Source: Pseudomonadales bacterium (GTDB lineage: Bacteria > Patescibacteriota > Microgenomatia > UBA1400 > PJMF01). Taken from it: a stretch of 64,000 bases of DNA. The stretch spans positions 82,905-146,904 of the forward strand of contig JACKFX010000002.1 of assembly GCA_020632255.1 (NCBI GenBank). Reading direction: 5' to 3'. The stretch's first letter is position 1, and the number at the start of each line of letters is the position of its first letter. The notes below the pieces were generated by a model. The model was not told where the DNA came from. It was given only the letters and a program-made list of their open reading frames with translations, and did no database searches. A program made the translations under genes and the position numbers. Positions 1 to 64,000 of this stretch are shown one piece after another.

Positions 1-833
1 AAAAGTGGCGCTGCAAGGAAGGTAGAAGAATATGTTCCAACAACCGCACCAACTAAGAGGGCAACTGAGAACCAGCGAATGGTTTCTCCACCAAGCAAAA
101 CGAGAGCTGCTAACATTACAATGATGGTCACCGAATTATTAATCGAGCGACTAACGGTTTCGACAATGGCATCATTTACAGTGGTCTCAAATACCTGACG
201 GCGATTCTTTTGTTTCAGTTCCAAAATACGATGGAAAACCACCACGGTGTCATGAATTGAGAAGGATAACGTAGTCAGCAAGGCCGTCACAAACAAAACA
301 TCAACATAAACATCGTAATAGTGACCAAGCAAACTGAAAACACCAAGTAAAATTAATGAGTCATGTAACATTGCGGTAACAGCACAAACACCGTATTTGA
401 GCTCAGAGAACTGTCTCCATACGTAGAGAGTAATCACACCTGCAACCAAAACAATCGCAATTCCTGTCTTATACAGTAACTCACCACTAATAGTTGGTCC
501 CACAACTTCAAATCGAATCACCTCTGTCTGACCAGTCTTTTGTGCAAGGGCTGTTAAAATTGGTTCCTGTGAATCAGCAGGAATGGTTGGACCTTTTAAG
601 AGCACCTGCTTTTCACCAGAAAACTGAATGCTCGTTGGCTGGTACACATCTTGCAGAGTAGCGTAGAGATCATCTACAGGATAATCAGTATTCTCAACTG
701 AAACTTCAATGAGTGATCCACCTGTAAAATCTACTGAGGGTTTGAGACGAAAGACAGCCAAAGAGACAAGGCTGATTAAGACCAAAGCAGTAGAAAACAA
801 AAAGTAGAGTTTTCGATACTTCATAATGTTCAT
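1..833 (-). CDS. secF: Protein translocase subunit SecF; the 3' end is cut by the window edge. Its ATG at 833..831 overlaps the secD TGA stop as ATGA.
   Basis: Minus-strand translation from 833 gives MNIMKYRKLYFLFSTALVLISL... with multiple TM segments and no stop before position 1. Position immediately downstream of secD matches the usual secDF order. Not in the ORF track because it is an edge ORF. Confidence 0.75.
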   Translation of the reverse strand, partial: MNIMKYRKLYFLFSTALVLISLVSLAVFRLKPSVDFTGGSLIEVSVENTDYPVDDLYATLQDVYQPTSIQFSGEKQVLLKGPTIPADSQEPILTALAQKTGQTEVIRFEVVGPTISGELLYKTGIAIVLVAGVITLYVWRQFSELKYGVCAVTAMLHDSLILLGVFSLLGHYYDVYVDVLFVTALLTTLSFSIHDTVVVFHRILELKQKNRRQVFETTVNDAIVETVSRSINNSVTIIVMLAALVLLGGETIRWFSVALLVGAVVGTYSSTFLAAPL

Positions 834-2227
834 TTGGCACCTCCACTCTTCTTCACAGTCATTTTTTCGGTAATAAAGAGGCGCATCAAAGTACGGGTGA
901 CAATCACACCAGTGAAGAGACCTAAAAGCACACCTATAAGCAAGGTGATACCAAATCCTCTCACCAAACCACTCCTGTTAAGGAAGGCAAAATCCATTGG
1001 ATTAATCAGCACCAAAGCTGTAAAAATCGTGATGATGTTTGCATCCTTAATGCTATCCCAAGCCTTGCCAAAACCGGTTTCCATGGCTACTGTAAATGGT
1101 TTAGCTTTGCGCAGCTCTTCCTTCATACGCTCAAAAATCAAAATATTCGCATCCACCGCCATACCAATGGAAAGCAAAAGACCGGCAATACCAGGAAGTG
1201 TGAGTGTTACTCCAATAATCTTGTAGAGAGCCAGGGTCACAACTGCATAAATAGCTAGTGCCACACTGGCAACAACTCCTTGAGCACCATAGTAGAGAAT
1301 CATAAAGAGCATGACGAGACCAATACCCACTACTCCTGCCTGAATACTATTCTTAACAGACTCCTCTCCAAGTGAGGCACCTAGGGTGCGGAGTTCAAGC
1401 ACAGAGATTGGTACGGGTAGCGCTCCAGCATTTAACTGCACCGAAAGCTGTTCTGCTTCTTCTGGAGTAAAACCCCCTGTAATAGTTGCTTCGCCAGTCA
1501 AAATGGGGGTTTGAATGACTGGGGCCATGATCATACTACCGTCAATAAAAATTCCCATTGGCTCGCCAACGTGATCTGAGGTAATCTCACCAAAAAGCTT
1601 GCTCCCTTCGGCATCAAACTGCAAGGCCACCAATGGCTCGCCAGTATTTTGATCAAACTGTACACTGGATTTTTTAAGCATCTGTCCAGTCAAACCAGTT
1701 GGAACGATGGTGACTCCACCAGAAAGAGAGGCTTCTGGATTTTCCTCAAGATCAACCTGTTCAAACAAGCCAAACTCAAGTTGAGCGGTTTGGCCAACAA
1801 GAGCTAAGGCATCTGCCGAGTTGCTCAACCCGGGTAACTCAACATTTATCCGATAACTGTTGTCATTAACTGAAGTCTGAACTTGCGGTTCTGCAATACC
1901 ATAGAGATCGACACGACGGGAAATGATTTCTTTGGCAGAAGTCAGGGCGTCTGGCCGATCGAGAGCATCAATTTGAGACATATCTGCCTCAAGCACAACC
2001 TGCATACCACCCTGAATATCTAAACCTTGTTTAAACTCAAATTCTTTATAAACCGGGCGTCCAAAAAATGAAAAATTAATCACCGGTGAACCAATGGTGT
2101 AACTCACGTCATGACCAAATGCCGAAAATGAGATCGGCAGTGACTTGGGCAGGGCAATACTGGTTGCAATAACTGTGGTGAGTACAATTCCTAAAAAGAG
2201 TACCTTGGTTCGATCCACTGACTTCAT
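830..2227 (-). CDS. secD: Protein translocase subunit SecD
   Basis: 465 aa. N-terminal TM, large periplasmic domain, C-terminal 6-TM bundle. SecD-like motifs (VDLYGIAEPQVQ, GLDIQGG). Followed by secF. Confidence 0.85.
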   Translation of the reverse strand: MKSVDRTKVLFLGIVLTTVIATSIALPKSLPISFSAFGHDVSYTIGSPVINFSFFGRPVYKEFEFKQGLDIQGGMQVVLEADMSQIDALDRPDALTSAKEIISRRVDLYGIAEPQVQTSVNDNSYRINVELPGLSNSADALALVGQTAQLEFGLFEQVDLEENPEASLSGGVTIVPTGLTGQMLKKSSVQFDQNTGEPLVALQFDAEGSKLFGEITSDHVGEPMGIFIDGSMIMAPVIQTPILTGEATITGGFTPEEAEQLSVQLNAGALPVPISVLELRTLGASLGEESVKNSIQAGVVGIGLVMLFMILYYGAQGVVASVALAIYAVVTLALYKIIGVTLTLPGIAGLLLSIGMAVDANILIFERMKEELRKAKPFTVAMETGFGKAWDSIKDANIITIFTALVLINPMDFAFLNRSGLVRGFGITLLIGVLLGLFTGVIVTRTLMRLFITEKMTVKKSGGAK

Positions 2228-2249
2228 GCGTTCTTTCTAATTGGATGTA

Positions 2250-2849
2250 TTAAAGCCCAGGAATTTTTCGTTCGACAAACTCAACTTCGCTACCAATGAC
2301 CATAACGCGTGTACCATATAAGACATCCATCATGAATGGGTCGCGACGAGTTTTTCTAAACTCAAACTCTTCGTCTGAAAAGACAGCGTAGTTAATTTCT
2401 CTCTCAATTTTCTTTTCTTCTGCTTTTATAAGTTGCTCTAATTCTGGCAAAACAATATCCCCAACAACCAGGAGATCAACTTCTCCTTGACTTGGAGCAA
2501 TACCTTGGACAAACTTTCCAGAAAACATCACAAAACTTACCTGTCCAAGCTTGCGCCTAAACTTTCGAATTTTACCGCCCAACCCTGATGATTTAACTAC
2601 CATTTGCTGAAGCTCTTGGTGATACACATAACGCTTATTCAACTGATAATACAAACGGTTACCACGCTCTTCACTTCGTAACATTCCGTTACCAAGCATG
2701 CGATCTAACTCGCGGCGAACTGCATTGATTTCTTCTTTAATTTCTCGGGTAATCTCACGAACGTAATACATCTCTTCAGGATTTGAGTAAAAGAGCTGAA
2801 CCATTTTGGCTCTGACTCTCGAGATCATGAAATCTTGTAGTTTGCTCAT
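2250..2849 (-). CDS. Winged-helix DNA-binding protein, putative transcriptional regulator, with an uncharacterised C-terminal domain
   Basis: 199 aa. N-terminal wHTH-like region (MYYVREITREIKEEINAVRRELDRMLGNGML). C-terminal region contains DLLVVGD and has no family assignment. Confidence 0.4.
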   Translation of the reverse strand: MSKLQDFMISRVRAKMVQLFYSNPEEMYYVREITREIKEEINAVRRELDRMLGNGMLRSEERGNRLYYQLNKRYVYHQELQQMVVKSSGLGGKIRKFRRKLGQVSFVMFSGKFVQGIAPSQGEVDLLVVGDIVLPELEQLIKAEEKKIEREINYAVFSDEEFEFRKTRRDPFMMDVLYGTRVMVIGSEVEFVERKIPGL

Positions 2850-2874
2850 GTGTTGTGCCTATTCTGCGCTTTTC

Positions 2875-4083
2875 TTAATAGTTAACTGCTGTATTTGTGT
2901 CAAGAACTGAAATCCACGTCAATCCTCGTGCAAGTTCTAAATCATCGCCTTTGTTATCTGTAAAAGTGAGTTCGTCTTCACGGGTCTTCTTGGACCATCG
3001 AGCACTGATAGCTTCACCGTTCTTGAAGACAAGTGCTTTTCCTGTTCCAGTCGTAGTATAAAGCATATGCTTAAGTTCATCGATCGGACCTTTTTCGGTG
3101 GTGAACAAGATAATAACATTGGCTGCACTAATTTGCTTGTCAGTATTAAGATCCACATGAGGTTCTCCTGCCATAGTGCGCTTATACATATCTGTCTCTG
3201 CATCATAACTCCATGCTACACCCCAGTTAGCAAAACCATCCCAAAATTCGTAATCAATTTCAGTCACGTCTCCGTCCGTGGGATTTTCATCCTGGAAACT
3301 CCAACTTGTGTAACCATCCTTCCAATCTTCATCCTTATAAGTAATTCTACCAATTCGACGTGCTGGAGCGATATTGGTCCATTCACGCTCTTCAGCTGCA
3401 TACGTCCAAAGCTTCTCAGTAGTACTTTCCATGGTGTGCTCGGTAGCCACGTCTTTGTCTAAACGATTTGAGTTTCGATAAAAGGTTGGATACCCGATAG
3501 AGAATTGATTCATGTCGTTTTGGAGATTCCATCCATAATCACCCAGTTGACCAAGTGCATCTGCTGGTCCAGGTATATTTGCACCACCAACATGTACATA
3601 GAGTGGGAAGTTAAATCCAGATGCCCAATCAATGAAGTAGCTACGTGCTGAGCGAATAGGAGCTAAGGTGATGTCATAACGTTGAGCATCACAATAAAAA
3701 ATTCCCATAAATCGGGTCACACCCCCTTCTGCAAGAGCTTCAAACACAATGTCAGCGTGAGAGAGACCAGATTGTGGGCGTGCGTCTGGATGGTTCTCAA
3801 TCATGACGGCCAAAGGACGCTTTTGCTCCCAGGCTGCACGCTCTGTTTGAGTGAAGAATTTTCCATTTAACGGACACGCCTGATCTTTTGGTTCAGATGG
3901 ATCAATCTCAAGCAATGCACCAAGGGCTGTCTCTTCGTCTGAATCGACAATCATCTCTGTTTCTTGAACACCACCCAATAACGCAGTTGTAGTTGGACCG
4001 ACTAGGTAGGAAAATGCGGCATACGACACCAATGAAGACAAAAAGTATAAACCGACAATTATTGCTGCTGTTTTCTTATTCAT
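2875..4083 (-). CDS. DUF3048-family secreted or lipoprotein-like protein
   Basis: 402 aa. N-terminal signal/TM. The segment RPLAVMIENHPDARPQSGLSHADIVFEALAEGGVTRF matches the remembered DUF3048 N-domain signature. Confidence 0.55.
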   Translation of the reverse strand: MNKKTAAIIVGLYFLSSLVSYAAFSYLVGPTTTALLGGVQETEMIVDSDEETALGALLEIDPSEPKDQACPLNGKFFTQTERAAWEQKRPLAVMIENHPDARPQSGLSHADIVFEALAEGGVTRFMGIFYCDAQRYDITLAPIRSARSYFIDWASGFNFPLYVHVGGANIPGPADALGQLGDYGWNLQNDMNQFSIGYPTFYRNSNRLDKDVATEHTMESTTEKLWTYAAEEREWTNIAPARRIGRITYKDEDWKDGYTSWSFQDENPTDGDVTEIDYEFWDGFANWGVAWSYDAETDMYKRTMAGEPHVDLNTDKQISAANVIILFTTEKGPIDELKHMLYTTTGTGKALVFKNGEAISARWSKKTREDELTFTDNKGDDLELARGLTWISVLDTNTAVNY

Positions 4084-4092
4084 GAATATCCT

Positions 4093-4377
4093 TTATCGTA
4101 CGTACGCGTATATACCAAAAAGTATACAGAAAACCACTGCTGTAACTATACCAGTTTTGCGAAGATCTTGGTATAGAAGCTTGGTAATTTCTGAACCGAA
4201 ACTTGATTTTACTCCCTTTTGATCCATCAGTGTAGTAGCTTTTTGTTGTTTGGTGGCACTAATTGCATTTTCACCACCAGCTTCTGTTACTACCACTCCT
4301 TCGGCTGAAAAAATAAATTCTGTTGAGCGTTTTTCAGCGGCACGACGTTTTTGAGTTTTTGTTCTTTTTTTGGTCAT
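4093..4377 (-). CDS. Small basic protein with a C-terminal TM anchor; hypothetical
   Basis: 94 aa. Lys/Arg-rich N-terminus and a single C-terminal hydrophobic helix. Tightly packed between rseP and the DUF3048 gene. Confidence 0.35.
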   Translation of the reverse strand: MTKKRTKTQKRRAAEKRSTEFIFSAEGVVVTEAGGENAISATKQQKATTLMDQKGVKSSFGSEITKLLYQDLRKTGIVTAVVFCILFGIYAYVR

Positions 4378-4403
4378 ATATCCTTAGCAATATACTGCAA
4401 CCG

Positions 4404-5531
4404 TTACGTAAATAGTCTAATTACATCCCTGATAGTAATAACAATGATAAGCCCCATTAGCAAGAAATATCCACCATAATTAAGGTAGTACTCTACTTTT
4501 TCCGTTCGTTTTCTGCCCAGCACATACTCTGCCATGAGCAATATGGCTCGCCCTCCATCGAGTGGTGGAATTGGCAACACGTTCATCACTGCAAGATTGA
4601 TAGAAAGCAATGCGGCAAACGAAATGATAGAAATGAAGCCACCAGTTAAAATTCCAGTCTCTTGTGCTTGATGTACAATACCAACTGGTCCAGCAACATC
4701 ATCGGGAACTCTGCGATTGCTGGCAATGTCAGAAACCATGGCACCAAGCGCTCCAACAATTTCTCGACTTAAATCAAATGCTTGTGTAAAGCCAAACGCA
4801 ATTCCTCGAAACGGCATCTGCCATGAAGGATAAAATTGATAGACTACAGATTCAAAAGCCACACCAATTGAACCTTGGTTTTCAGGTGTTTCTTCTGCTG
4901 TCCGAGCATAGACATCAAAAGTTTGCACTCGTTCTTCGCAAGCTAGTGCTTCACAGTTTCCTGTTGTCTGGATTCTGACTGTTTCACCACGATGCTCCAA
5001 GATAGTTTCGATAACATCAGAAACTTCAGGTGTTACAACGTATTCACTCAAATCCTCTCCAACAAACATACCCATAATAGTCACATTTGTTGGAACGCCT
5101 GCTGCTTGAGACGGTGAACCCTCAGAAACTGCCCCAATACGAGCCTCTGTTAACAAATGAGGAATGCCGCTCCGTGTAAATACTGCTGCAAATACGAGAA
5201 CCCCAAAGAAAAAGTTAACTCCTGGACCAGCTAAAATAATCAACAACTTCTTCCAAGTGTCAGCGGCATAAAACTCTCCGCCCTCAGACTTCTTCTCAGA
5301 GCTACCTTCAATAACTCCTTCTTCACCTCTCATTCGCACAAATCCACCAAATGGAATCCAGTTGAGAGTAAAATCGGTGCCTCGCCAGTTGAAAAGTTTG
5401 AAGGCTTTTGGAGGGTACCCAATACCAAATTCTTCAACAACAACCCCAGAGCGAATTGCGGCAATAAAATGCCCTAGTTCATGTATGAACACCAAAAATG
5501 AGAGAACAAGGATGAAGATAACGATAGACAT
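4404..5531 (-). CDS. rseP: Site-2 protease, M50 family zinc metalloprotease (RseP-like)
   Basis: 375 aa. HELGH zinc motif inside the first TM helix, a PDZ-like middle region and a C-terminal LDGG motif. Typical frr-rseP neighbourhood. Confidence 0.85.
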   Translation of the reverse strand: MSIVIFILVLSFLVFIHELGHFIAAIRSGVVVEEFGIGYPPKAFKLFNWRGTDFTLNWIPFGGFVRMRGEEGVIEGSSEKKSEGGEFYAADTWKKLLIILAGPGVNFFFGVLVFAAVFTRSGIPHLLTEARIGAVSEGSPSQAAGVPTNVTIMGMFVGEDLSEYVVTPEVSDVIETILEHRGETVRIQTTGNCEALACEERVQTFDVYARTAEETPENQGSIGVAFESVVYQFYPSWQMPFRGIAFGFTQAFDLSREIVGALGAMVSDIASNRRVPDDVAGPVGIVHQAQETGILTGGFISIISFAALLSINLAVMNVLPIPPLDGGRAILLMAEYVLGRKRTEKVEYYLNYGGYFLLMGLIIVITIRDVIRLFT

Positions 5532-5532
5532 A

Positions 5533-6087
5533 TTAGACAGTCATTAAATCTTTTTCTTTTGAAGCGTAGATCTCGTCTAACTTTGTATTATACTCTTGGA
5601 TCATTTCCTCGAGTGACTCAACGTCACGCTTGATGTCATCTTCACTAATACCATCATTACCTTCTTGAGACTCAATATCTTTTTTTGCGTCGGTACGAAT
5701 AGTGCGAAGCATTACCCGACCTGCCTCAATCTTCTTGGCGAGCGACTTGACCATCTCTTTGCGCTTCTCTTCTGTAAGAGGAGCAATGGCAATGCGAATA
5801 ATATCTCCATTAACAACTGGATTCAAGTTAAGATCTGCGGTAGCAATTGCTCTTTCGACAGCAACTAACAGTGACTTATCCCAAGGAGACACAACTAATA
5901 ACGTGGGGTCTGGTACCTGCACTGAGGCAACTTCCACAATCTTCATTTTGGCTCCGTAGGCATCAACCATGACAGGATCAAGAATTTGGGTAGTTGCTCG
6001 CCCAGTACGCAATGTCGCAATGTCTCGGCGAACATGCTCGAGAGCCTTGTCTAGTTTTTCAGTAATTTGAGTAAAAGAGTTTGACAT
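5533..6087 (-). CDS. frr: Ribosome recycling factor
   Basis: 184 aa. Full-length similarity to Frr (TLRTGRA..., LTEERRKE-like segment). Confidence 0.9.
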   Translation of the reverse strand: MSNSFTQITEKLDKALEHVRRDIATLRTGRATTQILDPVMVDAYGAKMKIVEVASVQVPDPTLLVVSPWDKSLLVAVERAIATADLNLNPVVNGDIIRIAIAPLTEEKRKEMVKSLAKKIEAGRVMLRTIRTDAKKDIESQEGNDGISEDDIKRDVESLEEMIQEYNTKLDEIYASKEKDLMTV

Positions 6088-6123
6088 TGATACTTTCTTG
6101 CTTGGACTGTGTGTCTTAATTAG

Positions 6124-7053
6124 ATGAGCCTTATTGTATCAAACTTTGCAATGACTTCACAGACAAGATATAATCCAAGTATGAAACTTTCTCTCCTCTA
6201 TGAGATCCTCGCGCACTCGGTCACTTCAATTAAGCGATACAACCACTTGCTACTCCTTAAAAACAAAACTATTGTACTCTACTTTTTCTTTTGGATGGGG
6301 TTAATGTCTATTGCCCAAGGCATTCATGCGGGTGTTTTTTTTGTGCCAAAGTTTTTTTCAGAATTAACTGGGCAAATTGACACACTGGTTGCCAACTATC
6401 CCGATGACTTATTCTTTAAATGGGATGGCAACTCTATTATCACTTCCAGTTATGAAACGCTCGAAGTACCCTATCCAGACGGATTTGATCCGACTGAATA
6501 CTATCTCCCCGCACATTTTTTCTATTTTACTTCCTCAGAAGTTGAAAACCCTCAAGAAGAATTTGGTACCTATTTTATGGTTGCCACCCCCACACAATTC
6601 CACATGCAAGAAGAAAACACCACTTGGTCAACAACTCCGTACAGTGAAATGTTGACAGATATGCCCTCTACTACACTGACAGTTGAGGGAGTGCGGGCGC
6701 TCGGCGAGCTGTGGCATGAAACTGCGGGTTCCCTGCAAAAGTATGCTCAGGTTGCGGTGGGCATGTTAGTCAGTGCTGGCACACTTTTTAACACAATTGT
6801 TGTGCTTCTGATTAGAACCATTTTAATTTTTATGGTCGTCAAATTCCTAGTCAGAATTAAAACAACGTACAAAAAAACACTCAAACTTGCAGCTCTCTTT
6901 ACCGTGCCAGCCACAATCGTTCAAACCCTGGTTATCTACCTCTATGGTTCGGATTTCTATGGTGTCTCAGGACTAACCTTTTGGATCCTGTTTGTTCTGT
7001 ATATTTGGTTCGGAAAAGTCACAATCAAACACATCAAAACAAAAAGAAACTAG
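6124..7053 (+). CDS. Polytopic membrane protein; hypothetical. An alternative start is at 6181.
   Basis: 309 aa ORF transcribed divergently from frr, with several predicted TM helices. No family recognised. Confidence 0.45.
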   Translation: MSLIVSNFAMTSQTRYNPSMKLSLLYEILAHSVTSIKRYNHLLLLKNKTIVLYFFFWMGLMSIAQGIHAGVFFVPKFFSELTGQIDTLVANYPDDLFFKWDGNSIITSSYETLEVPYPDGFDPTEYYLPAHFFYFTSSEVENPQEEFGTYFMVATPTQFHMQEENTTWSTTPYSEMLTDMPSTTLTVEGVRALGELWHETAGSLQKYAQVAVGMLVSAGTLFNTIVVLLIRTILIFMVVKFLVRIKTTYKKTLKLAALFTVPATIVQTLVIYLYGSDFYGVSGLTFWILFVLYIWFGKVTIKHIKTKRN

Positions 7054-7062
7054 GATGGGCAT

Positions 7063-7452
7063 TTAATTCTGGATTGGATCCAGTTGGATACTCATGTTAA
7101 CTGGAGGAAACACCAGCGTCTGATTACTAGGATCTGCTTCTGTTAGTTCATCCTGCAGGTTTTCAACGCGATCCCGAAGTGGATTATCTTTGACAATAGT
7201 TGGAGATGGAGAAGGAGATGCTTCTAGAACTTGTTCTACTTGTGGCTTTCTGCCAACAATCATTAAAACTAGTATCAGCAGCAGAAAGACCCCAAAAACT
7301 GAAGCTCCAATAATAAGCACCTTCTTTTTCTTCTTAGGCTGAGCCTGTTCATTCTCAACAGGAACCTGAGGCATCTGTGGAGTGGTGACATTCTGAAAGA
7401 GGACTTCTTCTTCGGCAAATTGTGTCTGGTTGGTATCGTACTGATGTATCAT
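7063..7452 (-). CDS. Single-pass membrane protein, Pro/Gln-rich; hypothetical
   Basis: 129 aa with a K-rich stretch followed by a TM helix (VLIIGASVFGVFLLLILVLMIV). Confidence 0.35.
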   Translation of the reverse strand: MIHQYDTNQTQFAEEEVLFQNVTTPQMPQVPVENEQAQPKKKKKVLIIGASVFGVFLLLILVLMIVGRKPQVEQVLEASPSPSPTIVKDNPLRDRVENLQDELTEADPSNQTLVFPPVNMSIQLDPIQN

Positions 7453-8249
7453 AAACTAAGTAACTCCTCTAAGAAACCAATGGCCTTTTGGGCTGATACA
7501 TAGGGCTCATTTATTGATTTAGACTGTTGAGTATACTGCCCCTTAAGAAACTCCTTTTCTACTGTGTATTTTTGTGAAAGTAACTCTAAGAGCGCTGCTT
7601 CGGTGGCTTCAATATGAGTACTGGTTTCGGTATAGGCACGTTCACGCTTAGCAGTTACCAAAGAAGTGGCTTTCTCGGCTTCATGCGCCTTTTTAATATC
7701 TGCCAACAAAGTTCTGGCTTTATCATTAACAGTTTGTACCTTGCCAACTTCAATGAGCAGTCGTGAACGGTAGACTGCGTCTTCAATGAACAATTGTTTC
7801 AGCGAGAAATCAGTCACCACGGTAGCTATGGCTGCACGGTCATTTGCAATCAGCACCGCATCCTCATGTGTCTTCAGATATGCTAACTGCGTATCAAGCC
7901 GCTCGAGTGCGTCATCCTTTAATGTCAGATTAATACCATGTTGGGCGTACAACTCTGTGCGTAAAATTGTCAAGTAAGTAGTCAATACCTTAGTTCGTGC
8001 CAAGAGCGCATTACGTGTGCCAGAAACAGCTTGTTCGAGTGAAGCTAAGGTTTGCAACTTAAAGTACTGTTCTTTAGCGACTTCAAACGTTCTCTCGGAG
8101 TCACGATACGCACTAATTTGGTCTCGGTATAACTGAAGTGTATCTTCCGATACTGCCGATTGTGCAAACACTATCCTTGGCACCAGACATAACGCCAGAA
8201 TAAACGCGCCAACTGTGAGAGATAGTTTCCAAGTTGTTGATTTGTACAT
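7449..8249 (-). CDS. Secreted coiled-coil protein; hypothetical. The track ORF extends to 8354; the start was trimmed to MYKS.
   Basis: MYKSTTWKLSLTVGAFILALCLVPRIVFAQS is a canonical Sec signal peptide. The rest is heptad-rich. The track start at 8354 would overlap rmlA by about 100 nt. Confidence 0.5.
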   Translation of the reverse strand: MYKSTTWKLSLTVGAFILALCLVPRIVFAQSAVSEDTLQLYRDQISAYRDSERTFEVAKEQYFKLQTLASLEQAVSGTRNALLARTKVLTTYLTILRTELYAQHGINLTLKDDALERLDTQLAYLKTHEDAVLIANDRAAIATVVTDFSLKQLFIEDAVYRSRLLIEVGKVQTVNDKARTLLADIKKAHEAEKATSLVTAKRERAYTETSTHIEATEAALLELLSQKYTVEKEFLKGQYTQQSKSINEPYVSAQKAIGFLEELLSL

Positions 8250-8256
8250 CAGCTTA

Positions 8257-8979
8257 TTATGCCACTTTTGACCGGTCACGAGCAAACTCAATAGCTGCAT
8301 GAAGTGACTCGAAAGTACCCGTGTCAAACCACTCACCTTCAACAAAGGCAACATCCAGTGTGCCTTCCTTGAGGTACAGGTTGTTTATATCTGTGATTTC
8401 AAGCTCTCCTCGTGGAGATGGGGCCAAATTCTTGGCTTTTTCAACAACTGAGTTGTCATAGATATACAAACCTGTCACCGCATAATCTGATTTTGGCTGC
8501 TCCGGTTTCTCTTCAATTGAAAGTGCTTTTTGGTTTTCATCAAACTCAACTACACCAAATCGATTTGGGTCGCTGACTTTTTTTGCAAACACCCGACCAC
8601 CATTTTTAAATGATTGTATTTCTTCTGAAAAATCTTGTTCGTACACGTTGTCACCAAGAATAAGGGTAACTGCATCTTTACCTATAAAGTTTTCTCCTAT
8701 TAGAAATGCCTGAGCAAGTCCCTCAGGCTTGTCTTGAATTTCATAGGTAAACTTACAACCAAACTCCTTACCACTGCCTAAGAGTTTTAAAAAGTCACCA
8801 GCATGATCTGGAGCCACAATGATCAGAATATCGGTGATACCTGCTGTCAAAAGAGTTTGCAGTGGATAGTAAATCATTGGCTTATCATAGATAGGCAACA
8901 ACTGTTTACTGGTAACACGCGTAAGCGGACTAAGGCGTGTACCTGATCCACCGGCGAGAATAATACCTTTCATACCCAA
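8257..8979 (-). CDS. rmlA: Glucose-1-phosphate thymidylyltransferase, short form (sugar nucleotidyltransferase)
   Basis: 240 aa. Close match across the length to RmlA/RfbA: [65 protein letters not shown]. Confidence 0.85.
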
Positions 8980-9042
8980 CTCCTTTGTTTACTAGATTGT
9001 ATGATTTTGTAATACTTGCAAAAGTAGTGTATCACTTCGATC

Positions 9043-9300
9043 TTAAAAGGTCACCATTAAAAGCAAAAAGGTGGCTAAGGCAGCAACCCCGAGATACTCA
9101 AAAAAAACATGTGGTGAGATGTGTCGAGTTTTAACATGACTTATCACCCCCCAAGAAAAGTAAAACATACCCAAGGCAATGCTCATCATTCTCTGTTTTG
9201 TATGGTCTGGCCAAAACATAAAAAAGAGCACCAAAAACACAGCAAATCCAAAAAACAAGATTGAGTATGAAACCAGATGACGTTTGAATTCAGTAAACAT
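9043..9300 (-). CDS. Small membrane protein; hypothetical
   Basis: 85 aa with two or three hydrophobic helices. Its start overlaps the stop of the upstream CAP-domain gene by 1 nt. Confidence 0.35.
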   Translation of the reverse strand: MFTEFKRHLVSYSILFFGFAVFLVLFFMFWPDHTKQRMMSIALGMFYFSWGVISHVKTRHISPHVFFEYLGVAALATFLLLMVTF

Positions 9301-10334
9301 TAGCTAATCACTCCTCCCCTAAAGAATATGAGTACATATAAAACAATTAAAAATAGCGCTAAATGGGCTAAATTTTTACCAACAATACGAGCGATTCGTC
9401 GGTTATGAGCGATGAGCCCATCGTACGTTAAGGTGAAAAGCAAAAGAAGTGCAACAGCAATACCGAATGCTTTCCAGAGATTGTTTGGAGCAATCATAGG
9501 ACCTACAGATATCTCACCCCCTGGAACTACAATCGTTGACAGGACTTGTACTGGTCCGTCTGCTACAGATGGCTCCTCTTGAAATTCTAGTGCAACAAAA
9601 TCGTCTGCAACTGGAGCTTCTTCTGCTCTTGTTGCATCCCTAGTCTCTTCAACATTTTGTGTTCCCGCAATTTCAGCACTAGGATTCTGATTCTGAGCCA
9701 CAGCCACTGGGGACGTGGTTGGCTCTGGAACTTCTGCCGTGGCAATGACTGGGTCACCAAACATTTGCACAACGAGTGTTGTCTCGGTACCTAAGAGCGT
9801 TCCATTCACCACGGCAACTCCGATTTCTGAGTATCGCGGATTCATAATATTGGCACGATGGGTTGGTGAGTTCATCCAAGCTGCGACCATGCTTGGAGTG
9901 TCTAAAAAGTCTCTGGCCAGGTTTTCTCCTGCAACTTTATAGGTATACCTCACTTCACGCATAAAATCCCAGGGCTCTTTTCCACTGGGAGAAGTATGTG
10001 CCCAATATTGGGCAGAAAACATATCGGCAGCTTTGCGACGCGCTGCATCACTAAGAACCGGATTGTAGCTCACTTGTTGCAAACCAGATTTTGCACGTTC
10101 TTGATTGGTATACTGAATAACTTTATCGGTAGTGATGTCAGAAGCATACCCTAAAATGTGACCAAGTTCGGTATCCGAAAAAGAAATGGCATAGGTAACA
10201 ATAAAGAAGGCAATAGTTGTCCCCAACAACCCAAATAAATATTCAGGATGCAACAACTTGGAGCGATGATTGTTTGACCGTCGGGGATGAAATAAATGTT
10301 TAAATGATTTCTTGAGTGATTTCTTGACTGACAC
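9300..10334 (-). CDS. CAP/SCP/PR-1-like domain protein (YkwD-like), membrane-anchored
   Basis: 344 aa. CAP domain signatures (YTNQERAKSGL, HTSPSGKEPWDF, GENLARDF, MNSPTHRANIMNPRYSEIGVAVV). N-terminal TM and a C-terminal hydrophobic segment. Confidence 0.65.
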   Translation of the reverse strand: MSVKKSLKKSFKHLFHPRRSNNHRSKLLHPEYLFGLLGTTIAFFIVTYAISFSDTELGHILGYASDITTDKVIQYTNQERAKSGLQQVSYNPVLSDAARRKAADMFSAQYWAHTSPSGKEPWDFMREVRYTYKVAGENLARDFLDTPSMVAAWMNSPTHRANIMNPRYSEIGVAVVNGTLLGTETTLVVQMFGDPVIATAEVPEPTTSPVAVAQNQNPSAEIAGTQNVEETRDATRAEEAPVADDFVALEFQEEPSVADGPVQVLSTIVVPGGEISVGPMIAPNNLWKAFGIAVALLLLFTLTYDGLIAHNRRIARIVGKNLAHLALFLIVLYVLIFFRGGVIS

Positions 10335-10523
10335 ATGCTCATTATGCAGGTTTTTTTACTGAGTTTCAACAGAGTTGTGGCAAAGTACACTTTATTGTCA
10401 ATTTTGCATCTTTTTGTGTAATTTTGAAGACACAGATTTGCGATAGTAGCAGTAGCTACTTGAGTAAAGATGTAACACTCAAAATTGCCAAAGAGATGTG
10501 AAAGTGCAATGAATGTTAATTTG

Positions 10524-11543
10524 CTACAACTCTGATAAGACTGCTACCTGATGTCCAATTGCGTCTGTAATGAACGGCGGTCTCATGCCCGCAGTGAAGC
10601 TTTCAGGCTCTAAGTATCGAACCATTGGAAACTCTGTTGAATACGTTCCAGTGGTTGTAGTGATTATTTCGCCTGTTTGTGGGTGAACATAGAGTGGCTG
10701 CCACCAGCTGCCATTTGTTTGTATAACAAGATAGTGATAACCCCCATTACTCTCGATATATCGGGTGTAGAACAATTCCTCTGGACTAGGTAGAGGGTAA
10801 ACAGCCAAAACAAACTCGCTTACATTTCCAGCTTCATCACGCAGTACAATCGAACTTTGTTGCACTTCCCCATTTTTTTCGCCATCTGAGAGTTGAAACT
10901 GATACTTTCCACCAATCCAGGTAAACTCTCCAAGTGAGCTGCTTACAACTACCGGACTGGTATCAGAGACCGCTAACTCTAACTGAGTTTCTGCACTTAT
11001 GACGGCAACATCTTGGTGTTTGACAGTAATACTCACAGATTCTGAAAGTAAGTGTGACACAAAACTAAGTGTGTCTTGTCCAGCGGTGTTCGGCACCACA
11101 ACCACATGAGGTGAGGTATCTTGAATCTCAAGACAATCAAGCACAAGTACATCGTTGACTGCATTTTTTATAACCAAACACGGTTCTGATTGATAGCGGT
11201 TCGGAACTGCACTAAACATAATTTCCAGCACAGTGAAAGGTAGATTTGTTGAGACTTCGATTGATTTTTCTTCATTCCCAGTTAATTCCAGCTGAGTTTG
11301 CTGATCTTCACTTGAGTTTACATCAAGTGAATATTCCCGTTCACCGACAGTCAGAGTAACTACCGCAGTAGGTGCTTGAAAATCCGGTACCGTGAATTGA
11401 GCAACGTGTGCCTGAACAGTTCCAGAAAAAAATGAGTGGAGCTGTTGGGGACGAACAAGTAGCGACAAAGATAAGAATGCTAGTATCCCGGTGAATGATA
11501 CTCCCATGGTAACACTGTGACGACTACTTGTTCTTACTTTCAT
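10524..11543 (-). CDS. Secreted protein; hypothetical
   Basis: 339 aa. Signal peptide (MGVSFTGILAFLSLSLLV) followed by GTVQAHVAQFTVPDF. Lies 16 nt downstream of the TasA-like gene. Confidence 0.45.
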   Translation of the reverse strand: MKVRTSSRHSVTMGVSFTGILAFLSLSLLVRPQQLHSFFSGTVQAHVAQFTVPDFQAPTAVVTLTVGEREYSLDVNSSEDQQTQLELTGNEEKSIEVSTNLPFTVLEIMFSAVPNRYQSEPCLVIKNAVNDVLVLDCLEIQDTSPHVVVVPNTAGQDTLSFVSHLLSESVSITVKHQDVAVISAETQLELAVSDTSPVVVSSSLGEFTWIGGKYQFQLSDGEKNGEVQQSSIVLRDEAGNVSEFVLAVYPLPSPEELFYTRYIESNGGYHYLVIQTNGSWWQPLYVHPQTGEIITTTTGTYSTEFPMVRYLEPESFTAGMRPPFITDAIGHQVAVLSEL

Positions 11544-11559
11544 ACCTCACTACCCTTGC

Positions 11560-12114
11560 TTAATTGGTAGGCCAGGGAACTTGATCGCCTGTCTCTTTAA
11601 CTGCTACAACTGCCTCCACATCAAAACTTTGCATCATGTATTCAAGCCCTACTGACTCATCGAGCATCGTCTCAACTTGTACCGTCCATGATTGACCTGG
11701 AGATAGCTCCCATAATGCATCTTCCATCCCGAACTCACTGAAGAAAAACTCACCATCTAAAGCAAATGGGAAGTCATACACTGTTTGAAACCCTGAACCC
11801 GTATCAACAGCAAGCGAAACGCCACTAACTGCGTTCGGATCTAACAAGGGATCTGACCACATTGTCTCCAGCTGACTCTTCACATGTACGGGCACTGTAC
11901 CGACGTTTTCGATGGTATACAAAAACTGCTGTGTACCTCCTGGAATAATGTTCTGTCCATCAACCTCGACTGCTGAAACAATCACATCGGTTGATGCCGT
12001 CTCGAACCCACCCAACGGGGCCCGCTTTATAAAAGTAAAGTATGCCATCACTGTCCCCACAGACACGGCGAAAAGAGTGAAAACACTGGCGGCAATTAGC
12101 GTCTTTCTGCGCAT
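11560..12114 (-). CDS. TasA/camelysin (M73)-like secreted protein with a SipW-cognate-type signal region
   Basis: 184 aa. MRRKTLIAASVFTLFAVSVGTVMAYFTF resembles the GGGT(F/W)A(Y/A)F(S/N)D junction of camelysin and TasA. Beta-rich remainder. Confidence 0.45.
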   Translation of the reverse strand: MRRKTLIAASVFTLFAVSVGTVMAYFTFIKRAPLGGFETASTDVIVSAVEVDGQNIIPGGTQQFLYTIENVGTVPVHVKSQLETMWSDPLLDPNAVSGVSLAVDTGSGFQTVYDFPFALDGEFFFSEFGMEDALWELSPGQSWTVQVETMLDESVGLEYMMQSFDVEAVVAVKETGDQVPWPTN

Positions 12115-12192
12115 AAAAATCTCCTGTTAGTTAGTACTACAGGAATTCTAGGGCACGATTATGACAGGAAATGTAGCGTAGCTTGGGACGCA

Positions 12193-12219
12193 AATGGCGC
12201 CGGCAAAGCCGGCGCCATT
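12193..12219. repeat. GC-rich perfect hairpin palindrome AATGGCGCCGGC-aaa-GCCGGCGCCATT
   Basis: 12-bp arms with a 3-nt loop. Sits in the 127-bp spacer between the giant-protein stop and the TasA-like start. A CUUUUCC run follows on the + strand. Resembles the palindrome at 59595..59622. Confidence 0.6.
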
Positions 12220-12241
12220 CTTTTCCATTTACTACTCTGGA

Positions 12242-15200
12242 TTATGCTTCTTCGATAAACCCATAGGCTAGAAGTTTAGTTACCACAGCGGTCACTAGCG
12301 CAAGCCCTGGGAACCATTGGGTGATCATGGCTAACCATGAACCATCGACGTAACAGCCAGCATCTTTGAAGACGTAGAAGACTGCTACTACTCCAACGGT
12401 GATTGCTGCCACAACACCGAGCTTGAGTAAACCTGGAGTTCTGCGGAAGAACTCAAATGCAAGGATTGAGAGCAACTGCAATGCGAGCAAGATAAGTGGC
12501 AAGTAGTACTTCCAAGCTGAACAGCTGGTTGCACCGAGTACTTCACCTTCCTCAGCTGCCTCTTCTGAGCCAGATTTTTCTGAGCCTTCATCTGTAGCTT
12601 TTTCATCTTCCTGTGAAGATCCGTTGCTACGTGCGCCGAGAATTGCTCCTCGGATACTGTCGCCTTCAATGGTGTCAGTGACACCTAAGACTGTTTCAGT
12701 TCCAGTTGAAGGTTCTGGGCCAACTCGGAACGAGACCTTTGATTCTTTAAAGTTACCGGCATCATCCATAGCTTTAACTGAAAACTCCCAGACACCATCT
12801 TTAAGCTGATCAAGCTTGTGCTTGAAGGTATCGCGACCAACGGTTGCACCTCGAACAGTACCATCCTGATGCTTCCACTCGAGGACGTAACGAGTAACGT
12901 CACTGTCATCCTTTGGTCTTTCCCAAACACCATCTGCATCATCTGCAGTGATGTTTTCAACTCGAACGTTAAGTGGGTAGTCTGCAGGATCGGTGTTGTC
13001 GTAGCGAACATCTTTGACACCGAGATCAGAAACATTACCTACTGAGTCAACTGCTCGATAGTAGAGAATGTTTTGACGCTGTGATGGAGGCTTAATTGGA
13101 CCAGTGTAGGTTGTCCAGTTACCATCAGTAGTGGTATTCCATTGATACTCGATGTAATCAACATCATAGTTGTCAGATGCTGTCAGAGTAATTTCTGGTT
13201 CATAGAGTTTGTACCAACCGTTATTTCCATCTGGAGTTGCAGGATCGATTGTCAGTACGACCTCTGGAATAGTCTTGTCGTAGACAATCTTAATGGTATA
13301 GGTTGTCTCCACGTTGCCAGCGTTGTCGGTGGCGTGTGAAGTGATGTCGTAGATACCTTCTTCGACTGAAGCTTCAGGAATCTGATAGCTCCATGTGTCT
13401 GTACCGGTTGCAGGGACCTGTACTACGCCGGCCTGCCATTCCCCAGTGTCATGATTCCAGTAGACACTGTCAGTTGATCCAAATGGTGTGTACATGATCT
13501 CAAGATCGACTTTAGCTACACCTGAAGTTGCATCAGTTGCAGTTCCTTCAATCAGACCATCAAAACTGTTGGTTTCGACTTCTTCACCACTTTGAGCAGT
13601 GTTGAAGGTAGTAATCACGCTTGATGGATTGACTGTGTCATAAGTATAGGTAACAGCGTCACTCCATGCTCCAACATTACCAAGTGCATCATAGGCACGC
13701 ACTTGAATAGTGAAGTCTCCTTGTACATTTCCTGAAAGACCTTGATCACGATAGAGTCGTGATGCAGGGACCTCTCGATATGCTACCGTTGGAACACCGT
13801 TAACTAAGTACTCGTACTTAATCTCATACTTGTCCATACCGCTTGGGTCGGTCACTTCGGTCCACTCTGCACGGATGGTGTTTACGTTGAAGTACTCACC
13901 TGCAGTTGGAGCAGTGATTGTTGGGACGCCAACAGTATTATCTACCGTTACAGTAACCCAAGACCTTGAACCTGCATCTTTGTTGTCTGCAGCGTCTCGA
14001 GCCTCAAGCTTAATGGTGTAATCTCCACTTGGAAGTGATGAGGTATCCCAGCTTAGAAGTAACTTGTCTGTGAATGAAGTAGTATCATTAACAACTCCAG
14101 GACCTGCAACGGTTTGACCGATGCTGTTCTGAATCACAAACCAGTAGTGATGTGGATTATCGTCTGTGACCGTTCCACGAACATCTACCATACCATGAAC
14201 GATTCCTGCAGTTGGAGTTGTAACTTCGACATCAGGAGCCTGCCAGTCGGTAGTAATAGTACAAGTATTTGACCATCCTGAAGTGTTACCCAAAACGTCA
14301 ACAGATCGTACTTTAATATGATGTGCACCCTCATTAAGTGAACCACTGTACTGAGACTGGGTCAGGTTTGTTGACCAAACACCACGAGTGCCATTTGTCT
14401 TTGGATAGTCAATGTTGTACTCATAGTGATCAAATCCTGCTCCTGAATCTGTTGAGTCAGTCCAATCTACAGTGGTGTTATGAATGTTTGTTATTGCATT
14501 ACACTGTAAATCAGGTGAAACAAAACCTAAGACTTGTGGAGTAGTTGGAGCACTCTTATCGTAGTTAATTTCACAGAAATTACTCCACTCAGAAATTGGC
14601 TCACCTTCGTCAAACCTATTATTACTGTTAAGGTCTGAGTATGCTCTTACACGAGTTTTGTAAGTACCCTCGTTACCACCAAATGTTCCCCAACCTGCAT
14701 AAAAGTTGTCGTAATCATCAGTAAGTGTAGCTAGTACTGACATGTTGTCTGCATCAGCACTTGATGCTAAAGTTACTCTACTTGATTGACCCAGGATAAT
14801 GTCATTCAATCCACCAGGTCTCTGGTTGTGTCGAATATATTTAACATTACTTGCAGATGATGAAACATCAGTCCATGTAGCAGAGGTTTTAACACTGCCA
14901 TTAACTGAAGCTCCACAAACTAAGTCTACAGGGGTGTCAGTTAGTGAACTGCTGTTTTGGAGGTTAAATCCAAGCATTTCTGGAGTTTCTGGGTTAGCTT
15001 GAGTGTAACCTACTCCCAAATATGCTGCTGAGTTTCCATCTAGAGTAGTTTCCCAACATCTTTCAAACTCATCAGATGCAGAAGATTGATTTTCAACAAC
15101 CACTGCATCAGCATAACCTGATGGTGTTTGGTTATTAACATTGACGACATGTTGACCGAGCGCCGCAGGAGACTGGTTATAGCCAACCTTTTCGACACCA

Positions 15201-18187
15201 CATACTCTGTAAGTATTGTTTTCATTAAGAAGACCTTCAAAAGTATACTGTCCAACTTCTGCAGTCTTTGGGGTGGTTTGCTCTTCAACAAAATTCCATG
15301 AGCTGTCATATAAACGAACAGTAAATCCGTCCATTCTTCCATCTGGGTGATCTCCATCTGAAACAAGTCTTAATCCATTATTGTTCTTATCAATAAAGGT
15401 TCTTCCAATAATTTTTCCTAGACAGTCACCTGCATATGATGGATTGTTAAGATCATTAGATGTTAACCAAGGACAGTAAGAAACATTCGTTGAAACTGCA
15501 TCTCCTGTTCCAGGTCCCTCTCCGTCTGGACCACTTGCGTCTCCCCACCAGTTTTTACTTCCATCTACTGATGAAACTGACATGTTGATAAGTCCACCAT
15601 AGTAAGAACCATCAGAGCCAATATAAGTTTGTGCATTTCCTGAAATAATGTTATTTGTAACTACAACATTGGTTGGTCCAGCATTATTTTTTCCTGGCTC
15701 GCCAAGTCTAATACCTCTTTCATTATTAGTAACGGTATTGCCTGTAATGGTTACATTAGAAAGCGTAGCTGGATGTGCTCCATAGGTTGAGCCATCATCA
15801 CGGGCTTTAATCTCAAGTGCAGCACCTTCTTTAACATCATAAGCATTTCCGCTAAATGAACTACCAGTTACAGAAATATTTTGATAATTTTCTTCACCTT
15901 TTAAATTAATGTCGAAACCAGCGTTCCAATCATTATTCCAGAAAGCTGTGTTTCTTCCATTTTCAATGACACTAACATTTGAGAAGCTCGTATCTGAGAG
16001 TTTCTCAACGTAGAGCCCCTTGGCATCGTTATAACTGAAACTTGTTGATTCAACAGTAATATTTGTCGCATTACTTCCACCTGGACCCCAATTACCGTGT
16101 TTGGCAAAATACCAACCATAGGTAAGATGATCAAATGCCGAATCTACAATGTAAAAATCATCAATTGAGCCATTAGTTGAAACCTTAAATCCAGTTTCGC
16201 TTTCAGTATCATTATTCTGATTAGTACCAACAATGTGGACATTATTTAACTCAACATGGCTTACTGTTTTGTCATCTCGGACTTCTAATCCATAGACATT
16301 GACAGGTTCTATGCGCAAATCTTTAATTAACAATTTATCTGTAGAATCTGCTCCAGACGCTTCAAGATTTATAACTCTAAGATTAGATTCCTTTTGTAAA
16401 ACAGTATTTGTGTTTGAATCTGAACCAGAGCCAACTCCAATAAGATCTACATTTTTATTCACAGTGATATTTTCAGTAAACAAACCAGCAAGGATATTGA
16501 TCTGATCATTATCGGTCGAAGCATCAATTGCATCTTGAATTTTCATACCTTTAAGAACCCAATATGTGTCCTCTGCTGTGTTATAAATTAAAATGTCTGT
16601 GTAACTAAATAATCCTGAGCTCATCAAGCCCATTGCAAAGTTTTTGGCATCAGCCAAGCTTTCCTGGTAATACCATTGCATGTAGTCATCGCCTTCACGG
16701 AATGTGTAAACAACATATCCTAATGAGCTAGGTGTGGTAACAGATCCAAATGCTGGATATGTTGGAGGATCTTTTTCGAGTAAAAACTTTGCTGTTTCTG
16801 CTGCTGAAAATGAACCTGAAAATACGATGTTATCTGGACTAACACTTACTGCCTGAACAGAAACACCTCCCCATGGATTACCTGAAGTTGAAATGTTATG
16901 TACAGTTACATTTTGTGAATCCAAAAGCATTAATCCAAATCCACCAGCTGTATCATACACTTCAATATCACTTAATGATGCTGAGGTAACTGTATTTAGA
17001 TCAATTCCAGTCTTTCCTGAATCTTGAACTTTTATATTCTCTAGAGTCACATTATCAACGTGTGAAACTTTAAAACCATAATGGTTGCTACCAATAAGTG
17101 TTAAATCTCTAACTGTGGTATCGTCTCCAAAGTTGCTAATCGCATAACCAGAGAGTCCTTCTGCATCAACAATTGTCACATCCTTACCTGCACCATCAAT
17201 AGTAAGAGACTTACCTTGAAGATTAAGTGTTTCTTCAAAGTTTCCATTTTGAACATAAATAGTTGAGCCATTAGTTGCGGCATTAATTGCCTGTTGAATT
17301 GTGTTATAACAATCTGTTGCTGTAGATGCACCTGCATCAATACATGCTTGGCCAGATAAAGCTGAAGGTGTAGTGACTACAAAGATTGTGAAATGAGTGA
17401 GACCACTCACTTTTTGTTGTTTTCCAACTACTAAACTTTCTACATAGTTTGCTGATTTCAGAGATGAAAGATCTTCTGCATACTTTACATCTGTTTCATC
17501 ACTCCCCTCCGGCCGTGGCAACGTGAGTTCATACTCAAATGTGCCATCTTCCATGCTCGAAGTGATGTCGTAGGCGACAGTGCTGAGAGCGCCAAGTTCG
17601 GCGACTTGCTCGTCGGTTAGGGTGATTTCTTCGATTGAGAGTGTTCCAGGGTTTTCTGGCAACTTGGTAAAGGTGATGGTAACGTCATCATTTTGTGGAG
17701 CTACGTACTTGGTGCCAAGTTCTACTTGGGCAACGGTTGCGACTGCACCGGAGCGAAGCCAAAGTACACCATCAGTGATTTCGTATTCTGCCTTGTAGTT
17801 AGCGTTGCTTAACACAACGGTACCAGAGACAACTTCGTCAGCGACACAGTCTTCACCAGAACAGGTCCCGGCATAGATAGTCTCGCTAAAAGTACCATCG
17901 GTAACTTCAGCAGTGCCTATGACAGCTTCTTCAGGAAGTTCTGGATCAGAGCCACGGTAAGAAAGGACGTAGTCAACTGCGTCACTGGCAGCACCAGTTA
18001 AAGTAAATTCATTTGAGTCTTTATCGAAAGAGAGTGCAACTCCACTAACAGCAACTTCTTGAACCTCGGTAGCAGCGTAGGCAGGAGTTACTAAAAATGC
18101 AGCCGGAGCCACAGTTTGAAAGAGCATCAACACAATGTTGAAGAGGGCGTATACCTGTTGAATATGTTTTTTGAGCATTTTTATCAT
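12242..18187 (-). CDS. Giant cell-surface protein with parallel beta-helix repeats, Ig/FN3-like domains and a C-terminal membrane anchor. The start could be 18247, 18187 or 18178.
   Basis: Uninterrupted 2001-codon ORF. Sec signal peptide (MLKKHIQQVYALFNIVLMLFQTVAPAAFLVTPAYA). NxxG beta-helix repeats (GNTVTNNERGIRLG, NNIISGNAQ). Many T/S/D/N-rich beta domains. Two hydrophobic helices at the extreme C-terminus. An AAGGAAG SD lies upstream of the in-frame ATGs at 18187 and 18178. Confidence 0.8.
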   Translation of the reverse strand: MIKMLKKHIQQVYALFNIVLMLFQTVAPAAFLVTPAYAATEVQEVAVSGVALSFDKDSNEFTLTGAASDAVDYVLSYRGSDPELPEEAVIGTAEVTDGTFSETIYAGTCSGEDCVADEVVSGTVVLSNANYKAEYEITDGVLWLRSGAVATVAQVELGTKYVAPQNDDVTITFTKLPENPGTLSIEEITLTDEQVAELGALSTVAYDITSSMEDGTFEYELTLPRPEGSDETDVKYAEDLSSLKSANYVESLVVGKQQKVSGLTHFTIFVVTTPSALSGQACIDAGASTATDCYNTIQQAINAATNGSTIYVQNGNFEETLNLQGKSLTIDGAGKDVTIVDAEGLSGYAISNFGDDTTVRDLTLIGSNHYGFKVSHVDNVTLENIKVQDSGKTGIDLNTVTSASLSDIEVYDTAGGFGLMLLDSQNVTVHNISTSGNPWGGVSVQAVSVSPDNIVFSGSFSAAETAKFLLEKDPPTYPAFGSVTTPSSLGYVVYTFREGDDYMQWYYQESLADAKNFAMGLMSSGLFSYTDILIYNTAEDTYWVLKGMKIQDAIDASTDNDQINILAGLFTENITVNKNVDLIGVGSGSDSNTNTVLQKESNLRVINLEASGADSTDKLLIKDLRIEPVNVYGLEVRDDKTVSHVELNNVHIVGTNQNNDTESETGFKVSTNGSIDDFYIVDSAFDHLTYGWYFAKHGNWGPGGSNATNITVESTSFSYNDAKGLYVEKLSDTSFSNVSVIENGRNTAFWNNDWNAGFDINLKGEENYQNISVTGSSFSGNAYDVKEGAALEIKARDDGSTYGAHPATLSNVTITGNTVTNNERGIRLGEPGKNNAGPTNVVVTNNIISGNAQTYIGSDGSYYGGLINMSVSSVDGSKNWWGDASGPDGEGPGTGDAVSTNVSYCPWLTSNDLNNPSYAGDCLGKIIGRTFIDKNNNGLRLVSDGDHPDGRMDGFTVRLYDSSWNFVEEQTTPKTAEVGQYTFEGLLNENNTYRVCGVEKVGYNQSPAALGQHVVNVNNQTPSGYADAVVVENQSSASDEFERCWETTLDGNSAAYLGVGYTQANPETPEMLGFNLQNSSSLTDTPVDLVCGASVNGSVKTSATWTDVSSSASNVKYIRHNQRPGGLNDIILGQSSRVTLASSADADNMSVLATLTDDYDNFYAGWGTFGGNEGTYKTRVRAYSDLNSNNRFDEGEPISEWSNFCEINYDKSAPTTPQVLGFVSPDLQCNAITNIHNTTVDWTDSTDSGAGFDHYEYNIDYPKTNGTRGVWSTNLTQSQYSGSLNEGAHHIKVRSVDVLGNTSGWSNTCTITTDWQAPDVEVTTPTAGIVHGMVDVRGTVTDDNPHHYWFVIQNSIGQTVAGPGVVNDTTSFTDKLLLSWDTSSLPSGDYTIKLEARDAADNKDAGSRSWVTVTVDNTVGVPTITAPTAGEYFNVNTIRAEWTEVTDPSGMDKYEIKYEYLVNGVPTVAYREVPASRLYRDQGLSGNVQGDFTIQVRAYDALGNVGAWSDAVTYTYDTVNPSSVITTFNTAQSGEEVETNSFDGLIEGTATDATSGVAKVDLEIMYTPFGSTDSVYWNHDTGEWQAGVVQVPATGTDTWSYQIPEASVEEGIYDITSHATDNAGNVETTYTIKIVYDKTIPEVVLTIDPATPDGNNGWYKLYEPEITLTASDNYDVDYIEYQWNTTTDGNWTTYTGPIKPPSQRQNILYYRAVDSVGNVSDLGVKDVRYDNTDPADYPLNVRVENITADDADGVWERPKDDSDVTRYVLEWKHQDGTVRGATVGRDTFKHKLDQLKDGVWEFSVKAMDDAGNFKESKVSFRVGPEPSTGTETVLGVTDTIEGDSIRGAILGARSNGSSQEDEKATDEGSEKSGSEEAAEEGEVLGATSCSAWKYYLPLILLALQLLSILAFEFFRRTPGLLKLGVVAAITVGVVAVFYVFKDAGCYVDGSWLAMITQWFPGLALVTAVVTKLLAYGFIEEA

Positions 18188-18371
18188 GCTTCCTTTTCTA
18201 AGTGCACACCTGCTACGCGTGCATTTTACTGTTAGGTACAAAGACAAGACAGACGAAAAAATCGCCCTTCAAATCCAATCCTACTATATCAGAATGGAAC
18301 TTGCAAGGATGAAACTCGACGGATATATCAATAAATACACACTACTTACACATCTGGGAAAACAAATATAC

Positions 18372-19565
18372 TTAAAAGAAGCGTCGCTTCACTTTTTCGA
18401 AAATAGTTTCACCAGGTATATACTTTTGGACAATCAGGTAGGTCACAAACAGGATCAAACCAGAGGCCACATAGGGGGCATCCTTCGAAACAACCGCATA
18501 GAGTTCACCCCCCAGAACTGGACCCAAAATGCGGCCCAAACTGGCAGAAGATTGTAGGAAACCCAATGTTCCCCCATATTCTTCTTTGTCAACATTTTCG
18601 GATGCAATTGATTGAATGGTTGGATTAGCCAAACTATTTCCCATCACTAGTAACCCAGTAGAAAGCAGTAATAACCCGATATGAATCGAAAGTGGAATAC
18701 CAGCTAACCCGAGTCCAAGTAAGGGAATACTCATCTTAAAGACGGTTCGCTCACCAAAACGCTTAACCACTCGTGGCAAGACTACTAACTGCATGATTAC
18801 AGACATCACACCGATATAGGCAAATAAGTAGCCCGTTTGGGTTGGACCCCATCCAAGTGTATCTTGGCTCCAAAGTGCAAACGTACCCTGCATGGCAGAA
18901 AATGCCAAACTAATTAAAAAGAAAACCCCAATTAATATTCCCAACACCGGTGTAGCTAATGTTTCTTTCAGTTTTGAAAATGAAAAGCTTGCTTGCTTTT
19001 TTGTAACCGCAGCTTTGACATCAACTGTTTCTTCTAAGAAGAGCGCAGTAGAAATCGCCGCTATACCAGCAATACCAGCGGCAAAGAAAGCCGGTACCCA
19101 GAAACCCCACTGTGATAAGAAACCACCAAGAGCAGGCCCAAAGATGAAACCAAGTCCAAAGGCAGCCCCCAGCATTCCCATACCTTTTGCACGATCTTTT
19201 GTTGTAGTCACGTCTGCGATATAGGCTTGTGCAATTGAAATATTTCCACCAGTGATACCATCTACAATTCGAGCTAAGAACAAGAGTGGTAAGGTATGAG
19301 CAACACCTAAGAGGATGAAACCGGCCACAGTTCCCAATTGAGAAATAAATAACAACTTCTTACGTCCGTATCTATCCGAGAGTCGTCCCATGATTGGAGC
19401 TGCAATAAACTGAAAGAATGAGTATGCAGCAGCAAGAAGTCCAATTTGAAGTGGATTAGCCTGAAATTTCTCTGCAATGAAAGGCAAAAGGGGCAAGATT
19501 AGACCAAACCCCAATAAGTCGATAAATACAATTAAGAAAATAGTCAGTAAGCCTTTTTGTTTCAT
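18372..19565 (-). CDS. MFS transporter
   Basis: 397 aa, 12 TM. MFS loop motif GRLSDRYGRKK between TM2 and TM3. Confidence 0.85.
   Translation of the reverse strand: MKQKGLLTIFLIVFIDLLGFGLILPLLPFIAEKFQANPLQIGLLAAAYSFFQFIAAPIMGRLSDRYGRKKLLFISQLGTVAGFILLGVAHTLPLLFLARIVDGITGGNISIAQAYIADVTTTKDRAKGMGMLGAAFGLGFIFGPALGGFLSQWGFWVPAFFAAGIAGIAAISTALFLEETVDVKAAVTKKQASFSFSKLKETLATPVLGILIGVFFLISLAFSAMQGTFALWSQDTLGWGPTQTGYLFAYIGVMSVIMQLVVLPRVVKRFGERTVFKMSIPLLGLGLAGIPLSIHIGLLLLSTGLLVMGNSLANPTIQSIASENVDKEEYGGTLGFLQSSASLGRILGPVLGGELYAVVSKDAPYVASGLILFVTYLIVQKYIPGETIFEKVKRRFF
18375..18398 (-). terminator. Putative intrinsic terminator overlapping the MFS stop codon
   Basis: On the minus strand the sequence reads GAAGCG-a-CGCUUC followed by UUUUAA. 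The hairpin encodes the last residues KRRFF and the U-run contains the stop codon. Confidence 0.35.
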
Positions 19566-19870
19566 AAGTTTTGATTCTGTTACCTCCAGAAAAATTAGTA
19601 TACTCCCTAAATCTGCCTTTTCCTAGCGTTTAAAAGTTCTGTGCGTAGGTACCCAGAGTTGATGCACCACTACATTGAGTTGGTGCATTACTACTTGTAC
19701 ATTACACATCTTATTCATCCACACACTAGGAACAAACAGTGCAGCTTGCTTAGTTCAGAAGAAAAATACTACAACAAAATGCTAGTAACGAACGCCTGAA
19801 TTCTGTTGAGTAGTAAATTTTTGACATTAGCATCCTACACTTGCATCCATGAGTAATAAAGGTGTACACA

Positions 19871-19899
19871 TTGACATAGGTATGAGTGCATGATATACT
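19871..19899 (+). promoter_or_regulatory. Sigma70-like promoter: TTGACA, 17-nt spacer, TATACT
   Basis: -35 TTGACA at 19871..19876 and -10 TATACT at 19894..19899 with a 17-nt spacer. Oriented toward the ORF at 20036. Confidence 0.45.
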
Positions 19900-19922
19900 A
19901 GTAATTAGACAACAACGCCTTG

Positions 19923-19945
19923 ACGTATCGCGCTGCGCGATACGT
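19923..19945. promoter_or_regulatory. 23-bp perfect palindrome ACGTATCGCGC-t-GCGCGATACGT; putative operator
   Basis: 11-1-11 perfect dyad about 20 nt downstream of the predicted transcription start. GC-rich in an AT-rich spacer. Followed by a second palindrome GTCAATTGAC at 19961..19970 and a T9 run at 19976..19984. Confidence 0.45.
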
Positions 19946-20035
19946 AATTACAACCGGCCAGTCAATTGACGGTCGTTTTTTTTTGTACTAGTTGCAAAAA
20001 AAAGCCGTCCTGGCCATTTAACAAGGAGAATAACA

Positions 20036-20305
20036 ATGAAACAAAATGACATTGGAGTTGAAAAAAAACGAAAAGTCGGGTTTCTCGGTGACTCATTCGT
20101 TGTCTTAGTAAAAAACCTAAGCAAGACAGAATATGTCTGGCTTAGGCATACAAAACACTACACGGGGGGGGCTAGAGGAAACTATGGTGACAGCACCATA
20201 GATATCCACGAGCTAGCTCCGGGGGGGGAATTAACCCTGACAATAGATCAGGACGAATTCCTCCTTGCTCAGAACGAGCAAGGAGTATTATTTCAAAAAA
20301 TCTAG
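20036..20305 (+). CDS. Small hypothetical protein (89 aa) whose ORF carries two G8 homopolymer tracts
   Basis: SD AAGGAG 8 nt upstream of the ATG. G8 at 20164..20171 encodes TGGA and G8 at 20221..20228 encodes PGGE, both in frame. Between them lie the palindromes CTATGGTG-acag-CACCATAG and GAGCTAGCTC. A terminator follows. Confidence 0.5.
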   Translation: MKQNDIGVEKKRKVGFLGDSFVVLVKNLSKTEYVWLRHTKHYTGGARGNYGDSTIDIHELAPGGELTLTIDQDEFLLAQNEQGVLFQKI

Positions 20306-20345
20306 TCTCTTATTTTCCTACAATTAAAGAGCCAAGTGAAAAAAA

Positions 20346-20372
20346 GCCCCACAATATTTGTGGGGCTTTTTA
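20346..20372 (+). terminator. Rho-independent terminator
   Basis: GCCCCACA-atatt-TGTGGGGC followed by TTTT, preceded by an A-run. Confidence 0.7.
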
Positions 20373-20398
20373 CTAATTAAATCTGCTATACTCTAAGT

Positions 20399-20881
20399 GT
20401 GTCTATCTTACCAAAAAACAATTTTTTTCTACTCGTATTTTCCATTCTAATCTCTCAGTTAGCTGGAGTAATTGGTTCTTTTTTTTCTATTTCTTCTATT
20501 CCAACCTGGTACGCAACGCTCACTAAACCATTCTTCAATCCACCTAACTGGTTGTTTGGACCTGTCTGGATCACGCTCTATACGATGATGGGAATTTCGT
20601 TGTACTTAATTTGGCACACTGTCAAATCGAAAAAAAAGGATACACTGATTAAGCTCTTTCTTGGCCAGCTGGTGCTCAATGCATTGTGGTCGATTGTCTT
20701 TTTTGGAGCCAAACAACTAGGGTTAGCCATCATTGTGATTGGACTACTGTGGACGATGATTGTCTCCCTCATTAGAGGTCTCTTTCCACTCAATAGAACC
20801 GCCGCATGGCTCTTGGTCCCCTACATTGCTTGGGTGAGTTTTGCTGCCTTGCTCAATATTGCAGTCTGGTACTTAAACTAA
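20399..20881 (+). CDS. tspO: TspO/MBR family tryptophan-rich sensory protein (CrtK homologue)
   Basis: 160 aa, 5 TM. WYATLTKPFFNPPNWLFGPVWITLYTMMGISLYL matches the TspO N-terminal signature. Trp-rich. Confidence 0.8.
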   Translation: MSILPKNNFFLLVFSILISQLAGVIGSFFSISSIPTWYATLTKPFFNPPNWLFGPVWITLYTMMGISLYLIWHTVKSKKKDTLIKLFLGQLVLNALWSIVFFGAKQLGLAIIVIGLLWTMIVSLIRGLFPLNRTAAWLLVPYIAWVSFAALLNIAVWYLN

Positions 20882-20928
20882 GCATTTGCTATCAAAAAAT
20901 TCACAGATAATAACCCGCACTAGATCCT

Positions 20929-22671
20929 TTATTGTGCTGTAGCATCATCACAAAGCTTCATCACAAGAGATCGCTCTGTTTCGTCGAACTGTGTGCTGTC
21001 ATAAACTCGAAGTGCCAGCTGGTCTTGTGGCTGGTATCGGGTCAGGTGATAATATTCTTTTACTGGCTTGATGCCATTAGGAAACATTTCCCCATCAGAT
21101 GCCGCCGAAATTAGTAAGCTATTTTCTTTTTTTAACATGCAGGGAGCGACATTTGATTTGACTGTAGTAATAGTAATATTTTCAACCCTTCCTAACCCAT
21201 TTATGTTACCGTGCTCACGTGTCTCAGCTAATGACTGAATATGTACTGGATCAATTAAGTTGTACCAAGCAAAAAAGATGTAGACCTGAGTGTCTGTTTC
21301 AGACATAAACACATTGTCATAGCCATGTTGTTTTACATAAATGTCTCTGGCTGCTTCCGAATAGAATCCATGCCAATACGGCTCTGACTGCTCGGGAAAG
21401 AGCAAGTAAAAGTCACGCAGATACAGTGCGACGTTAAACACCATGCCGAAAACTATTCCCAGCCAAATTGCCCAAGAAAAAACCGGATGAAGTTTCTTAG
21501 CAATCGCCTCATACAAAAAAACGATTCCTACTACAGTAAAATAAACCAAGGCAGGAACCATAATCAGCGCACGATTTCCGTTTGGAGCTCCGTTCGTCAA
21601 GCTTGATGGAATTGGAGAAACTAATAACCATGCCAAGAAAAACCACCAGGTTGAATCTTTCTTTCCAAACATAAGTCCCAAAAATAAAAAGGGGATAAAG
21701 AAATACAACAATGAACCATGCTCATAAAATGCATAAGCCGGACTTTGATTAGAGTGTGGGAATAAAAACCCAGGACTAAAGTGGCTTAAGTATTGAGTGA
21801 AAAACAGATCAAAAATGTAAATCCCTTTATTATGAAATACTCTTATCAATGGCAACCCAGTCACCACACTTCTATAAATACCCTTCTCAACCTGAGCATG
21901 AGCAACGTCTTTATTCCAAAAAAACACTGTGCGAGCTCGATCACCAGCGGAACTCCCGAATGTTGCAACAAATATTAACAAAACTGATAATCCGCCCGCT
22001 AAAAAAACTGCAACATTTTCTTGAAAGTACCTTTTAACATTTCCTGAGTAGGTAAAAAAACACTCATGCACCACAATCAATAGTGGTACAAAAAAGCGTG
22101 AGGCATTATAGGTGTACATTGCTAACAAAAAGAAAAATATACCTATTAATCTTTTTTTATACGCATGTATTTCTTGAAAAAAAGCTAAACCAATCAACAA
22201 AAAACTCAACGAAACCATAGGGTCAAATGCGATCCGACTGTAATGCATGTGCCATGGTGTAATAGCCATTATCACCGCCGCCAAAGCACCACTAAAGCTT
22301 GTAGTGTGCTTTTTGACTATATAATAAAACGCTACAACTCCTAAAGATGCTAATAGTACTACTGGCAATCGAGCAAAAAATTCATTGACTGAGAACAGTG
22401 TAAAAAATGGAATCATTAAATAACTTAATAGAGCTGGCTTAAAATCTCCAAAGGCTTCCAAAAAAATAGGCATCGAAACCCCCCACTCATCTTTACCTGT
22501 TTTAAGAATTGAATACGCGTTGTAGGCATAAGACGCCTCATCCCACTGAAATCCCCAAGGAATATGTCCAAGCATAAAAACTCTCAAAACAAAAGCAAAC
22601 AAAAAAATCCCAGCAGGGAGGGTCAATAGATTAAACAATTTCTTAGCCATAATTCTGATAGTAACACTCAA
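20929..22671 (-). CDS. GT-C glycosyltransferase, family 39/83-like (PMT/ArnT-type). The start is probably MAKK at 22650.
   Basis: 580 aa, more than 10 TM. The N-terminal loop carries the DE motif (FQWDEASYAY) typical of PMT/ArnT GT-C enzymes. Its N-terminal 110 aa are duplicated at 28313..28792. Confidence 0.7.
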   Translation of the reverse strand: MSVTIRIMAKKLFNLLTLPAGIFLFAFVLRVFMLGHIPWGFQWDEASYAYNAYSILKTGKDEWGVSMPIFLEAFGDFKPALLSYLMIPFFTLFSVNEFFARLPVVLLASLGVVAFYYIVKKHTTSFSGALAAVIMAITPWHMHYSRIAFDPMVSLSFLLIGLAFFQEIHAYKKRLIGIFFFLLAMYTYNASRFFVPLLIVVHECFFTYSGNVKRYFQENVAVFLAGGLSVLLIFVATFGSSAGDRARTVFFWNKDVAHAQVEKGIYRSVVTGLPLIRVFHNKGIYIFDLFFTQYLSHFSPGFLFPHSNQSPAYAFYEHGSLLYFFIPFLFLGLMFGKKDSTWWFFLAWLLVSPIPSSLTNGAPNGNRALIMVPALVYFTVVGIVFLYEAIAKKLHPVFSWAIWLGIVFGMVFNVALYLRDFYLLFPEQSEPYWHGFYSEAARDIYVKQHGYDNVFMSETDTQVYIFFAWYNLIDPVHIQSLAETREHGNINGLGRVENITITTVKSNVAPCMLKKENSLLISAASDGEMFPNGIKPVKEYYHLTRYQPQDQLALRVYDSTQFDETERSLVMKLCDDATAQ

Positions 22672-22760
22672 AGCACTTTCATGTCATCAACAATACTTCA
22701 GAACGCTTGCCAAGCTGACAGAATGACTGACACTGATGTCTTTTATAGAAATGAGCTCAC

Positions 22761-24281
22761 TTAATGTGTATTCTGCTGCCACGTACCTTGTGGCGTATTG
22801 CGTCTAATTGGTGACGGATCGAGTGCCTGAAACTGAACCACATCCTCAACACTTCTGAACACCAGTGACAAAATAATATCTTCTGTCAGGTTGTGGACAT
22901 GGAAGGGAATAGTGGGAACGCCATACGGCAAGTGCCGCATGTGAGCTTTTTTAATCCCACCCTCAACAAATGATGGCATTTGGAATGGCAACATTTTGTT
23001 GTCGAGGTACTTGGTCCGAGCTGAAGCCTCTCCGCCGTATGGCTTAAAGTACTCACCGTCTTCGTCTACGTAATACAGCATACCACCAGGAGACTCAACC
23101 GTACCGCCAGCTACTGCGCGAGAGACACCAATGCCAGAAGCTCCCAAAGCAAGTGAGGTAGCAATATGATCACTCGCACCACCTTCGACAATAATCGGGA
23201 TCGAAACTTGGCCTCGTAACTCCCACAATAAAATTGGCCAGTCAATCACACTGCCACTGCGGACCCCGGTAATACAGCGACCGCCGCCGCCAATACCAAT
23301 GTAGAGGCCATCTGCACCGGCTTCCTCAATTTGTTTGGCTTGGGTGACATCGACCACTTGGCCGGCAAAGATTTCAATCTCATCGCCAAAGGCTTTGCGC
23401 AGAGCTCTGACCGTGCGCACTACTGAGAGTCCTGGCTCTGGTGAGTAGACGCGGAAGGTCCGCACACCCACTTTGTAGAGTGCCTTTCCACGTACCAAGG
23501 CTTTTTGGGGATCGGCATCGAGCACACCCATGACGTTGTGCTTCCAGTGTTCGAGTAAAAATTTCTTCTCGTAGTAGCTGCGGCCAATCAGGACTTCACT
23601 CTCCTCTAAGGCCGTAAAGACTTGTTCTGCCAAAGCAACCTGTCGGGCAATTTCATTAAACGGACCATTACGCGGCACCCCCACCAGCGAGAGACACTGC
23701 GCCATAGTAGAGATAGCATAGACACTGCCCCACGCATCTGGCATAGCCGAACCAACCAAAATTGAACGAGCATACTTACCCAACTTTACAAAGGGACCGT
23801 GATTGAACCTAAACTTACGCGAAACCCGCTCGCGCTGGGAACCAACCACGCGAATACCTAAATCTGAAATAGACAGAGCTAAATCATCGGCAATAGTTTG
23901 TTCCATAACGGCACTGGCAACTTTGCCAGGAGCCACAAACTTCTTTCGTTGAACTTTTTTGAGCGCAGCAATCCGCTCGGGATGGTTAAAGACTTCCAAA
24001 AAGTACTGACGCACCCGAAGAATGCGGATCATCTCTTTGATCGGCACCATACCGCGCTGTTTATAGTCGAGGAAATCAAACGGGGTTTTGAGCAGTCCTT
24101 GGCTGGGATACGCACTGGAGTTTTCTTGACTTTCGACGTACCAGTACTTTAAGTAGTCAGGGAGATTTTTTTCAAAAGGCGTCAACTTTTCCGTAATAAA
24201 TGCTTCCCAGAGTTCTGAGTCGCGGAATGATGAAAATGGCAGCTCTTTTATGTGCATGTATCTGTGCAAATATGGTAGCAA
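22761..24281 (-). CDS. IMPDH/GMP-reductase family TIM-barrel protein; divergent, with a non-canonical N-terminal half
   Basis: 506 aa. The C-terminal half has the IMPDH-like phosphate-binding and catalytic-loop pattern (YIGIGGGGRCITGV, IIVEGGASDHIATSLALGASGIGVS, ESPGG). The N-terminal 250 aa lack recognisable IMPDH/CBS motifs. Confidence 0.45.
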   Translation of the reverse strand: MLPYLHRYMHIKELPFSSFRDSELWEAFITEKLTPFEKNLPDYLKYWYVESQENSSAYPSQGLLKTPFDFLDYKQRGMVPIKEMIRILRVRQYFLEVFNHPERIAALKKVQRKKFVAPGKVASAVMEQTIADDLALSISDLGIRVVGSQRERVSRKFRFNHGPFVKLGKYARSILVGSAMPDAWGSVYAISTMAQCLSLVGVPRNGPFNEIARQVALAEQVFTALEESEVLIGRSYYEKKFLLEHWKHNVMGVLDADPQKALVRGKALYKVGVRTFRVYSPEPGLSVVRTVRALRKAFGDEIEIFAGQVVDVTQAKQIEEAGADGLYIGIGGGGRCITGVRSGSVIDWPILLWELRGQVSIPIIVEGGASDHIATSLALGASGIGVSRAVAGGTVESPGGMLYYVDEDGEYFKPYGGEASARTKYLDNKMLPFQMPSFVEGGIKKAHMRHLPYGVPTIPFHVHNLTEDIILSLVFRSVEDVVQFQALDPSPIRRNTPQGTWQQNTH

Positions 24282-24335
24282 ACATCTTGTGCAAAGAGCA
24301 ATGTGTAACCCTTACTGACATCTGGCAAGATCGAA

Positions 24336-24364
24336 TTCACAACCTTTGGCCCCCATGGTATAAT
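24336..24364 (+). promoter_or_regulatory. Promoter for tRNA-Glu: TTCACA, 17-nt spacer, TGgTATAAT (extended -10)
   Basis: -35 TTCACA at 24336..24341. TG at 24356..24357. -10 TATAAT at 24359..24364. The tRNA begins 22 nt downstream. Confidence 0.55.
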
Positions 24365-24385
24365 CCTCTCGTTACAGCAGCAGAC

Positions 24386-24457
24386 GGCCCCATCGTCTAT
24401 CGGCTAGGACGGCAGGTTCTCATCCTGCAAAGCGCGGTTCGATTCCGCGTGGGGTCA
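24386..24457 (+). tRNA. tRNA-Glu (anticodon CUC)
   Basis: Hand-folded cloverleaf. Acceptor GGCCCCA/TGGGGTC (one G-U pair). D-stem GTCT/GGAC with the GG in the D-loop. Anticodon stem GCAGG/CCTGC. Loop TTCTCAT with U33 and A37. 4-nt variable loop. T-stem CGCGG/CCGCG. T-loop TTCGATT. Discriminator A. CCA is not encoded. Confidence 0.8.
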
Positions 24458-24494
24458 CATACACGCATATGCACGAACATACATTGATATTCGT

Positions 24495-25565
24495 TTACAT
24501 AGCTTCCTTCATAATTTCCTCAATTTTTTGAATGAATTTTTGATTCGTTACTTCGTCTCTAATACTCACCCTAAAAAATGAGTCATCAAATCCATCAAAG
24601 TTTGAACCTATCACAACTGAGATACCTTTTTCAGATAATTTTTTTACAAACTGCTTTTCTGACAAGCTATTGGGTATTTTCGCAAATAAATTATTTGCTT
24701 CACTCGGGAAAATGGTAAATCCTATCTCTGTCAATTTATTTTGTAAAAATAATCTTTGTTTTGCAGTAACTTCCCTAGTTCTTTGGATAAATTCATCATC
24801 ATCTAATGCAACACAAGCTAACTGCTCACTAATACCACTAATCTGAAAAATAGGAGTTTCTTCTTCCAGTTTCTGAATAATGTTTTGATTTGCCACCATA
24901 AAACCAATCCTGAGTGTTGCCAAGCCAAATCCTTTTGATAAGGTTCGAAGCACAATTAGATTTTTTTGATTTCCAATCTCACCAATAACAGATTTGCCTC
25001 CGAATTCGATATTAGCCTCATCTACAACCACTAGCACATTTTTAGGTACTTGATTGATAAATTGCATAATTTTGTTTTTAGGTAAAACTGATCCAGTAGG
25101 ATTATTTGGATTACATAAAAAGATCATTTTTGTGTTGTCAGAGATGACATTTATTATTCCTTCTAAATCAACTCCCAAGTCATCTGTCATTTCTACAGAT
25201 AAAACATTCAACCCTGCTAATTCAGAACAAACTGCAAACATTGGAAATGTTAGCTTTGGAATAATAACCTCATCACCAACTGTGCAAAAAACTTTTGGCA
25301 AATCATTGATGATCGATTCAGATCCATTTGCAACAAAAAAATTATCTATGTTTAGCAAAAACTTTTCTGAAAGTTTTTTTCGCAGTTTTTTACCATTTGG
25401 TGATGGGTAATCATTGAAATCCACCCGCATCTGTTTTAGAGCACTAGAAACCATAGGAGAACATCCTAATGGATTCTCGCTCAAAGACACATCTATTGGT
25501 CTTTTTTCAGTTAGAGCATAAAGTTTTTTCATCGCTCTTGGCAGATTTAGTATATTTTTTTTCAT
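24495..25565 (-). CDS. PLP-dependent aminotransferase class I/II, histidinol-phosphate aminotransferase-like
   Basis: HisC-like motifs NPNNPTG, VVVDEAN and LRTLSKGFGLATLRIG. The track start is a GTG at 25583. The ATG at 25565 has an AAGGA SD. Confidence 0.7.
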   Translation of the reverse strand: MKKNILNLPRAMKKLYALTEKRPIDVSLSENPLGCSPMVSSALKQMRVDFNDYPSPNGKKLRKKLSEKFLLNIDNFFVANGSESIINDLPKVFCTVGDEVIIPKLTFPMFAVCSELAGLNVLSVEMTDDLGVDLEGIINVISDNTKMIFLCNPNNPTGSVLPKNKIMQFINQVPKNVLVVVDEANIEFGGKSVIGEIGNQKNLIVLRTLSKGFGLATLRIGFMVANQNIIQKLEEETPIFQISGISEQLACVALDDDEFIQRTREVTAKQRLFLQNKLTEIGFTIFPSEANNLFAKIPNSLSEKQFVKKLSEKGISVVIGSNFDGFDDSFFRVSIRDEVTNQKFIQKIEEIMKEAM

Positions 25566-25591
25566 TTTTTCCTTTCCACGCACAAAAAAAC

Positions 25592-25618
25592 CTCCATTTA
25601 GGAGGTTTGTGACATTGT
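25592..25618 (-). terminator. Hairpin plus U7 (CCUCC-uaaau-GGAGG UUUUUUU on the minus strand) just upstream of the aminotransferase start
   Basis: Perfect 5-bp GC stem followed by a T7 run on the minus strand. It insulates the aminotransferase gene from the ORF-free region to its right. Confidence 0.45.
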
Positions 25619-26031
25619 GTTAAATTATTATGAAATTATTGCATCAGAAACACACACCTCCCAATTGGGGCGTAATACCAAGCGTTATGGTGTGCATTAT
25701 TTGATAACAACATTGGTGGTATTATATCTCAAGTAGGTTTATTTGTCTGTATTGAGTTCAATACCCTATGGAGATGTAATAAAACCGAGAGCTTTTACAT
25801 CTGCATAAAAAATGAGATGTTTTTGAGTGGCTGTTGTCGAATCTCATCTTTGTAGGAACCGATTATGAAATTTCCATCTACCAAGCAAAAAACGGCACCG
25901 TTTTTCTTTTTGACGATGAGTTTAATCTCCTAAAGATTCACAGAGACTATGTGCCATCAGAACTTGAAGACTCAATTCAGTAGTCATCTGTTCTTGCCCA
26001 ACCAGTTTGAATCTTAGTGTACAATGCCCTC

Positions 26032-26807
26032 ATGCACACTTCTCCATTCCTCACCACCGGCCTCAAAGCCGTCCATGCCGCTGAGACTATCACATCGTCG
26101 AGTATTTTCAAAATCCCAACCTGACTACTACTCAAAAAGATGATGGCTCTCCCGTAACAGTAGCCGACAAAAATGCAGAGGAAATAATTCGTGACATTAT
26201 TTCAAAAGCATATCCGGAGCATGGATTCGTGGGTGAAGAATATGGCAGTGATAGCAACCGCAAAGAATATACCTGGGTCATCGACCCCATTGACGGTACC
26301 AAAAACTACTCGCGCGGCATTCCACACTTTGCCACCGAATTGGCGTTATTCGAGGGTGACGAGCTGATCTTAGGAATTTCAAACGCACCACTGCTCAAAA
26401 AGCGAGTTACTGCAGAAAAAAACAAGGGAGCATTTTTGAACGAAACCACACAAATACATGTCAGCACAATTTCAAATTTGGCTAACGCGTACATCAGCGT
26501 GGGCAGCATCAGATACTTCGATTCTCGGGGCAAGTTAGAAACACTTTCACAGCTGAACAAAGACATTGCTGGCCTCAAAGGTTTTGGCGACACCTGGAGC
26601 TATCACTTCCTGGCAGAAGGCAAACTTGATGCTATCATCGAAGCCAAAACAAACCTCTGGGACTTTGCTGCCACAGCAGCCATAGTTACGGAAGCTGGTG
26701 GAAACGTGACTGACTTTAATGGTGAACCAATTTCGTTTTCTACCGAAACATTGATTGCATCAAATGGACTGCTCCATGATTCCTTAGTACAGCGATTTCA
26801 TAAATAA
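26032..26807 (+). pseudogene. Inositol monophosphatase family (SuhB/HisN-like) gene interrupted by a frameshift near 26105..26124
   Basis: Frame A from ATG 26032 gives MHTSPFLTTGLKAVHAAETITSSSIFKIPT* (IMPase N-terminus). The frame at -1 relative to it, open from 26085, gives NLTTTQKDDGSPVTVADKNAEEIIRDIISKAYPEHGFVGEEYG...WVIDPIDGTKNY... and runs to 26807 (track ORF 26229..26807). The two halves align to contiguous parts of SuhB. Confidence 0.6.
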
Positions 26808-27040
26808 AATCACATTAAAAAAGTAGAACTATTCATCACCATCCTCTAGACATAACTCGGAAAGTTCCAGCCACTCTGCTGCACTCAACTAATTTTTCTT
26901 GCAAAAAATCAAACAAGGACTATAATCTGCTCCAATTTACAAAAAAATATGTAGCCTCTGTAAGATGCACATCTTACCACCAATAATGTATTATACTGTG
27001 CATACATAGCAACTACATACCAAGAAAGTGGATTACTACT

Positions 27041-27571
27041 ATGTATAACGATATTAAACCGTTAATCAGACACATAGAAGACTTTCCCAAAAAAGGGGTT
27101 ACTTTTAGAGATTTAGCCCCAGTCTACGCAAATAAAGAATCTCTGAAAAATACTGTTAATGCACTAGCTCAAGAATTCTTAAAGTGGAATACACCAATTG
27201 ACTACGTCGCCTCACTCGAATCTCAAGGCTTTGTCGTTGGTGGAGCATTAGCACACACTCTTGGTGCAGGGTTCATCCAAATAAGAAAAAAAGATGAGCT
27301 TCCTGGGAATGTAGAGCAAGTTAGTTTTGAAATGCAGTATGCAACATCTACACTTGAAATTCAAACAGGTATCTTCCCAGAAGGGAAAAATGTCCTTCTC
27401 TATGATGATACGCTTGTGACTGGAAACACAGCAACTCATGCTGCGTATCTCATAGAAAAAATTGGTCTGCACGTTATTGGTTTTTCGTTTATTATGCATC
27501 TGACAGGGATGTGTAATCCAGAAAAAATGCTTAAAAAACCATGTACAATTTTATATGCAGAACCTGTATAA
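27041..27571 (+). CDS. apt: Adenine phosphoribosyltransferase
   Basis: 176 aa. DFPKKGVTFRDL, VGGALAHTLGAGFIQIRKK, and the PRPP-binding loop LLYDDTLVTGNTA. Confidence 0.8.
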   Translation: MYNDIKPLIRHIEDFPKKGVTFRDLAPVYANKESLKNTVNALAQEFLKWNTPIDYVASLESQGFVVGGALAHTLGAGFIQIRKKDELPGNVEQVSFEMQYATSTLEIQTGIFPEGKNVLLYDDTLVTGNTATHAAYLIEKIGLHVIGFSFIMHLTGMCNPEKMLKKPCTILYAEPV

Positions 27572-27573
27572 AA

Positions 27574-28230
27574 ATGAAAAATCACGAACTCGAACCCCAA
27601 CCTACCAAAGAAGTCCCTAAAAAAATACGAGACAGAATGTGGCTGACCAAAAATGGTTTATCACTCCCAACTGTTGTCGTAGAACCTCAAGGATTACTGT
27701 ATACCGATTTAGCCGAAGCGTATCGTTGCATGAATGAGGAAATCACAACCTATGATTTACCACAGCATGATGGGCTTGTTGTACGTAGTGTTGTCCCATT
27801 TTCTCTAAAATGGGCGACTAAAATGACCTGCCTTCAATGGAAGACACAAGAAACTTGGCCATCACGTACGCGTGAGTACATAACGACAACTGATCCTACT
27901 TCTTGGTATATGATTCATCTTGACGATGCTTCTCTCCAACAGAGGTGCCTTCATGCCAGAATCGGAATGGATACAAAAAATGGTCATTATTTCGTCACTT
28001 GTGATCGGGGATCAGATCATGCCAGAATCTTAGACAATAAGCAACAAGATTCATATCTGGATTTCTCACTGTACAAAATTGCCTATTTTTTAAAAAGCAG
28101 ATATCCTATCCTTCAAACAGAGAAGGTTATTGAGCTTACCGATTTTTTGGCAATTCAGTTTCCCCAATCAAATCAGTATGAACTACGAATCTATCCCAAC
28201 GGAAAAATATTTGTGTTAGGAGTTGATTAA
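27574..28230 (+). CDS. Hypothetical protein
   Basis: 218 aa from MKNHELEP, starting 2 nt after the apt stop. Cys/Trp-containing globular protein. No family recognised. Confidence 0.4.
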   Translation: MKNHELEPQPTKEVPKKIRDRMWLTKNGLSLPTVVVEPQGLLYTDLAEAYRCMNEEITTYDLPQHDGLVVRSVVPFSLKWATKMTCLQWKTQETWPSRTREYITTTDPTSWYMIHLDDASLQQRCLHARIGMDTKNGHYFVTCDRGSDHARILDNKQQDSYLDFSLYKIAYFLKSRYPILQTEKVIELTDFLAIQFPQSNQYELRIYPNGKIFVLGVD

Positions 28231-28312
28231 GACACAGGGCAAGAAAAACTTTTGCTGTTGTCGCTTGAAAACTCAGAAGAGTGATTGAGCGCCCCTTCTT
28301 CCTCTCGATCCT

Positions 28313-28792
28313 CTACAAACTTACCTCGTACCTATTTCTCCAAGTAATTGAATTGACCTGAAGTCTGGATCTTCCAAAGCAAGCACTGTGTGAAGCAGTG
28401 TTGACTTTCCCAAACCCCAAGGGTCCAAAAAAAGAAGTATGTTTTTTTACGATGTAGTAAAAAGCTATTATTCCAGCACTGGCTAACAGTGCAACCGGAA
28501 GACGAGCATAGAACTCATTAACTGTAAAAAAGCTAAAAAATGGAATCATCAAATAGCTCAGCAGTGCTGGCTTAAAGTCCCCAAATGCTTCAAGGAATAC
28601 TGGGAACGATACACCCCATTCATCTTTACCTGTCTTAAGAATTGAGTATACATTGTATGCATACGATGCCTCATCCCACTGAAATCCCCAAGGTATTCTA
28701 TCAAGAAAAAAAATACGTAGGGCAAGAGCGAACAAAAATAGTACCACGGGAATACTAGTAATAAGGAGCTCATTCTTTTTCATATAGCCCAT
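28313..28792 (-). pseudogene. Truncated paralogue (N-terminal about 110 aa) of the GT39-like glycosyltransferase at 20929..22671
   Basis: The protein segment FLDRIPWGFQWDEASYAYNVYSILKTGKDEWGVSFPVFLEAFGDFKPALLSYLMIPFF matches 22671-gene residues FMLGHIPWGFQWDEASYAYNAYSILKTGKDEWGVSMPIFLEAFGDFKPALLSYLMIPFF. Nucleotide identity is about 80% over roughly 250 bp. Similarity ends after KKHT and the ORF finishes in unrelated sequence. Confidence 0.65.
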
Positions 28793-28831
28793 AGCACCAC
28801 TTGAGGTATCTCACTGTTAGTCCCAGTGAGA

Positions 28832-29902
28832 TTATTTCTCTCTCTCTGCAACAAAACGAGTCATCACCATCAGCTGCTTTTTAAACTCTTTCGAAACGGG
28901 TAGTTTGTTTGTTTTTGTAGCAATGCTATGTATGTAGGTATCGATCTTCTTCTGCATTATTTCTGTCACACCAAACTCATCATGTAACTGCTGAATACTA
29001 TGAATTTCTTGTTGAGTTAAAGCTTGTTTTCCATACAAAGCGCTCACTTCTGTTCGTTGTTTTTTAGGAAGTTTAGAAAGCGCTTTAAAAAAGTAGTATC
29101 GGTGCATGGTTTTTTTATTTTCTATCACATCCCCGCCGACTGGTTTCCCGGTAACCATCTCATCTCCAAACAAACTTAAGTGGTCATCTCTAATTTGAAA
29201 AATCATCCCGATAGACTCCAAAATGGCTTCAAGATCTTTGAGCGCATTTTCAGAAACTCCACACAGTAATCCTGCGGCAAGAACCGGCATCACAAACGTG
29301 TAGCGAGCGGTTTTATATTTGTAGACATTCTCAATTTCTTTCAGTTTATTACTCTGACTCATTTCATGAGCAAACACCACATCTTGCCATTGAGCAAAAC
29401 CAACGTGAGCATATTCTTGAGCCATGAAATACCAAACTTTTTGAGCATCATGTACTACCGAACCAATTTGTTCAAAGGCCAAGAAAAAAACAATATCTGT
29501 GGCACACATAACTGCACTCGGAGCATATACACCTGGTCGTCTAAACAACTGTTGTTGCGCATGTTTATATTCTTTTGAATGTAGTGCCACCATACCTCTA
29601 CGGGAATCGTCTTGATCCATAAAATCATCTTGAATAAGCAAAGAACTGTGAATCAGCTCGATACCAGCTGCAACTGGGAGATATTTTTCTAAAGAAGCGT
29701 CTGGATCAAACTCAAAAACTGCTTCGAGAAATAGGGACCCACGAACCGTCTTTCCTGATTGTACAAATAATTCCAAATATTCAAATAACGAAGAAGTAAA
29801 TTGATGAGCCACAAACGCTTTTCGCTTGCTTTGTAAAAGAGAAAGCAGGTATGTATCAATATCGTGTTTATGTCTCAAAAAAGTCAGAACATTTTCTGGC
29901 AT
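28832..29902 (-). CDS. crtE: Polyprenyl diphosphate synthase (probable GGPP synthase, CrtE-like)
   Basis: 356 aa. First Asp-rich motif LIQDDFMDQDDSRRG, second Asp-rich motif FQIRDDHLSLFGD, a KT residue pair, and GK..G.D. Lies in an operon with the carotenoid genes. Confidence 0.7.
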   Translation of the reverse strand: MPENVLTFLRHKHDIDTYLLSLLQSKRKAFVAHQFTSSLFEYLELFVQSGKTVRGSLFLEAVFEFDPDASLEKYLPVAAGIELIHSSLLIQDDFMDQDDSRRGMVALHSKEYKHAQQQLFRRPGVYAPSAVMCATDIVFFLAFEQIGSVVHDAQKVWYFMAQEYAHVGFAQWQDVVFAHEMSQSNKLKEIENVYKYKTARYTFVMPVLAAGLLCGVSENALKDLEAILESIGMIFQIRDDHLSLFGDEMVTGKPVGGDVIENKKTMHRYYFFKALSKLPKKQRTEVSALYGKQALTQQEIHSIQQLHDEFGVTEIMQKKIDTYIHSIATKTNKLPVSKEFKKQLMVMTRFVAEREK

Positions 29903-30560
29903 AGAGAGCCTTTACTATCCAGAGATACAAAAGTGCGGCATACCCAAAATCCTCAATTGGAATAGTGCCCACCAGTGCCCCGGTTTTATATATATCAGTA
30001 TAGAGAACGATTGGTAAAGATGTCAGGTAGTAATTAAAAAGTAATGTTGTAAAAAGTGTAAAAAGTAAACCAATAGTAACTGCTGTTTGATTCAATAACC
30101 GTGTACCAGTAAGTGCAAGTCCTAATACTACGATAACCGTGTACCATTTTTCCTGAACAAAAGAAAAGTACAGCCCCACTACAAGAGAAGTTCGATATAA
30201 AAGACTCAGTGCCACTGACACCTTTCTTGGGATTACAATCTGTTTATCTGGGATATGATCATGCAAATTCTTTAAAAAAGTGACTAATGCATAGGGTACC
30301 GTCACAAAAAAAAGGAGCTCTTCAATGGGAAGCCTCAAGAATGGTACATGAGTAAACCCGAGCACAAAGGTGGGGTTAAAACTCCACCACACATCGGTAA
30401 CCAAATAATCCCACACAATAAAAACCAATGAAATCGGAAGAAAGCTGAAAACTTCAGTTTTTGTTGGCACCTTCATTTTTGGGTAGAGCATCTTTCCTAG
30501 TATCAAAGAAGTCAGAACCACAAGATGAAAAAAGAAATAAGCAAAATGTGAGATCTGCAT
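29868..30560 (-). CDS. Lycopene cyclase domain protein, fused CrtYc/CrtYd type
   Basis: 230 aa, about 6-7 TM. Two internal repeats each carry a PxEE/PxED motif (LPIEELLFF and IPIEDFGY), characteristic of heterodimeric-type lycopene cyclases. Confidence 0.6.
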   Translation of the reverse strand: MQISHFAYFFFHLVVLTSLILGKMLYPKMKVPTKTEVFSFLPISLVFIVWDYLVTDVWWSFNPTFVLGFTHVPFLRLPIEELLFFVTVPYALVTFLKNLHDHIPDKQIVIPRKVSVALSLLYRTSLVVGLYFSFVQEKWYTVIVVLGLALTGTRLLNQTAVTIGLLFTLFTTLLFNYYLTSLPIVLYTDIYKTGALVGTIPIEDFGYAALLYLWIVKALYARKCSDFFET

Positions 30561-30562
30561 GA

Positions 30563-31474
30563 TTACCTGAAAGCCTCTCGTAACGCGACTACCAATAACG
30601 TACCAAACACGCGATACTTACTTGGTTTGACTTTTTTTCTGAATACAATGTGGGGGTCAGCCTCGATTTGATCTGCCGTCCATGCATAGAGCCGTGCCGC
30701 TGTCGCAATAGGAATGCGGTATCTGTATGGAATATACCCATATCCTTTTTCTGCCTCGGTCTGAGTAATTCTATAGAGAGAAATTTCATCCCGAATGAAT
30801 GCTGCAAATTGGTGATGTCGGTTTGAAGTTTCAGGAATATCACACAACTTACTCAACCCATACTTCTCGAGCACCTCACTAGCCATGTAGGTGCGATGTA
30901 ACTCACAGTCTTCGTGAATGTCTCTAATAAAATTTATTTGCTGCATCGCAGCCCCTTGCTTACGAGCTGCTATTTGTGCCTGCTTTGGTAATCCTAAAAT
31001 TTGACTCATCATCAATCCAATCACTTCGGCACTACCATAAATATACTGATTCACTTCTTTGCGGGTTGTATATCTAATCCAGTCCCCATCTGCTGATAGA
31101 TCACTCATCATCGAATATAAAAAGGCATGTACCCATAAAAATGAAATATGATATGCAAACATTAGTTCTACAAACGGTTGAATAATATCAGTGTATTCAG
31201 TTCTCTGGTGATACTCGGCAACTAGATGCCGTCCAGCCTTCCAAGAACTAGAAACTTTTTTAGCAAGCGCGTAGTACTCACAAATCCTTTGGGTTTCTTG
31301 AACAAACGCAGCAAATGTTTCAGGCTGCTGGGGCACTTCATCAACAAAGTCGTCAGCTGTTCGAACATACGCATAGAGTGTCGCCACCTTTTCCCAGGTG
31401 TCTTTAGGGAAAAACAAACTACTATAAAAATAGGTAGTACTAGCATTCTTAAAAATGAGTTTTTTTCTTGACAT
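30563..31474 (-). CDS. crtB: Phytoene synthase (squalene/phytoene synthase family)
   Basis: 303 aa. YAYVRTADDFVDE (first Asp-rich motif), GSAEVIGLMM, and QGAAMQQINFIRDIHED (second motif). Confidence 0.8.
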   Translation of the reverse strand: MSRKKLIFKNASTTYFYSSLFFPKDTWEKVATLYAYVRTADDFVDEVPQQPETFAAFVQETQRICEYYALAKKVSSSWKAGRHLVAEYHQRTEYTDIIQPFVELMFAYHISFLWVHAFLYSMMSDLSADGDWIRYTTRKEVNQYIYGSAEVIGLMMSQILGLPKQAQIAARKQGAAMQQINFIRDIHEDCELHRTYMASEVLEKYGLSKLCDIPETSNRHHQFAAFIRDEISLYRITQTEAEKGYGYIPYRYRIPIATAARLYAWTADQIEADPHIVFRKKVKPSKYRVFGTLLVVALREAFR

Positions 31475-32976
31475 TACGCACTATCTTTTTGAATTTCATC
31501 AATAACATACTGTGCAGAAAGCAGCACCATCGGCACCCCGATTCCTGGTTGAGTAAACTGTCCAGCAAAATAGAGATTCGATAACTGCTTCGCTTTCATT
31601 CGAGGTCGCATAAACACGGACTGCAGCAACGAATGCGATAGTCCCAGAGCATTGCCTTTGTAAGCGTTGAACTCATGAGCAAAATCTTTTTGAGCAAAGA
31701 TTTTTTTATACACAATATGCTTTTGAATTTCAGCTCCTGTTGTCGCCTCAACGTGATCAAGTACGTGCTCCACGTACTCATCAACTCCGTGCTGCTTTGT
31801 TTGGACACTCACAGGAACCAGTATAAACAGGTTTTCTGCATTCTTAGGTGCCACTGTATGGTCTGTAACTGATGGAGCACAAACGTAATAACAGGGTTTT
31901 TTTGGAAACTCAGTAGAATTTTGAATCGTACTAAAATGATCATTCCAATCATCCTGGAAATAAAAGTTGTGATGCTGCAACTCAGGAATTTTCTTGGAAA
32001 GACCAAGATATACTAACACACTCGAAATTGCATATTCTCTGTTTTCCCAGTAGTCTTTAGAGTACTCTTTGTACTCATTTGGAAGCAGATGTATATCGAA
32101 GTAGGCATAATCGGCAGTAGTTACAAAGATGTCAGCATCATATGTTCCCTGTGTCGTATCCACGGAAGTAACTCGCTTTGTTTCATCGTCAATGTGTACG
32201 CTCGTAACAGCTTCTTCCGTCTTGATAGTGACTCCAAATTCTTTGCATAGTGCTTCCAAAGCCTTGGGTAACTGACCAATGCCTCCCTCTGGATACCAAA
32301 TTTTTCCTTTAAAATCTGAGGCAATTAAAATGCTATAGAGAGCTGGTGTTCTCTTTGGAGATCCACCTAGAAACACGGTATGAAACTGAAGAATTTTTTG
32401 TATCAACGGGTGTGATAGTTGTGTCGTGATAAATCGCTCATAACTTTGAAACGGATTAAACTGGCTGAGAAGCCGTAATCCGGCTAACATTGTTTTTGGA
32501 GTAAGCAATGAAAGAAACGAGTCATACTTTCGTGCCAGTAACTCTATAGAAAGTGTATAAGCGACGTTCGTTTTGGTAATCAAAGAAACAAGCTTTGCTC
32601 TGCTTCCTGGCTCAAGAGTCTCAAAAAGTCTTAAGTTTTTTTGTATATTTGAAACAATATCAATTGGTTTGTGGGAATCAGAAAAGACTCGATACTTTGT
32701 CGATAGCTCACGTAAACTGTAGTAGTCACTACTTTTTTTCCCAACAGAAGCAAAAAATGACTCGATCACTTCTGGCATCATGTACCATGACGGACCCATG
32801 TCGAAAGTGAACCCTTTCTGCTTAAAAACTCGAGCGCGGCCACCAAGGTCTTTGTTTTTCTCAATCAGAATGACTGAATACCCACGGTACGCTAAGCCTG
32901 CCGCAGTGGCTAGGCCAGCTAAACCACCTCCTATCACAACGCATTTTTTTTGCTCTGAATCAGGTATACTTTTCAT
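31474..32976 (-). CDS. crtI: Phytoene desaturase (FAD-dependent, CrtI family)
   Basis: 500 aa. N-terminal Rossmann VVIGGGLAGLATAAGLAYRGYSVILIEKNKDLGGRA, then FDMGPSWYMMPE. The C-terminal end has a CrtI-like pattern. Its TAA stop overlaps the crtB ATG as TAATG. Confidence 0.85.
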   Translation of the reverse strand: MKSIPDSEQKKCVVIGGGLAGLATAAGLAYRGYSVILIEKNKDLGGRARVFKQKGFTFDMGPSWYMMPEVIESFFASVGKKSSDYYSLRELSTKYRVFSDSHKPIDIVSNIQKNLRLFETLEPGSRAKLVSLITKTNVAYTLSIELLARKYDSFLSLLTPKTMLAGLRLLSQFNPFQSYERFITTQLSHPLIQKILQFHTVFLGGSPKRTPALYSILIASDFKGKIWYPEGGIGQLPKALEALCKEFGVTIKTEEAVTSVHIDDETKRVTSVDTTQGTYDADIFVTTADYAYFDIHLLPNEYKEYSKDYWENREYAISSVLVYLGLSKKIPELQHHNFYFQDDWNDHFSTIQNSTEFPKKPCYYVCAPSVTDHTVAPKNAENLFILVPVSVQTKQHGVDEYVEHVLDHVEATTGAEIQKHIVYKKIFAQKDFAHEFNAYKGNALGLSHSLLQSVFMRPRMKAKQLSNLYFAGQFTQPGIGVPMVLLSAQYVIDEIQKDSA

Positions 32977-33031
32977 TGCGCTTTATAATACCATGCATTT
33001 GCTTATGTGATAATGTATAGTAAAGCTAGCA

Positions 33032-34069
33032 ATGCAACTTTCACTCTCCGCTTCTATGTCTAATGATGAGATCGCAGAAGTCTTTTCGTTCATCTCTCAA
33101 ATACTAGGTACCGATCCACGAAATCGCTACCGAGCCAGCGCCTACGAAGAAGCCGGAATAGTCATTCAGCACCAAAATGAACAGCTGCTGGATGTCTTCA
33201 AAAAACATACTGCTAACCCCGCAGCATTTACTGAGTATCTTGACTCACTTCCCGGAATCGGAGAGTCTATCAGCAAAAAACTTACCGAACTTTTCACCAC
33301 TGGAAACATCGCATCATTTCAAAAATATGTCGCTAAACTCCCTGGAGGCATGTATCCACTCATGAAGATACATGGCATCGGAGCCAAAAAGGCTCAAAAA
33401 TTAGCCGAAAATTTTGATCTTGATGACCCACAAACAGCTGTCTCAAAATTACTCACTAAAGCCAAACATGGCCAGGTTCAAGGACTGACTGGCTTTGGAG
33501 AAAAAAGTGAACAAGCGCTTATCGAAGCCCTGGAATTACAGCATGGGAAAGCACGTATTCCCTACAACGATGCTTTTTCTGTAGCTAAGAAATTTAAAAC
33601 TTCACTAGAAGACTCAGGATTAACTTCGCGAATTGTGTTTTTAGGAAGCCTGCGTCGCGAAGCCCCTACCGTTGGAGATATCGACGTGGGTGTTGCCACT
33701 CACTCACCCAAAAAAGTTGCCGACTTAATCACTTCACTGCCCTTCGTTAAAAAAACCTTAGTTGCCGGAGATAACTTAGTCAGCGTCATTACTGATGAAG
33801 GTTGGCAGGTTGATACCAAATTTGCACCACTTGCAGAGTGGGGAAGCTTTATTCAACATTTCACTGGTGATAAACAACACAACATAGTGCTGCGCCAAAT
33901 TGCTCTCAAGCAAGGTTTCTCTCTGTCAGAGCATGGTATAAAAATCAAAGTTACCGGTGAAGTTAAGACCTTTGAATCGGAAGATGACTTCTATGCCTTC
34001 CTCGGCTTTGCTCCAATTCCGCCAAGTGAGCGTGTGGGGCGTGATGAGTTTGAAAAGTATAAAAAATAA
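33032..34069 (+). CDS. DNA polymerase X family (Pol beta-like, no PHP domain)
   Basis: 345 aa. HhH motifs LPGIGESISKKL and IHGIGAKKAQKL. Nucleotidyltransferase motif GSLRREAPTVGDIDVGV. Thumb region ending FLGFAPIPPSER. Confidence 0.75.
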   Translation: MQLSLSASMSNDEIAEVFSFISQILGTDPRNRYRASAYEEAGIVIQHQNEQLLDVFKKHTANPAAFTEYLDSLPGIGESISKKLTELFTTGNIASFQKYVAKLPGGMYPLMKIHGIGAKKAQKLAENFDLDDPQTAVSKLLTKAKHGQVQGLTGFGEKSEQALIEALELQHGKARIPYNDAFSVAKKFKTSLEDSGLTSRIVFLGSLRREAPTVGDIDVGVATHSPKKVADLITSLPFVKKTLVAGDNLVSVITDEGWQVDTKFAPLAEWGSFIQHFTGDKQHNIVLRQIALKQGFSLSEHGIKIKVTGEVKTFESEDDFYAFLGFAPIPPSERVGRDEFEKYKK

Positions 34070-34070
34070 A

Positions 34071-34595
34071 CTAAAGTTCGCAATTCAACCAAAAGCCCTT
34101 ATGATTTTCTCGTGCACTCCGCTCTGATTCCCTAAAAACATCTTGAAACTTCACATCTGGCGGATAACTCGTCGCCTGCGCAAAGCCTTCGGCAACCATC
34201 ACTTCATTTACAAACACATCACCAACATAGACATACCCTAACAGCCGACCATATCGATCGGTTTCTGAAACATCTTTCTCAAGTCGTACTTTGTTATCTA
34301 ACACTAATTCCGAAAGCTTGTTGCTTGCCGCATCAAAATAGCACTCTCCTTTTTCGGGGGTATTTATCCCAATCAACCGCACCTTCTGACCACTTTCAAT
34401 TTCGAAGGTATCCCCATCAACGATGCGGGTAACCAAGTAAGTGTCGGACATACTTTCTTCAGGTTGCTGAGTTTCAGCGACAACATCTACCACTTCTTCA
34501 ATTGCTTTCTCTGATCGAGAATTCACAGACACACCCAATCCAGTCAAGAGCACAATTATGAGAGAAACAACCAGCTGCCTTTGTTTTTTAGTCAT
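34071..34595 (-). CDS. Thermonuclease (staphylococcal nuclease, SNase-like), secreted or membrane-anchored
   Basis: 174 aa. N-terminal TM/signal. VDGDTF, VRLIGINTPE, DRYGRLLGYVY and a G.A motif characteristic of the SNase fold. Confidence 0.8.
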   Translation of the reverse strand: MTKKQRQLVVSLIIVLLTGLGVSVNSRSEKAIEEVVDVVAETQQPEESMSDTYLVTRIVDGDTFEIESGQKVRLIGINTPEKGECYFDAASNKLSELVLDNKVRLEKDVSETDRYGRLLGYVYVGDVFVNEVMVAEGFAQATSYPPDVKFQDVFRESERSARENHKGFWLNCEL

Positions 34596-34660
34596 AGCTT
34601 CATTCTATATGAACCACCATTCTTGAAAACCCGCACAACAAGGTATATGCTGAAGATATT

Positions 34661-35044
34661 ATGACAGGATACATCGATAACATCGAACAACTCACCCAAA
34701 GTAACAGCAATTTTCGCCACGTGCTCTTCACTGCCCAACACTTGCAATTAGTGCTCATGAGCTTGAAGCCAAAAGAAGATATTGGTATGGAAGTACACGC
34801 CACGACCGATCAATTTTTTCGCGTTGAAGCTGGGACAGGCAAAGTCATCATGAATGGTGAAGAAAGAGAAGTTGGTGATGGAGATGTTGTTATCGTCCCG
34901 GCTGGAACCAAACACAACATCATCAATAGCTCTTCAGAAAATGAACTTAAACTCTATACTATCTACGCTCCACCTCACCATGTTGATGGCGTGATTCACG
35001 TCACCAAAGCTGAAGCTGAGGCAGATACTACCGATCATCTCTAA
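34661..35044 (+). CDS. Cupin domain protein
   Basis: 127 aa. Cupin two-motif pattern (G.EVHAT...E, then VVIVPAGTKHNIIN). Confidence 0.55.
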   Translation: MTGYIDNIEQLTQSNSNFRHVLFTAQHLQLVLMSLKPKEDIGMEVHATTDQFFRVEAGTGKVIMNGEEREVGDGDVVIVPAGTKHNIINSSSENELKLYTIYAPPHHVDGVIHVTKAEAEADTTDHL

Positions 35045-35234
35045 ACTAAGTACTGAAAACTCTTTCGACCCCATGTGGTGTCATACCTGAGTACCCCTTC
35101 TTGTGAGCAAGCAATTCCTCTTGAGTAATCCATTTGATAGCAATGATTTCTGCACTACTCGGTCGGAGTGTGTCTCCATTCCACTCCACTTGCACTTTAC
35201 CAATAGCAAGACTCAGTTGTTGCGTATGAAACTA

Positions 35235-35651
35235 TCATGTGCCATCACTCTCAGTATTTTTGCGTTTGCCTTTGCGATGACGTTTTCTTCTCTTTCTCTT
35301 TTTCTTTTTCTGGCCATCTAAAGTTATTTGTAAATCGATGTTAAACAGAGCCCACGCGATCTGTGCTAGCTGGATATCCGACCAGGTCCACTGATCTGCA
35401 TCTGCCTTGTCATGACACTTTTCACACACAATCTGTAAGTTCTCCATCCTAGTAAGTAAATGCGGTGCCAAAATTGGATTTTTTCGAGCCAAAAAATACG
35501 GCACTAAATGGTGGCCAAATAAGCGATCACTGCTTCCACACACTTCACAAACATTTCCAACTTTTTCCTTCCGAAGATCAATCAACTCTCGCGAAAAGTT
35601 GTAGGGTTCTCTGTTTCGAGGCTTTTTCATCACTACGCATTGTACCAGCAT
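35235..35651 (-). CDS. HNH endonuclease with a poly-basic C-terminal tail. Probable start MKKPRN at 35630. Terminated by a TGA TAG double stop.
   Basis: HNH core VCEVCGSSDRLFGHHLVPYF...NLQIVCEKCHDKAD. The C-terminus GQKKKKRKRRKRHRKGKRKNTESDGT is encoded by an A-rich run. Confidence 0.65.
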   Translation of the reverse strand: MLVQCVVMKKPRNREPYNFSRELIDLRKEKVGNVCEVCGSSDRLFGHHLVPYFLARKNPILAPHLLTRMENLQIVCEKCHDKADADQWTWSDIQLAQIAWALFNIDLQITLDGQKKKKRKRRKRHRKGKRKNTESDGT

Positions 35652-35688
35652 CTAAGTTTTTCTCAGAGCAGAATGCTATACTCAAACT

Positions 35689-36198
35689 ATGTATGGAAAA
35701 ATCGTCACTGTATCTGACAAAATGCAAAAACAGTACCACTATGTTCTTTCAGAACCTACGGGACAGAACTTTCACCCTGAATTTCAACCTGACCTTACTC
35801 CCAAAGAAATGCTTGAACTAGGCGTCTTTGGAGGCAAATACATGACTGACTGTTCAGATGAGTTCCCAAAAGATTGGTTCAAAAATGCAAAACTAAGTCC
35901 GAAAAAAAAGGATCCCTCACTCAACTTTTTTGGGATTGATGCCAGCCAGCCTTTATCTGTGTGGCAAAAAAAGGGTTGGATTTATGAAGAAGATCCACGT
36001 GGATGGTTCCAGTGGTACTGTCGGTACTATATGGGTAGACGCATCCCCGATGAGGATGAGCGTCAGATCAGGCGTTGGAAAGCGTTTAGAAGACACATCG
36101 GTCAAATAATCGCCAACTGTCAAAAAGGCGACCTGAGTTGCCGTCCTCGTCAACGCCAAGCACTACTTCATTGGGCATATGACAGCAGAAGACTATAA
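35689..36198 (+). CDS. Conserved hypothetical protein (Trp/Arg/Tyr-rich motif GWFQWYCRYYMGRR)
   Basis: 169 aa, soluble. I recognise the motif-rich region as conserved but cannot assign a family from memory. Confidence 0.45.
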   Translation: MYGKIVTVSDKMQKQYHYVLSEPTGQNFHPEFQPDLTPKEMLELGVFGGKYMTDCSDEFPKDWFKNAKLSPKKKDPSLNFFGIDASQPLSVWQKKGWIYEEDPRGWFQWYCRYYMGRRIPDEDERQIRRWKAFRRHIGQIIANCQKGDLSCRPRQRQALLHWAYDSRRL

Positions 36199-36282
36199 AT
36201 CCACTTTATTAGTGATTACTGAACATTTTTTTATTGTATACTTACATACATCGTACTATCTGAAATAGATTTATTTACAATC

Positions 36283-38526
36283 ATGTTTCGTAAACTTCTC
36301 ATCCCGTTTGTTATCATTGCTTCTATCTTTGTTAGCTATGTCTCATTATTTCATAACGACTCCGTTGAAAACGTTGCTCTCATTTCACAACTCTTTGGCA
36401 CACATGGCATCTGGATCTTAAACCTGCTGTTAGTAGTGATGGTTATCCCTATTTCACTTTCACTTATGGAAATCATTACCGGTGAGTTTGGCCTAGAACG
36501 CTTCAAACGAATTGCTGCTATCAGTATTGGTATGACTACGCTTAGTTTTGCTGCTTTGCAATTTATCGGAGCAATTGCAACGTCTTCTGCAGAAGGTGCC
36601 ACTGTCGTAGTAGAAGTCTTTCAACAAATTGCCCACTTTGCCACTCATGGTGAACTAGAACAATACGGCCTGGTGGGAATGCTCACGTCAGATGCTTCCG
36701 GTCCTTGGAACTCCAGCATCTTCCCACTGCTCATTATGATTATATGGTTAATCCGTCGAAAAACAGTTGGCATCGAAACAAAGCAACTTCATGTTCCGAT
36801 GATTTTTCAGTGGATTTTGTACGCTCAACAATTTTTCTTCGGTCTTGATTTACAGTACACGCTACTGGAAATTATCTTGATGGGTATTACTGGATCACTG
36901 TTTGTCTGGGGAATGATCAACTTCCTCGTTTCTATGTTTAGAGAAGCAGAGCAAGCAGAAGCCAAAGCAGCAGCAGAAATACCTGAAAAAGAAGAAGCCA
37001 CTAAGAAACAAAACTTCTATAGCCGTATGATTCATGGTATTTCCCACCTAACTTTTGAAGTCCTAACTTTCAATCCCTTTAACAAAAAAGTAGATACTGC
37101 AGATGAAAAAATTCAAAAAAAACGTGGTGGCTACGGAAACATCGGTCGCGGTTACGTTACCTTGAACGGGCTACAATTAACGCTAGCCATGACCGTTGCC
37201 ATGTTTGCCCTTGTCAGTGCAACTCAATTTCTTGCAGTCCAACTACGCATGAGTGATGCCGAAGCTGCGCTCTTTGGTACGGCTGGTCTTACGAGCGCTC
37301 CAGAAGCATTTGTTGCTCTTGCTGTCGGTCCCTATATTAACGCACTCCTCCTCGTAGGGAGCAACATCATTGATGGTTGGATGTCTGCTCTAGGACAAAC
37401 TGTCCTCTTAGGATATGCCGAAATCGCGAGTGGTGGTCATATTACCGCAATACCCTTGCATCCAGCTATTCGCTATCTCACTTTTCTCTCATGGACACAG
37501 GGCATGCTCGTTTGGGCTGCATTAACACTCTATGCTCACACCATTCACACTACTTTAAATAAAAAAATCATTTCCATTACCTCAATAGTTTTGCTGTCAG
37601 TTGCCATCTTGTACTACTTTGGTGGGGCATGGTTTAGTGCTCAAGCCTTGGGATATGGCGCTGAGTATGCTCAAGAGAGCTTTATCGTCAAATCGATTGG
37701 TAGCATTATTAACCTATTAACAATGATAAAAGCACAACAAATCGTATTGGTACTCAACATTATTGGCCTGGGAGCATTGGCTTTCTGGTGGAGTGGAATT
37801 CTGGAAAAACTCTCCTCACTTCTTCAAACAGAAGAGGACCAACGCATCTCTGGAGCAATCACTGAATTACATGGAAAGATTTCAAAGCATTTAGCACGAG
37901 AAAATCAACAAGTTATCATCGTTCTTGATACGAGTTCTGACATGAACGAGAAAACATTTTTTTTCAAAAACAAATGGATAGATCTTGTCTTCCGTCAAGC
38001 TGCTGCCTTTGGCCTAATTCTTGATGATGATGGCCATATTCCGGTCTATACGACCAGTGATGGTGCAGTTAAAAAGATCAAACACTTGCTCACCCAAAAA
38101 AATGCGGATACCTTTATTGAAAAATTCGTTGGCAGAAACACCGCAGGAAAAGTGAGCTACACTCCTGTCATTTCTGAAATATTTGCCGAATACAAAGATA
38201 CCCTCACAACTGAGCATGACCCAGTGCTCGTACTCTTTATCACTGCTGGAGGTGGCACCGATGCTGCAGAAGCAAACAAGCTTTTCACAAAAATGGAGTC
38301 CTATCCCATTTTTGTGCAGTTTATTGAAATTCACGGTGACAAACCACATAAAAATGCTCAAGTAGTCACCGGAATTGCGAATAAACCTGGAAAAATCATC
38401 GATAACTCTGGTATTTCTTCACTACCATTGTTTAGGTTAACCGACGCAAGTCAAATTGTCGAAGAAGTCCTCAACGAATACCCAGGCTACCTTGAAAAGG
38501 CTCAAAAAGCAGGAATTCTCGACTAA
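36283..38526 (+). CDS. Polytopic membrane protein with a C-terminal von Willebrand factor A-like domain
   Basis: 747 aa. About 12 hydrophobic helices in the first 480 aa. C-terminal IIVLDTSSDM (MIDAS-like), VLFITAGGGTD and IFVQFIEIHGD follow the vWA beta-strand pattern. Confidence 0.55.
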   Translation: MFRKLLIPFVIIASIFVSYVSLFHNDSVENVALISQLFGTHGIWILNLLLVVMVIPISLSLMEIITGEFGLERFKRIAAISIGMTTLSFAALQFIGAIATSSAEGATVVVEVFQQIAHFATHGELEQYGLVGMLTSDASGPWNSSIFPLLIMIIWLIRRKTVGIETKQLHVPMIFQWILYAQQFFFGLDLQYTLLEIILMGITGSLFVWGMINFLVSMFREAEQAEAKAAAEIPEKEEATKKQNFYSRMIHGISHLTFEVLTFNPFNKKVDTADEKIQKKRGGYGNIGRGYVTLNGLQLTLAMTVAMFALVSATQFLAVQLRMSDAEAALFGTAGLTSAPEAFVALAVGPYINALLLVGSNIIDGWMSALGQTVLLGYAEIASGGHITAIPLHPAIRYLTFLSWTQGMLVWAALTLYAHTIHTTLNKKIISITSIVLLSVAILYYFGGAWFSAQALGYGAEYAQESFIVKSIGSIINLLTMIKAQQIVLVLNIIGLGALAFWWSGILEKLSSLLQTEEDQRISGAITELHGKISKHLARENQQVIIVLDTSSDMNEKTFFFKNKWIDLVFRQAAAFGLILDDDGHIPVYTTSDGAVKKIKHLLTQKNADTFIEKFVGRNTAGKVSYTPVISEIFAEYKDTLTTEHDPVLVLFITAGGGTDAAEANKLFTKMESYPIFVQFIEIHGDKPHKNAQVVTGIANKPGKIIDNSGISSLPLFRLTDASQIVEEVLNEYPGYLEKAQKAGILD

Positions 38527-38852
38527 CCTTTCATTGCTTGTAGTCAAAAGTGAACTGCGCTGCTCTTTCTTGCAATCGCACTACACAATATCCCAAAGGC
38601 TTAGCCATTAGGAGTTGCCTTTGGTGCAGTTGCTCATGGAATTAATGGCGCTTCTTTACTCACCGCTCACTAAAAAGACCGTAGTCTCCATCGGTGAACC
38701 TAAGCTTATCCCGGAAATACTTGATTTAAACGAGTTACCAGACAAAGAAACGCTCGAAAAAAGTAAAGAAGGTGCAAAAATCATCACAGCTGCACACATG
38801 TATCGTTTGGCCGCACTTTTGCCACCAGAAAATCAAGGCTACTACTCGCTTG

Positions 38853-39527
38853 CTACAAAACCTTCGTAACCGCACTCAAAATTGTTTTCCGATCCACGAT
38901 ATGCATTCCAGTTTTTTGTGCAGTACGAATGACATCTTTTTCTGATGGTTCAAAAACAAATGCTTCGTCAGCTTCTTTCAGCATGGCTATATCACCAGAA
39001 CTATCACCAAAAACCAGCAGCTTACTGTCATTTGATTTGAACTTCTCAACCTCGGTGACTTTATCTGCTTGGTTTACTAAACGATCTATTGTGCCAGTAT
39101 ACACACCGCCATCGACTTCCAGAGTTGATCCTACTGCAGTCACACCCAAGACCTGTGCACATGCCTGGACTATTGGATCTAAAGACGCAGAAACAACTAC
39201 AATAGTGTAGTTGTGTTTTTTGAGCAACGATATAAGTTGCGGTACATACTCAAAAAAGTGTTGTTTTGAAAAAAAGTTATTCTGCCATTGCTCAACTTCA
39301 CTCACTCGTTTGCCTTTCAATACTTCTGCAGATAGTTTCATGGTCATCTCAGATGCTCTATTGTGAGGAATTACCTTACTGCTATATCCAAGAACTAAAA
39401 GAATTGCCTTCACCAGTAGGATTCCAGATATTTTTCGATTTGGTATTAAGTAACCAAACAAAAAGGTAGACATCGATACCCCGTCAAAAAGTGTTTTGTC
39501 TAGATCAAATACGGCAACTTTTTTCAT
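38853..39527 (-). CDS. HAD-superfamily hydrolase (subfamily IB, phosphoserine phosphatase-like)
   Basis: 224 aa. Motif I FDLDKTL, a Ser/Thr motif, a conserved Lys, and motif IV FGDSSGDIAML. Confidence 0.7.
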   Translation of the reverse strand: MKKVAVFDLDKTLFDGVSMSTFLFGYLIPNRKISGILLVKAILLVLGYSSKVIPHNRASEMTMKLSAEVLKGKRVSEVEQWQNNFFSKQHFFEYVPQLISLLKKHNYTIVVVSASLDPIVQACAQVLGVTAVGSTLEVDGGVYTGTIDRLVNQADKVTEVEKFKSNDSKLLVFGDSSGDIAMLKEADEAFVFEPSEKDVIRTAQKTGMHIVDRKTILSAVTKVL

Positions 39528-39537
39528 ACAATTCTAT

Positions 39538-41253
39538 CTAAGACTGCAAATCCCACAATTTTTTATACCTACCTTTTTTTTGTAGCAGTCGTGTATGAGG
39601 ACCTTGTTCAACAATTTTTCCATCATCAATCACGACTATTCTATCAGCCTTTTTTACGGTCGAAAGCCGATGTGCAATGATCAATGTCGTGATATTTTTT
39701 GAGACCTTCCAAAATGCTTTCTGGATTAGTTTTTCTGATTCTGAATCTAACTGACTGGTTGCCTCATCAAAAATAATTATTTCTGGTTTCGATAAAATCA
39801 TTCGAGCAATTGCCAAACGCTGCTTCTGACCACCAGAAAGTTTCACACCTCGTTCTCCAACTTGAGTTTCATATCCATCAGGTAGCGTCAAAATAAAGTC
39901 ATGTAATTGAGCCAATGTTGCTGCCTCTTCAATTTGTGCTTGAGAAACTTGGTCCAGACCATACCCAATATTAAAACCAATGCTTGCATTAAACAGAATA
40001 GGTTCTTGTGGAACTACTCCAATGTGTGAGCGTAAGTGCGTTTTTTCCATGTCTTTTATATCCACACCATCTATCGAAATAGTACCCGAGTCTGGATCGA
40101 ATAAACGCAACAACAACTTTGTGAGTGTCGTTTTACCAGCTCCAGATGGACCCACAAATGCAATTGACTCACCAGCAGAAATATTCAAACTCATATCGTG
40201 AACAGCATGTTCCTTACCATCTGGATACGAAAAATGCACTGAATCAAATGAAATATCTCCCGATACTTTCTCCATGGTGATGGGGTGTTTTGGGTCAAGA
40301 ACAGTCTCACTTTCATCTAGCACTGAAAAGAATTTTTCTAGGTCGGTACTCTGCTTGAAAACATCTCGAAATTGATATAATAATCGAAAAAGCTTGTCAT
40401 AAAATGCCGTCACAAAGCCCAATATCATCACCAATTCACCCGTTGAGATGGCAGAAGTCATAAAGAGTTGAATCGAGTATAACAGTACAGACACTAAGCC
40501 AATTGTGCCAATGATGCCAGCAAAAAAATTAAGGTAGTAAAACGAATAGGCATATCCCCAAATTTTTTCGGTCCAAGGTACAAATTCTTTTTTTAGACGC
40601 AAAAACTCACGAGCTTCTTTAGCAAAATACTTCACTGTTTCATAATTAAGAAAGTTGTCGACCACTATTCCAGAAACTGCATCTTCTACTTTATTAAAAG
40701 CCCGACGAGTTTGAATGTTAAACCTAATCAAGTAATAGCCCAGCGCGACTTCTACCATAAGAGTCAGTGCTAAAATACCCACCAGCGTCATGTCAACAAA
40801 TGAAAACGAGATAAAGAGCACGGCAAAACTAATAACTGCCAGTGGAATTTCATAGTTCAACGCAAAAAAGAATCCAAAGAAAGCACCCTCTCCTCGTTTC
40901 ATTGCACTAATCAAGGACCCAGTGGTCTTATTTATCTGATAGGAAAAATCGAGTGTTTGGATTTTTCTAAAAACCGCCAGATATGCTGAGCGGTTAGCTG
41001 CAATCAGCACAACGTCATGAACATAGTGCCTCACAAGACCTGCAAGTAAAATAAAGAAACGGAGTGCTATATACCAGCTAAGTACCGTAAAAATATTAGC
41101 TTTTGAACCACTCATGATAGCATCAACAAAAGCTTTGTAAAAAAGCGGCAATATACTCTCAGCTACTCCTGTAACCAATAATATGACTACCATCGCAGCA
41201 AAATATCCTGGAGTTTCCAAACAAAATTGATAAAAGCGTTTAAATGATTTCAT
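39538..41253 (-). CDS. ABC exporter, fused permease/ATPase (MsbA-like)
   Basis: 571 aa. 6-TM N-domain. Walker A GPSGAGKTT. ABC signature LSGGQKQRLAIARM. Walker B IIIFDEATS. Confidence 0.85.
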   Translation of the reverse strand: MKSFKRFYQFCLETPGYFAAMVVILLVTGVAESILPLFYKAFVDAIMSGSKANIFTVLSWYIALRFFILLAGLVRHYVHDVVLIAANRSAYLAVFRKIQTLDFSYQINKTTGSLISAMKRGEGAFFGFFFALNYEIPLAVISFAVLFISFSFVDMTLVGILALTLMVEVALGYYLIRFNIQTRRAFNKVEDAVSGIVVDNFLNYETVKYFAKEAREFLRLKKEFVPWTEKIWGYAYSFYYLNFFAGIIGTIGLVSVLLYSIQLFMTSAISTGELVMILGFVTAFYDKLFRLLYQFRDVFKQSTDLEKFFSVLDESETVLDPKHPITMEKVSGDISFDSVHFSYPDGKEHAVHDMSLNISAGESIAFVGPSGAGKTTLTKLLLRLFDPDSGTISIDGVDIKDMEKTHLRSHIGVVPQEPILFNASIGFNIGYGLDQVSQAQIEEAATLAQLHDFILTLPDGYETQVGERGVKLSGGQKQRLAIARMILSKPEIIIFDEATSQLDSESEKLIQKAFWKVSKNITTLIIAHRLSTVKKADRIVVIDDGKIVEQGPHTRLLQKKGRYKKLWDLQS

Positions 41254-41720
41254 CGTGAGACTTGAAGTGACGAAGTTTCGGCACCACAGGCAGTAATGGT
41301 TACTACACCGTGCTCTGTAACTGCAATACTATATCCTGATTTACCCGGATCGTTTTTGAGTAACGGATCAGTTGGAACTAGATCAAGATAGGGGGCAATT
41401 GAATCAGAAATATCTACACATACCTCAGATGCACCTTCGCAAAAGGTCGACCCATTTGATGTACAGGTTCCAATTTGCTGAACAGTACCAACGACAACAC
41501 CTTTAGGAAGTTCACCATCAGTATCTACAACATAGGAATGTACAGCTGTTAAAAGTGCATTCATATCAACAATTCTTTGGGCATCGCGAGCATCTGCCTG
41601 GCGGTCTTTCGGATTAAGTGCGGTGAGCACTATCATTGCCACAACGGCAATGATAAAAAAAACAACCAACAGCTCAACTGTTGATAGCTCAGTGTGTTCG
41701 TGAGTTACAATACGGGCCAT
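41250..41720 (-). CDS. Type IV pilin-like protein (prepilin-type N-terminal helix); its stop overlaps the ABC-exporter start as ATGA
   Basis: 156 aa. HTELSTVELLVVFFIIAVVAMIVL resembles the pilin N-terminal helix, with Glu at the expected position. Two Cys pairs lie in the C-terminal half. There is no canonical G/F cleavage site. Confidence 0.45.
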   Translation of the reverse strand: MARIVTHEHTELSTVELLVVFFIIAVVAMIVLTALNPKDRQADARDAQRIVDMNALLTAVHSYVVDTDGELPKGVVVGTVQQIGTCTSNGSTFCEGASEVCVDISDSIAPYLDLVPTDPLLKNDPGKSGYSIAVTEHGVVTITACGAETSSLQVSR

Positions 41721-41766
41721 GAAAACTGTCTCTTTTCAGTACTTTTAGTTAACCATATTTACTAGC

Positions 41767-42363
41767 GTGGGTAAAGGATCAGAACAACTCAATTACAGAG
41801 GAAATACTCACCAAATACACCTACGCTGTGGTATGATTCAAACTGTCATGAAGCTAGATTCTTATCACCCTACCGTAGCCACTATTCTGTCTCTCATCTC
41901 CCAACACACCATGTGGCACGAAATATTTGAACATAAACCTGTACGCACCAGTGAAGAAGCTGCTGCAGTTCGAACAGGATACTCGTTGGAGCAAGGGGCC
42001 AAAGCCCTCATCATTAGAGTCAAAAAAAATGCGACTCAAAAATTCTTTGTGATGGTAGTACTAGCTGGTGATAAAAAATTTGATTCAAAAAAAGTCACCA
42101 AACTCCTGAATGCAAAAAGCATTCGCTTTGCGACAGTCGATGAAGTTACCCAAATTACCAACGGTGTTCAAGTTGGTGGAGTTCCACCTTTTGGAAAGTT
42201 GTTCTCCATCCCAACGTACCTCGACGTATCCATTTCTGCGCAAGACAAAATAATTTTCAACGCCGGAGATCGATCTTTATCGGTTGCTCTTTCCACAAAA
42301 GATTACTTGCAACTTAATCCTCCTGAGAAAATTATTGACGTTACTGACGATACGACAAAGTAA
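41767..42363 (+). CDS. YbaK/ProX-type aminoacyl-tRNA deacylase domain protein. The start may be 41833 or 41848.
   Basis: GVQVGGVPPFG and adjacent conserved residues typical of YbaK-like editing domains. The 198-aa track ORF probably over-extends the N-terminus. Confidence 0.55.
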   Translation: MGKGSEQLNYRGNTHQIHLRCGMIQTVMKLDSYHPTVATILSLISQHTMWHEIFEHKPVRTSEEAAAVRTGYSLEQGAKALIIRVKKNATQKFFVMVVLAGDKKFDSKKVTKLLNAKSIRFATVDEVTQITNGVQVGGVPPFGKLFSIPTYLDVSISAQDKIIFNAGDRSLSVALSTKDYLQLNPPEKIIDVTDDTTK

Positions 42364-42820
42364 CCACGAGCTCGGTCGTGCTCCAAGGAAACTGGTGAGC
42401 ATTCAACACTACTTGAGCTTGTTGATCAGATCCGAGTTGCTCACTTCTCCCTCTTTCAACCTCATTCACCTGAGTTACTGTATATCTGTAGATACCATTA
42501 TTAGTGCCGTAAAGAACTACTTCATCCCCGAGATATAGCTCATTCAATACTCCAAAAAGGTGGCTTGATGCAACCAGACGGACAGTATTTTCATCACCAA
42601 GCCCTACCTCATTTGTTTGTGTAATAGCTTCGTCCGCACCAATTGCCTGAGTTATTTCAAGTCGTTCAAAAATTATCTGCTCTGGCTTAACGGCGTAACG
42701 AGCACTCCTTTCGGGAGATGCCTGAACCACAGTTTGAGATGGTACTATGGAAAGCACTAAACCTATGCCAAGTCCCAATCCCATGCTCGCGCTGACCATT
42801 ACTCTTTTAAGTGTATTCAT
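42341..42820 (-). CDS. Secreted protein; hypothetical
   Basis: 159 aa. Signal peptide MNTLKRVMVSASMGLGLGIGLVLSIV. Confidence 0.4.
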   Translation of the reverse strand: MNTLKRVMVSASMGLGLGIGLVLSIVPSQTVVQASPERSARYAVKPEQIIFERLEITQAIGADEAITQTNEVGLGDENTVRLVASSHLFGVLNELYLGDEVVLYGTNNGIYRYTVTQVNEVERGRSEQLGSDQQAQVVLNAHQFPWSTTELVVTLSYRQ

Positions 42821-42900
42821 TGTGTATATAGTATATCAAAGTGGTTCATTTTTATCCAATTAACCCTACTCTGATGCTGTTATTAGCGTATACTGAACCC

Positions 42901-43971
42901 ATGATTCGCACTGTAGTTGTGGCACTACTAATGTTTGGCGTCGGGCTCGGCATCGGGCTTGGAACCGATGATATACTTGATCGCCTTGGTAACGAAGAAT
43001 CTGACTTACTTATTCCTGCAATTATTGCTCCCTTTCAAAAAGAACAAGAACCGCCGCTCATGGTGTATACCATACCTCGTCTTTCTCTTTTTCCACGCGC
43101 TAGCGAAAAAATCATCATCACTGAAGAACTAGAAAGCACTGCCAACTCAATAAGCTACGCCTTTGTGTGGCAAACACTGGGCAAAAAAATGACAGGTAAC
43201 ATTATTTTGCCACGTCCTTTTGATGCAACCTCACCAAAAGCCATCATACTGCTACGTGGCTATGTTCCAGAAGAACAGTATGAAACCGGTACTGGTACCA
43301 AAAATGCAGCTACTCAGTTTGCTGAAGCAGGGTATGTGACTATTGCTCCCGACTTCTTTGGATATGGTGACAGTGATCCCGAGCCCACTGACACTTGGCA
43401 AGCTCGCTTTGAAAAACCTCTCATAGTCATGGAACTCATTGACTCACTCAAAACACAGGGCATAGTTGCAGAAGGTGAAGATCCAATCAAAATTTCAACG
43501 GTAGGTATGTGGGCTCATAGTAATGGTGGGCAAATTGCCCTCACCACACTTGAAGCATTTCAACTAGATATCCCAACAACACTCTGGGCTCCAGTTTCTG
43601 CCCCTTTCCCCTACTCAATTCAGTTTTTCTCAGATGAACTTGATGACGAAGGAAAAGCACAAAGAAAATGGATTTCTCTCTTCGAAGAAGAGTATGATGT
43701 CTTTGATTTTTCTGTCACCAAACACCTGGATTTGCTTAACGCACCATTACAACTACACCACGGAGAAATTGATGATGCCGCTCCAATTGCTTGGAGTGAT
43801 GAGTTTGTAGAAAAGCTCGAAGCTGCTCACGCTGCCACCGATGAGGCTGAAATCGTTGAAGATTATCCAATTACCTACTATCGCTACCCAAACACCGATC
43901 ACAACATGCAACCATCCTGGAATACTGCGATCACTCGCGACATTCAATTCTTTTCTGAATACTTACAATAA
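42901..43971 (+). CDS. Alpha/beta hydrolase (S9/dienelactone-hydrolase-like), membrane-anchored. The track start is 42841.
   Basis: N-terminal TM MIRTVVVALLMFGVGLGIGLG. Nucleophile elbow GMWAHSNGG. A later Asp/His region (DD...H) is consistent with a catalytic triad. Confidence 0.6.
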   Translation: MIRTVVVALLMFGVGLGIGLGTDDILDRLGNEESDLLIPAIIAPFQKEQEPPLMVYTIPRLSLFPRASEKIIITEELESTANSISYAFVWQTLGKKMTGNIILPRPFDATSPKAIILLRGYVPEEQYETGTGTKNAATQFAEAGYVTIAPDFFGYGDSDPEPTDTWQARFEKPLIVMELIDSLKTQGIVAEGEDPIKISTVGMWAHSNGGQIALTTLEAFQLDIPTTLWAPVSAPFPYSIQFFSDELDDEGKAQRKWISLFEEEYDVFDFSVTKHLDLLNAPLQLHHGEIDDAAPIAWSDEFVEKLEAAHAATDEAEIVEDYPITYYRYPNTDHNMQPSWNTAITRDIQFFSEYLQ

Positions 43972-43972
43972 G

Positions 43973-45073
43973 TTATTCAGTCTCACTTTCAAGTAAACTT
44001 CCTGAGGAATACGACCGAACGGAATCCATCCGCTTTTGCATTTGTCGAACACGTGTGCCACTCAACTCGTCATAACTAGTCTGCAACGTTTTTATTGCCC
44101 GGCCATACTTATCAAGTGCGCCCATAAACTTATCCCACTCCATACTAAACTGATCAACATGTTGAATAACTTCTTTAAGCCGATCGCCAATCATGAAATT
44201 TCGATAACTTTCCATCACCGTTCGAGCCACAATCAAAAAAGTAAAAGGAGAAACTAACAAAACGCGCTTTTGCAGTGCGTAATCTACTAAATGAGAAACC
44301 TTCTGGTTAATAAAGGAAAAAATCATTTCATTGGGCACAAACATAATCGCGTAATCCAAGGTGTTAAACTCAGGATGAATGTATTCTGCAACCTTATCAA
44401 TTTTCTTTTTGAGATCCTGTTCAAACTGTTTTAGGTGAGAGTCCTGGGCAACCTTTGATTGTGCGTCAGCCATCTTCTGCATTTCACTGTACGGAAATTT
44501 AACATCTACCGCCACCACCCGCTTATTAGGAAGCAACAAGGTAATATCAGGCTTCAGGGTTGATTCACCAAGTACTTTTTGACGTTCGTAATGGATGCCT
44601 TCCTGGAGTCCATGTGATGTTAGCAAATCTTCAATAATGCGCTCTCCCCAAGCACCCCGAGCCTGGTTGTTTGAAAGAACTTTTGAGAGCTGTTCGGTCG
44701 AAACTTTCAGATCATTTGTCACCTCACGCTGAGTTTCGAGTTGCTTTTTAATTTCCGAAAACTTCTCAACTCGATCTTGTTCAATTTTACGAATTTCTTC
44801 TTGACGAGTAACTATGTCACGCTGTAGATCTTTAACCAGTTTTTCGATCATTTGGTGCTTATTAGCTAAATCAGTTTTGATGGCCTCTTTCTCGCCTTCT
44901 AAAATATGCTTACTTTGCTCGGCAACTTTCTGGGCAGACATACCAAAAACACGATCGACCACATCTTCAATATCCGACTGTTTGCGTGCCTCATACAGGC
45001 GTTTTTGCATTACAATGAGAACAGTAAACCCTGCAATAATAAGAAGTGCGATCAAGATAAATTCAAATGTCAT
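43973..45073 (-). CDS. rmuC: DNA recombination protein RmuC. The start was trimmed to MTFEF; the track ORF extends to 45355.
   Basis: N-terminal TM, long coiled coil, C-terminal PD-(D/E)xK-like region (KPDITLLLPNKRVVAVDVKFPYSEM). Architecture typical of RmuC. Confidence 0.7.
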   Translation of the reverse strand: MTFEFILIALLIIAGFTVLIVMQKRLYEARKQSDIEDVVDRVFGMSAQKVAEQSKHILEGEKEAIKTDLANKHQMIEKLVKDLQRDIVTRQEEIRKIEQDRVEKFSEIKKQLETQREVTNDLKVSTEQLSKVLSNNQARGAWGERIIEDLLTSHGLQEGIHYERQKVLGESTLKPDITLLLPNKRVVAVDVKFPYSEMQKMADAQSKVAQDSHLKQFEQDLKKKIDKVAEYIHPEFNTLDYAIMFVPNEMIFSFINQKVSHLVDYALQKRVLLVSPFTFLIVARTVMESYRNFMIGDRLKEVIQHVDQFSMEWDKFMGALDKYGRAIKTLQTSYDELSGTRVRQMQKRMDSVRSYSSGSLLESETE

Positions 45074-45113
45074 AGTGGGTACAGTATACTCAGTCAGAGA
45101 AAAGAATAAAAGA

Positions 45114-45599
45114 ATGGATACCGAACAAAGCACGTCACCACAAAAAGCTCGGTCACGACTGAAGAACAACCGAGACAACATGCCTGTTGTCCACTCTCTC
45201 CATAAGCGAACAAAGAATGCAGTCACTGTAGAGCACCCACTTCTCAAGAAATATCTAAAGTTTTCTCCCCTGCTAATTGTAGCAATTCTACATCTTGGGC
45301 TTCTTTCATATGTTGTTAGAACTGTTGCACCTGAGACATGGCAACACTTTCTCATTCCAAATTCCTACCTGCCAATGCTCCTACTGCTGATAGCAACTGT
45401 TTTTTGGTTTTCTAGCTATCTTTTTCTAAACACTGCCCGTGGCATACGTTTCTCACTTTTTGCTGGCATATTTTTTTTCCTCAAAGTACAGAGTGTCATT
45501 CTTAGCAGCAGCTTTGTAGTAGTAGTGATAGGTTTATTTGTTTTGAGCGAAATATGCATTTATTTTTTAACTATGATTGGGCACTCGAAAAAACAGTAA
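45114..45599 (+). CDS. Small polytopic membrane protein; hypothetical
   Basis: 161 aa from MDTEQSTS with about 4 hydrophobic helices. Fills the gap between rmuC and metG. The upstream 300 nt of the track ORF is antisense to rmuC and was discarded. Confidence 0.35.
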   Translation: MDTEQSTSPQKARSRLKNNRDNMPVVHSLHKRTKNAVTVEHPLLKKYLKFSPLLIVAILHLGLLSYVVRTVAPETWQHFLIPNSYLPMLLLLIATVFWFSSYLFLNTARGIRFSLFAGIFFFLKVQSVILSSSFVVVVIGLFVLSEICIYFLTMIGHSKKQ

Positions 45600-45625
45600 T
45601 CTTGCAGTATAATACCAGGCGTACT

Positions 45626-47050
45626 ATGAAAGAAAAATACTACATCACCACCACCCTTCCCTATGTTAACGCAGAACCACATATTGGTTTTGCTCTCGAG
45701 ATTGTGGCTGCAGATATGATGGCTCGCTTTCATAGAGACATCCTCAACGAGGAAGTTATCTTTAATACTGGAACTGACGAACACGGACAAAAAATTCACC
45801 AAAAAGCTGAGGAGGCTGGTGCCGATACACAGGTCTATGTCGACGAGTATGCAGAAAAATTTTCTGGACTTCGTGATTTATTGCGTATCGACTACACTCA
45901 TTTTATTAGAACAACAAATCCTGAGCACAAAAAAGCTGCACAAGAATTTTGGAAGCGTTGTGAAGCTAAAGGCGACATCTATAAAAAAATGTACAAGCTC
46001 TCGTACTGTATTGGCTGTGAGCTTGAAAAACAGAGTTCAGATCTTGATGAAAATGGACGCTGCCCACTTCACCCAAACAAAGATCTGGAAATCCGTGAAG
46101 AAGAAAACTACTTCTTCGCGTTCTCAAAGTACCAAGATGCACTCTTAGCACACTATGCTACGCATCCTGATTTCGTAGAACCAGAAAGTAAAATGAAAGA
46201 AATCACCGCATTCGTAGCTAGAGGTCTCAAAGACTTTAGTATCTCTCGCCTCAGCAGCAAAATGCCATGGGGGATACCTGTTCCGGGTGACGAAGAGCAT
46301 GTTATGTATGTTTGGTTTGATGCACTGGTTAACTACATCTCAACCCTAGGCTGGCCAAACGACACCCAACATTTTGAAGCATATTGGCCAGGAGTTCAAC
46401 TTGCTGGAAAAGATAACCTACGTCAACAAGCAGCCATGTGGCAGGCAATGCTTGCCTCAGCTGAACTCCCATTTAGCAAAAAAATTCTCATAAATGGATT
46501 TATTAGTGTAGATGGGCAAAAAATGAGCAAATCACTAGGAAATGTGATCTCTCCATCAGAGATGGTGAACCGCTATGGTAGCGAAGCCACTCGTTTCTTA
46601 CTCATGGAACTCGGCCCATTTGGCACAGATATGGATGTAACCTGGGAAAAACTTGACACTACGTACACAGCCCTTCTCTCGAATGGTATCGGAAACGTCT
46701 GTTCACGAGTAGCTAAGATGTGCGAGAAGAATGGTTCAGAGTTTATTGTCAATGAAATCGAAGTTCCCCAAGAGTATTCCACTGCCCTCTCCAAGTACGA
46801 CATCTCTAGAGCTATCAGAATCATTACAGAGTATGTCAGTGATATTGATCTCTATCTGAGTGAAAACCAACCATGGACCAAAACAGGTGATGACCAAACA
46901 GCACTCCTCCAAACGTCGGTCGAGAGAATTCGCACGTTAGCCGCCATGCTCGTTCCAGTCATGCCAGGAACCGCACAGAGTATTAGTGATCTATATACAC
47001 AAACTCACATCGTTGCTTTAGATCCACTTTTCCCTCGCCTACCAAAATAG
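45626..47050 (+). CDS. metG: Methionyl-tRNA synthetase, short form
   Basis: Class I aaRS HIGH-type motif (PYVNAEPHIGFALE) and KMSKS. CxxC knuckle CIGCELEK. Start MKEKYY. Confidence 0.9.
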   Translation: MKEKYYITTTLPYVNAEPHIGFALEIVAADMMARFHRDILNEEVIFNTGTDEHGQKIHQKAEEAGADTQVYVDEYAEKFSGLRDLLRIDYTHFIRTTNPEHKKAAQEFWKRCEAKGDIYKKMYKLSYCIGCELEKQSSDLDENGRCPLHPNKDLEIREEENYFFAFSKYQDALLAHYATHPDFVEPESKMKEITAFVARGLKDFSISRLSSKMPWGIPVPGDEEHVMYVWFDALVNYISTLGWPNDTQHFEAYWPGVQLAGKDNLRQQAAMWQAMLASAELPFSKKILINGFISVDGQKMSKSLGNVISPSEMVNRYGSEATRFLLMELGPFGTDMDVTWEKLDTTYTALLSNGIGNVCSRVAKMCEKNGSEFIVNEIEVPQEYSTALSKYDISRAIRIITEYVSDIDLYLSENQPWTKTGDDQTALLQTSVERIRTLAAMLVPVMPGTAQSISDLYTQTHIVALDPLFPRLPK

Positions 47051-47053
47051 ATC

Positions 47054-47932
47054 ATGCCCATTTTTGACACACACTGCCACTATAACCTTGACCCAATCCT
47101 TGGTGAATGGCAAACACAGTGGCACCTCGCACAAAAAAATGACATAACTCACACCACTATAGTTGGCACTGACATCCAAACAAGTAAACAAGCACTTTCT
47201 ATCGCAAAAAACTCCAAAAACCTGTTTGCAAGTATTGGATACCATCCAGGAACATTTGAAGAACACGCACCAGACTTTGTTGAAGGTCAAACTGTCTATT
47301 CAGAGCGAATTAATACTGAACTGAAGCTTATCAAAAATGAATTGCTAGAAATGGTTTCTACAGGTCAACCAATCGCGATTGGTGAAATTGGTCTCGATTA
47401 CTACCGACTACGTTCAAAAGGACTCAAACGAGAAGTCCTGAGTGATTTGCAAAAAAAAGCTTTCAAGCTACAACTTGAAATCGCGGCTGCTCACAACCTT
47501 CCAGTCATTTTGCATGTTCGCGACCAAGCAGAACGAACACATTCTAATGCCTACCTGGAAGTACTCGAGATCATCAAACAAACCACTCCTAAAAAGTTTG
47601 TGCTCCACTGCGTTTCTGGACCGCTTTCATACATTACAGCAGCTCTTGAGCTTGGTGCGTATATTGGATTTGACGGCAACATTACGTATCCTCAGGCAAA
47701 ACACATCCGTGAAATCTTTTCAATCACTCCAACAGATAAAATTCTCCTCGAAACTGACGCTCCGTATCTTGCCCCAGAACTCCATCGTGGTAAAATTTGT
47801 GAACCTTGGATGATTACGGAAACAGCCAAGTACCTCGAAGGAGAACTCAAAACTGATCTTGCTCAGATATACCATAACAGCTTTTCTTTTTTCGATATCA
47901 ATAATAATGCTAGAATAAAACAGTATGGGTAA
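47054..47932 (+). CDS. tatD: TatD-family metal-dependent hydrolase/DNase
   Basis: 292 aa. N-terminal FDTHCH, GEIGLDY, HVRD and FDG, the TatD signature set. Confidence 0.85.
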   Translation: MPIFDTHCHYNLDPILGEWQTQWHLAQKNDITHTTIVGTDIQTSKQALSIAKNSKNLFASIGYHPGTFEEHAPDFVEGQTVYSERINTELKLIKNELLEMVSTGQPIAIGEIGLDYYRLRSKGLKREVLSDLQKKAFKLQLEIAAAHNLPVILHVRDQAERTHSNAYLEVLEIIKQTTPKKFVLHCVSGPLSYITAALELGAYIGFDGNITYPQAKHIREIFSITPTDKILLETDAPYLAPELHRGKICEPWMITETAKYLEGELKTDLAQIYHNSFSFFDINNNARIKQYG

Positions 47933-49430
47933 CTTTTTACGTAGATATATCACCAGACATCCCGTTCGCTCCCAACGTTTTTTAGAAATTCTTCCAGGAG
48001 TTGTTTCTTGGTCTTTAATTCTTTTTCCGTTCTGGGGTTCTTTAATTATCCCAGAATTCGTTGCCTACTTTGTAATCACCTTTGCCGTCTACTGGCTCTA
48101 CCGCTCGCTGAGCATGTCGGTACTTGCGGTGCTCGGACACTTCAGAATCAAAGCCGCAACCAACTTTGACTGGATTGCTGATCTTAAAAAAAACTTCCCC
48201 AAAAACTGGAATAGTATTCACCATATTATTGTGATCCCCACCTACAAAGAGCCTCTGGATACCCTTGAACGCACTCTTGATGGTCTCTCCGGACAATCAT
48301 ACCCCCTCAAAAATCTTCACATTATGCTTTCTTTTGAAGAACGCGAAGGCAAAGAGGCGGATGAAAAAGCTACCTATCTTGTGAAAAAGTATGGCAAGGT
48401 CTTTGGAAATCTCTGGACAACCAAACATCCTGACATTGAAGGTGAAGTAAAAGGCAAATCTTCAAATACTGCTTGGGGCGCTCGAATCGCAAAAAAAGAG
48501 CTTATCGACAAACAGGGTCTCGACCTTAAGAAAGTCACCATCAGCAGCGAAGATGCTGATGCACTCTTCCACAAAGACTACTTTGCCAATGTTGCCTTTG
48601 AGTTCTTAACAACCGACGATCCGTTTAATAAAATTTGGCAGGGCGCTGTTGTGTTCTACAACAATATTTGGAAAGTACCTCCTCCAATTCGTGTCTTAGC
48701 ATCAATGTTCTCAGTGATTCAAATTCACATCTTGATGCGTAGCGATCGCCTCATTAACTTCTCAACCTACACAACTTCACTCAAACATGTTGTTGATATT
48801 GATTTTTGGGATACAAACGTCATCCCCGAAGACTATCGGCTCTTCTTCAAGTCATATTTTACCAAAAAAGGAGATTTTGAAGTGAAACCGATTTTCTTAC
48901 CAATTTTTTCTGACGCAGCAGAATCAAACACTTGGTGGGAAACCTTTGTTAATCAGTATGAACAACTCAAGCGCTGGGCATGGGGCGTAAGCGATGATGC
49001 GTATATTATTAAACAATACATCATGGCTACCGAAATTCCCTTCTGGGAAAAAACTGTCCGTGTCTCCAAAACCATCGAAGATCACTTCTTGTGGCCAGTT
49101 AACTGGTTTATTGTCACCATAGCTGCTTTTCTTCCACCACTATTGAACCCAGCATTTAACCGCACTACTATAGGAAAAACACTTCCTCAAGTGACTTCAT
49201 CACTATTAACACTCTCTCTCATCTCCATGGTGATTATCTTTATTATTGATGCTGTTAATAGACCACCACGGCCAAACCGCCGAAATGCATTCTCTTACAT
49301 CATGCAACCACTCGAATTCTTCTTACTTCCAATTATCGGCTTCTTCTTCTCTGCATTGCCTGGAATCGACGCGCACACCCGCCTGATGCTGGGAAAATAC
49401 ATTGAGTATCGTGTAACAGAAAAAGTCTAA
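47925..49430 (+). CDS. Processive family-2 glycosyltransferase (cellulose/chitin/hyaluronan synthase-like), membrane-integrated
   Basis: 501 aa. GT-A motifs IVIPTYKEP, EDAD and the QxxRW motif QLKRWAWG. TM helices at both ends. Confidence 0.65.
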   Translation: MGNFLRRYITRHPVRSQRFLEILPGVVSWSLILFPFWGSLIIPEFVAYFVITFAVYWLYRSLSMSVLAVLGHFRIKAATNFDWIADLKKNFPKNWNSIHHIIVIPTYKEPLDTLERTLDGLSGQSYPLKNLHIMLSFEEREGKEADEKATYLVKKYGKVFGNLWTTKHPDIEGEVKGKSSNTAWGARIAKKELIDKQGLDLKKVTISSEDADALFHKDYFANVAFEFLTTDDPFNKIWQGAVVFYNNIWKVPPPIRVLASMFSVIQIHILMRSDRLINFSTYTTSLKHVVDIDFWDTNVIPEDYRLFFKSYFTKKGDFEVKPIFLPIFSDAAESNTWWETFVNQYEQLKRWAWGVSDDAYIIKQYIMATEIPFWEKTVRVSKTIEDHFLWPVNWFIVTIAAFLPPLLNPAFNRTTIGKTLPQVTSSLLTLSLISMVIIFIIDAVNRPPRPNRRNAFSYIMQPLEFFLLPIIGFFFSALPGIDAHTRLMLGKYIEYRVTEKV

Positions 49431-49511
49431 ACTCTCAATGCTCTCTCTCCTCTAGATATCCGCCCTCAAAATAAGGTATAGTGTTCCTAGTAACATCTAC
49501 ATGGTAAAACT

Positions 49512-51128
49512 GTGAAACAATTTCTCAAACACATCATTAAAATCGATAGACTACTTGATCAACAATGGCCATTATTTGTAGCCCTTGTCTTACTTTTTGT
49601 GCTCAGAGTTCCAAACCTAGTCGAACCCTATTGGTATGGTGACGAAGGCATTTACCTAACAATTGGACAGTCAATGAACAAAGGTGTGCTTCTGTACCAA
49701 GAAATTATTGACCACAAAACTCCTATTATTTACTTCTTAGCTCAGACTCATACCCAACTTAATTTTCGATTACTATTAATTGGCTGGATGTTGGTAACAA
49801 CCGCGGCATTCTATTACTTCGCTCAAAAACTTTTTGCAGGTAAGCGACTACCAGCATTCTTAGCAACTCTAGTCTTTGTAGTAGCAACGACACTTCCTTC
49901 CTTTGAAGGGAATATTCCAAATGGAGAGCTTTTTGTCATGGGCTTTGTACTTATGGGCTTGCTCATTTTAAGTAGAACAGAGTATGTTGCACAATTGCTT
50001 GAATCAAAGAAAGTGCTTACAACTCATTCATGGTTTGCTTATTTGACTTCTGGAGTGTTTCTTTCACTCGGAGTACTAACTAAAGTACCTGCCATTTTTG
50101 ACATTGCTGCAGCACTTGGATTTGGCTACTTTGCCACCACCAATGCCTGTTTAGCAACAAAAAAGAAAAGGGCTGGAGAACTCATTAAAAGAGTTAGCGC
50201 CAACCTTCCAGTATGGATTGTCATGGGAGTAGGTATTTTGATTCCTATTGTAATTTCTATTGTTTACTTCGTTTCAAAAGGAGCTGGCCAAGCATATCTT
50301 GATTTTGGCTTACTCTATAATTTTAGATATGCCGGTAGCTGGCAACTTCCATTTACCAACCCACTCTTACTCTTTTTCTTTACACTCCAAGGAAAAGTTG
50401 TGGCCATGGGACTACTCACTCTGGTGCTTACACTCTTGAGGAAATATGTCACCCCTGCCTATCAGTTCATACTCTTTTGGTTTGGTCTGTCATTATTTGC
50501 CAGTCTGCTCTCAAACAGACCTTACCCACACTATTACCTCCAAATAGTACCTGCATTTTCATTAGTAGTGGCCGGCACTCTCTCCGAAGGCTATAGCATT
50601 CTCACTTCTCTAAAGAAAAGGGCTACCAATGTTCTCGGCCCCCTGCTCGGACTGGGTCTGTTAGGAATATTTTTTGCCATTCTCGTACTTTTAGATGTAC
50701 GCCCCTATCCGAGTTTGGGCTACTACACGTCATTCATGCAACTAGCTCAAGGAAAAATAAGTGTAGAAGAGTACAACCAGCGTTTTGATGTGCACATGCG
50801 CGACAACTACAAGGCAGTCGATGTAATGAAAGTATGTCCCGACGATCATCTCTTTATTTGGGGAACAAACCCTATGCTGTATGCACTTTCAGATAGAATT
50901 CCAACTGGCAGATTCACGGTTTCATTCCACATTAAAGACTTTGACGCATACGACGAAACCTACAATGATCTTGTCGAAGATGCTCCAAGCTTTATAGTTG
51001 TAATGAACAGTGAAACCAGTGACTTCCCAGAATTCTATGAATATCTCAGTGAAAACTATCGGCAAACCCCAGTTGAGTTTGACAATTTTACTCTGTGGAA
51101 TAGAATGGACTGCAAGGTTACGGAGTAA
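49512..51128 (+). CDS. GT-C fold glycosyltransferase (ArnT/PMT-like); GTG start
   Basis: 538 aa, more than 10 TM. First periplasmic loop carries WYGDEGIY (DE motif). Confidence 0.55.
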   Translation: MKQFLKHIIKIDRLLDQQWPLFVALVLLFVLRVPNLVEPYWYGDEGIYLTIGQSMNKGVLLYQEIIDHKTPIIYFLAQTHTQLNFRLLLIGWMLVTTAAFYYFAQKLFAGKRLPAFLATLVFVVATTLPSFEGNIPNGELFVMGFVLMGLLILSRTEYVAQLLESKKVLTTHSWFAYLTSGVFLSLGVLTKVPAIFDIAAALGFGYFATTNACLATKKKRAGELIKRVSANLPVWIVMGVGILIPIVISIVYFVSKGAGQAYLDFGLLYNFRYAGSWQLPFTNPLLLFFFTLQGKVVAMGLLTLVLTLLRKYVTPAYQFILFWFGLSLFASLLSNRPYPHYYLQIVPAFSLVVAGTLSEGYSILTSLKKRATNVLGPLLGLGLLGIFFAILVLLDVRPYPSLGYYTSFMQLAQGKISVEEYNQRFDVHMRDNYKAVDVMKVCPDDHLFIWGTNPMLYALSDRIPTGRFTVSFHIKDFDAYDETYNDLVEDAPSFIVVMNSETSDFPEFYEYLSENYRQTPVEFDNFTLWNRMDCKVTE

Positions 51129-51135
51129 GAATACT

Positions 51136-51498
51136 ATGCCAATTTCTAAGACATCGCGATTTCAACAGTTGGTCGCATCAGAAATTCGCTTTCCGCTTGC
51201 TACTATTCAAGTAATTAGTGTGCTCTCGATCATTATAGCCACACTTGGATACTTCATACTTCCACCACAAATTCCGCTTTTCTACTCACTCGCACAACCA
51301 ACGCAACAACTTGTCCCAAAGCCCTTTATCGGTATCCTTCCGGGGATTGCGGTGCTATTTGGCACCCTCAATAGCATCCTTTGTATAGAAATGAGAAGGT
51401 ATGATCAGCTCCTGCTCAAACTCTTTGCTTGGTTTGCAGTTGTTATTTCTTTGGTGGTACTTTTTTCTTTACTAAGAATTATCTATATCTTACTGTAA
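51136..51498 (+). CDS. Small membrane protein; hypothetical
   Basis: 120 aa from MPISKTSRF. GGAG 10 nt upstream. 3 TM. Confidence 0.4.
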   Translation: MPISKTSRFQQLVASEIRFPLATIQVISVLSIIIATLGYFILPPQIPLFYSLAQPTQQLVPKPFIGILPGIAVLFGTLNSILCIEMRRYDQLLLKLFAWFAVVISLVVLFSLLRIIYILL

Positions 51499-51499
51499 C

Positions 51500-52555
51500 A
51501 TGTGGGCACTTTTCTTTTCATTTACAATCGCTCTCCTTATTGCTCCCTTATTAATTGCACTGTACACCAACTATGGCTGGGTAGATGATCCTGCAACTGA
51601 CACACATGTAAAAAAGACTCACTCAAAACCAGTTCCGAGAGGTGGAGGACTCGTCATCTTTGGATCTTTCTTGGTCTCAGCAATGTTCCTCTTAGAAATA
51701 GACAAGTATTTAATTGCAATTTGCGTTGCAGCCCTACTCTTAACTATTGTTGGGGTCCTGGACGATATTTTCGATATCGATCCAAAAATTCGGCTCATCA
51801 CTGGCTTGACAGCTGCTGGAATCGTTGTGGCGGCTGGTATTGGCATTGCCTATGTAAGTAATCCGTTTGGTGATGGCGTCTTCCACCTTAACCAACCTCA
51901 AATTGCCTTTCACCTTTTTGGAGAACTCCATACTATTTGGGTACTTGCAGACATATTTGCACTCATTTTTATACTCTGGAACATGAATAGTGTTAACTGG
52001 TCAAAAGGGGTTGATGGCCAACTACCAAGCTTTGTTTCGGTGGCGATGATTGTGATTGCCTTACTTTCAGGGCGGTATGCTGCAGATCCAACACTTTTTG
52101 ACACAACAACTTTTTCGTATATTATTGCTGGTTCATTTTTAGGACTGCTAGTCTGGAACTGGTACCCGCAAAGAATGATGCCTGGTTATGGTGCAGGCTC
52201 GCTGGCAGGCTTTTTCTTAGGGGTCGCAGCTATAATAAGTGGTGCCAAAGTTGCCACAGTAGTAATTGTACTTGGTGTTCCCACAGCAGATGCACTCTTT
52301 ACCATCGCCCGCAGACTAGCACGGGGAAAATCTCCACTTTGGGGTGACAGAGGACATCTGCATCATATATTACTTGACTACTATCATCTAAGCCGAAAGC
52401 ACATTTCACTTATCTATGTTGGAACAACACTAGGTTTAGGACTTGCCGCCCTCTATTTGAATACTGTCGGAAAAATGATTACAATGGCAGTAGTTTGTAC
52501 AGTGGTCTTTTTTGTGCACATTCATGCACGAAAAATTCAGAAAGCAAAACGGTAA
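51500..52555 (+). CDS. Polyprenyl-phosphate N-acetylhexosamine-1-phosphate transferase (GT4, WecA/MraY family)
   Basis: 351 aa, about 10 TM. Cytoplasmic loop motifs PVPRGGG, GVLDDIFDI and a later His-rich region typical of the MraY/WecA superfamily. Confidence 0.7.
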   Translation: MWALFFSFTIALLIAPLLIALYTNYGWVDDPATDTHVKKTHSKPVPRGGGLVIFGSFLVSAMFLLEIDKYLIAICVAALLLTIVGVLDDIFDIDPKIRLITGLTAAGIVVAAGIGIAYVSNPFGDGVFHLNQPQIAFHLFGELHTIWVLADIFALIFILWNMNSVNWSKGVDGQLPSFVSVAMIVIALLSGRYAADPTLFDTTTFSYIIAGSFLGLLVWNWYPQRMMPGYGAGSLAGFFLGVAAIISGAKVATVVIVLGVPTADALFTIARRLARGKSPLWGDRGHLHHILLDYYHLSRKHISLIYVGTTLGLGLAALYLNTVGKMITMAVVCTVVFFVHIHARKIQKAKR

Positions 52556-52559
52556 CTCT

Positions 52560-53513
52560 ATGAACCTTTTCGTCGGTATTATCAAGACTGCACGCCCACA
52601 ACAATGGCTCAAGAATGTAGCACTCTATGCAGCTTTAGTTTTTTCTGGATTTTTCTTTTATGATCCAGTTGATGCCCCACCCTATTTTGTAACGGTCACC
52701 TATGCCTTTGTGGTATTTTGTGTGCTCACTTCAAGCATCTACTTTATTAATGACATTTTTGACTACGAAGCAGATAAAAAGCATCCTTTCAAAAGTAAGC
52801 GTCCAATTCCGAGTGGTGTTTTATCACGCAAACTTGCAATGGTACTAGCAGCTATTGGATTACTAACAACACTCATTCTATCCTTTCAGTTCTCCGCATT
52901 TTTCCAACTCTTAATTTTGGGATACGCTCTTTTACAAATTTGGTATTCTAAACAACTTAAGCATATTCCGATCCTTGATATTAGCACTATCGCTACTGGT
53001 TTCTTGATTAGAATTTATGCTGGTGCAGTGGTGGTCAACTTACATATGAGCGTTTGGTTTTTACTCACCGTTATCTCTGCATCACTCTTCCTGGCAGTTG
53101 GAAAACGTCAGAGTGAACGTACTCTTTTGCAAGGAAATGAAGATATTTCTGTCGGCGAAACTAGAAAAATTCTTACCCGCTACACAGAACGTTTACTGGA
53201 CCAGTACACCAGTATGTTTGGTATGGCTACATGGCTTACCTATGCACTGTTCGCCTTTCAAAATGAAATAAGTCCACCTGAACGAGTGTCAGCTGATATC
53301 TATACCTACCTTCCAAAAGCCTTACACAGTCAAAAATTATTAATGTTGACTGTGCCGTTAGTAATCTTCGGAGTCATGCGTTACTTACAACTCATTTATG
53401 AAAGTAATAAAGGTGAATCTCCAGAAAAAGTTCTCCTTCAAGATAAACCGCTCAAATATACCGTTGGCCTTTTTGGTGCACTAGTCATGATCATTATCTA
53501 CGTACTGACTTAG
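52560..53513 (+). CDS. UbiA-family prenyl-phosphate pentosyltransferase, decaprenyl-phosphate phosphoribosyltransferase-like
   Basis: N-terminal ARPQQWLKN. Asp-rich motif NDIFDYEADKKHPFKSKRPIPSG. Nine TM. The pattern matches the DPPR-synthase branch of UbiA as I recall it. Confidence 0.6.
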   Translation: MNLFVGIIKTARPQQWLKNVALYAALVFSGFFFYDPVDAPPYFVTVTYAFVVFCVLTSSIYFINDIFDYEADKKHPFKSKRPIPSGVLSRKLAMVLAAIGLLTTLILSFQFSAFFQLLILGYALLQIWYSKQLKHIPILDISTIATGFLIRIYAGAVVVNLHMSVWFLLTVISASLFLAVGKRQSERTLLQGNEDISVGETRKILTRYTERLLDQYTSMFGMATWLTYALFAFQNEISPPERVSADIYTYLPKALHSQKLLMLTVPLVIFGVMRYLQLIYESNKGESPEKVLLQDKPLKYTVGLFGALVMIIIYVLT

Positions 53514-53525
53514 AATTGAGATGTG

Positions 53526-54926
53526 ATGGATACTCAGGTTTTTAAAAAACAGTACAAAACTCTTTTGCTAGTCATACTTTTTTTTGCGTTCTTCACTCGT
53601 GTGTATCGCCTTCACGTACCCGAGCGCTACATTTTTGATGAGGTGTACCACTCTGTAACTGCAAAACTCATTGCCCACAATGATCCACGTGCTTTTGAGT
53701 GGTGGAACCCAGCACCTGAACCTGATACAGCTGTCGATTGGTTACATCCTCCACTAGCAAAGTATACACAGGCAGCAAGTATGCTGATATTTGGAGAGAA
53801 CTCATTTGGTTGGAGAATTAGTTCTGCTCTCTTTGGTGTAGGAGTACTGTATCTTATTTCATTATTATCTTTACAACTTACAAAAAACCATGCTATTTCA
53901 CTCTTGGCAACCCTACTTGCTAGCCTTGATGGTTTGTTGTTAGTCATGTCTAGAATTGCTATGAATGATATTCACGTTACGTTTGCGATTTTGTTAACAG
54001 TAATTCTCTATCTCAAAACTAAGCCATTTGAAGAAAAGCGAAAACCTCTTGAATCACTAAAATGGTACCTGTTCACCGGCATCAGCGCTGGTCTTGCTAT
54101 GGGAACTAAATGGTCCGGTGTTTTTGTACTGGGAATACTGTATGTCTACGAGCTGCTCTCAATGCTTGAAGTTGTTGGAAACATATTACATGCCAAGAAC
54201 AAAAAAACAATACAGACTCACCTCAAACAGCTGATCCAACATGGAGCTATTGTTTTGTGCTGTTTTGTAATTCTCCCATTAACTGTCTACCTTTTGAGTT
54301 ATGCACAAATGTTTTTGCAAGGCAAAGACTTAAATCATCTCAGAGAACTTCATAAACAAATCTGGTGGTACCAAAGCAACTTAACTGCGACACACACCTA
54401 TCAATCTACTCCACTCGAATGGATTATTAACAAGAGACCAGTTTGGTTCCATGTGTCATATGGTTCAGGAAAGCGAGCAGACATCTATGCACATGGCAAC
54501 TCAATCCTTTTGTGGTCTGGGTTAGTCACAGTTGTTTTGACTTCTCTAAGCATCCTCAAAAGACTACTAAATAGCACAGATGCAAAAAAGCCACTTGAAA
54601 CAATTACACGGATAATACGAACACCACTCACCTACCTATTGATGGGATACTTTGCCACCTGGATCGTGTGGATTCGATCGCCTCGCATCATGTTCTTTTA
54701 TCACTACACTCCTGCAATTCCATTTTTAGTGATACTACTAGCCTACGGCTTATACAAACTCACCATGCTGCCGGAAAAATATCAACCACTGGCTCAAGCC
54801 ACTGCCCTTACCACAGTTAGTCTAGCAGCGCTCTATTTTATAGTTTTTTTTCCACACTGGACCGCACTCCCAATGCCAGCTCACTTCGTCAACTCAGTTT
54901 ACTTTATGTTTGAATCTTGGAAATAA
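53526..54926 (+). CDS. Dolichyl-phosphate-mannose protein mannosyltransferase-like GT-C (GT39/PMT family)
   Basis: DE motif YIFDEVYH in loop 1. More than 10 TM. PMT-like C-terminal region. Confidence 0.7.
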   Translation: MDTQVFKKQYKTLLLVILFFAFFTRVYRLHVPERYIFDEVYHSVTAKLIAHNDPRAFEWWNPAPEPDTAVDWLHPPLAKYTQAASMLIFGENSFGWRISSALFGVGVLYLISLLSLQLTKNHAISLLATLLASLDGLLLVMSRIAMNDIHVTFAILLTVILYLKTKPFEEKRKPLESLKWYLFTGISAGLAMGTKWSGVFVLGILYVYELLSMLEVVGNILHAKNKKTIQTHLKQLIQHGAIVLCCFVILPLTVYLLSYAQMFLQGKDLNHLRELHKQIWWYQSNLTATHTYQSTPLEWIINKRPVWFHVSYGSGKRADIYAHGNSILLWSGLVTVVLTSLSILKRLLNSTDAKKPLETITRIIRTPLTYLLMGYFATWIVWIRSPRIMFFYHYTPAIPFLVILLAYGLYKLTMLPEKYQPLAQATALTTVSLAALYFIVFFPHWTALPMPAHFVNSVYFMFESWK

Positions 54927-54929
54927 AAA

Positions 54930-57900
54930 CTACTCTTCATGGAGTACTGATAGAAACTCTAAATTCCTAATCTCGCCCATAACGTCTTTTATCAAAGTAA
55001 CCAAAAGTTCTACTTCATGCTGAGAAATGCTGAAAGATCGCGTGACAATTTTTCCTGATGTGTTTGGCTCTACAAACTCAAAAACTGTATCTGCCACTGT
55101 ATATGAAAAACTTTCATCAAGCTGTGCAAGCAGCACATAAAAAATGAGCTGACGTTTATACGCGCCTCGAATTTCTTCGGGTAAGTTTTGCTCACGAGCA
55201 GAAAGATGGGTAAGTGTCGTCTTTGTTTTTGCTTCAATATCATTTTCTGTTTTGGCCTTACCTGTCTTGTAATCTACCAGACGAACTGTGTGGAGCTGTG
55301 CATCTAGCAGATCAATTCTATCAATACGGCCAGTGAGTCGAATATGTGCATCCCCATCTTGAAGCGTAGTAGCTCCAAAAATGCCTCCAAAAAAACGCTC
55401 TGTGAAAAGTGGCTTAATAATGCGTCCTGACGAATACTCAAAATATGCTGACAATGCATCTCGACCTCTTTTCTGCCACTTAGAAAAATCTTTGTCGAGT
55501 AATGATTCACGTTTCAATGCGGAAGAAAAATACGCTTGAACACTTTCTAAATCAGCCGACTTCTGACTCTGAGGATCTGAATTTTTATACAAATACTCTA
55601 GTGCGGCATGCATTGCCGTACCAAAACTCATGTGAGGTTCTTTAGCACGCGGTACCCTCAACAAAAAATTGTACACAAACTCTTTGGGATCGTGTAAGTA
55701 TGCATTCAAAGCAGTCACTGAAAGTGAGAACTCATCGACCAGTGAAGAAAAGAAATCACGTTCGTCCTGAGAAATGGTAATCGCTTTCTCTGTCCCAAGT
55801 GTCAGATCGTTTTCAGCAGTTTTAATAAGCACTTGCAGATCACTCTCTGGAATGAGAGTAGTTTCTGCAGCGACTTCTGCCAAAAATAAACTCTGATTAA
55901 ATGATCGCACTGCTTTGCCTTCTACTTGGCTCTGTGAGTATGACAAAAATGTTTGTTTTTTCGCACGAGTAATTGCCACATAAAACAATCGTCTATCTTC
56001 CTGATTTTGTTCTTGTTTCGAAACATCAGTATGCTTCAATATCCCAGAGGGAAGTGGTAATGGATTTCGCTGACGTGCATTTCCCCATTTTTTGTCTCTG
56101 AGGGCCATCATAAAAACATACTCCCACTCTTGTCCCTTTGCTTTATGAATACTGCAAAGTGTGACTGCTTCTGTTTGAAGATGTAACATCTGAGTACGAA
56201 TGACAATGGCATGTGCCCGCAATGTTTTCACTGCTGTCAGAAAATCATCTATCGAGAAGTTACGATCGATCAGTACCCACTTTTTGATTTCCTCGAAGAG
56301 AGTACGGACAGCAAGAATATGGGACTTATTTGATTCATTTTTGACGAGCCAAGACGATAATCCTAAACCTTCGTCAGACACTAACAACTCAAACCAGGCA
56401 TGAAATTGTCTACTACTTGCTTGGGCTCGAAGAAACTCCAACTTTTCTCTAAATCTTTGTAAAGTCACGAAGCCATCTCTATCAAAGTTCTTTTGATCTG
56501 AAAATGTATCAACTTCTCTTGAGAGTACATCTATAAACGTGGTTTTTTCTTTGCTAGCAATGCGTGCAACATTGAGCACTGAAAGATACGGAAGCTGTAT
56601 CCAGTCATAGAGTAATACATCAAACAGCAAACGACTATCTTCTTCAGAGGACGTCTGAGCAATACATGAGATCACGTCAATAAGTTGGGTAACATACCGA
56701 TTATCAAAGACATTGCTTGAGTTATCTGTCTCAAATGGAATTCCCTTAGACGCAAGCAACTCTTGCAGCTCAGCAGCATCTGCATGATTTTTGTAGAGCA
56801 CAGCAATCTCACTAGCAGGCGTACCATTTTGGAGTAGTTTCCCAATTCTATCAGCGATAAAATAGTTCTCAATTACCGTGGTTGGAGCCTCACACAATTG
56901 CAGTGCATTCGACTCATGTTTCTGTGCGGCAGTAAGTTTTTTGGAGAGTGCGGCATGTAAAATTTCATCTTGTTGCGGAGCAACGCTTAGATTATCTGGT
57001 TGCACAACTGTGTTTTGTGAAATTGAGAGATGCGCCGCATCATAGAGTTGTTGAGGACACCGATAGCCTGTATCTAAGGTTATTACCTGTGCAAGAAGAT
57101 AGCGCTCCATAAAACCCAACATGTTTTCTACCGAAGCTCCTTGAAACCGAAAGATAGACTGATGAGGATCTCCCACAACAAAAAGATTTGCATGTTCTCC
57201 CCAAAATGATGCTAACAAGTCAACAACAGCATTTTGAGAAGCATTAGTATCTTGGTATTCATCAACCAAAATATACTGTAATAGTTCTTGGTACTCACCA
57301 AGCAGGTCATCATGCTGTGAAAAAGCCTCGGCAACCATAGTCACCATATCATCAAAATCAAACCGGTTCCGTTGACGTAGCTCGGCTTGATATTTTGTAT
57401 AAATTACGAGTAGTTCTTCTTGTTTAGCAAGATTTTTCTCTCTTTTTGCCCGTTCTGACTTCTTGAGTTCATCAGACTCTTGCTCTAAGAGTGATTTTTC
57501 GGCAACTAAAATACTTTCAAATTTTTCTGGAGTAATACCTTCACGTTTTAAGTCAGAGATGGCTCCAATTACATCTTTCAAATAATAGAGCACACGACCC
57601 ATTGGTCTGAGAAGCTCTAAATTAGAACTATCCAAAATTTCTTCAAATAAAGCATAGCGCTCAAGCTCGGTTAACGGTTGACTCTCTCGAGCCAAGTCAA
57701 AAAATTCAGGATGCTCACTAATGACCTCACCACAAAAGGCATGAAATGTCGAAATAGCAACTTGATACCCAGCTGGACCAATCATCGAGACGATACGATC
57801 TCGCATATTTTTTGCAGCCGCATCGGTAAAAGTAAGCGCCAGTATATTGTGTGGATCAACTTCTTGAGTAGCCAGAATGTTCGCAATTCGACAAGCCAGC

Positions 57901-58046
57901 ACGTGCGTCTTTCCTGTACCTGGGCCCGCAATAACCATGACTGGACCCTCTATGGCATCAACAGCTTTTCGTTGTGCTGGATTCAAAACTTTGAGAGCAG
58001 TAGTAAAGTTCTCTCTAAAAGAGTGTTTGGTTTCCATCGCTGTCAT
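54930..58046 (-). CDS. UvrD/PcrA-like superfamily-1 helicase fused to a C-terminal PD-(D/E)xK (RecB-type) nuclease
   Basis: 1038 aa. Walker A AGPGTGKTH. Further SF1 helicase motifs (DEYQDT, VGDPHQSIF). C-terminal RLVDYKTGK nuclease motif. Confidence 0.8.
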   Translation of the reverse strand: MTAMETKHSFRENFTTALKVLNPAQRKAVDAIEGPVMVIAGPGTGKTHVLACRIANILATQEVDPHNILALTFTDAAAKNMRDRIVSMIGPAGYQVAISTFHAFCGEVISEHPEFFDLARESQPLTELERYALFEEILDSSNLELLRPMGRVLYYLKDVIGAISDLKREGITPEKFESILVAEKSLLEQESDELKKSERAKREKNLAKQEELLVIYTKYQAELRQRNRFDFDDMVTMVAEAFSQHDDLLGEYQELLQYILVDEYQDTNASQNAVVDLLASFWGEHANLFVVGDPHQSIFRFQGASVENMLGFMERYLLAQVITLDTGYRCPQQLYDAAHLSISQNTVVQPDNLSVAPQQDEILHAALSKKLTAAQKHESNALQLCEAPTTVIENYFIADRIGKLLQNGTPASEIAVLYKNHADAAELQELLASKGIPFETDNSSNVFDNRYVTQLIDVISCIAQTSSEEDSRLLFDVLLYDWIQLPYLSVLNVARIASKEKTTFIDVLSREVDTFSDQKNFDRDGFVTLQRFREKLEFLRAQASSRQFHAWFELLVSDEGLGLSSWLVKNESNKSHILAVRTLFEEIKKWVLIDRNFSIDDFLTAVKTLRAHAIVIRTQMLHLQTEAVTLCSIHKAKGQEWEYVFMMALRDKKWGNARQRNPLPLPSGILKHTDVSKQEQNQEDRRLFYVAITRAKKQTFLSYSQSQVEGKAVRSFNQSLFLAEVAAETTLIPESDLQVLIKTAENDLTLGTEKAITISQDERDFFSSLVDEFSLSVTALNAYLHDPKEFVYNFLLRVPRAKEPHMSFGTAMHAALEYLYKNSDPQSQKSADLESVQAYFSSALKRESLLDKDFSKWQKRGRDALSAYFEYSSGRIIKPLFTERFFGGIFGATTLQDGDAHIRLTGRIDRIDLLDAQLHTVRLVDYKTGKAKTENDIEAKTKTTLTHLSAREQNLPEEIRGAYKRQLIFYVLLAQLDESFSYTVADTVFEFVEPNTSGKIVTRSFSISQHEVELLVTLIKDVMGEIRNLEFLSVLHEE

Positions 58047-59244
58047 CTTCTATGGCTTCTTCTAGTGCTTCAGAGCCACTTCCTAGAAATTCGAGGTGTT
58101 GAATAGTGGGAAGTGACCCACCAATTATTCCTTGTAAATCACCATACAGTGATGAGGTACTCATGACGACTTTTTCGAGCTCTTTTTCTCGTTTCGTCCA
58201 GAGTCGTTGGAATGAACGTTTCTCTGTTTCTAAGTCTTGCTTCATGGACATAAAAGCCATGACAATATTTTCAATTCTATTTTTGAATTGCGCCCCACTT
58301 AGGTACTGATAGAGGAGATCCATTTTCTCGTCTCTGCCAACCAGCGAGAGTTTAACTTTTGCGACTTCACTAATATGCAAACGAAGTGCAGATGCTAACG
58401 GAATAATGTGTGTATACCCAACAACCCAAACGCCATTCACCAATCCAAACCCTTCAACCCCTTCAGGCAGGACTCGTGTAACCAGTATGGCAGCTTCTGC
58501 CTGCACAATACCCTGGTCTTGTTTAAGCTTAGAAATCCATTTTTCACTAAAGGCTTTGGTGTTTTTTGACTCCCAAATAATCGTTCCATGGGCCGCACCA
58601 AACCTGGCATTCACTTTTTGAATCAGGTCTGCTCCCTTTATGCCCTGAGGAACATCACTCACTTCATCTTTTACGAACGTAGTTGAAAGCAACTCTTTAA
58701 GATCATCTTCTTGCACCTCCCCTTGGATCTGCATAGAGCCTTGTTCGGCTTTGCGCTTGAGATCATCTATCTGTTTGCGCATGATCTCCAACTGCTTATC
58801 TTTCTCTTGCAGTTTGAGACGTTGTTGCTCGGCTTCTTCTTTTTTGGTACTTTCAACAATCTTTTTACGCTCTTCATCAAGCTTGCGAGCCATCTCAAGC
58901 TCAATTTTCTTTTCTCGCTCTTCTAGCTCTCTGGACTTTTTGCGTAACTCCAACTCATTCTTTTCTGATTCCTCAAGTTTTTTGGAGTTCTCTTTAAGTT
59001 GTTCCTGCAGGTCTTTAAGTTCTTTGTCTTGTTTCTCAGCGGCCTTCTCTTGAGCTACTTGCCACAAGCGCTTCTTTTCTTTTGAAAGCTGATCATCAAG
59101 TTGCTTTTTGAGTGATGCTTCAAATTCCTGTTTTTGTTTCTCGAGCTGATGCTTGAGTTTGTGTTCAACCTGTTCAGAAAGAGCCTTAGAAAATGGAATC
59201 TGTGCTCCACAATCTGGACAAGTAATTGTCTGATCTGCTGCCAT
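58015..59244 (-). CDS. DUF2130-like protein: N-terminal zinc ribbon, long Lys/Glu coiled coil, C-terminal PD-(D/E)xK-like domain
   Basis: CPDCGAQIPF zinc-ribbon start. About 150 aa of EK-rich heptads. C-terminal D...GADLIQ...IIWESKNTK fits a D-(E)xK nuclease core. The 3' end overlaps the helicase gene by 32 nt. Confidence 0.55.
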   Translation of the reverse strand: MAADQTITCPDCGAQIPFSKALSEQVEHKLKHQLEKQKQEFEASLKKQLDDQLSKEKKRLWQVAQEKAAEKQDKELKDLQEQLKENSKKLEESEKNELELRKKSRELEEREKKIELEMARKLDEERKKIVESTKKEEAEQQRLKLQEKDKQLEIMRKQIDDLKRKAEQGSMQIQGEVQEDDLKELLSTTFVKDEVSDVPQGIKGADLIQKVNARFGAAHGTIIWESKNTKAFSEKWISKLKQDQGIVQAEAAILVTRVLPEGVEGFGLVNGVWVVGYTHIIPLASALRLHISEVAKVKLSLVGRDEKMDLLYQYLSGAQFKNRIENIVMAFMSMKQDLETEKRSFQRLWTKREKELEKVVMSTSSLYGDLQGIIGGSLPTIQHLEFLGSGSEALEEAIEDDSDGNQTLF

Positions 59245-59253
59245 AAGAATATT

Positions 59254-59541
59254 CTAATCGTTACTTTGTTGTTCGGATTGTAATCGAGAAATTTTTCTGT
59301 CTGTTTGTTGACGTCTCACCGAAATTGCATCATAGGATGAGGTTCCTTCTGAAGCATACTCTGCTCGAATCAGTTTCTGACGCTCAGTTCGAGCTTTCTC
59401 CATCCGTTGATTCATTTCCTGAGCACGTCTCTCACCAAAAGAGGTCGGGGCAGTTTGTTGTGGAGTTGAGCGCGAAGACCGATCGAAGAGACTTCGACCA
59501 GTGTCTTTGGCTTTTTGTACCATTGGACGTAAAAATTTCAT
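59254..59541 (-). CDS. Small highly charged protein; hypothetical (start MKFLRP)
   Basis: 95 aa, Arg/Gln/Ser-rich, predicted disordered. Lies 10 nt upstream of the DUF2130 gene. Confidence 0.35.
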   Translation of the reverse strand: MKFLRPMVQKAKDTGRSLFDRSSRSTPQQTAPTSFGERRAQEMNQRMEKARTERQKLIRAEYASEGTSSYDAISVRRQQTDRKISRLQSEQQSND

Positions 59542-59594
59542 TGCTTGCTTAGTATAGCAAAGAAGTTGGCAGAATCTAAGGAAAAATGAATATA

Positions 59595-59622
59595 TATGGC
59601 GGCGCGCATGCGCGCCGCCATA
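59595..59622. repeat. 28-bp perfect GC-rich palindrome TATGGCGGCGCGCA|TGCGCGCCGCCATA
   Basis: Perfect dyad. On the minus strand it is followed by AUAUAUUCAUUUUU, so it may act as a terminator or attenuator between the 71-aa ORF and the downstream genes. Shares ATGGCG...CGCCAT ends with the palindrome at 12193..12219. Confidence 0.6.
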
Positions 59623-59645
59623 CAACAAACTCAAATTAAGATTAT

Positions 59646-59861
59646 CTATCCTCCCCGCATAGATCGCACTCGATCATTTGGGTCGGCAGGATCACCTTCT
59701 GGTATTGATGGCATACCACCTTCCACCCAGCCAAACGAGCGAAGGATAGCAAAAAAAGGAATGGAGACGACACGAAGAATGCGTCGCCACTCCCATACCC
59801 CAGTACGAACTTCGCGAGCCTCGTACCGAGAAATTACAATCGTTCTACGAAGTCTAATCAT
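59646..59861 (-). CDS. Small membrane protein (71 aa); hypothetical
   Basis: AGGAGG lies 8 nt upstream of the ATG. One hydrophobic helix (VVSIPFFAILRSFGWV). Local GC is higher than the surrounding sequence. Confidence 0.45.
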   Translation of the reverse strand: MIRLRRTIVISRYEAREVRTGVWEWRRILRVVSIPFFAILRSFGWVEGGMPSIPEGDPADPNDRVRSMRGG

Positions 59862-59962
59862 TACGGTTTCCTCCTACAATTGTGCATATGAGTTGTTGTT
59901 AAAGAGACCCATATTTTACTACAAAATGTTGCATTTTAATACTATTATGATATAATTAGACC

Positions 59963-60379
59963 ATGTCAACACAAACTCAAAATCCAGAGCAGCTAAGAAT
60001 TTTACTTGCAGAAGATAATCCAGATTGGGTTGACACTATTACAGCCTATGCTAAAGAATCTGGGGCAGTTGTAGTTGCTATTGCAACCACATTTTCTGAG
60101 GCGTTAGAAGAAATTAAACACGTTAAAGATAAACATATCGATCTAGTTATCCTCGGGGGCAGTCTGGATAAGCAGTTAAAACATACTAATTCAGATCTTC
60201 TACTCTTAATCCTTGCGCTCAATGAAGTTGATGCAACAATTCCTACCATTGCACTATCTGGAAATGATCGTGGTACAGAGCGCGCTACGATAAATGTTGG
60301 AAAAACTCTCACATTTGCTCAAGACTTCACATCAGCACTCAATCAAATAATGCTGGGAACTTCTACTACAGAGAACTAA
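59963..60379 (+). CDS. Receiver-like (CheY fold) single-domain protein lacking the phospho-acceptor Asp
   Basis: 138 aa. Beta1 ILLAEDN acidic pair is present. The expected DLVILD position reads DLVILGG, so the D57 equivalent is Gly. Ser and Lys are conserved further on. Confidence 0.45.
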   Translation: MSTQTQNPEQLRILLAEDNPDWVDTITAYAKESGAVVVAIATTFSEALEEIKHVKDKHIDLVILGGSLDKQLKHTNSDLLLLILALNEVDATIPTIALSGNDRGTERATINVGKTLTFAQDFTSALNQIMLGTSTTEN

Positions 60380-61739
60380 CCATCGTACTCACCAAAAAGT
60401 ACGCAAAGAAAGCAAATGCGAGCGCCATCATGGCAACGCGTAATATGCCTGCATGTAGTCGTTTTCGTAATGCTCCCTTATTGAGAAAATAGATAAACAC
60501 AAACGACATCATCATAGCCGCGGCATTGAGGACTGCGGAAAGTGTCAGTAATACTCGTGGTTCTTGAATACCAAAGAGATAAATCACTACACCTAATCCA
60601 ATCTGTGCCCACAAAGCCACATAAAAGCCAAGGGACATATTTACTTTCTTACCCTTCTTATAACCAAGCAACAACACATTTTCTGAAATAATGCGCGCTG
60701 AAGACTCTAGTACACCTAACTGGGTTGAAAACAACATCAATGCGGCAATCAACAAGAAAAACATTGAGACAGTGCTTCCCATTACCCGGCTAATAACATC
60801 AGCTTCCCCATACAAAAAGCTCAAACCCGAAGACACCTCCGAGCCATACACGGTGGCTCGGGCCAAAACTGACATCACCACAATGGTTATCAGTCCCAAA
60901 GACCAAAACACAATTGCATGCTCCATGCATACGAGCCGCCACCACTGCTGCCAACGGTTCCAATTTTTTGTAGTGTCTGCAAAATCAAAACCATCAATAC
61001 TTGCTGGTTTACTTTCTTTCGAAAACAAGGCTCCAACTTTGGCAGCAGACTTACCCATACCAAAGCCTTTCTCTTTTATGTAGTACGATTGAGCCAAATT
61101 TAGATTTCCCCCCGCACCGGCATACGCAAATGCACCTAAGAAACTGGCAATTGAGACACCGCTTGGGAATAACCACCACCCATCACCGTGACCAGCAAGT
61201 CCCCAGATCATCTCTTGCCAATGCTCTGCACGAGCTAACCAAAGTGCTATACCAAACAGCAGGGGTAATCCAATCAGAATAACCCCCTTCTGAAAACGTT
61301 CCATCGTGGTGTACAACGATGAGCCAACAGACAAAATCACACCAGTGAAAACAAGTAAAAATATTGCAACCATTTTTTCTGGTAAGAACGGAAATAAATG
61401 GGTTAATAACTCCGATGCAGCTGACGAAAATCCAGGTATAGACCATGGAATAAAAGTCGAAATGATGTACCAAAGAGTAATGAGTACACTCATTCGGCGA
61501 AAGCCAAGAAACACACTTTCTCCTTTAGCCAATGTGTAACGCATCACCTCAGTATTTAAGACATACTGCAAAGAAACACCTAGCAATGCCCCCCAGAGTA
61601 ACCCCAATCCATAGTTTGCAGCCAAATATGGCCAAAGAATTAATTCTCCACTTCCAAGAGCTAAACCTAGCAAAATAAAAGAAGGGCCAATTGTTTTGGC
61701 AAGTGACGGAGGTTTAGAGAGTGATTTTCCTTGCTTCAT
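60366..61739 (-). CDS. NRAMP-related membrane transporter lacking the canonical DPGN motif
   Basis: 457 aa, 11-12 TM. N-terminal GPSFILLGLALGSGELILWPYLAANYGLGLLW aligns to the Nramp GP.F...DPGN...G..LLW segment, but LGSGE stands where DPGN is expected. Confidence 0.45.
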   Translation of the reverse strand: MKQGKSLSKPPSLAKTIGPSFILLGLALGSGELILWPYLAANYGLGLLWGALLGVSLQYVLNTEVMRYTLAKGESVFLGFRRMSVLITLWYIISTFIPWSIPGFSSAASELLTHLFPFLPEKMVAIFLLVFTGVILSVGSSLYTTMERFQKGVILIGLPLLFGIALWLARAEHWQEMIWGLAGHGDGWWLFPSGVSIASFLGAFAYAGAGGNLNLAQSYYIKEKGFGMGKSAAKVGALFSKESKPASIDGFDFADTTKNWNRWQQWWRLVCMEHAIVFWSLGLITIVVMSVLARATVYGSEVSSGLSFLYGEADVISRVMGSTVSMFFLLIAALMLFSTQLGVLESSARIISENVLLLGYKKGKKVNMSLGFYVALWAQIGLGVVIYLFGIQEPRVLLTLSAVLNAAAMMMSFVFIYFLNKGALRKRLHAGILRVAMMALAFAFFAYFLVSTMVSSL

Positions 61740-61745
61740 CGATTG

Positions 61746-62606
61746 TTATTCTGTACAGGTAACACCCTCGGCACAATAGATATTCCCGGTTTCTATCGCC
61801 CGACCATTTACTAAGGTTGTACACATTTTGGCATCATTAAAAGTTGTCGCCCAGAGACTATTTGTTTCAACTTCTGCTCCTTCTGTTCCTGGAAGATCAC
61901 TCATAGAGAAAATCGAGCTGCCATTTTCTGTAGAAGTTATTTCATCAACGAGTGGTTGCAACTTATTCTTTGGTAGGTAACACTCTGTTGCATAGCCATT
62001 CGGCATTTCCTCAATATAGTGACATGTCTCATCAATCCACCCCAGTATCTTCTTGGCGTAATCGAAATTACTCGGATCTTGTCCGTACGAAATTGTGACT
62101 GGTTTACAACCTGGTAAATTTTCTACTAAATAGGGGGTCACTTTTGCTAAATCTGAAAGTTCGTTGATAACGACACTCACTTGATATTGAGCAGAACTTG
62201 TAGATTGAGTAACAGCAAAAGCATCCATCTCGCCATCATCGACCTCCATCGAGTCAGCTGACTTTCTTGCCTTTAGTGCTTCTTCTCCTATTCCTTGCAT
62301 CTGAAAATCGGGAGGATTTTCTGCTTCTTGCAGTGAAACTGAAACTGTTCCACGACTAGGATTTGAAAAATACCAAACTGCTACTGCAGATGTGGCAAAA
62401 ACCAACAAACCCACCACCACACTTCCCACATACGTTGGTACATTTGGTTTTCCAGGTGGATCTTCTGGTGGACCCTGCAAGTCTTTAAGGGCAGATAAAA
62501 TATCAATCTCACTCCAACCACTTTTCTTGAGCGCTGCTTCAATTTGATCGTTAGTGTAACCTGCCTCAATCTGTGTGGCAATATAGTCAGAAATTTCGTT
62601 GGGCAT
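61746..62606 (-). CDS. Membrane-anchored extracytoplasmic protein; hypothetical
   Basis: 286 aa. Short cytoplasmic N-terminus, one TM (VVVGLLVFATSAVAVWYF), Cys-containing C-terminal domain. Confidence 0.4.
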   Translation of the reverse strand: MPNEISDYIATQIEAGYTNDQIEAALKKSGWSEIDILSALKDLQGPPEDPPGKPNVPTYVGSVVVGLLVFATSAVAVWYFSNPSRGTVSVSLQEAENPPDFQMQGIGEEALKARKSADSMEVDDGEMDAFAVTQSTSSAQYQVSVVINELSDLAKVTPYLVENLPGCKPVTISYGQDPSNFDYAKKILGWIDETCHYIEEMPNGYATECYLPKNKLQPLVDEITSTENGSSIFSMSDLPGTEGAEVETNSLWATTFNDAKMCTTLVNGRAIETGNIYCAEGVTCTE

Positions 62607-62718
62607 GCTTCGAGTATGACATATTTAGGTTTGAGAAAAAATATGGAATACTCATAATCAAGTTACCCTAAAAAAATTTTGATTGAAATATTGATAACTA
62701 TCTGTATAATATAGGTTT

Positions 62719-64000
62719 ATGAAAGCCGAACAGATTAAAGTCCATGAAGAAACTGAACTTCAGAGGAAAGCGGAGAGAAACTATTTCACTCGGCTCGAAT
62801 CCTCCATATTATTACAGGATATTTTGTTACACACACAAAAACTTGTTTATAATGAAGAAGATCGGAGGCAAAGGGCTCAAGTCGATTATCAGCGTGCAAC
62901 AGCTATTTCAGTGCTTGCACAAAACGGATCGTATACCGAAGCCGTGCAATTACTTGACCAAATAGTATTTCCTTCTGCCAAAGCCAAAGCTCTTAGAAGC
63001 TTTTTGAAACATCTTTCCCATCGCTGTAGTGGCAAACAACTTACTAGTGAGATCACACTCTACGAGCATCTTCTCGAAACATATCTCACTATATTTTGGT
63101 ATGGATTTGATCATAGCAAAGAAGAAGCCTCCGTTCTCTTCGAACTCGTAGAACAAGTCAAATCTCTTGGGATCACTTCAGAAAAGTTACTCAAAGAAAT
63201 TAACAATTTCTACAAACACTTTTCGCAAAGTTTTGGAAATATGTTCAACTTTGATCGAGTTGATGGCTACGATGCTTTCAGTCAACTGTTGGCGGCAGTA
63301 CCTCCTCAGGATGAGATTTTTCTTACTGCAGACATTCTTAGAGAATGGAAAAAAGAGGAGCATCTCATCGTTACAGATGGCCATGACGCTGGAGTATTCA
63401 AAAAAACCTATGATCATATCTGTTCACTGGCCAACTTTGAATCAATCGATGAACTCTACACTGAGACACACAAATCTTCAACGTACCTTATCAAACGCCT
63501 CTCGCTCCTAGCACTGCTTACACAAGCAGCAACACTTAAACACCCTCTATTTGAACAAATTAAGGAAGAAGTGCTCAGCTTTTTACAAAAGCCAGCAATC
63601 TGGACAAATTATGAAGAACACGAAAAAAACGCACTTATTCGTACAGTATCAGCATTGCTGAACACAACTGTACACCCAGATCTTGTAGAAGATATCATCA
63701 ACACCGTACTCAAAGCAGAAGAAGAATTTGGAGATCACTACAGGATTTACACGTACGTCTATTTTGCTCAAACACTTAATTACCACGACCATACCAAAGC
63801 TCATACAGCGTTGCTGAAACGGCTGACCGAACAAGTAGCAGCATTCTATCCATCGGTTAGAATGCAACTTCTTGACTCAGAATTCGGCTTAGATAGCGCT
63901 AGCTACCTTGCCGCCTCAATCGAACAACTTACTGGTGTTTCGTCAGTGAATGATTTTCATGAAATTATTTCATCCATAACTCATATAGCTACTCAAAAAA
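62719..64000 (+). CDS. Hypothetical protein, at least 427 aa; the 3' end is cut by the window edge
   Basis: ATG at 62719 (MKAEQIKVHEETELQRKAERNYF...) is followed by a stop-free frame to position 64000. A TTGAAA, 16-nt spacer, TATAAT promoter-like sequence lies upstream. Absent from the ORF track because it is open at the edge. Track ORFs 62744..62965 and 63167..63511 are in other frames. Confidence 0.5.
   Translation, partial: MKAEQIKVHEETELQRKAERNYFTRLESSILLQDILLHTQKLVYNEEDRRQRAQVDYQRATAISVLAQNGSYTEAVQLLDQIVFPSAKAKALRSFLKHLSHRCSGKQLTSEITLYEHLLETYLTIFWYGFDHSKEEASVLFELVEQVKSLGITSEKLLKEINNFYKHFSQSFGNMFNFDRVDGYDAFSQLLAAVPPQDEIFLTADILREWKKEEHLIVTDGHDAGVFKKTYDHICSLANFESIDELYTETHKSSTYLIKRLSLLALLTQAATLKHPLFEQIKEEVLSFLQKPAIWTNYEEHEKNALIRTVSALLNTTVHPDLVEDIINTVLKAEEEFGDHYRIYTYVYFAQTLNYHDHTKAHTALLKRLTEQVAAFYPSVRMQLLDSEFGLDSASYLAASIEQLTGVSSVNDFHEIISSITHIATQK

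Follow-up and report, generated by a model that had tools for sequence, protein, structure and literature searches.

Do four neighbouring genes for secreted or membrane proteins in a CPR genome encode a single attachment apparatus, or does a smaller unit among them form a structure of its own? The question arises from a 64,000-nucleotide stretch of DNA (hereafter the window), in which a preliminary description had assigned to one surface-structure locus the genes for a giant protein, a 184-residue protein resembling TasA and camelysin, a 339-residue secreted protein and a CAP-domain protein. The host is a CPR bacterium of Microgenomates type (Woesebacteria/Pacebacteria-like). Attachment to other microbes is the presumed way of life of CPR (Patescibacteria) cells, of whose surface structures besides type IV pili, to our knowledge, little is known.

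Our analysis makes it likely that the core of the locus is a two-gene TasA-type fibre module, that the giant protein is a separately transcribed protein of adhesin type, and that the CAP gene and an adjoining gene for an 85-residue protein are conserved neighbours. The four open reading frames were present at the positions first reported for them, all on the minus strand (Table 1), and the spacing between the genes of the 184- and 339-residue proteins is exactly 16 nt, as had been noted. A canonical Shine-Dalgarno sequence, AGGAG, lies 7 nt 5′ of the ATG of the former, while GAGG precedes the ATG of the latter. The two strings quoted at the outset were also recovered, VSVGTVMAYFTF in the 184-residue and SGTVQAHVAQFT in the 339-residue protein. 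A search for related loci with a 4-sequence TasA-like alignment matched one genome, a Pacebacteria MAG; the comparison set used below comprises 11 related loci.

Table 1. Positions in the window of the genes and sequence elements discussed in the text
Feature	Position	Strand	Description
85-residue membrane protein gene	9043..9300	-	2 TM segments; start overlaps CAP stop
CAP-domain membrane protein gene	9300..10334	-	PF00188; 1 N-terminal and 2 C-terminal TM segments
Accessory (partner) gene, 339 residues	10524..11543	-	Signal helix, TasA-like junction and strand module, all-beta body
Partner codons for residues 36-56 (HSFFSGTVQAHVAQFTVPDFQ)	11376..11438	-	Junction and donor-strand-like module
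tasA-like gene, 184 residues	11560..12114	-	Predicted major fibre subunit
tasA-like codons for residues 25-39 (YFTFIKRAPLGGFET)	11998..12042	-	Predicted mature N-terminus and donor strand
G+C-rich hairpin, 13 bp	12193..12219	-	In the spacer 5′ of the tasA-like gene
Giant gene, 2001 residues from TTG	12242..18247	-	Beta-helix, Ig-like, FN3 and OmpL47-barrel modules, C-terminal membrane anchor

Genes flanking the tasA-like and partner genes

The domain content of the giant protein fits its earlier reading as an adhesin-type surface protein. Pfam identified Beta_helix (PF13229, E=1e-10), Big_13, Big_3_3 and fn3 domains, and NCBIfam added three OmpL47-type barrel domains and partial matches to the NosD-like model TIGR04247 in two stretches, a combination of Beta_helix/NosD repeats and Ig-like modules that characterizes beta-helix surface proteins. 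The signal peptide ends at TPAYA, directly before ATEVQ, and the likelier start of the gene is an ATG at 18187, which follows AGGAAG and gives a protein of about 1981 residues. The double membrane anchor described at the C-terminus was found again as two strong hydrophobic segments; a third, weaker segment is also seen, so that the anchor may be double to triple.

A spacer of 127 nt separates the giant gene from the tasA-like gene and holds a hairpin with a folding energy of -29.8 kcal/mol (z=-5.8). The hairpin is kept in the closest relatives, L001 and L002, despite one double change, CCGGC/GCCGG to CCCGC/GCGGG, which is compensatory. It probably terminates the giant gene's transcript or stabilises the 3′ end of that transcript. 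Apart from these two relatives, no related locus shares with the window a giant gene 5′ of the tasA-like gene; its place is taken by an S49/NfeD peptidase gene in L003, L004, L007 and L008.

On the other side, the identification of the CAP domain was borne out by PF00188 (E=2e-20, 74.2 bits for a threshold of 21.1). The protein scored 116.9 bits against TIGR02909 (YkwD), below the cut-off of 171, and is therefore not a YkwD equivalog. It is 70% identical to its L002 orthologue, and a CAP gene is found 3′ of the partner in nine of the 11 related loci, the exceptions being L011 and L012. The 85-residue protein gave no match in a Pfam scan. The overlap of its start codon with the CAP stop codon indicates that the two genes are translationally coupled, and start and stop likewise adjoin or overlap in L003, L005, L007, L008, L009 and L013. 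Synteny extends past the CAP gene through genes for an NTP-transferase, RRF, RseP, DUF3048 and SecDF. Since RRF, RseP and SecDF are equally constant neighbours, the adjacency of the CAP gene reflects lineage synteny.

These data bear directly on the original grouping, according to which the giant, 184-residue, 339-residue and CAP proteins would constitute one surface or host-attachment apparatus, with the giant protein as its fibre or S-layer and the others as accessories. All four are indeed secreted or membrane proteins encoded on the same strand, their order is preserved in L001 and L002, and the gap between partner and CAP genes is only 22-66 nt in several relatives. However, the remaining related loci have no giant gene 5′ of the tasA-like gene, a strong and conserved hairpin intervenes where the giant gene is present, and in the window the CAP gene stands 190 nt 3′ of the partner with a promoter-like site of its own. 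The tasA-like genes of L011 and L012 moreover lack an adjacent CAP gene, and an adjacency that runs on through housekeeping genes is unspecific. The four genes were thus not retained as a single unit, and we regard a common apparatus as unlikely.

A divergent TasA-like protein and its N-terminal segment

Sequence comparison places the 184-residue protein in the TasA/camelysin/BsaA family, as a divergent member. The protein consists of a signal helix (residues 6-24), a VMA/YFTF junction and an all-beta body. The protein itself had no Pfam match, PF12389 (Peptidase_M73) included, even at E<=10, and nothing above threshold in an NCBIfam scan, where TIGR04088 gave no match and TIGR04090 reached E=0.016 with 15 bits for a cut-off of 60. 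Membership was established through its homologues: the orthologue P0003 (56% identity) passes PF12389 with 25.8 bits for a gathering score of 22.5, and among 76 full-length homologues this family is matched by 53 (best E=1.6e-19), TIGR04090 by 64 and TIGR04088 by 38. One homologue, P0022, is named "TasA family protein [Patescibacteria group bacterium]" at NCBI.

Structural comparisons pointed in the same direction. A profile of the 76-sequence family, searched against the PDB, retrieved TasA (5OF1/8AUR, E=1.3e-6) and AbpX (E=8.5e-4); this larger profile was needed, as one built from four sequences of the TasA-like family had found no match. The AlphaFold2 (AF2) model of the 184-residue protein, of moderate confidence (pLDDT 61), had the TasA fibre 8AUR as its best Foldseek match (E=2.2e-6, TM-score 0.38-0.46), which suggests a TasA-type jelly-roll or beta-sandwich fold. 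The likeness to TasA and camelysin, first proposed from the N-terminus, is thus upheld by the orthologue, by the family profile and by the predicted fold.

The N-terminus had been read as the signal junction of this family, and its conservation agrees with that reading. A hydrophobic helix followed by an A-[YFW]-F-[ST/N/D] junction, the mark of the SipW-dependent signal class, is found as VMAYFTF, and conservation of A24 and of F26 across the 76 homologues is 90% or more. Among eight orthologues, seven of the 16 positions from 24 to 39 are invariant, compared with 21 of 168 elsewhere. The AYF[TS] junction and the approximately 15 residues after it are the best-conserved stretch of the protein. 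Residues 25-39 are disordered in the AF2 monomer model, and the comparison of the family profile with TasA matches them up with a TasA segment ending in FASGTLDL. The donor strand of TasA spans residues 28-38, with contacts made by F29, I32 and F39 (PMC9674648). By analogy, the 184-residue protein is predicted to polymerise by N-terminal donor-strand exchange.

It could instead be a non-polymerising beta-sandwich that is secreted or exposed at the surface, either a metalloprotease of the camelysin type or a monomeric matrix protein. Peptidase_M73 is the historical name of the family, and a model of moderate confidence would accommodate such a protein. Yet the 184-residue protein has no HExxH motif and a single His, which led us to reject the protease function suggested by the M73 name. 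Conservation peaks near the N-terminus, in the very segment that the monomer model leaves disordered and that matches the TasA donor strand, and the neighbouring accessory gene mimics this donor segment. We consider a non-polymerising protein quite unlikely.

The adjacent 339-residue protein

Ten of the 11 related loci have a partner-type gene directly after either the tasA-like gene or sipW; in L011, the gene after sipW encodes instead an LTD protein that is shorter and has a TasA-like N-terminus. The 339-residue protein of the window had no Pfam or NCBIfam match above threshold, and a PDB profile search with the partner family returned 0 matches. With 30.5% identity between the window and L002, the lowest value in the block, its gene is the fastest-evolving of the block. 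The AF2 model, computed from three near-identical sequences, is all-beta and otherwise unusable (pLDDT 37).

The preliminary description had raised the possibility that this protein was a second TasA-like fibre subunit. No TasA-like body was detected, and the full-length TasA-like HMM missed the protein, as hhalign did, giving nothing meaningful when the whole protein was compared with the 4-sequence TasA-like alignment. What stood was a junction and strand module after the signal helix. When nine partner N-termini were compared with the 76-member TasA-like family, hhalign paired QQLHSFFSGTVQAHVAQFTVP of the partners with GTVMAYFTFIKRAPLGGFETA of the family (probability 83%, P=8.6e-6), and the score of 34.0 was reached by none of 200 column-shuffled controls, whose scores had a mean of 9.2 and a maximum of 17.2. 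The similarity is limited to about 21 columns (SFFS…QFTV), the first 20 or so residues that follow the signal helix. The GT..A..AQFT stretch to which the likeness had first been ascribed was misplaced as regards the junction, which is SFFS (residues 37-40), while AQFT itself aligns with the second motif of the 184-residue protein, GFET.

That the 339-residue protein is an unrelated secreted protein, its N-terminal likeness to TasA being coincidental, would account for the silence of the full-length HMM, for the failure of the first comparison with four TasA-like sequences and for the lack of any family or PDB match. Against coincidence, the hhalign pairing falls in the expected register and is absent from the shuffled controls, and in subunit and partner alike the aromatic pair is spaced 11 residues from the next hydrophobic motif. 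Furthermore, partners in 10 related loci retain the [AS][YFW][FYW] junction, nine of them also with G/D-[WF]-x-x-P, and in L007 the matching partner-type N-terminal segment comes straight after a SipW domain. We accordingly give a chance resemblance little weight. As the partner bodies of the distant loci L005, L007 and L008 have marginal homology to that of the 339-residue protein, our claim of common homology across distant partners is restricted to the N-terminal module.

Adjacent to the subunit gene, secreted and provided with a donor-strand-like N-terminus, the 339-residue protein has the properties of a TapA/AbpB-type protein. Searches of Pfam, NCBIfam and PDB sequences found no homology of its body to TapA or AbpB. 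We therefore prefer to call it a TapA/AbpB-like accessory protein, a putative analogue.

Processing, proposed assembly and comparison with known fibres

As initially reported, the window contains no SipW-type signal peptidase: the S26 serine-box motif occurs in none of its reading frames, and a lineage-specific SipW HMM, run unfiltered on all six-frame open reading frames of at least 40 residues, gave a best E of 0.91. The dedicated S26B (TIGR02228) peptidase of TasA-type operons is thus missing from the window. Four of the 11 related loci carry a SipW-type gene immediately 3′ of the tasA-like gene. The SipW of L009 has 138 residues (TIGR02228, 66.9 bits for a cut-off of 51.85), that of L011 has 217 residues (90.1 bits), that of L007 forms an in-frame fusion with the accessory protein (64.1 bits) and that of L013 has 146 residues (HMM E=3.5e-30). 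Since SipW follows the tasA-like gene in these relatives and is absent from the window, we take the locus to derive from a tasA–sipW–accessory operon, the window's clade having lost sipW from this position. The S49/NfeD peptidase of four relatives was rejected as a substitute processing enzyme, being absent from the window and coexisting with SipW in L007.

In the mechanism that we propose, the 184- and 339-residue proteins would be exported by Sec and cleaved by a type I signal peptidase, the subunit after Ala24 (VMA/YFTF) and the accessory protein at about Ser37 (LHS/FFSG). The enzyme could be a SipW whose gene lies in another part of the genome, or the general LepB. The freed N-terminus of each subunit would then act as donor strand in the beta-sandwich of the next, building an extracellular filament by analogy with TasA, BsaA and the archaeal Abp proteins. 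The accessory protein would give the first donor strand and so nucleate the filament, which would place it at one fibre end; its variable body could be an adhesin or an anchor.

Were the signal helices left uncleaved for want of SipW, both proteins would be type II membrane-tethered surface proteins. This would agree with the lack of any kind of signal peptidase gene in the window and at most related loci, but of this genome only 64 kb were covered. Both predicted cleavage sites (V-M-A and L-H-S) satisfy the -3/-1 rule, and the junction motif is equally conserved in loci with and without sipW. A precedent comes from the archaeal AbpA and AbpB, which a generic signal peptidase processes; near the AbpA gene there is no dedicated one (PMC9245690). 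We find uncleaved helices very unlikely.

A more elaborate scheme, in which the CAP and 85-residue proteins, whose genes lie shortly 3′ in nine of the 11 related loci, form a membrane platform that anchors, assembles or helps to process a fibre independent of operon-encoded SipW and the hypervariable accessory protein is its host-contacting tip adhesin, appears to us highly improbable. If true, it would provide the first defined role in filament biogenesis for the bacterial CAP superfamily, and a second CPR attachment organelle besides type IV pili.

The preferred reading, a two-gene fibre module, would mean that standard annotation has overlooked a predicted TasA-type donor-strand system whose chromosomal position is fixed throughout a group of Microgenomates. 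The relatives form a series in which sipW is separate, fused to the accessory gene or absent, and which could serve to test the dependence of the fibre on a dedicated peptidase. Their partner proteins, which combine a conserved donor-strand-like N-terminus with a hypervariable body, are candidate tip adhesins. We know of no description of a conserved partner family, a variable sipW and a fixed genomic position in such a system.

The system type is already known, as is the occurrence of TasA homologues in Patescibacteria, which Wang et al. (2022) listed among the phyla with PF12389 homologues (PMC9245690). The catalogued proteins share the family and the phylum-level host with the subunit described here (P0022 is an example), whereas the 184-residue protein and its closest orthologues fall below the Pfam and NCBIfam thresholds.

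Among characterized systems, the tapA-sipW-tasA operon of B. subtilis (5OF1, 8AUR) has a major subunit homologous to the 184-residue protein at the profile and fold levels, with a similar A-x-F junction, donor-strand segment and F-x-[ST]-G-x-L strand. TasA fibres are built by donor-strand exchange (PMC9674648), and TapA donates an N-terminal strand (PMC10151520). An adjacent accessory gene with a subunit-like donor-strand N-terminus is a further likeness, as is an in-operon SipW-type peptidase, in this case in the window's relatives. In contrast, TasA has 261 residues and the subunit found here 184, with scores below the curated HMM thresholds, and the window locus lacks sipW, places the subunit gene first and belongs to a CPR host. 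Sequence similarity of the 339-residue protein to TapA is not detectable beyond the N-terminal principle.

BsaA, from the sipW-bsaA-bsaB-bsaC locus of C. perfringens, provides another precedent for a donor-strand fibre (PMC11580942). Its model, TIGR04090, is the closest NCBIfam entry to the 184-residue protein and its homologues, and it is likewise a small subunit of about 180-200 residues. BsaA possesses an N35-E56-K74 isopeptide triad. The predicted donor segment here (residues 25-39) contains no Asn; the window differs from the bsa locus in having neither a vWA partner nor sipW.

The archaeal AbpA/AbpB and AbpX (9SJ2, 9RHP) form donor-strand fibres of the TasA superfamily, of which AbpX was retrieved by our family profile. 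They are archaeal and much more divergent, and their bundling and the other Abp operon genes have no counterpart evident in the window. Like the window locus, however, the Abp operon lacks a dedicated signal peptidase, and AbpB, encoded by a larger signal-peptide gene directly 3′ of the subunit gene and proposed to be both first-strand donor and adhesin, resembles the 339-residue protein in gene position and suggested role.

A TasA/camelysin/BsaA family protein with a conserved junction

The four ORFs of the preliminary description, together with the peptide strings quoted from them, are present on the minus strand between 9300 and 18247 exactly as claimed. The 184-aa product belongs to the TasA/camelysin/BsaA family, an assignment for which its relatives provide strong sequence evidence. 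Queried directly, this protein had no Pfam match with the limit relaxed to E ≤ 10; its only NCBIfam match, TIGR04090 (SipW-dependent matrix proteins of the BsaA family), was below threshold (E = 0.016). Three close homologues were found, and P0003, a homologue sharing 56% identity with it, scored above the gathering score of PF12389 (Peptidase_M73/camelysin). Searching 1.84 billion representative proteins with a profile retrieved 106 relatives, about 70 of them full-length (175–210 aa). Among 76 aligned family members, 53 matched PF12389, 64 TIGR04090, 38 TIGR04088 (the SipW-cognate signal domain) and 29 the TasA model. Searched against the PDB, the 76-member profile retrieved TasA of B. subtilis (5OF1/8AUR, E = 1.3e-6) as well as archaeal AbpX, and a further profile search recovered many Firmicutes proteins bearing TasA or BsaA family names. 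The AF2 model is all-beta and moderately confident (pLDDT 61); its best PDB match in Foldseek was the cryo-EM structure of the TasA fibre (8AUR, E = 2.2e-6), in agreement with the TasA-like identity suggested for this protein.

Coordinates of the features discussed (the window unless another locus is named)
Feature	Location	Strand	Remark
Giant protein, 2001 aa	12242-18247	minus	ORF
TasA-like protein, 184 aa	11560-12114	minus	ORF
Partner, 339 aa	10524-11543	minus	ORF
CAP-domain protein, 344 aa	9300-10334	minus	ORF
Two-TM protein, 85 aa	9043-9300		start overlaps CAP gene stop
Hairpin	12193-12219		between giant and tasA-like genes
Isoprenoid genes	28832-32976	minus	
vWA-TerF-like protein, 747 aa	36283-38526		
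Sortase-like ORF, 159 aa	42341-42820	minus	sub-threshold
SipW-partner fusion, 520 aa	L007 2431-3993		GCA_964607125.1, CAZSHY010000009.1
S49/NfeD protease	L003 8496-9581		
S49/NfeD protease	L004 1226-2359		
S49/NfeD protease	L007 662-1780		
S49/NfeD protease	L008 403-1479		
TasA-like paralogue	L012 5256-5927		HMM E=5e-9
TasA-like paralogue	L013 2274-2897		HMM E=9e-7
TasA-like paralogue	L005 3021-3797		HMM E=6e-6

The AYFT motif, singled out earlier as a SipW-type junction, is conserved: Ala24 and Phe26 reach at least 90% in the 76 homologues, and in a set of eight orthologues residues 24–39 include 7 invariant positions out of 16, versus 21 of 168 elsewhere. This conservation rules out AYFT as an accident of a Sec signal. 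The monomer model leaves the 24–39 segment disordered, and the 76-member profile match aligns it to the TasA stretch ending FASGTLDL. In TasA, the donor strand through which the fibre polymerises consists of residues 28–38, directly past the point of SipW cleavage, and has key contacts at Phe29, Ile32 and Phe39 (PMC9674648). At the sequence level, the 184-aa protein thus conserves both the junction and the predicted donor segment.

The window protein is a divergent TasA-type member of a system already known, since TasA homologues have been noted in Patescibacteria (PMC9245690) and NCBI already names some of these homologues TasA family proteins. One closely related protein, a partial sequence, carries the annotation Candidatus Woesebacteria bacterium, and a Candidatus Pacebacteria MAG has the sole related locus among GTDB representative genomes; this places the organism among CPR bacteria of the Microgenomates type. 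Three of the related loci contain additional, weaker TasA-like paralogues beside the module; those of L012 and L013, which end in a C-terminal hydrophobic anchor, might serve as base subunits fixed in the membrane. In the window, the HMM found no such paralogue.

The partner protein and a putative fibre

A canonical AGGAG precedes the tasA-like gene and the partner gene starts 16 nt past its stop; therefore, the two very probably form one transcript. Ten of the 11 related loci have a gene of 317–574 aa following the tasA-like gene; the exception is L011, in which sipW is succeeded by an LTD protein of 237 aa whose N-terminus is TasA-like. Partners diverge quickly: between the window and L002, identity is 30.5% for the partner, the minimum of the block, compared with 56% for the TasA-like protein and 73–91% for housekeeping genes. 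The 339-aa protein had no family match and no PDB sequence match, the full-length TasA-like HMM did not detect its body, and its AF2 model failed (pLDDT 37); it is predicted to be all-beta.

Partner N-termini nevertheless share a pattern in which a signal helix leads to an [AS][YFW][FYW] junction, followed about 11 residues later by a hydrophobic-x-hydrophobic strand and a G/D-[WF]-x-x-P motif. A profile of nine such N-termini aligned with the TasA-like family in the same register (probability 83%, P = 8.6e-6), placing QQLHSFFSGTVQAHVAQFTVP of the window partner opposite GTVMAYFTFIKRAPLGGFETA. The observed score of 34.0 exceeded all 200 column-shuffled controls (mean 9.2, maximum 17.2). This register makes SFFS (residues 37–40) the junction of the 339-aa protein, so that the GT..A..AQFT stretch previously likened to that of the subunit corresponds, in its AQFT, to the second motif and not to the junction itself.

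Judged by this alignment, the partner mimics the junction and donor segment of the subunit. The same relationship links TapA to TasA: TapA has an N-terminus similar to the donor strand of TasA, and this segment nucleates the fibre through strand complementation (PMC9674648, PMC10151520). The same role has been proposed for archaeal AbpB, likewise encoded just downstream of its major subunit, AbpA (PMC9245690). By analogy, both window proteins would be exported via Sec, the subunit would be cut after Ala24, and donor-strand exchange would build an extracellular filament whose first strand is donated by the partner, placing it at one fibre end. There, its hypervariable body could act as adhesin or anchor. 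Attachment to a host cell is a plausible, putative role of such a fibre in a CPR bacterium.

Three states of sipW

As stated in the preliminary description, no SipW-type signal peptidase is visible in the window, nor is one of any other S26 type: the S26 serine-box motif is absent from all six frames of the 64 kb, and an unfiltered SipW HMM built from relatives gave no match (best E = 0.91). In relatives, sipW is placed exactly as expected of a TasA operon. It separates the tasA-like gene from the partner in L009 (138 aa, TIGR02228 66.9 bits; cut-off 51.85) and L013 (146 aa, HMM E = 3.5e-30), and lies directly past the tasA-like gene in L011 (217 aa, 90.1 bits). In L007, the catalytic domain of SipW (TIGR02228, 64.1 bits) and the partner form an in-frame fusion, the junction-like segment SAYYQASQVASV... 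(SAYYQ...) standing immediately C-terminal to the peptidase domain, which raises the possibility of self-processing. Seven related loci lack sipW at this position, like the window. From gene content, the best reading of the window locus is thus a derivative of a tasA-sipW-accessory operon without its sipW.

Processing in this organism could rely on a SipW encoded outside the 64-kb window or on a general signal peptidase. The predicted cleavage sites V-M-A/Y (184-aa protein) and L-H-S/F (339-aa protein) both obey the −3/−1 rule, and archaeal Abp pili reportedly depend on a generic peptidase (PMC9245690). Modestly new here are the conserved partner family with its donor-strand-like N-terminus, the occurrence of sipW as separate, fused or absent, and the fixed place that the module occupies in the genomes of this lineage.

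Neighbouring genes

The giant protein has the AYA signal (AYA/A), beta-helix, Ig/FN3 modules and C-terminal anchor attributed to it: a right-handed beta-helix region, several bacterial Ig-like domains, one FN3, three OmpL47-type barrel domains and two to three C-terminal hydrophobic segments were found. The TTG listed as its start is probably incorrect; likelier is the ATG at 18187, behind AGGAAG, which opens a conventional signal-peptide n-region (MIKMLKK...). A G+C-rich 13-bp hairpin (−29.8 kcal/mol, z = −5.8) separates this gene from the tasA-like gene. Kept in L001/L002, the Pacebacteria relative, with one compensatory double substitution, it has a poor U-tract and may act either as a terminator or in stabilising the mRNA 3′ end. 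Since, moreover, the window and L001/L002 are the only loci with the giant gene at this upstream position, its product is treated as a separate adhesin-type surface protein. Four relatives carry an NfeD1b_N/Peptidase_S49 membrane protease directly upstream of the tasA-like gene, a place taken in the window and L002 by the giant adhesin and an MFS transporter.

The CAP domain reported for the 344-aa protein was recovered (PF00188, E = 2e-20), with one N-terminal and two C-terminal anchoring TM segments. The CAP/85-aa pair lies downstream of the partner in 9 of 11 related loci, with the 85-aa start abutting or overlapping the CAP stop in six, which suggests a conserved membrane protein pair. Beyond it, the same synteny carries on (NTP-transferase, RRF, RseP, DUF3048, SecDF). 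In L011 and L012, the TasA-like genes occupy other contexts with no CAP neighbour. The pair may be functionally linked to the fibre.

Elsewhere in the window, a 159-aa ORF gave a sub-threshold Sortase match (22.9 bits, gathering score 26.6), with no LPXTG-type substrate noticed among the locus proteins, and a 747-aa protein ends in a vWA-TerF-like domain (PF10138, E = 1.9e-23). Four adjacent genes, encoding a polyprenyl synthetase, a lycopene-cyclase-domain protein, a squalene/phytoene synthase and a CrtI-like flavin amine oxidase, resemble an isoprenoid pathway of the carotenoid or squalene type, unusual in a reduced CPR genome.

Follow-up and report, generated by a model that had tools for sequence, protein, structure and literature searches.

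The gene and its transcription unit

An orphan protein-coding gene lies at 20036..20305 on the plus strand of the window, the whole 64 kb stretch of DNA that was analysed. The gene (MCB9800891.1, H6773_01800) starts with ATG and encodes 89 aa. A sigma-70-type promoter, TTGACA-17-TATACT (19871..19899, plus strand, 11/12), has TG before the -10 box and drives the transcript of the small ORF. This promoter is 100% conserved in L004, the contig carrying the second allele of the gene. An analogous promoter, TTGACT-17-TATACT, was found in L006, another TspO locus.

A structured 5' leader occupies 19905..20035 (plus strand). It contains a perfect 11-bp hairpin (19923-19945), found in the inverted-repeat search, and a terminator-like bulged stem (19955-19975) followed by a T9 run at 19976-19984. 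The bulged stem was recognised by visual inspection; the terminator scan did not report it. An A8 run (19996-20003) and GCCGTCCTGGCC (20004-20015) could pair back onto the T-run and stem. The inverted repeats of the leader are I3, I6, I9 and I10. The leader RNA had a predicted fold of -45.5 kcal/mol (z -4.8, 0/200 shuffles). A Shine-Dalgarno sequence, AAGGAG (20023..20028, plus strand), is located 7 nt 5' of the ATG and is kept in L004 with a spacer longer by 3 nt. A previous reading of the locus from the sequence only had identified this motif correctly and given its spacing as 8 nt, one more than was measured.

The gene is followed by a bidirectional intrinsic terminator, AAAAAGCCCCACAA-tat-TTGTGGGGCTTTTT (20341..20371, both strands, I1, 100%), with a perfect stem of 14 bp. 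The downstream neighbour is a TspO/MBR gene (20384..20881, plus strand, GTG at 20399, Pfam PF03073). An extended -10 element, TGCTATACT, was read from the sequence ahead of TspO at 20384-20392 and is also present in L006, 5 nt 5' of the TspO ATG. The TspO transcript is probably separate and leaderless. The sequence-only reading had described a real, small unit directly 5' of tspO and this description stands, as the unit has its own strong promoter, structured leader, Shine-Dalgarno sequence and terminator.

Predicted protein and searches for homologues

The product was predicted to be a non-secreted, cytoplasmic, all-beta protein of 89 aa with seven strands (AF2 pLDDT 70). The second allele, P0002, encoded in L004, is also 89 aa in length and shares 62% identity with it. 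The two ORFs differ at 72 nt (27% divergence), comprising 34 transitions and 38 transversions, with zero indels and zero stops. Indels between the window and L004 are confined to both UTRs and are absent from the ORF. Synonymous differences in the ORF significantly outnumber non-synonymous differences, and dN/dS between the two alleles was 0.40 (chi-square p ~0.001 in our own test). The gene is real because 72 differences are present without a stop or an indel, dN/dS is below 1 and the AF2 model is all-beta. It is a lineage-restricted gene of a Patescibacteria (Microgenomates/Pacebacteria-like) genome.

The protein had no match in Pfam, PHROGs or PADLOC; the Pfam check had been proposed in the sequence-only reading and returned no family. 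Only two alleles are known among ~15 billion proteins. A word search of a protein database of 5.8 billion clusters found one further allele and no truncated product. A HMM scan of 1.84 billion representatives returned the second allele together with spurious matches to WD40 (P0004) and MBG/YDG (P0003) repeats, which were rejected as coincidences of repeat motifs. Genome, metagenome and viral contigs searched with peptide and degenerate DNA patterns gave no allele beyond this second one. A viral match (L085) was out of frame and was discarded as random. Foldseek against the PDB gave only generic Ig/FnIII-like sandwiches (E ~1e-3). In L006 a 103-aa ORF is located directly 5' of TspO with the same layout of promoter, leader and terminator. 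It is not a proven homologue (BLASTP E 0.005 over 31 aa, hhalign probability 1.8%) and its AF2 model was poor. A conserved ORF-TspO module was rejected, as other TspO neighbourhoods have DUF2177 and DUF1295 and no small beta ORF.

Rfam 15 gave no match at the gathering score over 19000-21500, where the best score was 37.5 bits against a threshold of 47. Over the whole window the sole Rfam find was a tRNA-Glu. Weak matches to leader-type families fell on the terminator at 20341..20371 and reflect the terminator alone. These matches, all far below gathering thresholds, are one likeness to the leader-peptide attenuators of trp, his, thr and phe. Tandem rare codons, hairpins and a terminator 5' of a gene are others. 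Such leader peptides have under ~30 codons, whereas this ORF is 89 codons long and its product is a foldable protein under selection. The hairpins here are not mutually exclusive and do not overlap the terminator, and TspO has its own extended -10, conserved in L006. An attenuator was rejected on the basis of ORF length, protein-level selection and this conserved element.

It is highly improbable that the feature is not a protein gene, being instead a structured non-coding RNA with a chance ORF, or that its G runs are artefactual. Exceptional RNA structure, the lack of homologues beyond the lineage and the lack of a Pfam family would fit a non-coding feature. Both the length and the frame of the ORF are preserved across the divergence between alleles, with indels in the UTRs alone, and this argues for a protein. 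The synonymous excess, the strong Shine-Dalgarno sequence, the consistent AF2 beta fold and the absence of an Rfam family argue in the same direction. An assembly or sequencing artefact was rejected, as the identical G8/G8 sequence is present in independent Logan, ENA and NCBI assemblies (at least 8 runs).

Two G8 runs within the ORF

The ORF contains two G8 runs on the plus strand. Run 1 (20164..20171) is within ACG GGG GGG GCT, which encodes T-G-G-A, and maps to a low-confidence loop (42-50) of the AF2 model. Run 2 (20221..20228) is within CCG GGG GGG GAA, which encodes P-G-G-E, and maps to a tight turn from strand 4 to strand 5. Each specifies a Gly-Gly pair through rare GGG codons, the first in a loop and the second in a beta-turn. 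The runs are 57 nt apart with a spacer of 49 nt and have a common codon phase, NNG GGG GGG GNN. Two in-frame G8 tracts encoding TGGA and PGGE, amid only short G runs elsewhere, had been reported from the sequence, and this was confirmed. They are the only G/C runs of at least 7 bases in the 64 kb, the next longest being five C6 runs. There were zero G/C runs of at least 8 in ~170 kb of related Patescibacteria loci.

Dinucleotide shuffles of the window gave a mean of 0.36 G8/C8 runs, with two or more in 7 of 100 shuffles. The count of G8 runs is by itself mildly unusual. We put the chance that two such runs fall within 57 nt of each other on the same strand at ~2e-4. GGG accounts for 11.6% of Gly codons, ACG for 9.6% of Thr codons and CCG for 12% of Pro codons. 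Given the protein sequence, the probability of both runs was ~2e-6. At the nucleotide level the runs are not random, because GGGGGG encodes none of the 63 other Gly-Gly dipeptides in the 46 window genes and no other G/C run reaches 7 bases. Neither chance nor Watson-Crick folding accounts for this choice of codons.

The runs may be a neutral by-product with no regulatory role, arising by in-frame (+3) slippage expansion of a G5 run (X-G-[A/E], NNG GGG GNN). Each expansion would add one extra Gly to a permissive loop, and weak constraint would tolerate the frameshift load. We consider this origin rather unlikely. It would account for the position of both runs at a modelled loop or turn that tolerates an extra Gly, for fast evolution (dN/dS 0.40 compared to 0.044 for the neighbouring MFS gene) and for the dispensability of run 2, which is absent from L004. 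The lack of any length polymorphism or OFF variant among the sequences found, and the statistical weakness of run 1 conservation, are also consistent with it. It does not readily explain two expansions in one gene of 89 codons and zero elsewhere in the 64 kb or in the 170 kb of relatives. The codons preceding the runs, ACG and CCG, are likewise rare and G-ending. Alignment to the L006 analogue, whose homology is unproven, requires no Gly indel at PG(G)E. At site 2, L004 uses the rare GGG for both Gly codons (GGG CCA GGG), and this suggests that G-richness at site 2 is selected.

Hairpins and nucleic acid folding

The following palindromic elements were located inside the ORF. Hairpin A, CCTAAGC-a-AGACA gaata TGTCT-g-GCTTAGG (20116..20146, plus strand, I2), keeps its core in L004, where the outer stem is AACA/TGTT with a shifted register. 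Hairpin B, CTATGGTG-acag-CACCATAG (20182..20201, plus strand, I12), is a perfect 8-bp stem that extends imperfectly into a longer one (20163-20221), and it lies within a 45-nt island of allele similarity. The palindrome GAGCTAGCTC (20210-20219) is a loop-less 10-mer. Hairpin D, CTCCTTGCTC-agaac-GAGCAAGGAG (20261..20285, plus strand, I7), is a perfect, terminator-like stem of 10 bp at the 3' end of the ORF, and a 6-bp core of it is kept in L004. The perfect hairpins of one allele are not those of the other. About 6 hairpins with a perfect 8-bp stem would be expected in 64 kb, and no palindrome here is rare by itself. Taken together, however, they make the locus exceptionally structured. Inverted repeats between the tracts and a structured region had been noted in the sequence-only reading; they were located here, and the fold of 20110-20250 gave a z of -7.1. 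The mRNA (or single-stranded DNA) is far more hairpin-rich than the protein requires, in both alleles.

Synonymous removal of the G runs shifted the MFE by ~1-2 kcal/mol. A role as helix arms was rejected as the reason for the runs, given that their removal barely alters the MFE. The sequence-only reading had also raised a quadruplex built from four G tracts. The G arrangement is G3-G-G3-(G+49 nt)-G3-G-G3. A central loop of 49 nt does not fit the canonical G-quadruplex motif, which has four G3+ tracts and loops of ~7 (at most 12) nt, and that suggestion was not borne out in its canonical form. A long-loop quadruplex-duplex hybrid is conceivable.

The G runs and the hairpin may together form such a hybrid, or a different structure that depends on the Gs, in the mRNA or the non-template DNA. 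It would modulate how the small gene is transcribed or translated, or the stability of its mRNA. This was judged unlikely. Four G3 blocks are found in both alleles, as G8 + G8 in the window and as G8 + GGGCCAGGG in L004. The 49-nt spacer folds as a hairpin, bringing the runs together, and it is the non-template (coding) strand that carries them. A central loop of 45-49 nt, however, far exceeds that of a canonical G4. Predicted folds pair run 1 with CUCC and the L004 GGGCCAGGG with CCUGGUCCU, which are ordinary helices. As the MFE is about the same after run removal, the runs can be separated from the excess structure. Bacteria are generally depleted in RNA quadruplexes, which also counts against a G-dependent structure in the mRNA.

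The sequence AATTAACCCT (20229-20238) matches the first 10 nt of the T3 promoter. It was rejected as a T3 promoter, as the remainder is mismatched and ~0.1 such matches are expected by chance.

A divergent and mosaic allele cassette

The ORF is contained in a hyper-divergent cassette of ~380 bp (19976..20357, plus strand) comprising the distal leader, the ORF and the 3' UTR. The window and L004 are 66-80% identical in the cassette compared to 95-100% in the flanks. The dS was 0.66 in the ORF and 0.089 in the neighbouring MFS gene, a difference of ~7-fold. The MFS gene had a dN/dS of 0.044 compared to 0.40 for the small ORF. A further contig, L092, is 99.7% identical to the window from 20358 onward. 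Contigs of ~10 samples break inside the cassette. Short contigs ended inside or at the cassette in 9 of 9 cases for TspO and 4 of 4 for MFS. Contigs extended a median of 171 nt to the left and 1303 nt to the right (Wilcoxon p 0.014). Three contigs begin at or near run 2 (20223, 20228 and 20230/31).

Contigs L094 and L091 carry mosaic alleles with breakpoints at 20110/11, 20192 and 20227-20231. The cassette is mosaic through intragenic recombination, and between co-occurring strains it diverges far more than its flanks do. The pattern reads as the signature of old alleles under balancing or diversifying selection, with flanks homogenised by recombination. The sequence-only reading had recognised a separate unit, correctly, and had missed the hyper-divergent recombining cassette, which is its most distinctive property.

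No silent donor copy, paralogue or repeat of the ORF was found in the 64 kb. The 46 window genes include no reverse transcriptase, integrase or transposase, and no MutS or MutL gene was found within the window. An origin as a diversity-generating retroelement (DGR), integron or IS was rejected on the absence of a reverse transcriptase, integrase, transposase or repeat. DGR targets, common in CPR bacteria, resemble the locus in having a localised hypervariable stretch and a small beta-rich protein in a CPR genome. They differ in that the window has no reverse transcriptase or template repeat, the changes are not adenine-specific, and the variation reaches the UTRs and includes indels.

Balanced-polymorphism loci, such as competence or bacteriocin pherotype and immunity cassettes, have a similarly sharp dS peak (0.66 here) between near-identical flanks, several alleles in the same samples and intragenic mosaics. 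Unlike these, the locus has no adjacent toxin, peptide-pheromone, kinase or transporter and its product belongs to no recognisable family.

Alternatively, the hairpins and G runs may themselves stall replication or initiate gene conversion or template-switch mutagenesis, causing the hyper-divergence and mosaicism. This was considered doubtful. Divergence peaks exactly over the structured unit, the mosaic breakpoints (20110/11, 20192 and 20227-20231) are at or near hairpins and run 2, and the perfect hairpins differ between the two alleles. There is a precedent in the pilE G4 of Neisseria gonorrhoeae, a recombination initiator with a cis sRNA, gar (PMC3547852, PMC4412290). Like the pilE G4, and G4 motifs near vlsE and tprK, the G tracts here are on the non-template strand of a transcribed unit. 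They also adjoin or lie inside a gene with mosaic allelic diversity resembling gene conversion. The pilE element, in contrast, is a compact canonical motif of 16 nt upstream of its gene and requires silent pilS donors. The G blocks of the present locus lie within the ORF, 49 nt apart, and no donor copies were found in the 64 kb. The lack of a silent donor or paralogue in the 64 kb, and of a reverse transcriptase, integrase or transposase in the window, argues against a hotspot of recombination or mutation. Old alleles with homologous recombination and balancing selection explain a dN/dS below 1 and conserved flanks more simply, and just two full alleles are known.

In a related and similarly improbable proposal the locus would be a self-diversifying cassette. 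Selected hairpins, and G runs on the non-template strand of a strongly transcribed small gene, would set off recombination or template switching in a structure-dependent manner and would also act as slippage switches. The two activities would produce ON/OFF states as well as mosaic alleles of an orphan beta protein, with exchange between co-occurring strains in place of silent donors.

Run length, frameshifting and possible phase variation

A change of +/-1 in either run gave predicted products of 46, 54, 65 or 113 aa. The claim in the sequence-only reading that such a change truncates the protein thus held, the products being truncated or derailed. A compensating double frameshift producing an alternative internal peptide was rejected, as both alternative frames reach stop codons. 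The same reading had proposed a check for variation in tract length, and none was seen. Run 1 was G8 in all contigs crossing it (9 samples, including the divergent allele) and run 2 was G8 in all window-type contigs crossing it (7 samples). These are consensus assemblies, in which minority G7/G9 subpopulations could remain hidden.

An allele comparison had been proposed as well and divided the two runs, in a comparison of just two full alleles. Run 1 is conserved as G8 in L004. Run 2 is absent there, the equivalent sequence being GGGCCAGGGAAA (L004 reads GGG CCA GGG AAA AAC). Run 1 thus stays G8 across alleles with a dS of 0.66. The surrounding 45-nt island (20157-20201) has one synonymous difference between alleles, and the chance of keeping the three synonymous sites of run 1 was ~0.18 by our own estimate. 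Conservation of run 1 is weak evidence because recombination could have homogenised the island recently.

G/C runs of at least 8 are a standard substrate for slipped-strand mispairing in Campylobacter, Neisseria, Haemophilus and Helicobacter (PMC8355987, PMC5084427, PMC2831843). We tentatively favour the interpretation that the gene is a frameshift-prone, contingency-type locus with stochastic ON/OFF states set by slippage. Run 1 in both alleles, and run 2 in the window allele, would undergo slipped-strand +/-1 frameshifts during replication. A frameshift would truncate the protein after residue 45-64, resulting in ON/OFF switching of a dispensable and rapidly diversifying protein. The ON state would be dominant in all sampled populations. 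Phase variation itself is plausible and unsupported by the run-length data.

Two features expected of a contingency locus were found, namely an over-represented G/C run of at least 7-8 within the ORF and loss of the full-length product on a change of +/-1. A third, the presence of both ON and OFF length variants, was not found in consensus contigs or protein databases. The position of the runs in mid-gene, away from the 5' end, and the small cytoplasmic product, which is neither a surface structure nor a restriction-modification protein, also count against a contingency-type locus. A literature search found no description of slipped-strand phase variation in Patescibacteria.

Patescibacteria (CPR) are ultra-small and mostly episymbiotic, and their mechanisms of strain-level adaptation are almost unknown. 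If slippage at the locus is verified, contingency-locus logic, documented mainly in host-adapted pathogens, would also operate in Patescibacteria. The protein would then probably act where the cell is in conflict with phage, host cell or competitor. If the locus is a self-diversifying cassette, no contingency or antigenic-variation-like system would have been described in Patescibacteria before it. If the runs are inert, the gene is merely a fast-evolving orphan with a curious codon choice. Two results are independent of slippage: a 380-bp unit with ~7-fold higher synonymous divergence than its neighbours, and a coding sequence that is selected, in two divergent alleles, for excess nucleic acid structure. 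Both provide a compact, testable model of overlapping protein and structure constraints.

The contingency-type gene proposed here was compared to known simple-sequence contingency loci, the phase-variable poly-G/C genes of Campylobacter jejuni, Neisseria, Haemophilus and Helicobacter. It differs from them in the lack of length polymorphism in 9 samples and in having two mid-gene runs in a tiny gene. Its product is a cytoplasmic orphan beta protein of a Patescibacterium, rather than a surface or restriction-modification protein. It resembles them in that an intragenic G8 corresponds to the ON state and a change of +/-1 to premature termination. Disfavoured codons build the run, as in such loci, and the gene is strain-variable and fast-evolving.

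Small ORF layout and G8 runs

The small ORF (20036-20305, + strand) is 270 nt in length and encodes 89 aa. AAGGAG ends 7 nt before the start. The sequence-only reading had described a near-ideal SD; the motif was present but its spacing to the ATG was 7 nt rather than the claimed 8. Two G8 runs lie in frame on the + strand, both in the codon phase NNG GGG GGG GNN. Run 1 (20164-20171) encodes T-G-G-A and run 2 (20221-20228) encodes P-G-G-E. As that reading held, G runs elsewhere in the 64-kb window are short, with no other G or C run of at least 7 bases. The inverted repeats it placed between the tracts were confirmed as CTATGGTG-acag-CACCATAG (hairpin B, 20182-20201, + strand) and the palindrome GAGCTAGCTC (20210-20219, + strand). 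Such palindromes are individually not rare. A perfect 14 bp bidirectional terminator (20341-20371) lies 3' of the ORF and the TspO/MBR gene starts at 20399, in agreement with the claim of an own terminator directly upstream of tspO.

Two G8 runs in 64 kb is by itself not extreme. Dinucleotide shuffles contained a mean of 0.36 G8/C8 runs, with two or more in 7 of 100. The chance of two G8 runs on one strand within 57 nt was estimated by us at ~2e-4, and G/C runs of 8 or more were absent from ~170 kb of related Patescibacteria loci. The codon-level case for non-random G runs is stronger than the run-count case. GGG (11.6% of Gly), ACG (9.6% of Thr) and CCG (12% of Pro) are rare codons in window genes and GGGGGG encoded 0 of 63 Gly-Gly dipeptides in 46 of them. 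With the protein sequence fixed, the joint probability of both runs was ~2e-6.

The encoded protein

The 89-aa product matches MCB9800891.1 at every residue; this hypothetical protein (H6773_01800) belongs to a MAG that carries the label Pseudomonadales. The host was assigned to Patescibacteria because the neighboring MFS gene is 73-80% identical to Microgenomates/Pacebacteria-like MAGs. The sole relative among ~15 billion proteins was P0002 (89 aa, 62% identity), encoded on Logan contig L004. An HMM scan across all 1.84 billion representatives added nothing genuine to P0002; WD40 and MBG matches were discarded as motif coincidences. Residues 50-69 (20183-20242), GDSTI-I-EL-PG, recall the WD40 repeat core DxTIKIWELxTG, leading to spurious multi-repeat matches to a TIR-WD40 protein and an MBG/YDG surface protein. 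Genome, metagenome and viral contig scans gave no further real relative. No match was found in PHROGs, PADLOC or Pfam, the last being a search proposed by the sequence-only reading. AlphaFold2 with the two-sequence alignment predicted seven beta strands (pLDDT 70, pTM 0.51), with TGGA in a poorly ordered loop (42-50) and PGGE in a tight turn (61-64). Foldseek against the PDB returned just generic Ig/FnIII-like sandwiches (ApaG, transglutaminase barrels) at E ~1e-3.

Between the window and L004 alleles of the small ORF, 72 of the 270 nt are substituted and neither stops nor indels occur; indels are present in both UTRs. dS was 0.66, dN 0.27 and omega 0.40, and synonymous differences exceeded non-synonymous ones (our chi-square test, p ~0.001). 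The intact frame, the omega and this test support a protein under moderate purifying selection. The small ORF is a real, separately regulated, structured, frameshift-prone orphan gene. The in-frame second allele, its omega and the own terminator bear out the earlier claim of a real, separately regulated unit. That the ORF is not a gene, or an artefact, is highly improbable and was ranked last.

A hyper-divergent mosaic cassette

The most distinctive property of the locus, and a newly found one, is that it forms an orphan cassette that recombines, is hyper-divergent and carries excess structure under selection. The MFS gene and 400 nt of upstream intergenic region are 95-100% identical between L004 and the window. 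From the leader T-run (~19976) to the downstream terminator identity falls to 66-80%, and L092, a contig from the same sample as L004, is back to 99.7% from 20358 on. The MFS gene had a dS of 0.089 (omega 0.044), so the cassette is ~7-fold more synonymously divergent. The small ORF evolves much faster than adjacent genes.

Fifteen further contigs from ~10 runs code for exactly the TspO or MFS protein of the window, with flanks 99.7-100% identical to it. All nine short TspO contigs end within the cassette, at 20111 (twice), 20193, 20223, 20228, 20230/31, 20319, 20342 and 20358. All four short MFS contigs end at 19961, 19982, 20035 and 20191. Median extension was 171 nt on the cassette side compared to 1303 nt on the opposite side (Wilcoxon p 0.014). 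The end of L099 at 20191 and the start of L093 at 20193 imply a SNP at 20192, in the hairpin B loop. L094 differs at 18 nucleotides upstream of 20111; its codons 20-25 read FSAKEI, compared to SFVVLV in the window and SYQLFV in L004. L091 is a mosaic, resembling L004 up to 20230 and the window thereafter. These variants exposed at contig ends indicate that multiple alleles coexist and recombine inside the small ORF. We infer that the cassette comprises old allelic classes under balancing or diversifying selection, with flanks homogenised by recombination. The small ORF has no paralogue or silent copy in the window, which also lacks genes for MutS/MutL, a transposase, an integrase or a reverse transcriptase.

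A second strain-variable stretch (17900-18200) is 75-92% identical to L004, with neighboring sequence at 97-100%. It is the N-terminal part of a 2001-aa surface protein (12242-18247, - strand). NCBI contig L098 diverges completely from the window beyond 17493.

Nucleic-acid structure

The predicted fold of 20110-20250 reaches -50.1 kcal/mol (z -7.1, 0 of 200 shuffles) and that of the leader (19905-20040) -45.5 kcal/mol (z -4.8). When 6386 windows across the 64 kb were compared, the top 25 by structure included seven from this locus. Against synonymous codons resampled from window codon usage, the whole ORF (-85.2 kcal/mol) was 4.4 sd below expectation and the L004 ORF 3.4 sd below (each 0 of 400). 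Control gene segments (n = 103) had a mean z of -0.36 and a minimum of -3.6. The cores of hairpin A (20116-20146) and hairpin B do not differ between alleles. The 45-nt island of run 1 and hairpin B (20157-20201) carries one change, which is synonymous, compared to ~4.4 expected (p ~0.07, or ~0.02 adding the hairpin A core, both our estimates). L004 differs in the outer stems and has a new 9-bp hairpin (GGGCCAGGG/CCTGGTCCT). A structure-driven recombination or mutation hotspot was considered improbable and ranked fourth.

Recoding GGG GGG with alternative Gly codons, in one run or in both, shifted the MFE by just ~1-2 kcal/mol. The excess structure is real, yet the homopolymers are left unexplained by folding. 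A G-dependent structural or regulatory element, ranked third and unlikely, is favored by the rare GGG codons kept at both sites in both alleles, although the runs are dispensable for predicted folding. Four G3 blocks are thereby preserved and a long-loop quadruplex-duplex stays conceivable. The quadruplex suggested from the sequence did not match the canonical motif, its central loop being 49 nt. The structured character proposed for the region was found. After correction for GC, no 140-nt stretch of the window is more structured than one in 10361-10540 (+ strand; -50.5 kcal/mol, 32% GC, residual z -5.4), which is intergenic between two unannotated genes and has no Rfam family match.

Promoter, leader and TspO context

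A strong promoter (TTGACA-17-TATACT) and ~130-nt leader precede the small ORF (19871-20035). In the leader, a perfect 11-bp hairpin and a terminator-like T9 stem are followed by A8+GCCGTCCTGGCC, which is able to re-pair with these upstream elements. Codons 9-12 of the ORF (20061-20071) are likewise complementary to the leader T-run (19973-19983). Promoter and leader up to the T-run are 100% conserved in L004. The leader may be an attenuator, thermosensor or small RNA; it had no Rfam family match.

L006, a Pacebacteria MAG contig (MFS 73%, TspO 62% identical), has the same layout. A TTGACT-17-TATACT promoter is followed by a hairpin leader whose A6/T7 helix lies beside the SD, then by a 103-aa ORF (structure z -2.6), a terminator and TspO. 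This ORF is a positional analogue of the small ORF, and its product is at most a putative homologue of the 89-aa protein. An extended -10 box, TGCTATACT, lies directly after the upstream terminator, 6 nt before the TspO GTG in the window (20384-20399) and 5 nt before the ATG in L006 (4393-4381, - strand). This suggests a conserved, putatively leaderless TspO mRNA. In other TspO relatives the flanking genes are DUF2177 (upstream) and DUF1295 (downstream) in place of the small ORF, which is therefore lineage-restricted. In L005, the closest species-level relative (MFS 80% identical), the stretch upstream of MFS (3159-4724) is occupied by msrA/msrB-like genes and a large ORF of serine-recombinase type, and both the small ORF and TspO are missing from it. 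The locus is therefore rearranged between related genomes.

Function of the G runs

A G8 run is a substrate for slippage (PMC8355987, PMC5084427, PMC2831843). Shifts of +/-1 gave products of 46, 54, 65 or 113 aa instead of 89, broadly in line with the claim that such a change would truncate the protein, and compensating double shifts reached stop codons with no frame rescue. Tract-length variation was not seen across contigs: run 1 was G8 in every crossing contig (9 samples, both alleles) and run 2 in every window-type contig (7 samples). Mosaic alleles, not length variants, at least partly account for contig starts at 20223-20231. The phase-variable reading was partly borne out: the gene is frameshift-prone, but the data lend switching no direct support, as length variants and truncated products (protein databases) were not found and run 2 is not conserved, its site in L004 reading GGG CCA GGG AAA. 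Neutral expansion of Gly codons in frame, in a gene under weak constraint, is possible, if doubtful, and was ranked second. The small ORF is probably a simple-sequence contingency locus. A frameshift-prone contingency-type gene that is ON in all samples was ranked first, tentatively. No such locus or phase variation in Patescibacteria was found in the literature searched.

Other window features

A carotenoid cluster in this Patescibacteria genome (28832-32976), 8 kb from TspO, encodes a polyprenyl/GGPP synthase, a lycopene cyclase domain, a phytoene synthase and a CrtI-like desaturase. The original name of TspO, crtK, comes from the crt cluster of Rhodobacter. Next to the carotenoid cluster are genes for a PolX-like polymerase (33032-34069) and for an SNase-like nuclease (34071-34595). 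Positions 22303-22605 and 28436-28738 share 303 nt at 74% identity. The former lies in a PMT_2 glycosyltransferase gene (20929-22671, - strand) and the latter in a 159-aa ORF with no Pfam match (28313-28792, - strand), which is probably a partial paralogue.

Follow-up and report, generated by a model that had tools for sequence, protein, structure and literature searches.

Gene content and layout of the carotenoid operon

Within the window, the 64,000-nucleotide stretch of DNA that we analyzed, four intact open reading frames (ORFs) follow one another on the minus strand at positions 28832-32976 (4145 bp), encoding proteins of 500, 303, 230 and 356 aa in the order of the ORF list. The junctions described in the initial annotation were confirmed by reading the sequence: crtI and crtB overlap by 1 nt (the TAATG of 'gcgTAATGtca'), crtB and the cyclase gene are separated by 2 nt ('TAAtcATG'), and the cyclase stop codon (29868-29870) lies 35 nt within the ORF of the last gene, which starts at 29902. 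Translation is coupled across all four genes, whose products retain their catalytic motifs.

Transcription of the operon probably proceeds from the short divergent spacer (55 bp) upstream of crtI. A promoter-like site there (32985..33013, minus strand; TTATCA-17 nt-TATTAT, with TG) was recognized by consensus only, the count of such sites in the region was not above shuffled expectation, and the predicted -10 element stops 8 nt before the ATG. No Shine-Dalgarno sequence was seen upstream of the crtI ATG in the 55-bp spacer. A hairpin with a 9-bp stem (28808..28832), immediately 3' of the last stop codon, may mark the operon end; its T-run is on the plus strand and not on the operon strand, where a canonical terminator would have it.

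The first gene, crtI (31474..32976, minus strand), encodes an FAD-dependent phytoene desaturase family protein that matched TIGR02734 (crtI_fam) with 421.8 bits (cutoff 238) and Pfam Amino_oxidase over residues 19-489 (110 bits). Its full-length PDB matches are 4rep, a gamma-carotene desaturase and the best solved relative, and 4dgk, a phytoene dehydrogenase. The N-terminal dinucleotide-binding motif VIGGGLAGL is invariant across the clade, and an identical protein carries the NCBI name 'phytoene desaturase'. The start of crtB (30563..31474, minus strand) overlaps the crtI stop codon, and of about 90 related loci nearly all have the two genes side by side. Its product is a phytoene-synthase-like, head-to-head prenyl diphosphate condensing enzyme (Pfam SQS_PSY, 147 bits, residues 9-288) whose best solved relative is the phytoene synthase 5iys and whose Asp-rich motifs, (A/I)D(D/N)xVD and NFIRDxxED, are kept in the clade.

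The third gene, crtYcd (29868..30560, minus strand), encodes an integral membrane protein, a lycopene cyclase with two fused domains of the CrtYc/CrtYd type, which NCBI names only 'hypothetical protein'. It matched TIGR03462 with 59.5 bits (cutoff 39.4) and Lycopene_cyc in two stretches, and each half searched singly matched the whole 89-position domain (N-terminal half, residues 7-95, E 2e-8; C-terminal half, residues 23-102, E 4e-9). It had been described as a protein with two PxEE repeats; the two repeats and the first motif (PIEE at residue 78) stand, and the second motif is PxED (PIED at residue 201). Both are invariant clade-wide, as PIEE and P(I/V/L)ED.

The last gene (28832..29902, minus strand) encodes a trans-isoprenyl diphosphate synthase (IDS; Pfam polyprenyl_synt, 143.7 bits) whose gene begins within the cyclase gene, 35 nt before its end, an overlap (-20 to -38 nt) kept in four relatives. 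The first Asp-rich motif (FARM) is DDFMD (LLIQDDFMDQDDSRRG) and the second (SARM) is DDHLS in an FQIRDD context, both conserved. From its best solved relative, 3lk5, deposited as geranylgeranyl pyrophosphate synthase (E 8e-23), the enzyme is probably a GGPP synthase in the CrtE/IdsA role; the chain-length positions (S at -5, L at -4, no aromatic block) are not diagnostic.

At the family level, profile searches and solved relatives upheld the four gene identities first proposed, with Pfam matches for all four proteins and family matches over curated cutoffs for three, and reassigned none of the ORFs to non-carotenoid paralogues. No NCBIfam equivalog model reached its cutoff for CrtB, and no CrtE or GGPPS model did so for the IDS, which makes substrate and chain length predictions; the labels 'CrtB' and 'GGPP synthase' are assignments suggested by family and context. 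The operon is not a chance arrangement, since the same adjacency occurs in dozens of loci and its 4145 bp are 100% identical across four independent assemblies.

Host and conservation of the operon

The Patescibacteria-type (CPR) host suspected at the outset is supported by methionyl-tRNA synthetase (MetRS), which is of the short MetRS1 type and has named relatives in Ca. Woesebacteria, Ca. Pacebacteria and 'Patescibacteria group'. Best-hit names, and not a marker-gene phylogeny, place this CPR bacterium in the Microgenomates group; its genome is about 1 Mb, and aerated wastewater sludge seems to be its habitat. The NCBI host label is "Ca. Woesebacteria".

The operon genes are indistinguishable in composition from the other genes of the window, with GC of 0.375-0.411 (window gene mean 0.417 +/- 0.027) and GC3 of 0.32-0.37 (0.368 +/- 0.051). 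Their codon-usage distances fall inside the range of the window's other genes, and the tetranucleotide distance is mid-range among window slices. At least five small-genome contigs of relatives share the gene order, and the catalytic motifs are invariant over relatives at 37-70% identity. Four loci (L086, L088, L089 and L090) have crtI-crtB-crtYcd-IDS with overlapping junctions; throughout the clade, the cyclase gene is a fixed part of the operon. Synteny extends beyond the operon, L085 retaining the CAP/NTP-transferase/RRF block and L090 the tRNA_edit/RmuC/MetRS/TatD block, and CrtI of L090 is 63% identical where MetRS is 65% identical. The operon thus looks native and vertically inherited, as the initial annotation had held from base composition, and the contig did not bin in a lineage where crt operons are routine. 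In L085, L095 and L096, crtI-crtB-crtYcd is present and the IDS gene is missing from the cluster, which counts against a four-gene C40 reading.

That the operon is foreign to a CPR genome, having been misassembled or misbinned into it or recently acquired from a pigmented bacterium, appears extremely improbable. One NCBI MAG with identical proteins is labelled 'Pseudomonadales', and in a rough NJ tree the CrtI sequences of different CPR groups do not form one clade. We judged the label wrong: several other plainly CPR-like MetRS, on contigs of about 1.08 Mb, are also labelled 'Pseudomonadales', suggesting a labelling error, and the host MetRS is not of the gammaproteobacterial (E. coli) type. 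The operon moreover sits in 146-181-kb contigs alongside CPR-type MetRS, RRF, SecDF, AspRS and RecJ, the four assemblies with the identical operon come from different runs and show the same junctions, composition and codon usage match those of the window, and synteny and divergence track the housekeeping genes.

Predicted pathway and alternative products

We favor, with a probability of roughly 80%, the reading that a Microgenomates-type CPR bacterium has here a functional operon for C40 carotenoids, passed on by vertical inheritance. The polyprenyl synthase would convert IPP and DMAPP, probably supplied by a mevalonate pathway whose genes lie in another part of the genome, to GGPP, and CrtB would join two GGPP into phytoene. 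CrtI would desaturate phytoene to lycopene, possibly on to 3,4-didehydrolycopene, and the CrtYc/d-type membrane cyclase may close one or both ends to give gamma- or beta-carotene (or torulene). The predicted product is most likely a C40 cyclic carotene that would remain in the cell membrane, where it may act as an antioxidant, a photoprotectant or a rigidifier.

The same enzymes may make a monocyclic 3',4'-didehydro carotenoid of the torulene type, with five desaturations by CrtI and cyclization of one end only. Among NCBIfam models, the bifunctional phytoene desaturase/3,4-desaturase CrtID (NF058655) matched CrtI best (545 bits), CrtD models being the next specific ones, and 4rep, the best solved relative, is a gamma-carotene desaturase. 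Outside the clade, CrtI and CrtB have their nearest relatives in Spirochaetes, archaea and Bacteroidota, groups from which monocyclic didehydro-carotenoids are known. We consider this product unlikely, as the CrtID score is under its cutoff of 640 and no hydratase (CruF/CrtC), ketolase or hydroxylase gene lies within or near the operon. The step number of CrtI is known to vary from two to six with context (PMC7713294), and it is not predictable from sequence alone. A C30 route (CrtM/CrtN-like, from FPP) or a squalene route (HpnD/HpnE-like) is suggested by the SQS_PSY protein, which scored slightly higher on HpnD (92 bits) and HpnC (80) than on CrtB models (58-70) and has CrtM as its second-best solved relative, and the chain-length positions of the IDS would allow it. 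All these scores are far under the model cutoffs of 250-280, however, and the desaturase, with 422 bits on crtI_fam, reached no more than 55.7 on HpnE (cutoff 283). The Hpn route requires two SQS_PSY genes where a single one is present, and with a lycopene cyclase gene fixed clade-wide and an IDS whose nearest solved relative was deposited under the name of GGPP synthase, either route is highly improbable.

The initial annotation also raised a retinal or rhodopsin function, in which beta-carotene would serve as retinal precursor for a rhodopsin of the host or of a partner. A cyclase-containing crt set is a requirement of retinal producers. Some CPR have rhodopsins or heliorhodopsins, and rhodopsin-bearing Saccharibacteria lack blh (PMC9296517, PMC9166423). 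CPR rhodopsins nevertheless belong mainly to Saccharimonadia, a small number being from Dojkabacteria, ABY1, Gracilibacteria and Paceibacteria (PMC9166423), and no Bac_rhodopsin, heliorhodopsin or Blh/BCD family was detected in the window and about 20 kb of extra flank (about 85 kb of contig), or, in eight relatives, within 8-10 kb on either side of the operon. The idea found no support in these searches and is distinctly unlikely.

Known systems and isoprenoid supply

The closest described clusters are the crtI-crtB-crtYc/crtYd sets of Actinobacteria, Bacteroidetes and Archaea, which include a fused two-domain archaeal CrtY; the I-B-Y order is also seen in the thraustochytrid crtIBY (PMC10016063). 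The operon shares with these clusters the enzyme families, the I-B-Y order and a small membrane CrtYc/d cyclase with PxE(E/D) motifs, and its CrtI and CrtB are closest to spirochaete, archaeal and Bacteroidota sequences (about 38-44% identity). It differs in its CPR host with a small genome, in having the cyclase domains fused in a bacterium, in the terminal IDS gene overlapping the cyclase gene, and in lacking blh, crtZ/W, crtX and regulator genes.

Bacterioruberin-type clusters (lyeJ-crtD-cruF) of Lake Baikal CPR (PMC9948471) have in common with the operon the CPR host, a CrtI-family desaturase and CrtB. We confirmed such a cluster in Dojkabacteria (L071; desaturase-UbiA-Caroten_synth-desaturase-CrtB), and a locus of Saccharibacteria (L018) has a crtI-crtB-IDS-UbiA cluster. 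The operon instead has a cyclase in place of the elongase and hydratase, its CrtI falls in a different clade of the NJ tree, and its predicted product is a cyclic C40 carotene where theirs is an acyclic C50 carotenoid; the only UbiA protein of the window, 22 kb off, is a decaprenyl-phosphate phosphoribosyltransferase (218.7, cutoff 207). This enzyme and a WecA/MraY-like GT4 indicate that the genome uses polyprenyl-phosphate carriers, which counts in favor of the C40 reading. For built environments, crtB, crtE and crtYf were reported in a Saccharimonas MAG, with a proposed antioxidant role (PMC11484240); it likewise combines a CPR genome with a terpene cluster containing a Lycopene_cyc-domain protein. 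It belongs to a different CPR class, and its description holds neither a conserved four-gene operon nor an evolutionary analysis.

No IPP-forming pathway genes were found within the approximately 85 kb examined, which counts against the C40 reading, as does a freshwater survey that credited CPR classes except Gracilibacteria with C10-C20 isoprenoid synthesis only (PMC9166423). The majority of Microgenomates nevertheless carry mevalonate-pathway enzymes (PMC6107057), and for this group it is a mistaken premise that isoprenoid and pigment pathways are lacking. Carotenoid genes, mostly of the bacterioruberin type, are also already known in Patescibacteria (PMC9948471, PMC11484240), so the operon is less surprising than first thought: the pathway is an ordinary one, and the host, though unusual, has precedents.

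Arrangement and composition of the operon

The four carotenoid genes lie consecutively on the minus strand of the window: crtI (31474-32976, 500 aa), crtB (30563-31474, 303 aa), the fused lycopene cyclase gene crtYcd (29868-30560, 230 aa) and the gene for a trans-isoprenyl diphosphate synthase (hereafter, IDS; 28832-29902, 356 aa). The ORF listing and direct reads of the sequence bore out both this arrangement and the junctions described in the initial annotation. crtI and crtB overlap by 1 nt (gcgTAATGtca), crtB and the cyclase gene are separated by a 2-nt gap (TAA tc ATG), and the cyclase stop codon is located 35 nt within the IDS ORF. With junctions this tight, a single transcript for all four genes is favored. 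The 4145-bp sequence of the operon, together with its flanks, did not differ (100% identity) between one NCBI MAG and four assemblies that came from separate sequencing runs, thus the arrangement is not an assembly accident.

The divergent spacer between crtI and a PolX gene is 55 bp long (32977-33031). It contains a promoter-like TTATCA-17-TATTAT with TG before crtI, the -10-like element of which ends 8 nt from the ATG, and no Shine-Dalgarno sequence was found before this ATG. A scan for promoters and terminators gave site counts that were not above those of shuffled sequence. The spacer suggests that the crtI mRNA may be leaderless or near-leaderless.

The composition of the operon is like that of the rest of the window, as had been proposed from the first reading, and this held for GC, GC3, codon usage and tetranucleotides. 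The GC content of the operon genes was 0.375-0.411 (window mean 0.417 +/- 0.027) and their GC3 was 0.32-0.37 (window 0.368 +/- 0.051). Their codon-usage distances were inside the range of the other 47 window genes, and the tetranucleotide distance of the operon to the whole window was 0.0136, compared with a mean of 0.0137 for 4.1-kb slices.

Several features of the neighboring DNA were recorded as well. A 159-aa ORF just downstream of the operon (28313-28792, minus strand) repeats, in truncated form, the N-terminal part of a 580-aa PMT_2-like glycosyltransferase encoded 6 kb away (20929-22671, minus strand; 73% identity over 124 aa), and resembles a gene remnant at the breakpoint of an old duplication or rearrangement. 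Two neighboring genes are composition outliers, i.e., an aminotransferase gene (24495-25583, minus strand; GC 0.326, GC3 0.248) and the gene for a 506-aa protein whose IMPDH match is limited to its C-terminal part (22761-24281, minus strand; GC 0.492, GC3 0.497). A tRNA-Glu(CTC) gene (24386-24458) is located between them, and this region may be foreign DNA. A TspO/MBR gene was detected 8 kb from the operon (20399-20881, plus strand), with a Pfam score of 163 bits and an NF047825 score of 109, below the cutoff of 180. TspO (CrtK) sits in the crt cluster of Rhodobacter; the gene was considered as a CrtK-like operon partner and rejected, as it was near the operon in none of the eight relatives.

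Enzyme families of the four genes

The proteins were assigned by profile searches, and their motifs were inspected in alignments of the window proteins with five relatives at 37-70% identity. CrtI scored 421.8 bits against TIGR02734 (curated cutoff 238.1), with its residues 13-499 covering positions 2-492 of the 504-position profile, and NAD_binding_8 was matched at 54 bits. The FAD-binding GxGxxG Rossmann motif (VIGGGLAGL at 14-22) is invariant in the six clade members, and the protein can be aligned over its full length with two solved structures, 4rep, a deposited gamma-carotene desaturase, and the phytoene dehydrogenase 4dgk. The desaturase already has its name at NCBI, and public annotation covers the families of three of the four operon genes; the cyclase is still annotated as a "hypothetical protein".

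CrtB matched PF00494 (SQS_PSY) at 147 bits (cutoff 26), and its Asp-rich substrate-binding motifs ADDFVD and RDIHED are conserved in the six-member clade alignment. Its best solved relative is the phytoene synthase 5iys, followed by CrtM. As no NCBIfam equivalog came near its cutoff (NF045921 70, NF042419 62.5 and NF045686 58.5 bits, all far from cutoffs of 480-550), the name CrtB is an assignment by family and context. The gene adjoins crtI in nearly all of the ~90 related loci, including those of cultured pigmented Bacteroidota genera. From the linked cyclase and the GGPP synthase-like IDS, we infer that CrtB would take GGPP (C20) and not FPP (C15).

The 230-aa protein is, from its profile matches, a predicted fused two-domain lycopene cyclase of the CrtYc/CrtYd (heterodimeric) type. 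The whole protein scored 59.5 bits against TIGR03462 (cutoff 39.4), its N-terminal half matching positions 2-88 of the 89-position domain (E 2.3e-8) and its C-terminal half positions 7-86 (E 4e-9). The two domains are visible through these profile matches alone, as a BLAST comparison of the halves gave no detectable similarity. A PxE(E/D) motif in each domain defines the family of CrtYc/CrtYd cyclases; here, PIEE occurs at 78 and PIED at 201, and both are kept in the six clade members, the second as P(I/V/L)ED. A strict-threshold hydropathy scan recovered few of the membrane segments expected, and no solved structure of the lycopene-cyclase family was present in the PDB copy searched.

IDS matched PF00348 (polyprenyl_synt) at 143.7 bits. 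Both its FARM (DDFMD, a DDxxD without insertion) and its SARM, located in FQIRDD, are retained across the clade, and the closest solved relative (3lk5) was deposited as a geranylgeranyl pyrophosphate synthase. The equivalog scores were below the cutoffs for IdsA (104.8 vs 468), GGPP_syn (76.7 vs 500) and CrtE (54.2 vs 460). The chain-length positions carry S at -5 (S/G/A in the clade) and L at -4 with no aromatic block, which fits a product of C20 or longer, a pattern that is compatible with such lengths and not diagnostic of them.

Host and inheritance of the operon

NCBI lists the identical CrtI protein both as "Candidatus Woesebacteria bacterium" and as "MAG: Pseudomonadales bacterium". The methionyl-tRNA synthetase (MetRS) of the window has named relatives in Ca. 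Woesebacteria (100% identity) and in Ca. Pacebacteria and "Patescibacteria group" (60-67%); some others are labeled "Pseudomonadales" though they are on contigs of only ~1.08 Mb, and the relatives in general sit on contigs of 1.08-1.21 Mb. It belongs to the short MetRS1 type, with 358 bits on 2csx but only ~108 on MetRS entries such as 1f4l and 6spn, presumably those of E. coli and Pseudomonas. The gene content, with many proteins without a family match, a sortase, PMT-type glycosyltransferases, a large surface protein of 2001 aa, SecDF and RRF, fits a CPR cell. Based on the MetRS and the gene content we concluded that the host would be a Microgenomates-type CPR bacterium, and the "Pseudomonadales bacterium" label on the MAGs carrying this contig (NCBI records MCA9368799.1 / MCB9800903.1, locus tag H6773_01855) and on other ~1.08-Mb CPR-like genomes is probably a mislabel. 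JAGQ-prefixed HKST-UBA assemblies occur among the CrtI matches listed; this series is presumably from an activated-sludge study, and GCA_020429005.1, one of two NCBI MAGs with this contig and also JAGQ-prefixed, may belong to it.

Two further observations concern these genes of the host. The MetRS ORF (45554-47050, plus strand, 498 aa) extends ~25 residues at the N-terminus beyond its ~473-aa relatives, which cover 95% of it, and the true start is probably downstream of the predicted one. A 2001-aa predicted surface protein (12242-18247, minus strand) with beta-helix (Ig/beta-helix), Big_13, Big_3_3 and fn3 domains is encoded where the GC content is locally raised (0.46-0.47 at 11-14 kb), and could serve an episymbiont as an adhesin.

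In a rough NJ tree, the CrtI homologues with 48-70% identity (P0001-P0025) fell into a single clade, and the genomic contexts of eight were examined. Four related loci have the crtI-crtB-crtYcd-IDS order with overlapping junctions, namely L086 (CrtI 51% identity, on a 1.21-Mb contig), L088 (on a 320-kb contig), L089 and L090; three (L085, with 70% CrtI identity, L095 and L096) have crtI-crtB-crtYcd without the IDS gene. The downstream block of the window is retained in L085 (CAP protein, NTP-transferase at 84% identity, RRF), and the upstream block in L090 (tRNA-editing protein, hydrolase, RmuC, MetRS at 65%, TatD and a 501-aa protein at 73%). The CrtI of L090 is 63% identical to that of the window, i.e., about the same as MetRS. 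The single clade, the conserved gene order, the synteny and the MetRS-like divergence of CrtI contradict an origin of the operon by contamination or recent transfer. The tRNA_edit/RmuC/MetRS block is within ~1.5 kb of crtI in L090, and in the window ~8.7 kb of extra genes (33032-41720) are located between this block and the operon. They encode a short PolX without a PHP domain (345 aa), an SNase, a cupin, an HNH endonuclease, a vWA-TerF-like protein, a HAD hydrolase and an ABC transporter, and look like an insertion in the lineage of the window.

Wider CrtI matches were obtained from a GTDB genome scan with a CrtI alignment, those listed having ≤42% identity. Outside the clade, the best listed matches (37-42%) were from Spirochaetes, several archaeal phyla and Bacteroidota, and two Saccharibacteria and one Dojkabacteria were also among those listed. 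The CrtB proteins of the spirochaete, archaeal and Saccharibacteria loci are 37-44% identical to the window CrtB, those of Bacteroidota only 24-33%. The Dojkabacteria locus (L071, 9995-15418) has the order desaturase-UbiA-Caroten_synth(CruF)-desaturase-CrtB, which is the bacterioruberin layout known from Lake Baikal Patescibacteria (PMC9948471), and the Saccharibacteria locus (L018, 9986-14165) has crtI-crtB-IDS-UbiA. These clusters are of a bacterioruberin-like type, whereas the cluster of the window is of a cyclase type, and the comparison shows that CPR hold at least two types of carotenoid cluster. Their CrtI sequences did not group with the window clade in the distance-based NJ tree without resampling; carotenoid genes seem to have entered or been kept in CPR more than once, which we take only as an indication.

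No member of the Caroten_synth family was detected in the window, and no LyeJ or CruF was linked to crtI that would point to bacterioruberin (C50). The single UbiA-family protein of the window was considered as a lycopene elongase and rejected, as its match to NF008978 (218.7 bits, cutoff 207) identifies it as a decaprenyl-phosphate phosphoribosyltransferase; its gene is part of a glycan cluster (51500-54926, plus strand), together with those for a WecA/MraY-like GT4 transferase and a PMT-family mannosyltransferase. This three-gene cluster encodes a polyprenyl-phosphate-linked glycan pathway similar to the actinobacterial arabinan route, and seems unusual in a CPR genome.

Predicted pathway, product and role

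A C40 pathway is the best-supported reading of the operon. IDS would extend IPP/DMAPP to GGPP, two of which CrtB would join into phytoene; CrtI would desaturate phytoene to lycopene or 3,4-didehydrolycopene, and CrtYcd would cyclise the CrtI product to gamma- or beta-carotene, or torulene. No MEP/MVA genes for precursor supply were found in the window or in the ~10 kb past each of its ends, where walks met only housekeeping, cell-wall and hypothetical genes. The phosphoribosyltransferase and the WecA/MraY-like transferase indicate that the host genome uses polyprenyl-phosphate carriers. The initial annotation had taken Patescibacteria as a lineage usually described as without isoprenoid and pigment pathways. 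For this group the premise did not hold, as mevalonate-pathway enzymes are found in the majority of Microgenomates (PMC6107057) and carotenoid genes have already been reported in Patescibacteria (PMC9948471, PMC11484240). According to a freshwater survey, isoprenoid synthesis in the CPR classes outside Gracilibacteria is limited to C10-C20 (PMC9166423).

A C30 route or a squalene route (HpnCDE) is unlikely. The desaturase reached 55.7 bits for HpnE (cutoff 283), and CrtB 92 bits for HpnD and 80 for HpnC, all far below the respective cutoffs; squalene-type paralogues had been named in the initial annotation as what would overturn its reading. There is also a single SQS_PSY gene where two paralogues are expected, and the cyclase gene is fixed in the operon. 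Within the C40 pathway, the top-scoring CrtI model was NF058655 ("bifunctional phytoene desaturase/3,4-desaturase CrtID"), at 545.3 bits below the 640 equivalog cutoff, and a literature search for "CrtID" gave nothing relevant to the basis of this model; a torulene-type product is rather unlikely. The downstream retinal or rhodopsin function raised earlier, in which the operon supplies retinal for a rhodopsin, has no support, as no rhodopsin, heliorhodopsin or Blh was encoded in the window, in ~20 kb of extra flank or in the neighborhoods of the operon in eight relatives.

For the predicted cyclic carotene, we infer a role as membrane antioxidant, photoprotectant or rigidifier, which would suit life in aerated sludge for a cell whose oxidative defences are few; for a Saccharimonas MAG, an antioxidant-type role has likewise been suggested (PMC11484240). 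Enzymes and operon logic are both of the textbook kind, and what is gained concerns ecology and evolution rather than mechanism. The carotene operon is conserved, inherited vertically and apparently complete. What appears to be new in the literature searched is this conserved and vertically inherited cyclase-type four-gene operon in a Microgenomates clade, and the way it contrasts with the bacterioruberin-type clusters that other CPR have. The operon is small enough for E. coli and thus a simple experimental handle.

CPR are usually seen as metabolically minimal symbionts, and with the operon a biosynthetic trait can be added to the description of one Microgenomates clade. The operon is relevant to the way in which these cells deal with oxygen and light, and to the possible source of the retinal of CPR rhodopsins. 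A further reading, which we regard as quite improbable, is that the whole Microgenomates-type clade can produce cyclic carotene unaided, with precursors from a mevalonate pathway of its own. The carotene would then either reinforce the membrane like a sterol or hopanoid, in cells unable to make their own fatty acids, or be a retinal/apocarotenoid precursor exchanged with a partner. If true, pigment synthesis would be a retained core trait of this episymbiont lineage, and not an accessory antioxidant.
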